Shown here piece after piece: positions 1-31,111 of a stretch of DNA of 31,111 nucleotides. The notes beneath the pieces were generated by a model. It was not told the origin of the DNA. It searched no databases and saw only the letters and a list, made by a program, of their open reading frames with translations. The stretch comes from Macrostomum lignano (lineage: Eukaryota). Position 1 is the stretch's first letter. Each line of letters opens with the position of its first letter. The stretch covers positions 1 through 31,111 of the forward strand of contig NIVC01001015.1 in NCBI GenBank assembly GCA_002269645.1, read 5' to 3'. The position numbers were made by a program, and so were the translations under genes.

Positions 1-834
1 ATAAGTCATGGCAAGCAGCAAAGGAAAAGGCACCCTTGGGCTGCGGCCTAGATGCCTCTTTGGATTGGACCGAGGGCCCGAATCGTGCGCGTGTGCCGTG
101 CGTTTTCTGTCTGTGAGGAGAGGACGGGAGAGGAGGAAAGGAAAAAAAACTGGGCCGCCTGGCTGCCAGTCAACCCACGCGCCCAAGCTTTACTTCAGGT
201 TCAACTGTTCAGGGGAGCAGAACACAATCCAGTCGGCAAAGCCTGTCCAAAAATATTGTGTGTTGTGCAAAAGTTAAAACTCTCCACCTCCTCTCCCTCT
301 CCCCTCAGCATGGATTGGATTGAAACCGGCGCTTCCCTGGCGCGTATGTACATTCTAGCGGTGGGGAATCACGTGATCAAATTGTACACTAATCCATTGT
401 ACAGTGTCAGATAGAGTTTGGAAAAGGGAGAGAGGGAAAGAGAGAAAAGAGGGGGTGGCGGGGCGCAGTGCTAGCAGGCAACATACACATAACAGATTCT
501 ACTTGCCCTTAGTCCACTATCTCACACACGAACACTCCGCCTGCCGACTGAATATATTTTGGCACTGCATTTAAAACACAGAAACTCTTAAATTCATTGG
601 GTTGGCAAAGAAGGCCGCCCCTCGGGCAAGATATAATAAATAAAGCGCTTTACTTTTTCAAAGCACATCAAACGAAGTTCTGTGCATTTGTCTGCTTACT
701 CTTCTTTTGTGTTCAGACAAATTTTCGACTAGTAAGAGTGAAGGAAACGAGAACAGCACTGAAGATTGAAGTTTTAACAATTCTGTCGTTGACTTTAGAC
801 ATATAGCTTTATTTTAATATTATTAATTATTACA

Positions 835-3579
835 ATGACGCTAGCAACAACTTGTCGTCGACTGCTGACTCCGGCGGCAACCGCCTTGCGTCGTTACTAT
901 TCGCCAATTTCTGATTCGCCTCGCAATCGAGTCGCTATTCTGGGCGCCTGCGGCGGCCTCGGCCAGCCATTGTCACTAATAATGAAGCGCTCGGAATATA
1001 TTGCCGAATTGGCGCTATACGACAAAGTGGACACCGCCGGCTTGTGCGCCGACCTTAGTCACATCTCGACTAAGGCGGCAATCAAGGGCTACCAGGGTAG
1101 CGATCAGCTAGGCGACTGCCTGACTGGCTGCAGCGTGGTGCTCATGATTGCTGGGATTCGGAGGTGAGGTCGACTAGATTTATATAATTGTTATTGTTAC
1201 CATAGCTCGTCTATGAACCATCCCTCCAAATAATCGGCCTTGCCGCCTCGGCCTCTATATGATTAGTCTATGACCGATTAATCAAACGCCCAATCTCCCT
1301 CTATGACCCACTAATCAAACAGCCCAATCTTCCTTTCTATGACCTGACTGATTTAGCCAACACCCCAATCTCTATGACCCATTTAACCAACACCCAATCT
1401 CCCTCTATAACCCATTAATCAAACAGCCCATGCAATCTCCCTCTATGACCCACTTAGCCAACACCCCAATCCCTCTATGACCCATTCCTATTTAGCCAAC
1501 ACCCCAATCTCCCTCTATGACCCTTTAGCCAACACCCCAATCTCCCTCTATGATCCACTTAGCAACACCCCAATCTCCCTCTATGACCCACTTAGCAAAT
1601 AGCAACACCCCAATCTCCCTCTATGACCCACTTAGCCAACACCCCAATCCCTCTATGACCCATTCCTATTTAGCCAACACCCCAATCTCCCTCTATGACC
1701 CTTTAGCCAACACCCCAATCTCCCTCTATGATCCACTTAGCAACACCCCAATCTCCCTCTATGACCCTTTAGCCAACACCCCAATCTCCCTCTATGACCC
1801 ACTTAGCCAACACCCCAATCTCCCTCTATGACCCACTTAGCCAATACCCCAATCTCCATCTATGACCCATTTAGCCAACACCCCGATCTCCTTTTATGAC
1901 CCCTTCCACAAAAATCGCAATCTAGCACGCGTAAATGATAATTATTGAAATGTGAAATCCTAACTCTACCACCTACACCTAATATCTATCAATCACATCA
2001 TACCCCTGTCAGGCAGCCGGGCATGCACCGTGACAGCCTATTCCAACAGAACGCCACCATTGTTGCCGAGCTAACAGACGCCGTTGCTAAGCACTGCCCG
2101 AAGGCCCAGCTGTGCATACTCACCAATCCTATTAATAGCAACGTGCCCCTAGCTGCTGAGATTCTCAAGCACCGAGGGGTGCACGATCCGCGTCGCTTGT
2201 ACGGCATCACTACTGTTGACTCTGTGCGAGCTGACGTAGTCTATGCCAAGTTAACTGGTCACCCGCTTGACAAGGTTTGAGCATGGGAATTTATTAGGGA
2301 TCTATCATCTTCATCAATGTCCTCTGAAGCTTCCTCTAGGAGCAGTGAAATCCCATTCCTAATTTCACTATCTTCATCTCGACCCAGCTTCCTGCTGTGA
2401 GCAGTTGAGATCCATCTATCTACCTCATTTTCATCTCGATCAATTTCAGCTTCCTCTGTGAGCAGTTGAAATCCATCTATCTGCCTCATCTTTGTCTCAA
2501 TCCTTCAGCTTCCTCTGTGAGCAACTGAAATCCATTTATCTGCCTCATCTTTATCTCGATCCCTTCAGCTTCCTCTGTGAGCAACTGAAATCCCGTCTAT
2601 CTGCCTCATCTTTATCTCGATCCATTTCAGCTTCCTCTGTGAGCAGTTGAAATCCCATCTATCTGCCTCATCTTTATCTCGATCCCTTCAGCTTCCTCTG
2701 TGAGCAGTTGAAATCCCATCTATCTGCCTCATCTTTATCTCGATCCCTTCAGCTTCCTCTGTGAGCAGTTGAAATCCTATCTATCTGCCTCATCTTTATC
2801 GCGATCCATTCCAGCTTCCTCTAATCCTCTGTGAGCAGTTGAAATCCCATCTATCTGCCTCATCTTCATTCTAATCCCTTCCCAGCTTCCTCTGTGAGCA
2901 GTTGAGATCCCATCTATCTGCCTCATCTTCATCTCGATTCCTTTCAGCTTCCCCTGTGAGCAGTTAATATCCCATCTATCTGCCTCATCTTCATCTCGAT
3001 TCCTTTCAGCTTCCTCTGTAAGCAATTGAATTCCCATCCCCTTATCTTCATCTCAATCCAGCTTCCTGTGTTCCGGGAGATCTCATCTACATCATTCAAT
3101 TCAGAGATCCCTAACCTCCAATCCAGGTGAGCGTGCCCGTACTAGGCGGTCACAGCGGCCACAGTCTGGTGCCGGCCTTCAGCCAGGCCCAGCCACATAG
3201 CCGCCTGTCACCCGAGGATGTCCGCCGCCTCACTGAATCCGTACGCGGCGCCGCCGACGCCATCGTCGCTGTGAAAGCCGGCGGCGGTTCGGCGACGCTC
3301 TCCGTAGCCGCCGCCGCTCATCGTTTCGTCAACTCGGTGCTGCTAGCCCTGGACGGCCGGCAGAACATTATTGAATCGGCTTTTGTCGAGTCCGACGCCA
3401 TGCCCGATCTGCCATTCTTCTCCTGCCCGTTGCTGCTTGGCCAGAACGGCGTCGAACGAAATTTAGGCGTCGGCCAACTGTCCGAGTACGAGGCCGAACT
3501 GATGAAAGCAGCCGTGGCCGAGCTTCGAGTCCAGATTGAAAAGGGCCAGGAATTTGGCTTGGCCTGGGCAAAGCGATGA
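835..3579 (+). CDS. MDH2: Malate dehydrogenase, mitochondrial type (3 exons, 347 aa)
   Basis: Exons 835-1163, 2013-2274 and 3127-3579 join in frame (1044 nt) with GT-AG introns (AG|GTGAGG...TGTCAG|G; AAG|GTTTGA...ATCCAG|GTG). Motifs: Arg-rich N-terminal presequence, VAILGACGGLGQPLSL (Rossmann), LYD, AGIRRQPGMHRDSLF (substrate Arg pair), TNPIN, GITTVDSVR, GGHSG (catalytic His), KAGGGSATLS. Confidence 0.95.
1285..1905. repeat. 33-34 bp minisatellite filling MDH intron 1
   Basis: Tandem unit ccccaatctccctctatgacccacttagccaaca with degenerate edges; explains the spurious ORF 1550-1831. Confidence 0.92.
2290..3110. repeat. ~60 bp minisatellite filling MDH intron 2
   Basis: Tandem unit cttcctctgtgagcagttgaaatcccatctatctgcctcatctttatctcgatcccttcag, roughly 13 copies. 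Confidence 0.92.
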
Positions 3580-3660
3580 TTTATTTATGTATTTATGAAT
3601 ATACATATTGATTTAGTTTAGATCTAATTTTCATAGTCTAGCGGGTGCGGTGATTGAACT

Positions 3661-3666
3661 AATAAA
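3661..3666 (+). terminator. Candidate polyadenylation signal of the MDH gene
   Basis: AATAAA 82 nt after the MDH stop codon in an AT-rich 3' region. Confidence 0.5.
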
Positions 3667-3744
3667 TCCATACATTCGCCCGTGTGAACTGCTGGACTGA
3701 ATGAACTGAGCTAGACCGACTCCTGCTCTCATTCTGCCCAATCT

Positions 3745-4150
3745 CTCCCTTACCCCTCACCCACTGTCTCCCTTGCCCCTCACCCCCACTCTGTCTCCCA
3801 TACCCCTCACCCCCACTCTGTCCCCCTTACCCCTCACCCCCACTCTGTCCCCCTTACCCCTCACCCCCACTCTGTCTCCCTTACCCCTCACCCCCACTGT
3901 CTCCCTTACCCCTCACCCCCACTCTGTCCCCCTTACCCCTCACCCCCACTCTGTCCCCCTTACCCCTCACCCCCACTCTGTCTCCCTTACCCCTCACCCC
4001 CACTGTCTCCCTTACCCCTCACCCCCACTCTGTCCCCCTTACCCCTCACCCCCACTCTGTCTCCCTTACCCCTCACCCCCACTGTCTCCCTTACCCCTCA
4101 CCCCCACTCTGTCTCCCTTACCCCTCACCCCACTCCGTCTCCCTTACGCC
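3745..4150. repeat. ~27 bp C-rich minisatellite
   Basis: Unit cccttacccctcacccccactctgtc(c); the opposite strand has G-runs GGGGGTGAGGGGTAAGGG. Explains the PLTPTLS ORF. Confidence 0.92.
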
Positions 4151-4989
4151 TCAATCTGGCACCAATATCATCCCAGTGTCGCTATTTAGAATTAAATTAC
4201 GTGCTTGAACAGAATTTGTCAATGAAGCCAACGACTTATTTTTCTTTGAAGCTTTTCAACACGAATTAATCCGATTGGGTAAAGAATTTCTTAAATTATA
4301 GCAGTTATTTTAACTCAAAAACCAATTCGTACAAGTTTTTTTGCTGCTTTGAAATCGTCGGCCCCTTTTATTTTCTCAGTTGTTCGATTCAAAAATGTTT
4401 TTACTTTATCTCACTTCTCCCTTATCTAACTACCTAGCTACTGCAGTGACTCATAATAATGCAGCCTTTATCTGTTATAATCAACTATATTCTCAAACTG
4501 CTAACAGTGGTATGTGTGTGTGTTTGTGTGTGTGTATCCACCGTCAAAAAAATCTTTTTATGGGGCTAAATCGTGTGATCTGTGAACATTAAAAACTCAA
4601 CTGTTTACTATTTTATAAGGTTTTCATGTTCTGCGACTTACTACTAACTTGATAAAACCGTAGTAAGTAGCAAGCTTCGCTTCAGGGTTACGTCTTCTGC
4701 AAGTCTAAAAAACACGGCATTAGTAGCAACTACAATTTTGAATCAATCTACGAGTATCTTTGAACAGCCTGGCAACGAGTTTGTTTATCTTAGATACGGT
4801 GCATTTTTAAATCAGTCTAAAATGTACCAGCTTGTTCAAGGTATTGTGACCCAAACAGTCGGCCCCAAATACACATGTAATGAATTGTATTAGAAACATT
4901 GAGAGATGTAATGTCTCTCCGTTGCAGTACCAACTCAATTTTTGTCTATTTTTATTTTTATTTTTCTCAATTCACCAGCGCGATAAGCC

Positions 4990-5190
4990 GACAGTATCAA
5001 TTAAAATTCTCCTTCTACCAGTTAAAAATCTCCCTCATTCAATTAAGAATCTCCCACTGCCAGTTAAAATTCTCCCTCTGCCAGTTAAGAATCTCCCTGT
5101 CAATTAAGAATCTCCCTCTGCCAATTAAAATTCTCCCTCTGCCAATTAAGAATCTCCCTCTGATAGTTAAGAAGCTCTCTATACTGATCA
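4990..5190. repeat. 21 bp minisatellite
   Basis: Unit aattaagaatctccctctgcc and variant agttaaaattctccctctgcc. Confidence 0.85.
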
Positions 5191-5199
5191 ATATACTTA

Positions 5200-5665
5200 T
5201 CCAAGAATCGCCCCCAACGCCAGTCCAAGCATCGCCCCAATGCCAGTCCAAGCATCGCCCCAATGCCTTTCATAGAATCATCCCAATGCCATTCATAGAA
5301 TCGCCCCAATGCCAGTCAAAGAATCGCCCCAATTCCATTCATAGAATCGCCCCAATGCCAGTCAAAGAATCACCCCAATGCCTTTCATAGAATCATCCCA
5401 ATGCCATTCATAGAATCGCCCCAGTGCCAGTCAAAGAATCGCCCCAATGCCATTCATAGAATCGCCCCAATGCCAGTCAAAGAATCGCCCCAATGCCTTT
5501 CATATAATCGCCCTAATGCCATTCATATTATCGCCCCAATGCCAGTCCAAGAATCGCCCCAATGCCAGTCCAAGAATCGCTCCAATGCCATTCATAGAAT
5601 CGCCGCAATGCCTTTCATAGAATCGCCGCAATGCCAGTCATAGAATCGCCCCAATGCCAGTCCAA
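5200..5665. repeat. 23 bp minisatellite with alternating variants
   Basis: Units gaatcgccccaatgccagtcaaa and gaatcgccccaatgccattcata alternate; directly abuts the 21-bp array. Confidence 0.88.
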
Positions 5666-5911
5666 GTTTCGGTTCAATGTATTTTTTTCAATTATATGCA
5701 TAGCTCGTTTAGTCGGAAAAGCTGTGAAAAAGTACGAGTTTTTTTTAATTCGTTACAAAAAAACACTTAATTTTGAGCGCTAAATATAATAACGGTCAGC
5801 TTAAGATGTGTAAAATCATTTGTTTCTTTTTTCCAGGTATAATTTTTTTTGGTGATTAGGCAATGCACTTTAACGCGCGGTTGCCTAGCTCTCCCACGTC
5901 CGAAATTCGAG

Positions 5912-6736
5912 CTAAACGAGCGGGTCGGAGCACTGGCAGACCACCGGGAAGCTGTCCGTGTCCGGATAGTCGGACAGCTTGCGCTGAAGCAGCACGCCGG
6001 CATTCTCGGCGGCCAAATTGTTGTTCGGCTGGTCGGCGTCCCACACGGCCGACCGAACTGGCAGCCGCGGCGGGCTGGGACCAGCGCAGGGATGCCAGTG
6101 CCAGCCGCCGGCAGGCTCCGAGGAGTTTGGCAGCTGGACGGCGCCAGTCCAAACCGGGTTGCCGATGGCGCCGCCGTAGATGACCAACGCCGATTCGATG
6201 TCGTCGTCGTTGTCCAGCTGGGCCGGTCTGGTCAACTCGCCGTCAGCTAAGCACCTGGCCGCCTGCGTGGACCAGTTTCCAACGGAGGTGTATAGTTTGT
6301 ACTTGTAGCCATGGTAACCGCCGGTCGTGTTAGCGGCTACTCGATAATCAGGCGGGCAGGTCGCGCCGGCTCGAATGTACACGGTGACGTTGATGGCGTC
6401 AGTGGGCACCTCACCGACTGTGCAGTTTGATCTGCGGACTGCGGCGCTGCAGCGGCTCCACGCGTAGAGGCTGCACCGACCGCGGGCGGCATCGAAACTG
6501 AACGCCCTACAATCGGCCTGCGCTGAGCAGGCCACGGCGCAGGGTCGCTCGTCGGAGTAGACAGCCGCCAGCCGTCTGATGTACTCGGAGGCCACGCACA
6601 GCAGCGGCAGACGGACGGGGCTGTAGATTTTGCCGCCGGCATCGCGGCTGTTGCAGCTGCTGGCTGTTTCCATGGCAACTAGAGTCGCTAGTAGAGCGGT
6701 AAGCATTAGCGACATTTTTAACGATGACGCTCTCAT
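5912..6736 (-). CDS. Secreted PAN/apple-domain + C-type lectin-like protein (274 aa, intronless)
   Basis: Hydrophobic signal peptide (MSLMLTALLATLVAMETASS); PAN/apple pattern CAVACSAQADCRAFSFDAARGRCSLY; CTLD pattern CPPDY...YKLY..VGNWSTQAARC...VWTGA...GGWHW...WDADQPNN..AENAGVL...LSDYP...VVCQ. Confidence 0.85.
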   Translation of the reverse strand: MRASSLKMSLMLTALLATLVAMETASSCNSRDAGGKIYSPVRLPLLCVASEYIRRLAAVYSDERPCAVACSAQADCRAFSFDAARGRCSLYAWSRCSAAVRRSNCTVGEVPTDAINVTVYIRAGATCPPDYRVAANTTGGYHGYKYKLYTSVGNWSTQAARCLADGELTRPAQLDNDDDIESALVIYGGAIGNPVWTGAVQLPNSSEPAGGWHWHPCAGPSPPRLPVRSAVWDADQPNNNLAAENAGVLLQRKLSDYPDTDSFPVVCQCSDPLV

Positions 6737-8108
6737 TTTCGACGTGTCAACTTTACAAGAATAAACGTCGTCTTTGCGTTTTATTGCTTTAGCTTAGCTA
6801 CCATTTAGTTAGATGTTTGCCCAGACCCAGCAGCTTTTATAGTATTGCGGAACTAAACTGAGTGTGAACAGGAGACGCTAGTGACATGCAAGGGGATATT
6901 GTCTCTGAGAAGCTCTCCTATATTACATTGTAATTGTTGGCACTGCTGTAGTTTAGCTTTGGTAAAGAGAGAACCGGGGTAGCTGTATAAAGAATAGAAG
7001 CTTCTGAGTAGCGTTCGATAAGTTTTAAGCAAGCAACGAATGCATGCAAGTTGTTTGCCCAGCTTGCCTGCTAATGTGTGTGCAGTCCGTGTGTAGTATA
7101 CCGCGAGCTGCCTAACAAACAGTTGAGGATCCAGAGCCCTGCATGTGTTGCACGTGAAACTCTGTATGCCCAAGCTGAGTGCCTCATGCTAATTGTATTT
7201 GTGAAACTGAGGAAGACTTACTTACAGTGTATAGTCAATAAACAGGTGTATAATGATACATGTACATGTGTATTTATGGGTAGCATTATCAGGTGGAGCT
7301 TCTATCAATATGCGTATTGAAATATAGCAGAGGTAGTTAACAACTATACATCAAATGGTACACCTTAATTTTACCTCTTATTTTGAACAAACTCCCTTAT
7401 TATTCAAACCAAGCATGTCGGGGGCCGTAGCCCAGCGGTCTAGCGCAACTGCTCTGGTGTGCCAGCGACCCAGGCTCGATTCCAAGTGCAGTCACATTAA
7501 TTTGGGGCTGAATTGGAATCTTGGCTTGGCTCTGCTCGTGCAATTAACGGCCTTGAGAGCCAACCCCCCAAGGCGCAGTGAAATGTACATGCCTAACGAT
7601 AAAATAAAGTTAGGGCCGCTGTACACTCCTGTGTGAGTGTGTGCCTGCGTACGTATCCGCGCGCTTGTATGCCTGCTCAGGGGAGTCGGCGGAATGGGCA
7701 GTAATGCCTCTCGCCGGTTGTGTGCCTATGTCGCTTAAAGTGCGCCAGGGTGCACACAACCCCCCTGCCTCTAATAAAAAAAGATGGATGCATGTCCATG
7801 TTGCATTGTGCTTGCAGAAATTCAATTATGACAAACACCCTTAAGTCTTTATCAGTGTCTGATTTTGATGTTCCGCTTGTTTGAATGCAAAGGAAGTTTG
7901 TTCAAAATAGGAGGAAAAGGGTGTCGAATTACACTAATATACTTCTAGACTAGACTGTTAAGCTAATTAGATTATTTAACTACCTATAAATAGAATCCGC
8001 TCAAGATCAATTTCGATTGGGAGTGCTTACAAAAATAAACAAAATTCTAAAAAAAACAGTTAAAATTGTAACATGTCACGCCTGATTGGTTTCACGCCGT
8101 GTTCACAG

Positions 8109-9593
8109 TTAAACAAGCGCAGGCAGCAGCATCAACAGCAGCTGTACAGCAGCGAGCATGATCGACAGTTGCCCAGCTGATGCGGACATGACGAACTTGG
8201 AGGCCAATGCCACAGCGCCGCTGCCATTAGCCTGGCAGGCCATGGCTTCGCAGGCCCGCAGCACCCGCTTCTGCTGCTGTTGCTCCATCAGCTGCGGCTG
8301 CAACCCCAAGCTGGGCATCAGAAAGTCCACGAACAGCTGAAACGAAGCTTCCGGCTTCTCAATCGGGGTGCTGTGACCCGCGCCAGACACCGACCTGTAC
8401 CGAATGGTGAAGGCGTTCAAGGACGTCTCAGAGCCGCCCACCTGAACGGAAGCGGCGCCGAACATGCACTGGCAGTAGTACCAGGAGTAGCGGTTGCCCT
8501 GTAGCGGCCAGGTCATATTGTCGACGAAGCCCGCCGTGGCCAGGTAAGGCAACAGGTAGTCTAGGTTGCCATTGTACAGCAGTACATCAATTTTGCTCCT
8601 GTTGAGCAGCAGTAGCTGATGGGTCAGGGCCTCATTGCGGAAATCGTAGCTTGTGAAGATGCGGCCGCTGCAGATGTGGTAGCGCTTGGCCTGAGGCGAC
8701 ACGCCCAAAGCGCGACGCACGTCCGGCCTCTGCAGGTAGTGCTCCATGGCGGTGGTGTTCAAACACCTGTACGAGTCGTTGTAGCCCAGGATGTTGTGAT
8801 GGCAGAGGCTCTCAACGTTGTACTCATTGAAAGTCGGATCGGGATCTTTGAACTGTTTCTCAGTCACGGGCATCAGACCCATGAAGTAGGCGAACTCGGC
8901 CCTGGCTGCTAGCATCGCCTCCCGACCCATAAAGTAGCCGTTGCCAATGGCGACGCCTCGAAGTCGAAGGCCGTCTGGTCTTGACAACCGTTCATCTGCC
9001 AGAAGCGCCTCGGCCAGCAGCGGCAGGTAGACTCCGGCGTAGCTCTCGCCGGTCAGGTAGAAGTTCCTGGCCCGATACTCTGGGAACAGCAGCAGGAACT
9101 GACGCAGCGCAAGGATGTTGTCGCGAGTGGTGCTCCCATCGTTCCAGCGAAATTTGCTGGACGTCCGGGCCTTGCCGTAGCTAAAGCCGACACCTGCCGG
9201 CGATTCCAGGTAGAGCATGTTGGCCACACGGTTCCAGGCCCAGGGATTGTGCACCAGCTGGGCCCGGTCGTTCACCAGGAACGGCCCATTGGTGGTCAGC
9301 AGGCCGCCGATGGACGAGCAACCGGGGCCGCCGTTCAACCACAGGACCAGCGGCGCCTCTTCCGGCGGCTTCTCCGAGCTCTCCACCAGCCAGTAGAACA
9401 GGCGGCTGTTCGACTGCTCAGCCGCCTGCAGGTAGCCGGAGTATTGGCCAAATCGTGGACCCATCGTCGGCTGGCCTGGCAGGTTGACGATGCGGTGCCT
9501 CTGAGCACTGAACGGTTGCGACATCAGCGATAGCGACATCGTCAACCACAGCAACAGCAGCTGGAGATTGTGGTGGCTCAGATGAAGTGCCAT
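8109..9593 (-). CDS. Serine carboxypeptidase, peptidase family S10 (cathepsin A-like), 494 aa, intronless, probable GPI-anchor tail
   Basis: Signal peptide; QYSGYL, LFYWLVES, WLNGGPGCSS, NPWAWNRVANMLYLESPAGVGFSY, GESYAG (catalytic Ser), YNGNLD (Asp), GAGHSTP (His); terminal hydrophobic stretch LSIMLAAVQLLLMLLPALV with no cytoplasmic tail. Confidence 0.93.
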   Translation of the reverse strand: MALHLSHHNLQLLLLWLTMSLSLMSQPFSAQRHRIVNLPGQPTMGPRFGQYSGYLQAAEQSNSRLFYWLVESSEKPPEEAPLVLWLNGGPGCSSIGGLLTTNGPFLVNDRAQLVHNPWAWNRVANMLYLESPAGVGFSYGKARTSSKFRWNDGSTTRDNILALRQFLLLFPEYRARNFYLTGESYAGVYLPLLAEALLADERLSRPDGLRLRGVAIGNGYFMGREAMLAARAEFAYFMGLMPVTEKQFKDPDPTFNEYNVESLCHHNILGYNDSYRCLNTTAMEHYLQRPDVRRALGVSPQAKRYHICSGRIFTSYDFRNEALTHQLLLLNRSKIDVLLYNGNLDYLLPYLATAGFVDNMTWPLQGNRYSWYYCQCMFGAASVQVGGSETSLNAFTIRYRSVSGAGHSTPIEKPEASFQLFVDFLMPSLGLQPQLMEQQQQKRVLRACEAMACQANGSGAVALASKFVMSASAGQLSIMLAAVQLLLMLLPALV

Positions 9594-11498
9594 CTGTTCC
9601 TCTGGGAGATTTGGTTGATCTCGAGTCGTCCTCGTCTTCTTCTTAAGTCGATGTTTTTGCGTATTGGCGAATCAGGCAGCTTTTTTTAAATTGATGTATC
9701 CGTGTATGTTCGCTGGCCTAGTTTCTTCGAACTTTCGAACTTGTTTGGTAGCGGGGTTGCAGGCCGGAACGAGGAGGCGAGGGAAGGCAGTAAATTCTGG
9801 CAGTTTTTCAAGAGCCAACCCGAAATCTCGAAGGTTTTTATTGCGCCGCGCGATCAACTCCCCTCGAGGAGAGGAGAAGAAGGAAAAAATTATAGAAGAA
9901 ATAGAGCGGCAGAAGATGCGGATGTCATTCTCCTCCGCTTTTTATACGGACTGCAGCTTCGCCTGGGTCTGCTTCTCGCATTGGAATCGAATAGCGGAGA
10001 GAACCTGGGGCGAGTCTCCCGGGGTGTCCAAATAATGTGCTGCTTCCTGCTTGTGTTGCTGCTTGCTGGCCAGCTTCTTGAAGACTAGCCGACTGTGGGA
10101 AGGGGGGCGACTTCACATCCCGATCCCGTTGTTGGCGCAATAAAATATGATGGGGAAATTTGAGGGGGGGGGTAGAGTTATCCACCCTCTACAAGAACGA
10201 ATCCTGACCCCGGCGCGCTTCTCGCTCACTGCGCGGTCGAGTGCACGCTTGAATGGCTCTTCATCCAGAGTTTTGGAGTGCCGCTCCGGGAGCTAGCGAA
10301 GTCCAGGGAGTCGGGCCGCTGCGAAATCCGAGAATAGGGAGGGCATATAGCGAGAGATGGAAGGCCTCCAGGGGCGCCCCCCCCCCCCCGATTTTTCGAT
10401 TGGCACACGCGCGCAGCAAGATTGGAACAGGGGCGATGAAGACTCTCTCTACCAAAGGCGAGCCCAACCTGCCTAGTTGCTGCGGCCCCTGCGTCAGCCG
10501 CCCTGCCAATTCTCTGTCATCACTTTGCCCCGAGGGCCGCTTGGGAATAAGGGAATTAATCGTTCCGCGTCCCAGCAGGGGTGCGGCCGCCAAACTTGGT
10601 TGATGATCCCAATTTTTCTCAGCAACCCAATCGCCTCAGGCCGGTGCGCGCAGGTTAGCCCATTTTTTTCTTGTAATAATTCGATCGTCTGGCATCAAGA
10701 AGAGACCGTGCGGCAGCCGTTAGTTGATTTTCGCCCAACACCAGGGCGGGTTGGGGGGAAACATTGCGCCAGACTGGCCGCAACACAAATCCTAGCTATG
10801 CAATCGGGGAAAAGTGCAACGAGAACAAGCCCTGGCGCACACTTCCACCATCGGAGGACGTCACCGCGATTGTCTGTGAACGCCCGAAGACTCAGCTGAG
10901 TGCGCTTATAAAACAGCCACTATTTATATGTAGGTGCAGGACGGCCCCAGAAACCGGTCACGCCCAGCAACTAAAGGAGACATCTATCGGTGTAATTTAC
11001 AATTGTTCTTTGCTCCGCGATCTGTGCACTTGTACGGCCCCTTACGCTTGATTGACTTGCTTATTTTAATTTTGTGGTTCTCTCTCTCTCTAGCACAGAT
11101 TTTGAATCGTGAAACGTGTAGCCCTGCTCAGTCAGCCAAGCAGCCCGCTTTACCTTGTCAATTATGCATTGCAGGTTGAAGTTCTTGAGCTGCTTGCAAC
11201 TAGTAACAAAGAATGGATGATCTTTAATGTTTAATTAAACATCGATGTTTTTATATTGATCTCAGCTCCGTATAGCTGCGGTTTCGTTAGGCCTGAGTGA
11301 TTTTTACAATGTGAGCGTGTCGAGACGGCGAGTTGTGCCCCGTAAAACATTCTCTCATTAAAAAACAGTCTGGATCTGGAATCTTGATCTTGGCTATATA
11401 TATCTGGCACTATCGTTAAGAAGATACAACGCTGTGTAGAGCTGTGTTTGACTCTGTCTAAAGCTTATATAGTTTAGTTATACTCATAGTGCCCTACA

Positions 11499-12364
11499 AT
11501 GGCCCTGACTCTGCCTCTGGCGTCAGATCCGGCGTCAGATCCGGCTGTCAAGTCACCTTCTAGTCCAGCGACAACGCCGCACCACCAGCCGCAGCAGCAG
11601 CAGCCTCCGCCGTCGCCAGCAAAGTTGACGTCTCAACCCGAAGAGATTGGTTCCAACCCTTTCTTAGACGCATTCTTTGCGGTTGACAAAGACCATAGCG
11701 AGTCCATCACATCCGAGGAACTGTCGGATTACATGTCCAATTCTCAGTTTGAGAACAACTTTGGAGAGGTAAATGTATACGCTTATTAAAGTTGTAAAAT
11801 TACTTTACTGAGGTTACACTAAGAAGCTACATGAATGTAACGCCTAAATTCGACGTCACTCTTTCGCTCAGAAATGGATGAAGCTCTTTGACGAAGACGC
11901 TGACGGTACGATCACTCTGGAAGAGTACTGCAACGTACTTGGTCTCAACCCGAAACAGGCGTAAGTCAACTTGGTTTGCTAACGTGCTACATCTGATGTT
12001 GGGTTTTGAATATATTAAAATGAATGCATCACTTAGGAGACTCTATCGCGACAAGAAAGTCAGAGCCGTCTGCTTAAAAGAGAACCGATTGACCGAAGAC
12101 GTCGCCTGCATTTCGGCCAGTATGGAGTTGGAGACGCAGTTAGACGTAATTGAAGTATTTCGCGAGGCTCAGCGTCGCAGTCAGCAGGCCAGAGACATTG
12201 CGGCCTACATGAAAACCCAGCTGGATCAGCAGTTTGGTCGCCTGTGGCATATTGTGCTGCTGACTGGACAGTACTGGGCCAGCTACAGTCACGAGCCGGG
12301 GATGGCGCTATTCTTCAAATCCAACAAGTTCATCGTGATGGCCTGGCGAACGCCCGGCATTTAG
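11499..12364 (+). CDS. Tegument-allergen-like (TAL) protein: two EF-hands + dynein light chain-like domain (3 exons, 228 aa)
   Basis: Exons 11499-11768, 11872-11960 and 12037-12364 join in frame (687 nt) with GTAAAT..CAG and GTAAGT..TAG introns. EF loops DKDHSESITSEE and DEDADGTITLEE; DLC-like IAAYMKTQLDQQFGRLWHIVLLTGQYWASYSHEP; TAL-typical C-terminal WRTP. Confidence 0.9.
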
Positions 12365-12384
12365 GGGCTGTTGTTTCAGTAAGA

Positions 12385-13100
12385 GTGAGTCAGGATGGAT
12401 TGGGGCTGAGTCAGGGTGTATTAAAGTGAAGGTTGAAGGTAAGGTAAAGGTGAATGTTAAGGTGAGTCAGGATGAGTTAAGGTGAGTCAAGAGGAGTTAA
12501 GGTGAGTCAGAATGGGTTAAGGTGAGTCAGAATGGGTTAAGGTGATTCAGGATGATTTAAAGTGAGTCAGGATGCGTTAAGGTGATTCAGGATGATTTAA
12601 GGTGAGTCAGGATGGGTTAAGGTGAGTCAGGATGGGTTAAGGTGAGTCAGAGTGAGTTAAGGTGAGTCAGGATGAGTTAAGGTGAGTCAGAGTGAGTTAA
12701 GGTGAGTCAGGATGAGTTAAGGTGAGTCAGGATGGGTTAAGGTGAGTCAGGATGAGTTAAGGTGAGTCAGGATGGGTTAAGGTGAGTCAGGATGAGTTAA
12801 GGTGAGTCAGGATGGGTTAAGGTGAGTCAGGATGAGTTAAGGTGAGTCAGAGTGAGTTAAGGTGAGTCAGGATGAGTTAAGGTGAGTCAGGATGGGTTAA
12901 GGTGAGTCAGGATGAGTTAAGGTGAGTCAGGATGGGTTAAGGTGAGTCAGGATGAGTTAAGGTGAGTCAGGATGGGTTAAGGTGAGTCAGGATGAGTTAA
13001 GGTGAGTCAGAGTGAGTTAAGGTGAGTCAGGATGAGTTAAGGTGAGTCAGGATGGGTTAAGGTGAGTCAGGATGGGTTAAGGTGAGTCAGGATGAGTCCG
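12385..13100. repeat. 20 bp minisatellite downstream of the TAL stop codon
   Basis: 32 in-register units ggtgagtcaggatg(a/g)gttaa starting at 12461 through 13081, plus degenerate upstream copies. Confidence 0.95.
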
Positions 13101-13175
13101 ACTGAGTCTATGTTGAGGGTGTTCACTCTAATGCAACAGAAGAGTATAGTCACTTTAGGCAGCCACAATACTGTA

Positions 13176-13181
13176 AATAAA
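13176..13181 (+). terminator. Candidate polyadenylation signal of the TAL gene
   Basis: First AATAAA seen after the 20-bp array, followed by T-rich sequence. Confidence 0.4.
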
Positions 13182-13923
13182 TTTTTATACACAAGTTTTA
13201 TCCAAAGCTTTACGAGCTACCTGCACCAATTAAAGCGCACTGATAAGCAACCAAATTTTTTAATTTTTAATTAAAGCCATAATCTTAAACTTCCTGTACA
13301 TGCCAACATCTTGAAAAAAAGAATTTTTGCAATAATTCTTTTCTTGTAAATAAAAGTAAACTAAGGCGGCTCTGTGCTTATTGATGTTTGTCTGGAGTCC
13401 AGAGGTTTATTATTTTGCTCTTAGCTAATCTGGCATCTTACCAAACAGTTTCTTAAACCGATTCCTTTAATCGATTGTTTTGAGTAAGTTGGTGATAAAA
13501 TTTAAAACTGCGATTGTCAAAGCAACCAATCTAAAATCAGTTAATTATATGAAGCAGAAAAATCATCACATCGATAAAAAATTAGGATTTACAAAATTTA
13601 GCCAGGAAACAGTAAGTAGGTAGCATTAATATTGTAGTTGCAACTATTTAAATTAATGATAACATTACAATAGGAAAATCATATAAATGACTAATTATAA
13701 ATACCCGCAAGCAGACGGTCGGAAGTTAACATTAACGTCGTTTGTAGCGACGCAACAAAATTTTAGTTGGTGTCTTTCCTGGTTAAATTCACCCAATTTT
13801 TTGTGAAGATTTTGTACAAACTAGCACCCAATGGGGAGGGATTTTCGGTCGGGTCCAGGGGTGGGTCAGAAGCAGGTCAAGGCAGGTCACAAGTCAGAAG
13901 TCACGCGTAGGGGTTCAGGTCAG

Positions 13924-15713
13924 TCACACTCGTCGCTTGATGCCGAAATCCTCGAAGTCCAGCATGGCGTCTTCCTCCTTGGAGACGTGCAGGATTCTTC
14001 GTTGCAGGCCGATGCTGGCCGGCTTAAAGTTCTCTCCGTCGTTGGCCTCCTTGATGGATTTGACGGCTTCCACGGTCTGAGGAATTTTTTCAATTGGTTT
14101 TGGTTGCATTTCGTAAAAAACCATAAACATTTAATGTCAGGTATACTCTACTGACAAAAGTAGAAATGAAAACATTTTTTCGAGAATTTTCGTAAAAATC
14201 TATAGATGTTTCATGCAAGAGATACTCTACTGAAGAAAGTAGAAATGGAAACATTTTTCGATAACTTTTTCTACCAACAGTAAACATAAAAGCATTTTAT
14301 GCATTTTAGGTTTTTGCATAGATCAAATTATGTGAGCTTTTTCTCACCCAGTCGAAGACGGCGAATGCGGCCGGACTCTGCAGGGCCATCTCGCGCCTGT
14401 CGATGCCGCTGAGAATCTGCTGACTGCGCGCGGCGATGCGCGGATCAACGCTGGTAGCGTCGAAGCCACCATTGGCGAGGCGTTCGACGCCCTTCAGCAG
14501 CGGCTGGCAGCGCTTCCATTTCTGGAGGGAATTCATTGAAATGGGCGCGCTTGTTGTCAGTGAGAGGCTTCATCACTGATTTGAAGAGGGAGAATCTGCA
14601 GTGCGCACTTCGATCTTAAACTAATTGCATTTCATTTGCTTCCCGAATTCCCTCCATTTCTCTACCGGAATCCCCTCCATTTCTCTACCGGAATTCCCTC
14701 CATTTCTCTACCGGAATCCCCTCCATTTCTCTACCGGAATCCCTCAATTTGTCTCCATGAATTCCCTCCATTTCTCTACCGGAATCCCTCCATTTCTCTC
14801 CATGAATTCCCTCAATTTCTCTACCAGAATTCCCTCCATTTCTCTACCGGAATTCCCTCCATTTCTCTACCGGAATCCCCTCCATTTCTCTACCGGAATC
14901 CCCTCCATTTCTCTACCGGAATTCCCTCCATTTCTCTACCGGAATCCCTCAATTTGTCTCCAGGAATTCCCTCCATTTCTCTACTGGAATCCCTCCATTT
15001 CTCTACTGGAACCCCTCCATTTCTCTACCGGAATCCCTCAATTTGTCTCCAGGAATTCCCTCCATTTCTCTACCGGAACCCCTCCATTTCTCTACTGGAA
15101 TTCCCTCCATTTCTCTACCGGAATTCCCTCCATTTCTCTACCGGAATCCCCTCCATTTTTCTACCGGAACCCCTCCATTTCTCTCCATGAATTCCCTCCA
15201 TTTCTCTACCGGAATTCCCTCCATTTCTCTACCGGAATCCCCTCCATTTTTCTACCGGAACTCCCTTCATCTACGCCTGGCCAAGTCCCAAGCTGCTGCT
15301 GCAGCCAGTCAAACGCTCACCCTGGTCCGTTTTTCATAGTTGCCAGCCAGCAGCAGCAGGGCCCGCACAGTTTTGTGCACCGACTCCACCGGTCGCTGGT
15401 AGGCCCGAAGCTCCAGCAGGCTGCGCGCTGTCATCATCGACTGCTGCTGTTGCTTCTTTTGCATGTCAACGCTGTTCAACTTCCGTTCGCGTTCGATCAG
15501 CTCGTCAGCTTCTTCCAGCTCTGAGCGCAGCATCAGCCGCTGATTGTCTGTCAGACTCTCCGACTTCACCTGCTCCACCAGCTGGGTCAGCCGGCCGACA
15601 CTGCGATACTTCTTCGATCGGCTGATGGCCGAGCGGAGGACTGCGGAGTATGAGCGGGTCTTGCTGCAGACAGACAGACAGACAGACAGACAGACGGACA
15701 GACAGACGGACAG

Positions 15714-15755
<42 letters not shown>

Positions 15756-15797
15756 ACAGACAGACAGACGGACAGACAGACGGGCAGACAGACGGGC

Positions 15798-15841
<44 letters not shown>

Positions 15842-18800
15842 GGGCAGACAGACGGGCAGACAGACGGGCAGACAGACGGGCAGACAGACGGGACAGACAG
15901 ACGACAGACAGACGGGCAGACAGACGGGCAGACAGACGGGCAGACAGACAGACAGACAGACGGGTAGACAGACGGGCAGACAGACGGGCAGACAGACGGG
16001 CAGACAGACGGGCAGACAGACGGACAGACAGACGGACAGACAGACGGACAGACAGACGGGCAGACAGACGGGCAGACAGACGGGCAGACAGACGGACAGA
16101 CAGACGGGCAGACAGACAGACAGACAGACGGACAGACAGACAGACAGACAGACGGGCAGACTCACTTTTCCGCTGCTCCAGAGCGTGCAGTGTCAGCTTG
16201 GCCTCCTTGAGCTTCTTCACCTCGCGCTCCTTCAGCATGATCCGCTCGGCAGCGGCCTCGGTCTCGGAGATGGCATCGCCAATTCTGTCGGCGTTGCGCG
16301 CTTGGCCAGCAGGGCGGAGTCGAGCTCGGCAAAGCGCAGCTTCAGCTGCTCCCGCCGCGGCGAAGTCTTGGAACCTCCGGCGCCCTGCTGTTTGGCCGTT
16401 GGCTGGCCTCTGCCCTGCGATTGTTCGATAGAGAAAAAAGCCATCAGCTGAGATTTTAACTATAAAAGCTTTTCTCGTAAAACTGTCACTCACGGTAAAG
16501 CTACTCACAGTAGTCACTGCTCTACCGGGCGACACACCACCAGAAGGCCGAGGCGATCTGACGGGCGGAAGCGTTTTCTGCTTCGAAGAATGAGAAGCAG
16601 CAACTGGCTGCTCCTGTGGCTGCTTTGTTGGCTTCCTTTGATCTTTAGCGGCTTGTGCCTCGTCAGCTGCGAAAGCTGCCGGTTGAGCCTCCCCGGCTGG
16701 GGTAGCTTCCGGTTGAGCCTCCTCGGCTGGAGCAGCTTCCGGTTGAGTCTCCTCGGCTGGGGCAGCATCCGGTTGAGCCTCCTCGGCTGGGGTAGCTTCC
16801 GGTTGAGCCTCCTCGGCTGGGGTAGCTTCCGGTTGAGCCTCCTCGGCTTGAGCGGCTTCCGATTGAGTCTCCTCGGCTGGGGCAGCTTCCGGTTGAGCTT
16901 CATCAGTCACTGGCTGCGCATCATCGGCTGGGGTAGCTTCCGGTTGAGCCTCCTCGGCTTGAGCGGCTTCCGGTTGAGTCTCCTCGGCTGGGGCAGCTTC
17001 CGGTTGAGCCTCCTCGGCTTGAGCGGCTTCCGGTTGAGTCTCCTCGGCTGGGGCAGCTTCCGGTTGAGCTTCATCAGCCACTGGCTGCGCATCATCGGCT
17101 GGGGTAGCTTCCGGTTGAGCCTCCTCGGCTGGGGCAGCTTTTGGTTGAGCTTCATCAGCCACTGGCTGTGCATCATCGACTGGAGCATCTTCCGGTTGAG
17201 CCTCATTTTTTGGGATAGCTTCCGGTTGAGCCTCATCAACCACTGGCTGCGCATCCTCGGCTGAAGCAGCTTCCGGTTGAGCCTCGGCTTGAGCGGCTTC
17301 CGGTTGAGTCTCCTCGGCTGGGGCAGCTTCCGGTTGAGCTTCATCAGTCACTCGCTGCGCATCATCGGCTGGGGTAGCTTCCGGTTGAGCCTCATCAACC
17401 ACTGGCTGCGCATCCTCGGCTGAAGCAGCTTCCAGTTGAGCCTCCTCGGCTGGGGCAGCTTCCGGTTGAGCATCGTCGGCTGGGGCAGCTTCCGGTTGAG
17501 CCTCATCTTTTGGGGTAACTTCCGGTTGAGCCTCATCAGCCACTGGCTGCGCATCCTCGGCTGGGGTAGCTTCCGGTTGAGCCTCATCAGCCACTGGCTG
17601 CGCATCCTCGGCTGGGGTAGCTTCCGGTTGAGCCTCATCAGCCACTGGCTGCGCATCCTCGGCTGGGGCGGCTTCCAGTTGAGCCTTCTCGGCTGGTGCA
17701 GCTTCCGGTTGTGCCTCATCAGCCACTGGCTGCGCACCCTTGGCTTGGGTAGCTTCCGGTAGAGCCTCCTCAGCTGGGCCAGCTTCTGGTTGAGCCTCAT
17801 CGGCTGGGGCAGTTTCCGGTTGAGCCTCCTCGGTAGAGACAGCTTCCGGTTTAGCCTCATCGGCAGAGGCAGCTTCTGGTTTAGCCTCATCGGTAGAGGC
17901 AGATTCCGGTTGAGCCTCATCGGTAGAGGCAGCTTCCGGTTTAGCCTCAGCGGCAGAGGCAGCTTCCTGTTTAGCCTCATCGGTAGAGGCAGCTTCCGGT
18001 TGAACTTCATAGACTTGGGCAGCTTTCGCTTGATCCTCACCAGCCACTGGCTGCGCATCCTCGGCTGGGGCAGCTTCCGGTTGACCATCATTAGCGGAGG
18101 CAGCTTCTGGTTTAGGCTCATCGGTTGAGGCAGTTTTCGTTGAGCCTCATCAGCAACTGTCTGCGCATCCTCGGCTGGGGCAGCTTCCGGTTTAGCTTCT
18201 TCGGTTGAGGCATCTTCTAGTTTAGCCTCCTTGGTCAAGGCAGCTTCCGGTTGAACCTCATCAGCTTGTGAAGCTTCTTGCGCTTGAGCCTCATCGGCTT
18301 GAGCAGCTTCTTCTGGTTGAGCGTCATCGGCTTGAGCAGCTTCTTCTGGTTGAGCGTCATCGGCTTGAGCAGCTTCTGGTTGAGCCTCATCGGCTTGAGC
18401 AGCTTCTGGTTGAGCCTCTCGGCTGGAGCAGCTTCCTTTTGAGCATCATCGGATTGAGCAGCTTCTTCTGGTTGATCGTCATCGGCTTGAGCAGCTTCAG
18501 ATTGAGCCTCATCGGCTTGAGCAGCTTCCTTTTGAGCATCATCGGGTTGTGCAGCTTCCTTTTGAGCATCATCGGATTGAGCAGCTTCTTCTGGTTGAGC
18601 CTCATCGGCTTGAGCAGCTTCCGGTTGAGCCTCACTGGCTTGAGCAGCTTCCGGTTGAGCCTCACTGGCTTGAGCAGCTTCCGGTTGAGCCTCATCGGCT
18701 GGAGCAGCTTCCTTTTGAGCATCATCGGATTGAGCAGCTTCTTCTGGTTGATCGTCATCGGCTTGAGCAGCTTCCTTTTGAGCATCATCGGATTGAGCAG

Positions 18801-21039
18801 CTTCTTCTGGTTGATCGTCATCGGCTTGAGCAGCTTCCTTTTGAGCATCATCGGATTGAGCAGCTTCTTCTGGTTGATCGTCATCGGCTTGAGCAGCTTC
18901 AGATTGAGCCTCATCGGCTGGAGCAGCTTCCTTTTGAGCATCATCGGGTTGTGCAGCTTCCTTTTGAGCATCATCGGATTGAGCAGCTTCTTCTGGTTGA
19001 GCCTCATCGGCTTGAGCAGCTTCCGGTTGAGCCTCACTGGCTTGAGCAGCTTCCGGTTGAGCCTCACTGGCTTGAGCAGCTTCCGGTTGAGCCTCATCGG
19101 CTGGAGCAGCTTCCTTTTGAGCATCATCGATTGAGCAGCTTCTTCTGGTTGATCGTCATCGGCTTGAGCAGCTTCCTTTTGAGCATCATCGGATTGAGCA
19201 GCTTCTTCTGGTTGATCGTCATCGGCTTGAGCAGCTTCAGATTGAGCCTCATCGGCTTGAGCAGCTTCCTTTTGAGCATCATCGGGTTGTGCAGCTTCCT
19301 TTTGAGCATCATCGGATTGAGCAGCTTCTTTTGGTTGAGCCTCATCGGCTTGAGCAGCTTCCGGTTGAGCCTCACTGGCTTGAGCAGCTTCCGGTTGAGC
19401 CTCATCGGCTTGAGCAGCTTCCGGTTGAGCCTCATCGGCTTGAGCAGCTTCCGGTTGAGCTTCATCGGCTTGAGCAGCTTCCGGTTGAGCATCATTGGCT
19501 TGAGCAGCTTTTTCTGGTTGAGCGTCATCGGCTTGAGCAGCTTCCGGTTGAGCCTCATTGGCTTGAGCAGCTTCAGGTTGAGCCTCATCGGCTTGAGCAG
19601 CTTCCTTTTGAGCATCATCGGCTTGTGAAGCTTCCTTTTGAGCGTCATCGGCTTGAGCAGCTTCCGGTTGAGCCTCATTGGCTTGAGCAGCTTCCTTTTG
19701 ACCATCATCGGATTGAGCAGCTTCTTCTGGTTGAGTGTCATCGCTTTGAGCAGCTTCTTTTTGAGCGCCATCGGCTTCAACAGCTTCCTGTTGAGCGTCA
19801 TCGGCTGGGGCAGCTTCCTTTTGAGCCTCATCGGCTTGAACAGCTTCCTGTTGAGCGTCATCGGCTGGGGCAGCTTCGTTTTGAGCCTCATCGGCTTGAA
19901 CAGCTTCCTGTTGAGCGTCGTCGGCTGGGGCAGTATCAGGTTGAGCGTCATCAGCTGGAGCAGCTTCCTTTTGAGCATCATCGGATTGAACAGCTTCCGG
20001 TTGAGCCTCATTAGCTTGATCAGCTTCCGGTTGAGCCTCATTAGCTTGAGCATCTTCAGCTTGGGAATCATTCTCTTGTGCGTTGTGCTCTTGATAAGCT
20101 TCTACTTTAGCTTCATCAGCTTGAGCAGCTTCTTTTCGCTGAGCGTCATCGCCTTGAGCAGCTTTCGGTTGAGCATCGTCGGCTGGAGCAGCTTCCGGTT
20201 GAGCATTGTCGGCTGGAGCAGCTTCTGGTTGAGCATCGTCGGCTGGAGCAGCTTTTGGTTGAGCCTCATCGGCTTGAGCAGCTTCTAATTGCTTAGTCCC
20301 TCCAAGGGGCTCCGCAGCTGGTTCAGGTGCCGTGTCCTGTCTTACTGACACTCTGTCGCCTTCACTACGGCCGTTCTTAGGGCTCTGTTGACGGATGAAA
20401 AAGTTTGGAAGTGACAAATATGTTTATAGTCGAGTACATCGATAGGCTCGTACTATGGAGTAGACAAGTAGATTTGATTGGCTGTTATTATGCTCGTAAA
20501 TAGTGCAAAAATATAACGTCGGTATCAAATGCGTATGAAATAATAAAGCGGTGATGTAAACAGGCCTTCCTTAAAGTGTGAGCAGATCGCTGACTTTCGC
20601 GCCACCCTGTGTGAGCGCGTGTGCATGAGTGCGTGCCTGCGTGCAACATTGGCGAGCTCGTATGTGCTCAGGAGTGAGCGGAGACGATGTCGCTGAAGGC
20701 ATGTTACCGGGGTGCCCACGGACCTTTTGTACTCGTAATAATAATTATTATTATTATTATGCTAGTAATTCATTTTTTGGTAACTCTGTAAGACTCAGTA
20801 ATGAAAGACTCAGTTATGAAATGTTTTGAGCACAAGTATTCAACTTCATACGGTTATAATTGTGCAAATTTGGCTACAGAATTCACGCTAGCCAGCAGGT
20901 AACCTATTGAAGTTAGTGTTGAAGCGCTTGCAAACTTGCTATGTCGGTAATGCATTTTTCAGAGAAAACCAGCAATGAAAGCGAAGCAACTCACCGCCGC
21001 CCGCTGCTCAGCAGCCAACTCAGTCGAGGCTTCTGTCAT
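13924..21039 (-). CDS. Acidic-repeat protein with C-terminal dynein-stalk MTBD-like module (6 exons, ~1,600 aa after frameshift correction)
   Basis: Model: 21039-20995 (MTEASTELAAEQRAA|GTGAGT), 20384-16509 (giant E/A/Q/P/D repeat exon), 16414-16166, 15663-15321 (LLELRAYQRPVESVHKTVRALLLLAGNYEKRTR|GTGAGC), 14521-14348 (KWKRCQPLL...SPAAFAVFDW|GTGAGA), 14076-13924 (TVEAVKSI...FKPA...). Needs single-base insertions near 19129, 18418, 18139, 16295 and probably at the 16166/15663 junction. Confidence 0.72.
14640..15262. repeat. 20/21 bp intronic minisatellite
   Basis: Unit ccctccatttctctaccggaat(t)c in the intron 15320-14522; explains ORFs 14625-15524 and 14636-15190. Confidence 0.92.
15667..16160. 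repeat. (CAGA)n / (CAGACAGACGGG)n compound microsatellite
   Basis: Pure cagaca/gacgg/gacggg units bounded on the minus strand by GTGAGT and TCTGCAG. Confidence 0.95.
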
Positions 21040-21240
21040 CTCGCAACTTCGGTGTGACTGACCCTACTGGCCCGCGTTTTTAACTTTTTGACTCAAACGA
21101 AAGTCTGTTACGAGCTAAAGCTAACCAACTCGCTCCGAGTCTGAGACCGCCGGAATTTATCAGCTGTCACCCACTTTATTGTCTCTCTCTCTCTTCACTA
21201 TGACAACGGCGGGCGTTCTTCATTTATCTTTAGGACTGGA

Positions 21241-21242
<2 letters not shown>

Positions 21243-21272
<30 letters not shown>
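21243..21272. repeat. (CT)n dinucleotide microsatellite
   Basis: About 15 tandem TC units. Confidence 0.8.
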
Positions 21273-21273
<1 letters not shown>

Positions 21274-21473
21274 GCTGAGATTAGACAACTAAACTAACAA
21301 GTTCAGACCCAGCAAAGAATCGACAGCAACACAGTTTGTTCGCAAGTGCAGGTTAATAGAGAGAAAGACACGATTAAGAGACCAAAAAAACACACGCAGC
21401 AATGCTTGCTTGCGTTCACTCCTTGCCAACCAGCGACTCGAACGTCGAGCAGGGGGGAGGGGGAGAGTTGGCG

Positions 21474-21487
21474 GTTTCCATAACAAC
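21474..21487. promoter_or_regulatory. Candidate RFX X-box
   Basis: GTTTCCATAACAAC fits the X-box consensus RTHNYYWTRRNRAC at all 14 positions; lies ~435 nt upstream of the ATG at 21039. Confidence 0.5.
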
Positions 21488-22249
21488 CGGTGTGAAGCGG
21501 CGAGTGACGTTTCTGTGTCATAATCATATCTTTGCCAATCTAGCCTAGCAGTACCTCTCCCCCAGAGTGCATTAGGGTGCGAGACCGCGCTGTTTCATAA
21601 TGAATATCTGGCAGTTTCTGCTGGGCAAAAACGGCTTACATGTATTCTGGCAGTCAAAGTTCGCTTGATAAATATTTGTTCTTGGAAAATATTCTTTAGA
21701 ATAAAAACTGGAACGTTGCTACAAAGCGTTGCGCTTCTCTAAGTAAACTTGGTTTGTTTTCAGATGTTGCTGGTGTACGAGTATAGTAAATGGCTTTAGA
21801 ATGTATTATATATTTTCTAACATGAAGCAGTATGACTATACCGGTAGGTAAGGATAAAGCAGTAATTTTATTCGGTTATGCATGTTCATTCAACAGTGTC
21901 TTGGTGGTTGATTTACAATAATTCTATACATGTAGGTTCGATCTTTTATGCGGTCAGAGGGGTCGTGGGCAACGATGCCCAATAGTTATTAATCACTTAT
22001 AATAAACAACTAAATAATAATATTATTAAAGTATTAATTTACTAAGTTATTATATACTATATTTATTATAACAAATATTAATAATAACTTCATATGAATG
22101 TTAATAACAAGATAATGCTGTATACTAAAAGAATACTTAATTATAATAAAAGTAATATTTGATACAAAAGATATCTAATAATAAGTTGTCATGACTACAG
22201 ATAGAATTAACGCAGTACCGCGGACCCCTTAAAGACATTGTATACAGTT

Positions 22250-25200
22250 CTATAATTTGACATTGTTGGACCTCGTCTTGCCAATTCCGGTCCGTAATTT
22301 TGAACTGGCAACGGAGGCGCCGCTAACGCTGCCAGTCTCCGAGTCGGAATTGTACTTGGCGTCCTCCGCAGGCGTCACGCCAAGGATGCGGGCCTGCTGT
22401 CGTACGCCGGCCGGCTTGAACCGGTCCGGCGGGTGGCTCGCTCTATTGTTGCAACAGTTTTCACGCCCTGTGGATGTAAATATAATATTAAGGCGTATAT
22501 CAACTGTCTTTGCTAAGGCCCGTGCCGATCTTGAACTTGAAAATGCTGACAATAAATATTCCAAATATTTAATCATCCTTTGGTAAAGAAACAATAATTT
22601 TCTGACTTTCTGAATACTAAACTAACAAACCCGGAGAAAATTCACGAATCCTGAATTAACAAACGCTGAGAAAATTCAGAAACCTTAAGTTATCAAACTC
22701 CGAGACATTTCACGAATCCTAAATTAACTACCGTGAAGGAAATTCAAATTCACGAATCCTACATTAACAAACCCGGAAAAACTCACGAATCTTGAATTTA
22801 AAAAATCCAGAGGAATTAACAAACACGAAAGTAACGTCTTGAAGCTGTGAAGCCTTCATTCCTTACCCATTCATAGAAAGCAAAGGCGGCAGCACTGCGC
22901 TGTTCAACCTCTTGAGCGTCGATGCCGTCTAGGATCTGCTTGCTTCTGGCAGCGATGCGCGGATCGACGCGGGTCACGTCCAGCGCGTCCATGTCGTGCA
23001 GGATGGTGCGGAGCAGCGGCTGGCAGCGCTTCCATTTCTGTCTTTTGGGAAACGGGGTGGATATAGTTTCAAACCGGTTCGTTTGGGGCAGTACATAATA
23101 ATTTGTTTACCGAGAAGCAGAGAAGAACACATGCAAAGGCGTTAAATTGACAAGTCAAGTTTAGAGGCCTGATCTCTTTAGGTCTGTAAGAACTTGCATG
23201 AGGATATGTAACACATTTTGGATGCAGGATCTGTATGAGCTAAGATTCGTAGGACTTTAAGAATCTGTATGACCTGTAGGGTTTCGTACGGTCTGAAGGA
23301 TCTGTGTGACCTGTAGGATTCACAGGACCTTCAGGATTTGTATGACTTGTAGGATTCTTAGGACTCGAAGGATCTGTTTTACCTGTAGGATTTCGTAGAA
23401 CTCGAAGGATCTGTTGACCTGTAGGATTCGTTAGGACTCGAAGAATCTGTATGACCTGTAGGATTTCATAGGACTCGAAGGATCTGTATGACCTGTAGGA
23501 TTTCGTACGGTCTGAGGATCTGCGTGACCTGTAGGATTTCGTACGGTCTGAGGATCTGTGTGACCTGTAGGATTTCGTACGGTCTGAGGATCTGTATGAC
23601 CTGTAGGATTTCGTACGGTCTGAGGAGCTGTGTGACCTGTAGGATTAGTAGCACTCGAAGGATCTGTATGACCTGTAGGATTCGTTAGGACTCGAAGGAT
23701 CTGTTGACCTGTAGGATTCGTTAGGACTCGAAGGATCTGTTTGACCTGTAGGATTCGTTAGGACTCGAAGGATCTGTTTGACCTGTAGGATTCGTTAGGA
23801 CTCGAAGGAACTGTTTGACCTGTAGGATTCGTTAGGACTCGAAGGAACTGTTTGACCTGTAGGATTCGTTAGGACTCGAAGGATCTGTTTGACCTTGTGC
23901 AATCATGCCCTTTCTCGCCCTCCTGCCCCGCCCCAACCCTCCAGTCTGCCCCACCCCTCCAATCAATAATCAATGCGTACGCCGATCACGCCACCCCCCC
24001 ACCTCCCCTGCTGTACCGTACATTTGTTCTTAAGTTATATTCATGTACGCGTAGGACCAATGAAAAATATATAGTCGCTGTCTGGAGGGCAGACTCCTTC
24101 CCTTGCGCGCGTTGGGCCGCCTCCGTTGGCTATTGAATAAAACGACTCGTCGATCTACCATAAAAAGTGCACGGCGAACTGCATCGGCTACGGTGTGTAA
24201 GTTCGTGTTCGCGAGTTATTGTCCTTTTTCTGCTTCTCCCTAGGGCGCGGGACGGGAGCTCTGACTGGGGACCTGGGGGTCGCAGCTTCCCGACAGGTTA
24301 AAGCTGTAGGCGTTGCTCCGGAGGACGGGCTCACAACAACTGGTGCCGTGACCAGGATTCCAGTTAGGGTTTCCGTAGGATTTCCACGGTCTGAGGATCT
24401 GCGTGACCTGTAGGATTTCGTACGGTCTGAGGGATCTGTATGACCTGTATGATTAGTAGCACTCGAAGGATCTGTATGACCTGTAGGATTCGTTAGGACT
24501 CGAAGGATCTGTTTGACCTGTAGGATTTCTTAGGATCTGAGTGACTCTAAATTAGTATCTAAAGAATCAGTCGAATCCCTCGATTTCTTAAAGGACCAAA
24601 AGTGAACAACAGTAAAAACTGGCCGCCAACTCGCCCTAGTCCGCTTCTCGTAGTGTCCGGCCAGCAGCAGCACAGCCTGCACGGCACCGTGGACCGCGTC
24701 CTGCGGACTGGAGTACCGTCTGAGCTCCGTGAGGCTGCGCGAGTTCGCTCCCAGCCGGTGCCGCGGCTGCCTCGCGCGCCGATTGTAACGCCACATCGCC
24801 TGTCGAGCTGCCGTCGCCTCCGCCGATACCAGCTTGGCCGCAACCGACGTCTTTGACATCGACGTCGCCGCGGTTGAGGTCAGGCCGAGATCGTCGAGCT
24901 CGCTTAGTAGGCGACGAAGCCGATGAACATCCGTCTGTTCGACAGCGCGCTGAAGATCTACGAGCGTACATGTAAAAGCGTAGAACGTTTCAGAAGTGTC
25001 CCGAATCTATGATTATTATCCAATTATAGGTAGCTAAATACGCCACGCAAAAATATACGTGGAAAGCTAAATTTACCTACTGAATCCAACTGCACGATTA
25101 ATTTAAGCTGAGTTGCTAACAGGAACCAATTAGCTAAAGGACCCAATGGCGTACGCAGGAATTTTAATTGGACTGAGCGCCCCAATTTTTCAGTGTCTTG

Positions 25201-28200
25201 GTTGACACCTCAATCTTCTAGGTGGGCGCCCCTGTCTTCTGGTGGGCGCCCTTGTCTCTTGGTGGGCGTCCCTGTCTTTTGGTGGATGTCCCTGTCTTCT
25301 GGTGGGCGCCCTTGTCTCTTGGTGGGCGTCCCTGTCTTTTGGTGGATGTCCCTGTCTATTGGTGGGCGCCCCTGTCTCTTGGTGGGCGCCCCTGTCTCTT
25401 AGTGGGCGCCCCTGTCTCTTGGTGGGCGTCCCTGTCTTTTGGTGGGCATCCCTGTCTCTTGGTGGGCGCACCTGTCTCTTGGTGGGCGTCCCTGTCTCTT
25501 GGTGGGCGCCCCTGTCTCTTGGTAGGCGTTAATCAACGTTAATTTAAAAGTGTTGAAATCTATATATTTCTAAACAGAAGAAATACCAAGTCATTGTTCC
25601 GACTGTCAAACGACGCTGACATTTTTTCTGTTAGAAGGTGGGATTTTTCCTAAAAGCGCTAGATTATTCAAAACAACCCCTGGACGCCTCAGTACAGCCT
25701 TGCCAAGCCTCCAAATTTCATCACATGTCCCTGCACCAAACTCTGACTTCGTTGATCACTGACCTTTACCCATGGGAAACTTCTGGACCTTCAACAGATG
25801 GCACCAGGTTACTCTACTGGACACTCTATTTCGAATTTCTCTAGTTTCGCTGAGCAAACCTCAACTGCTGGGCTCATTCACTCACCAACTTTGAGATCGA
25901 TAGCAGCCAGCACTAAGCACGCCTTGCCAGCCAGCTTCCGTGACACCGCCGCTCCCTGCTGATCCTTCAATGCCGCTTCTATCATGTCCGAATTCGCTGC
26001 CGCTATCGCCTCTTCCAGACGCTGACACGCCGCGGTGTCGGCCGCAGCAGCCGCGGCAGATGCAGCTTCCTCGTCGCCCTCGCCCTCGCCGTCGACTCGC
26101 CATCGCCGCCAGCGTCGCTGTCGCCGTTGCTCAATCAGCCTTACTGTCTCCAGTCGACTCTGACGTCGAGCTAATCGATTTGCCGCCTCATCCAGGAAGT
26201 CGCTGGCTCCGATCTCCGAAGTGGTTATCGACCCGAAAACTCTGACAGGATGGCAGCGGAGCACACGCCATTCGCCGTCGCCATTCCGGGCCCCGGCTGA
26301 GCGCAACAGTTTTAGCAAATAGTTGCCAGGCAGGCAAAATCGACAAGAAATTGAGCTGCCATCGACAGACAAAGTTGCAACGGCTCCCTCTGCCGGCACC
26401 AAATCAGCCTCGGCCTCGGCCATCTCGCCGCCATGTCGCCGTCGTTCCCAACCTCGAGGGCGCCAGGCCACGCGGAGCAGCTCGACACGTTCAACTGTCT
26501 CCTTTACCGTATCGACAGGCACAGACAGTTCCGCGGCAGTTGTCGCTTTGTACGGCTCGCCAAAGACGTCTTTGGACGCGTCTGACGCTGCCGACTCCAC
26601 CAGGCGCTGCCAGTTCGGCTGCGGCTGCTGCCGCCAGGCGGCTCCGTCGGCGTCGTCGGCGCCGCAGTCGGCTGCCACCAGGAACTGACAGACGGGCCGG
26701 TCGCGCAGACGCAACACCAGAGCGAGTTGGCCGCCGCCGGCCGGTGCGTAAAAATGTACACCGAGTCTGGACAGGTAGGCCGTGCCGGGAGGGGCCAGAC
26801 GATCACCCTGCTGGTAGACACGGCAGGTGAGCCTCAGGTAGCCATCACCGTCAATGTGCATCAATGCGACGGCCGCTTCACCATTTGATGCCGATAGTTC
26901 ACCGTTGGCAATGTCGCAGCCGAGCTCTAGACTGCCACCTGTAGCGGTGTTTCTCGTTGATATGTAACTGTGATTTCGTAGTGTGGTCTTCATTAAGGAT
27001 ACTCTCTAAAGTATTGTGAGAATTGTGGTCTAATTGGTACTGATCTAGCTGTAGGAACTGTGGCCTAATTGGTACTGATCTAGCTGTGGGAACTGTGGTC
27101 TAATTGGTACTGATCTAGCTGTAGGAACTGTGGTCTAATTGGTACTGATCTAGCTGTGGGAACTGTGGCCTAATTGGTACTGATCTAGCTGTGGGAACTG
27201 TGGTCTAATTGGTACTGATCTAGCTGTAGGAACTGTGGTCTAATTGGTACTGATCTAGCTGTGGGAACTGTGGTCTAATTGGTACTGACCTAGCTGTAGG
27301 AACTGTGGTCTAATTGATACTGATCTAGCTGTGGGAACTGTGGTCTAATTGGTACTGATCTAGCTGTAGGAACTGTGGTCCAATTGGTACTGATCTAGCT
27401 GTGGGAACTGTGGCCTAATTGGTACTGATCTAGCTGTGGGAACTGTGTGGTCTAATTGGTACTGATCTAGCTGTGGGAACTGTGTGGTCTAATTGGTACT
27501 GATCTAGCTGTAAGGACTGTGGTCTAATTGGTACTGATCTAGCTGTGGGAACTGTGTGGTCTAATTGGTACTGATCTAGCTGTAAGGACTGTGGTCTAAT
27601 TGGTACTGATCTAGCTGTGGGAACTGTGTGGTCTAATTGGTACTGATCTAGCTGTGGGAACTGTGGTCTAATTGTAAGGTCAAAAGGGTCAAACCTGAAC
27701 TGTCACTCCTGGGCGGCCCAAACTCGGACAGCTCGCCAGACGGGAACCCGCAACCGCCGTCGCCGCTCCCGCACCCTACTGGGCAATGCAGCGCAAAGCC
27801 AACAAAGCAATCGTCATATTGATAGTCATCGTCTTCCGTTAACAGCCGAATCTCCAAGTAGAATTTTCCTGGCCAAGGCGGCTCCACCTTGAATTTCAAC
27901 ACGCCGTCTCGATCGGTGCGAATTGGCCGGCTGACGCTGCAGTCGCCCGGCTGACGGCCGTCGATGGTGTTCGACAGACAGCGAAGGACGCTCGTGTAGC
28001 GACAGGGCAGGTGACGCCTTTGTTGAGTCTCTTGGAGCTCCAACTCGAGCAGCTCGCCCGGCCGGCCAAGGACAACATTCCACGGCCAGTTTAGGACGGC
28101 TAATCGGCCAGAGTGGCGCTCGAACTCCCCAGCCGTGCGCCGGCGAGGTAAACGGGCATCCGGTCGAACTCCGACTTGGTGAGCGGTCGGGCGAGCAGCT

Positions 28201-29073
28201 GCCAGACGGCTGGTGAATCGGTACTTTTATCGTCGCTATTAGCATCAAGCTGGCAGGGCAGGTGGGTGATGACGAACTGCTCCGGGTCGGTCAGGAAGAA
28301 GAACTCCCTGGAGTCTGTGTCGGCCGCCATCGCCGCCCAGCCAATGTCAACCAGTCGCCATTCGCCTCGCACAAAACAGGCAAACCAGCTGCCGCCCACC
28401 GGGGTGCGAAAGCCGGGGGCCAAGCCGGCACCTTTCTTGTACCCGAGAACTCGTTGGAACGGAATGCCAGCCTCGCTGCGTGGAGATGCGAAAGTTGGTT
28501 TTCTACTTAGTCAGATGATCAAACAGCTATTTTAAGCATTTCCACAATCTTAAACTGAAGTCACGTTAATTACCAACCTGAGCAGTTTGGCAAACACCTC
28601 AGAGTGTCTGTCCTCTCCCTTGGAGTCAGTCGATTCCGCCATCCGTCGCAGAGTCCTATAGACCGTCAGTTGAAGTTCCGACTCCGTCTTAACGAGTCTC
28701 CCAGGCCTGTTGCTGACTGCGCACACAAACCCGAACGCCGCTCTCAGTCGTTCGAGGTCGCCGCTGCATCGTCTGTACAGACGTTGGCACAAGCTTGCCC
28801 AGCTGTCATCTGGCTGCGGCAACTCCTCGGCTGACTGAGCGTCAATTGTCACAATGTCCGCTGGCTGTTTTGAAACTGCAGTAGCAGCTCAGCCTTGGTG
28901 CGTCGCGGCGGGAACGGAGGCGGTGGTGGCTGCCGGACGTCGTCAAGCTGCTGCTGGTCCTCTCTGGGCGGCTGTCCCAGCTTGCGCTGGCTTGTAGCCA
29001 GGCTCTGCGGCGTCGGGTACTGGCCTGACTGCAGCCGCTCACGAATAGAACTCGAGTGGTCTAATGCATAGTC
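22250..29073 (-). CDS. KY/hillarin-like transglutaminase-like (probably inactive) protein with beta-sandwich repeats and a C-terminal dynein-stalk MTBD-like module; 5' incomplete, ~1,000 aa modelled
   Basis: Model: 29073-28578, 28475-27695, ~26938(or 27001)-25886, 24957-24635, 23037-22867, 22467-22250. KY-family motifs VFAKLLSEAGIPFQRVLGYKKGAG, SWFACFVRGEWRLVDIGW, FFFLTDPEQFVITHLP, WQLLARPLTKSEF, FKVEPPWPGKFYLEI. Needs single-base insertions near 28870, 28128 and 22432. Confidence 0.75.
23225..23895. repeat. 36-37 bp intronic minisatellite (array 1)
   Basis: Units gacctgtaggattcgttaggactcgaaggatctgttt (37) and gacctgtaggatttcgtacggtctgaggatctgtgt (36). Confidence 0.9.
24375..24532. repeat. 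36-37 bp intronic minisatellite (array 2, same family)
   Basis: Same two unit variants as 23225-23895, separated from it by ~480 bp of non-repeat DNA. Confidence 0.85.
25215..25525. repeat. 20 bp intronic minisatellite
   Basis: Unit ggtgggcg(c/t)ccctgtctctt, about 15 copies. Confidence 0.92.
27025..27672. repeat. 35-37 bp intronic minisatellite
   Basis: Unit aactgtggtctaattggtactgatctagctgtggg, about 18 copies, filling nearly the whole intron. Confidence 0.93.
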
Positions 29074-29379
29074 CTGCGGAGATGTTTAATTAGTTAGACT
29101 AATTAGCCTAAAATTACCGATGGAGTCATCAAACAAAAGCAATTTCTACTAGATGGTAGCTATTTTTCTAAATCGATTTGAAGGCTGGTTCAAGCAAATC
29201 TATTTGATACTTGATGGGAAATGTTTTATAAAGATTAAACCAAGTTCCTCAAAACAATCGTAGCAGCTTTTCATAGCAAAAATAAATTTACACCGTCGTC
29301 AAAGATTACAGTCGTCGAAACTCGACTGAGGACAAGGCCCGCCTGAAGACCCTAAAAAAAGCCAAAAACGTTTGCTCGC

Positions 29380-30700
29380 AATGAACCAGAGGCGTTCTCT
29401 TGCGACGAACCAGAGACGTTCACTCGAGACGAACCAGAGACATTCACTCGAAACGAAATCAGAGACGTTCACTCGAGACGAACCAGAGAAATTCACTCGA
29501 AACGAAATCAGAGACGTTCACTCGAGACGAACCAGAGACATTCACTCGAGACGAACCAGAGACGTTCACTCGAGACGAACCAGAGACATTCACTCGTAAC
29601 GAAATCAGAGACGTTCACTCGAGACGAACCAGAGACATTCACTCGAAACGAAATCAGAGACGTTCACTCGAGACGAACCAGAGACATTCACTCGAAACGA
29701 AATCAGAGACGTTCACTCGAGACGAACCAGAGACATTCACTCGAGACGAACCAGAGACGTTCACTCGAGACGAACCAGAGAAATTCACTCGAGATGAAAT
29801 CAGAAACGTTCACTCGAGACAAACAGAGACGTTCCCTCGAGACAAACCAGAGACATTCACTCGTAACGAAATCAGAGACGTTCACTCGAGACGAACCAGA
29901 GACATTCACTCGAAACGAAATCAGAGACGTTCACTCGAGACGAACCAGAGACATTCACTCGAGATAAAATCAGAGACGTTCACTTGAGACGAAATCAGAG
30001 ACGTTCACCCGAGACGAACAAGACGATCGATCACCAGACGTTCACTCGAGACGATCACCAGACGTTCACTTGAGACGAAATCAGAGACGTTCACCCGAGA
30101 CGAACAAGACGATCGATCACCAGACGTTCACTCGAGACGATCACCAGACGTTCACTCAAGACGAAATCAGAGACGTTCACGTACTCGAGACGAACCAGAC
30201 GATCGATCACCAGACGTTCACTCGAGACGATCACCAGACGTTCACTCAAGACGAAATCAGAGACGTTCACGTACTCGAGACGAACCAGACGATCGATCAC
30301 CAGACGTTCACTCGAGACGATCACCAGACGTTCACTCAAGACGAAATCAGAGACGTTCACGTACTCGAGACGAACCAGACGATCGATCACCAGACGTTCA
30401 CTCGAGACGATCACCAGACGTTCACTCAAGACGAAATCAGAGACGTTCACGTACTCGAGACGAACCAGACGATCGATCACCAGACGTTCATTCGAGACGA
30501 TCACCAGACGTTCACTCAAGACGAAATCAGAGACGTTCACGTACTCGAGACGAACCAGACGATCGATCACCAGACGTTCACTCGAGACGATCACCAGACG
30601 TTCACTCGAGACGATCACCAGGCGTTCACTCAAGACGAAATCAGACACGTTCACTCGAGACGACACTCAAGACGAAATCAGACACGTTCACTCGAGACGA
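29380..30700. repeat. 24/25 bp satellite grading into a 93 bp higher-order repeat
   Basis: gagacgaaccagagacgttcactc and gaaacgaaatcagagacgttcactc monomers to ~30010, then a 93-bp period (seen as the 31-aa periodicity of ORF 30070-30780). Confidence 0.92.
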
Positions 30701-30935
30701 CAGATAGTGACTCACTCGCTTTCTTGGAAGGAGAACTACATGTACTGTACATGCATGGGCTAACTTACAACAATGATTAAATCCAGCTTCTAGGATCGAT
30801 AGTGCTGGCTTCAGGAACCATCTAGCAATCTAGTGCCCCCCTTCGGGGCGCGCAATTAGCGAGGAGCAAAAATTATTCATTGAAAACAATTCAAAGGCAC
30901 ATTCTTCACTTTTATAAATCACCTTATTCGAGTAA

Positions 30936-31111
30936 AGCAAGCATCCTGCAGATAGCAAGCATCCACCCAGATAGCAAGCATCCCCCAGATAGCAAGCATC
31001 CACCCAGATAGCAAGCATCCCCCAGATAGCAAGCATCCACCCAGATAGCAAGCATCCCCAGATAGCAAGCATCCCAGATAGCAAGCATCCCCCAGATAGC
31101 AAGCATCCACC
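30936..31111. repeat. 19 bp minisatellite running off the window end
   Basis: Unit gcaagcatcc(a/c)cccagata. Confidence 0.9.

What the first reader, a model, noticed from the sequence alone, without database searches (positions are those of the whole stretch)
13924..24957. Two tandem paralogs carry a dynein-stalk microtubule-binding-domain-like module with no motor
Both minus-strand genes end in the same ~110-aa module. Gene 6: LTELRRYSSPQDAVHGAVQAVLLLAGHYEKRTR|KWKRCQPLL..LDVTRVDP..IL..EV..RSAAAFAFYEW|GV. Gene 5: LLELRAYQRPVESVHKTVRALLLLAGNYEKRTR|KWKRCQPLL..FDATSVDP..IL..SPAAFAVFDW|TV. By eye this follows the dynein heavy-chain stalk-tip pattern (ElksY..PP..V..V.eAv.lLlg...W...k.ll...l..fD...I...V...S.Aa..l..Wv). 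No AAA ring or long stalk coiled coil is encoded. The two introns in the module sit at identical positions and phase 0 (seen). The N-termini are unrelated (pseudo-transglutaminase versus acidic repeats), so the module looks like a shuffled microtubule-docking unit (inference). Similar module-bearing KY-like proteins may already exist unannotated in other lophotrochozoans.
Basis: partly seen in the sequence, partly recalled or inferred. Interest (0 to 1): 0.8.

Follow-up and report, generated by a model that had tools for sequence, protein, structure and literature searches.

The report
Motor-less dynein microtubule-binding domain genes
Two neighbouring flatworm (Macrostomum lignano) genes end in a small helical domain that is a true relative of the microtubule-gripping tip of the dynein motor but has no motor attached, and they belong to a widespread, unstudied animal/chytrid family that probably tethers non-motor proteins to microtubules.

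Summary
Two minus-strand genes each end in the same three-exon module, with two introns at identical positions in phase 0 and no dynein motor. [quoted passage not shown] Single-sequence Pfam finds nothing. A flatworm-only profile matches a dynein-only profile (hhalign 93%, E 3.4e-7). Family profiles hit only dynein MTBDs in the PDB (E 5.8e-13, or 1.4e-9 with a strict KY-only profile). AlphaFold models (pLDDT 91-92) retrieve almost only dynein stalk/MTBD chains by Foldseek, though with weak E-values.

The shared unit is about 220 aa, not 110: a 36-residue lead-in helix, the six-helix core, a short exit helix and a family-specific C-terminal motif. The family has 203 or more clusters in molluscs, annelids, flatworms, amphioxus, a tunicate and chytrids. 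It usually sits behind a KY/hillarin-like transglutaminase-like core and Ig-like_KY repeats.

Databases already auto-label members: gene 5 is UniProt "MT domain-containing protein". I found no paper. Microtubule binding is inferred, not shown, because the checked dynein contact residues are only partly kept. As assembled, both genes carry single-base frame defects.

The parts
15321..15664 (-). Gene 5 module exon A. It encodes two short helices, a 36-residue CC1-like lead-in helix and MTBD helices H1-H2, and ends ...YEKRTR| with a GT donor.
   Evidence: Translation and splice sites. Identical to public model P0002 from ...NQRLML onward. AF2 helices 2-19, 23-34, 39-74, 79-86 and 93-105.
14348..14521 (-). 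Gene 5 module exon B. It runs from KWKRCQPLL to ...FAVFDW and covers MTBD helices H3-H6. It is bounded by phase-0 introns.
   Evidence: Aligns to dynein H3-H6.
13924..14076 (-). Gene 5 module exon C. It encodes a short CC2-like continuation of H6 and the family-specific C-terminal extension (FKPASIGLQRRILHVSKEEDAMLDFEDFG), then the TGA stop.
   Evidence: The PA....Q+.I(L/F)G motif is conserved in annelid and mollusc members. pLDDT is about 95-98 over most of it.
16175..16414 (-). Gene 5 exon 3, a coiled-coil-like linker (GRGQPT...LEQRK). As assembled it is one base short relative to P0002 (AKLRNADR).
   Evidence: Reading against the P0002 sequence. Splice phases.
16509..20384 (-). Gene 5 exon 2, about 1290 codons of acidic low-complexity repeat. 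The unit is about 10 aa (30 nt), e.g. AQPEAAQADE. Composition is A 31%, E 17%, Q 14%, D 11%, P 10%. Three single-base frame shifts lie near 19130, 18413 and 18120.
   Evidence: TRF period 30/60 with about 115 copies. Frame tracking and composition.
20995..21039 (-). Gene 5 putative first coding exon (MTEASTELAAEQRAA, GT donor).
   Evidence: Inferred, with no transcript evidence.
24635..24957 (-). Gene 6 module exon A. It runs from (D)LQRAVEQTD... to ...HYEKRTR| and starts in phase 1 like gene 5 exon A. The donor is a non-canonical GC.
   Evidence: tblastn with P0001, P0003, P0005 and P0017.
22867..23037 (-). Gene 6 module exon B, from KWKRCQPLL to ...FAFYEW, bounded by phase-0 introns.
22250..22467 (-). 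Gene 6 module exon C. As assembled, the frame shifts at a CCC run near 22432, giving a stop at 22377-22375. In the conserved frame it continues FKPAGVRQQARILGVTPAEDA... to a TAG at 22252-22250.
   Evidence: The near-identical public copy P0020 has CCCC and an intact frame.
28100..28852 (-). Gene 6 KY/hillarin-like transglutaminase-like core, two exons at about 28852-28578 and 28475-28100. It lacks the catalytic Cys and His by alignment.
   Evidence: tblastn E 1e-10 to 3e-10 to KY-like proteins P0031 and P0008, and E 2e-9 to P0005. Alignment.
25878..28043 (-). Gene 6 middle part. It holds an Ig-like_KY-like ORF (28043-27648; weak, E 0.015) and a 371-aa ORF (26993-25878) that ends in helical L..AI...d...L repeats. 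Exon limits were not resolved.

Best explanation
SHOWN. The window is Macrostomum lignano DNA. It holds two tandem, old paralogs whose last three exons encode a ~220-aa helical unit. Its core of about 105 aa is a homolog of the dynein heavy-chain microtubule-binding domain (helices H1-H6). The core is carried on a short helical stem: a 36-residue CC1-like helix going in and a ~20-residue helix coming out. A family-specific C-terminal extension follows. There is no AAA+ ring and no long stalk.

Gene 6 has the family's usual architecture: a KY/hillarin-like transglutaminase-like core that appears catalytically dead, Ig-like_KY repeats, helical linkers, then the MTBD-like domain. Gene 5 keeps only the linker and module behind a ~1290-residue acidic low-complexity region.

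INFERRED. The module acts as a passive, ATP-independent docking foot on the microtubule lattice. It would presumably sit at the dynein site at the tubulin intradimer interface, with affinity fixed rather than switched, because there is no long stalk to change helix registry. On this reading gene 6 would be a microtubule-anchored KY-like scaffold. Gene 5 would be a MAP-like protein with a long acidic projection domain. Gene 5 most likely arose by duplication of the 3' part of a KY-like neighbour followed by gain of a repeat exon.
For: Homology:
- hhalign of the flatworm-only alignment against a dynein-only alignment gives 93%, E 3.4e-7, over 93 columns.
- The 44-sequence family profile hits 74 PDB sequences, and all 60 listed are dynein heavy chains aligned at their MTBD, best 5.8e-13. 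One 4583-aa entry is labelled radial spoke head protein 9 but aligns like DNAH10.
- The strict 10-sequence profile of window and KY-verified proteins gives the same result, best 1.4e-9.
- The 3-sequence profile already aligned to Tetrahymena ODA-beta residues 3239-3377.
- PF12777 is hit by 16 of 74 members, at model positions of about 100-207 of 344 only.

Fold:
- AF2 pLDDT is 91.3 and 92.3.
- Foldseek ranks dynein MTBD/stalk chains first. Mouse MTBD on microtubules (6rzb_C) gives TM 0.59/0.64 and rmsd 3.4 A over 125 columns.

Family and selection:
- There are 203 representative clusters and no ~4000-aa dyneins among the top 150.
- KY architecture is confirmed.
- The taxa are listed.
- dN/dS is 0.38.
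- A second M. lignano locus again has tandem module-bearing genes.

Microtubule binding (indirect only):
- The module core is net basic: +8 in gene 5, +3 in gene 6, family median +4, mouse MTBD +2.
- The family keeps basic residues at or next to dynein contact residues K3299, R3342 and R3382 in 50-60% of members.
- The flatworm copies carry a basic cluster EKRTRKWKR at the H2-H3 junction (contact residues from PMC6629372, PMC6125590, PMC4230729).
Against: - No experiment or co-localisation supports microtubule binding.
- In the window's two modules the loop holding the R3342 equivalent is deleted, and the R3382 equivalent is L (gene 5) or Q (gene 6).
- In many family members the H2-H3 loop is acidic rather than basic.
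- Pfam does not recognise the window's own proteins.
- Foldseek E-values are only 6e-3 to 2.
- I could not inspect model coordinates, so how the stem and C-terminal extension pack is unknown.
- As assembled, both genes have frame defects, so these particular copies might not be functional.
- The gene 5/gene 6 boundary and the 5' exons rest on sequence reading only.
Confidence: 0.6

Rival explanations
1. The domain is a true MTBD homolog but has been re-purposed. In KY-like proteins it binds something other than the microtubule lattice, such as another cytoskeletal polymer, a partner protein or free tubulin, or it is only a structural cap for the helical linker.
For: Two of the dynein contact positions I could check are lost in the window's modules: the R3342 loop is deleted and R3382 is replaced by L or Q. 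The most conserved family positions (E, Y, P, G, W, S.GAA..W) look like core rather than surface residues. From general knowledge, vertebrate KY and leech/fly hillarin are linked to Z-disc/filamin and to axon hillock/septin contexts rather than to microtubules. I did not check this here.
Against: The family keeps net positive charge and basic residues near three dynein contact sites in about half of its members. The whole H1-H6 bundle is retained with a lead-in helix like CC1. No alternative ligand is suggested by any result.
Confidence: 0.3
2. The copies in this window are decaying or non-functional duplicates. The family is real, but these two genes no longer make the proteins described.
For: - Gene 6 has a GC donor and a 1-nt frame shift in its last exon.
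- Gene 5 has three 1-nt shifts in the repeat exon and one in exon 3 relative to P0002.
- M. lignano carries many near-identical copies.
Against: All defects are single-base indels, one of them in a C homopolymer. Sequence downstream of each shift stays conserved in the shifted frame, which is typical of long-read assembly errors or very recent changes. dN/dS is 0.38. The public model P0002 reads exon 3 intact, and P0020 reads gene 6's last exon intact. GC-AG introns are a known minority class.
Confidence: 0.15
3. The resemblance to the dynein MTBD is a chance or convergent similarity of a small all-helical bundle.
For: Pfam gives no direct hit for the window's proteins. No Foldseek E-value is at or below 1e-3. 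Identity to dynein is only about 16-19%.
Against: Three independent profile tests are significant, collinear over H1-H6, and hit only dynein. Foldseek ranks dynein chains first, well ahead of any other helical fold. Intermediate family members cross or approach the Pfam MT threshold.
Confidence: 0.03

Closest known systems
Dynein heavy-chain microtubule-binding domain (Pfam PF12777 'MT', central part; e.g. PDB 3ERR, 6RZB, 6KJN)
   Same: It has the same six-helix core in the same order, with the signature E..(S/Y)..PP..V...(M/V).A..LLLG...W....L...FD...(I/V)....S.(A/G)A....W. A helix enters (CC1-like) and a helix leaves (CC2-like). The core is net basic.
   Different: There is no AAA+ ring. The stalk is reduced to about 36 residues in and about 20 residues out. 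A family-specific C-terminal extension (PA....Q+.I(L/F)G) replaces CC2. The domain sits at the C-terminus of non-motor proteins. Some dynein contact residues are not kept in the flatworm copies. No nucleotide-driven registry switch is possible.
KY (kyphoscoliosis peptidase) / hillarin family: Transglut_core plus Ig-like_KY repeats
   Same: Gene 6 and most family members have this N-terminal architecture. NCBI names scallop members 'hillarin-like' and an amphioxus member 'KY'.
   Different: From memory, vertebrate KY has no MTBD-like tail. I did not test this. The top 150 representatives show no obvious vertebrate member, but only about 30 clusters were looked up by name. In the aligned MTBD-bearing members the catalytic Cys and His positions are substituted (by eye).
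Classical structural MAPs with a projection domain (MAP2/tau/MAP1 type); functional analogy only
   Same: Gene 5 combines a very long, acidic, low-complexity region with a small C-terminal putative microtubule-binding unit.
   Different: There is no sequence or fold relationship. The binding unit here is a folded MTBD homolog, not tau-type repeats. Microtubule binding is untested.
Existing automatic database labels: UniProt A0A1I8GMU8 'MT domain-containing protein' (gene 5 itself) and NCBI XP_067667795 'cytoplasmic dynein 2 heavy chain 1-like' (356 aa, Haliotis asinina)
   Same: They show that the MTBD similarity in motor-less proteins has already been picked up by pipelines.
   Different: They are names only. 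I found no description, family definition or experiment in the searchable literature.

Membership tests
Dynein MTBD (Pfam PF12777 MT, MTBD core) | Direct match of the protein to the curated Pfam model | tested here: not met
   Neither window module hits PF12777 at E <= 10, and P0002 gives no hit at E <= 0.01. Other family members hit it at 14-26 bits against a cut-off of 24. One (P0043, 26.0 bits) passes.
Dynein MTBD (Pfam PF12777 MT, MTBD core) | Significant, collinear profile similarity to bona fide dynein MTBDs | tested here: met
   hhalign of flatworm-only against dynein-only alignments gives 93%, E 3.4e-7. Family profiles against the PDB hit only dynein MTBDs, at 5.8e-13 and 1.4e-9.
Dynein MTBD (Pfam PF12777 MT, MTBD core) | Six-helix MTBD fold | tested here: met
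   AF2 pLDDT is 91-92. Foldseek against the PDB gives dynein chains as 14/15 and 20/20 top hits, with TM 0.64 (target-normalised) to 6rzb_C and rmsd 3.4 A. E-values are weak, at 6e-3 or higher.
Dynein MTBD (Pfam PF12777 MT, MTBD core) | Conserved microtubule-contact residues (mouse K3298/K3299, R3342, E3378/R3382) | tested here: inconclusive
   The family is basic at or next to these columns in 50-60% of members. In the window's modules R is kept next to K3299, the R3342 loop is deleted, and R3382 is L or Q.
Dynein MTBD (Pfam PF12777 MT, MTBD core) | Binds microtubules | not testable with these tools
   Needs co-sedimentation, TIRF, cryo-EM or localisation.
Dynein heavy chain (motor) | AAA+ ring (six AAA modules), linker, and a ~15-nm antiparallel coiled-coil stalk carrying the MTBD | tested here: not met
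   Gene 5 is an acidic repeat plus linker plus module. Gene 6 is KY-like plus module. Family proteins are 100-2300 aa. PF12777 is matched only at positions of about 100-207. The lead-in helix is 36 residues and the exit helix about 20.
KY / hillarin-like (gene 6) | Transglutaminase-like core followed by Ig-like_KY domains | tested here: met
   tblastn of KY-like proteins P0031 and P0008 to 28471-28163 gives E 1e-10 to 3e-10, and P0005 gives E 2e-9. Ig-like_KY is only weak on one ORF (E 0.015, below the cut-off). Homologs with the same C-terminal module have both domains above threshold.
KY / hillarin-like (gene 6) | Catalytic Cys-His-Asp triad of transglutaminase-like peptidases | tested here: inconclusive
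   In the MAFFT alignment, gene 6 has H at the expected Cys position and the homologs have H or Y. None has His two residues before the conserved W. The reference motif came from memory, not from a curated alignment.

The most novel reading that the evidence does not exclude
Free-standing dynein-MTBD domains define an unrecognised class of microtubule-associated proteins in many invertebrates, invertebrate chordates and chytrids. They would occupy the dynein footprint on tubulin constitutively. They could therefore anchor KY-like scaffolds to microtubules or cilia and compete with, or gate, dynein binding. They would also provide a natural 'stalk-less' MTBD for testing how much of dynein's affinity switch lies in the domain itself. 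Less likely, they descend from the free module that dynein originally captured.
Probability: 0.2. Interest if true: 0.8.

Novelty: new variant of a known kind. Interest (0 to 1): 0.6.

Why it matters
The dynein MTBD is normally discussed as a part found only at the tip of the dynein stalk. Here it appears in a conserved family of at least 203 clusters at 50% identity, spanning several animal phyla and chytrid fungi. In this family the same domain sits on non-motor proteins under purifying selection.

If the domain still binds microtubules, three things follow:
- It adds a new type of MAP.
- It links the poorly understood KY/hillarin scaffolds to the microtubule or ciliary cytoskeleton.
- It offers a simple natural system for studying MTBD-tubulin recognition without the registry-coupled stalk.

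It also bears on how the MTBD moved between genes. M. lignano has transgenesis and RNAi, so the question can be tested there. The value is tempered because annotation pipelines already flag the similarity and the function remains unproven.

Tried and rejected
- Single-sequence Pfam and PDB searches of the window's modules gave nothing useful.
- The word-indexed homolog search found only one relative, and 13 when given the profile. The exhaustive representative search was needed.
- I worried that short metagenomic dynein fragments might have contaminated the 44-sequence profile. A strict profile built only from window and KY-verified proteins gave the same dynein-only hit list. A flatworm-only versus dynein-only hhalign was also significant.
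- I considered a microtubule-tethered tubulin-modifying peptidase, by analogy with vasohibin, a transglutaminase-like peptidase. This seems unlikely because the Cys and His positions appear substituted across the aligned MTBD-bearing KY-like proteins.
- Remnant of a dynein gene: rejected on gene structure, family architecture and dN/dS.
- Exon shuffling on the basis of the two internal phase-0 introns: these lie inside the unit and do not argue either way. The unit's first exon starts in phase 1 in both genes.
- The Foldseek hit to 7jtk_C (radial spoke 1, rank 3) disappeared with the longer model. I could not identify that chain.
- Literature searches for KY/hillarin with dynein, 'MTBD-like', 'MT domain-containing protein' and Macrostomum with kyphoscoliosis found nothing relevant.

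Full report
WHAT IS THERE

The window is eukaryotic, with GT-AG introns packed with minisatellites. Reading the minus strand between 13924 and 24957 confirms the finding as written.

Gene 5 ends in three exons: 15664-15321, 14521-14348 and 14076-13924. Gene 6 ends in three exons: 24957-24635, 23037-22867 and 22467-22250. They encode the quoted peptides. Both internal introns lie at the same codon boundaries, after YEKRTR and after (D/E)W, in phase 0. The first of the three exons begins in phase 1 in both genes.

The C-terminal 162 residues I spliced for gene 5 are identical to a public protein, P0002 = UniRef100_A0A1I8GMU8 of Macrostomum lignano. This identifies the organism and independently supports the junctions. 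A third copy (P0001, 58% identical) on another M. lignano contig has the same two intron positions. That contig again carries two module-bearing genes in tandem, one with a transglutaminase-like core.

The two window modules are 52.5% identical, with dN 0.40, dS 1.06 and dN/dS 0.38 over 139 codons. They are old duplicates under constraint.

WHAT THE N-TERMINI ARE

Gene 6 upstream exons (about 28852-28578 and 28475-28100) match the transglutaminase-like core of KY-like proteins at E about 1e-10. One ORF weakly matches Ig-like_KY.

Gene 5 starts at an ATG at 21039. It continues with a 3.9-kb exon (20384-16509) of about 115 copies of a 30-nt unit encoding an acidic A/E/Q/D/P-rich repeat. A short coiled-coil-like exon follows, then the module. 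No AAA+ domain is present anywhere. The other genes found in the window are a serine carboxypeptidase and a PAN-domain gene.

IS IT A DYNEIN MTBD?

Direct searches fail. Pfam gives no hit at E <= 10 and phmmer against the PDB finds nothing meaningful. A three-sequence flatworm profile already aligns end to end with residues 3239-3377 of Tetrahymena outer-arm dynein beta, which is its MTBD, but at E 0.13.

The same profile searched against 1.84 billion representatives finds 203 proteins at E <= 1e-3. They are 100-2300 aa long, with the module usually at the C-terminus, and no dynein-sized protein is among the best 150. Of 74 scanned, 28 carry Ig-like_KY, 19 carry Transglut_core, and 16 individually hit Pfam PF12777 'Microtubule-binding stalk of dynein motor'. 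Those PF12777 hits cover only model positions of about 100-207 of 344, the globular MTBD part. Most fall below the 24-bit cut-off.

Three profile tests then give significant results:
- A 44-sequence family profile headed by the window's modules hits 74 PDB sequences. All 60 listed are dynein heavy chains aligned at the MTBD, best E 5.8e-13.
- A strict 10-sequence profile was built as a control against contamination by dynein fragments. It uses only the window's modules, P0001 and proteins with verified KY domains. It gives the same dynein-only list, best E 1.4e-9.
- The flatworm-only alignment was compared by hhalign with a dynein-only alignment: mouse DYNC1H1, bovine DNAH6, yeast, and Tetrahymena ODA-beta. 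The mouse stretch was written from memory and confirmed identical to PDB chains; the other three were taken from the outputs. This gives 93% probability, E 3.4e-7, over 93 columns spanning H1-H6.

STRUCTURE

AlphaFold2 on the 162-aa gene 5 module gives pLDDT 91.3 and pTM 0.85. On the 222-aa exon A-C product it gives pLDDT 92.3 and pTM 0.77.

The longer model has these elements:
- two short helices (2-19, 23-34)
- a 36-residue helix (39-74) leading into H1
- the MTBD helices
- a 20-residue H6/exit helix (164-183)
- two further short helices (194-200, 205-215), formed by the conserved C-terminal extension

Foldseek against the PDB returns dynein stalk/MTBD chains as 14 of the top 15 hits for the short model and as all of the top 20 for the long model. 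The best compact superposition is on the microtubule-bound mouse MTBD, 6rzb_C, with TM 0.59/0.64 and rmsd 3.4 A over 125 columns. No E-value is better than 6e-3.

The fold assignment is therefore specific but statistically modest on its own. It is convincing together with the profile results. The statement 'no long stalk' is right. 'No stalk' would be too strong, because a five-heptad CC1-like helix is retained.

THE FAMILY

Named members come from these groups:
- molluscs: Patella, Lottia, Nucella, Ruditapes, Argopecten, Pecten, Pinctada, Potamilus, Haliotis, Batillaria
- annelids: Helobdella, Owenia
- the flatworm M. lignano
- amphioxus
- a tunicate: Phallusia
- two chytrid fungi

The typical architecture is Transglut_core, then 2-7 Ig-like_KY domains, then helical linkers, then the MTBD-like domain. 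Some members, including gene 5, the chytrid proteins and an amphioxus 'mucin-like' protein, have other N-termini. The module is therefore found in more than one context.

Many members share a C-terminal motif, PA....Q(K/R).I(F/L)G, after the exit helix. It has no counterpart in dynein.

In an alignment of the transglutaminase-like cores, gene 6 and all eight MTBD-bearing homologs lack Cys and His at the expected catalytic positions. The reference motif came from memory, so I mark this provisional.

HOW IT PROBABLY WORKS

Shown: this is a dynein-MTBD homolog on a short stem, at the C-terminus of non-motor proteins, conserved and under purifying selection.

Inferred: it acts as a passive microtubule-docking foot.

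Indirect support comes from charge. The core is net basic: gene 5 +8, gene 6 +3, family median +4, mouse MTBD +2. The family keeps basic residues at or adjacent to the columns of dynein contact residues in 50-60% of members. These residues are K3299, R3342 and R3382, taken from PMC6629372, PMC6125590 and PMC4230729. Numbering was checked through.

Against this, the window's modules have deleted the loop carrying the R3342 equivalent. They have L or Q at the R3382 position. Instead they carry a flatworm-specific basic cluster, EKRTRKWKR, at the H2-H3 junction.

Without a long coiled coil and an ATPase there can be no registry-driven affinity switch, so binding, if any, should be constitutive. 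Gene 5's layout recalls structural MAPs, by analogy only: a huge acidic disordered region followed by a small folded binding unit. The main rival is that the domain has been re-purposed for another ligand. I give microtubule docking roughly 0.55-0.6 and re-purposing about 0.3.

STATE OF THESE COPIES

As assembled, gene 6 has two defects:
- a GC donor at its first module intron
- a CCC run near 22432 that is one base shorter than in the near-identical public copy P0020, which truncates the protein at 22377-22375

As assembled, gene 5 also has defects:
- three single-base shifts in the repeat exon, near 19130, 18413 and 18120
- one missing base in exon 3 relative to P0002

Coding sequence stays conserved after each shift. 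I therefore favour assembly indels or very recent lesions, but cannot decide between them.

NOVELTY

Pipelines already label members. UniProt names gene 5 itself 'MT domain-containing protein', and NCBI names a 356-aa abalone protein 'cytoplasmic dynein 2 heavy chain 1-like'. Six literature searches found no description of a motor-less dynein MTBD or of KY/hillarin proteins carrying one. The library does not cover subscription journals.

I rate it a new variant of a known kind: a real and fairly surprising domain context that is uncharacterised rather than undiscovered.

VERDICT

- The microtubule-docking function is plausible but untested.
- Interest is 0.6.

Noticed in passing
window 16509-20384 (-): The gene 5 acidic repeat exon has about 115 copies of a 30-nt unit. 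The acidic reading frame switches three times through single-base indels near 19130, 18413 and 18120, with net change zero. Reading straight through in one frame meets stops from 18389 on. The alternative open frame gives a basic KLLKPMRLN repeat, and this is the frame the public model P0002 translates at its N-terminus.
   Followed up: partly
window 22432 and 24634 (-): Gene 6 has a CCC run where the public copy P0020 has CCCC, which shifts the frame of the last exon. Its first module intron has a non-canonical GC donor (AGG|gcgagt). UniProt names that garbled public model 'Transposase', which looks like a mis-annotation.
   Followed up: partly
window 28100-28852 (-) and homologs P0005, P0008, P0017, P0022, P0031, P0064, P0065, P0069: The transglutaminase-like cores of gene 6 and of all aligned MTBD-bearing KY-like proteins have H or Y in place of the catalytic Cys and lack the His. 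The Asp is often kept. The whole subfamily may be pseudo-enzymes.
   Followed up: partly
L001 (M. lignano NIVC01002652.1) 3-158, 885-1049, 4082-7839, 9974-11059: A second M. lignano locus repeats the arrangement. The C-terminal module exons of one gene are followed by a KY-like gene whose last exons encode P0001. P0001 is annotated as a separate partial gene, but it is probably the 3' end of that KY-like gene.
   Followed up: partly
family-wide; window 13924-14030 and 22250-22420 (-): A conserved C-terminal motif, (F/K)PA....Q(K/R).I(L/F)G, followed by an acidic stretch (EED..LD(F/W).D.G in flatworms), lies after the MTBD-like core. It is predicted helical with high confidence and has no counterpart in dynein.
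   Followed up: partly
window introns: 14645-15270, 15667-16161, 23226-23895, 25217-25528, 27015-27674; also 1267-1902, 2385-3067, 3744-4153, 5203-5666, 12456-13097, 29383-30614, 30936-31111: Nearly every intron and intergenic stretch holds its own minisatellite, with periods of 12-180 nt and 85-98% matches. Together they make up a large share of the window. The homologous introns of genes 5 and 6 carry unrelated repeats.
   Followed up: no
window 8109-9593 (-) and 5912-6736 (-): Two unrelated neighbouring genes are present. One ORF is a serine carboxypeptidase (Peptidase_S10, E 2.6e-96) and one has a PAN/apple domain (E 6.9e-07).
   Followed up: no
Foldseek result, rank 3: Chain C of the Chlamydomonas radial spoke 1 structure (7jtk_C) matched the short module model about as well as dynein chains did (E 0.07, prob 1.00, TMq 0.51). 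It was absent with the longer model. I could not identify the chain or tell whether it holds an MTBD-like bundle.
   Followed up: partly
P0042 (1229 aa, ENA metagenome assembly): One representative matched the profile in 11 separate stretches, over profile positions of about 70-109. This suggests a protein built of repeats of part of the module.
   Followed up: no
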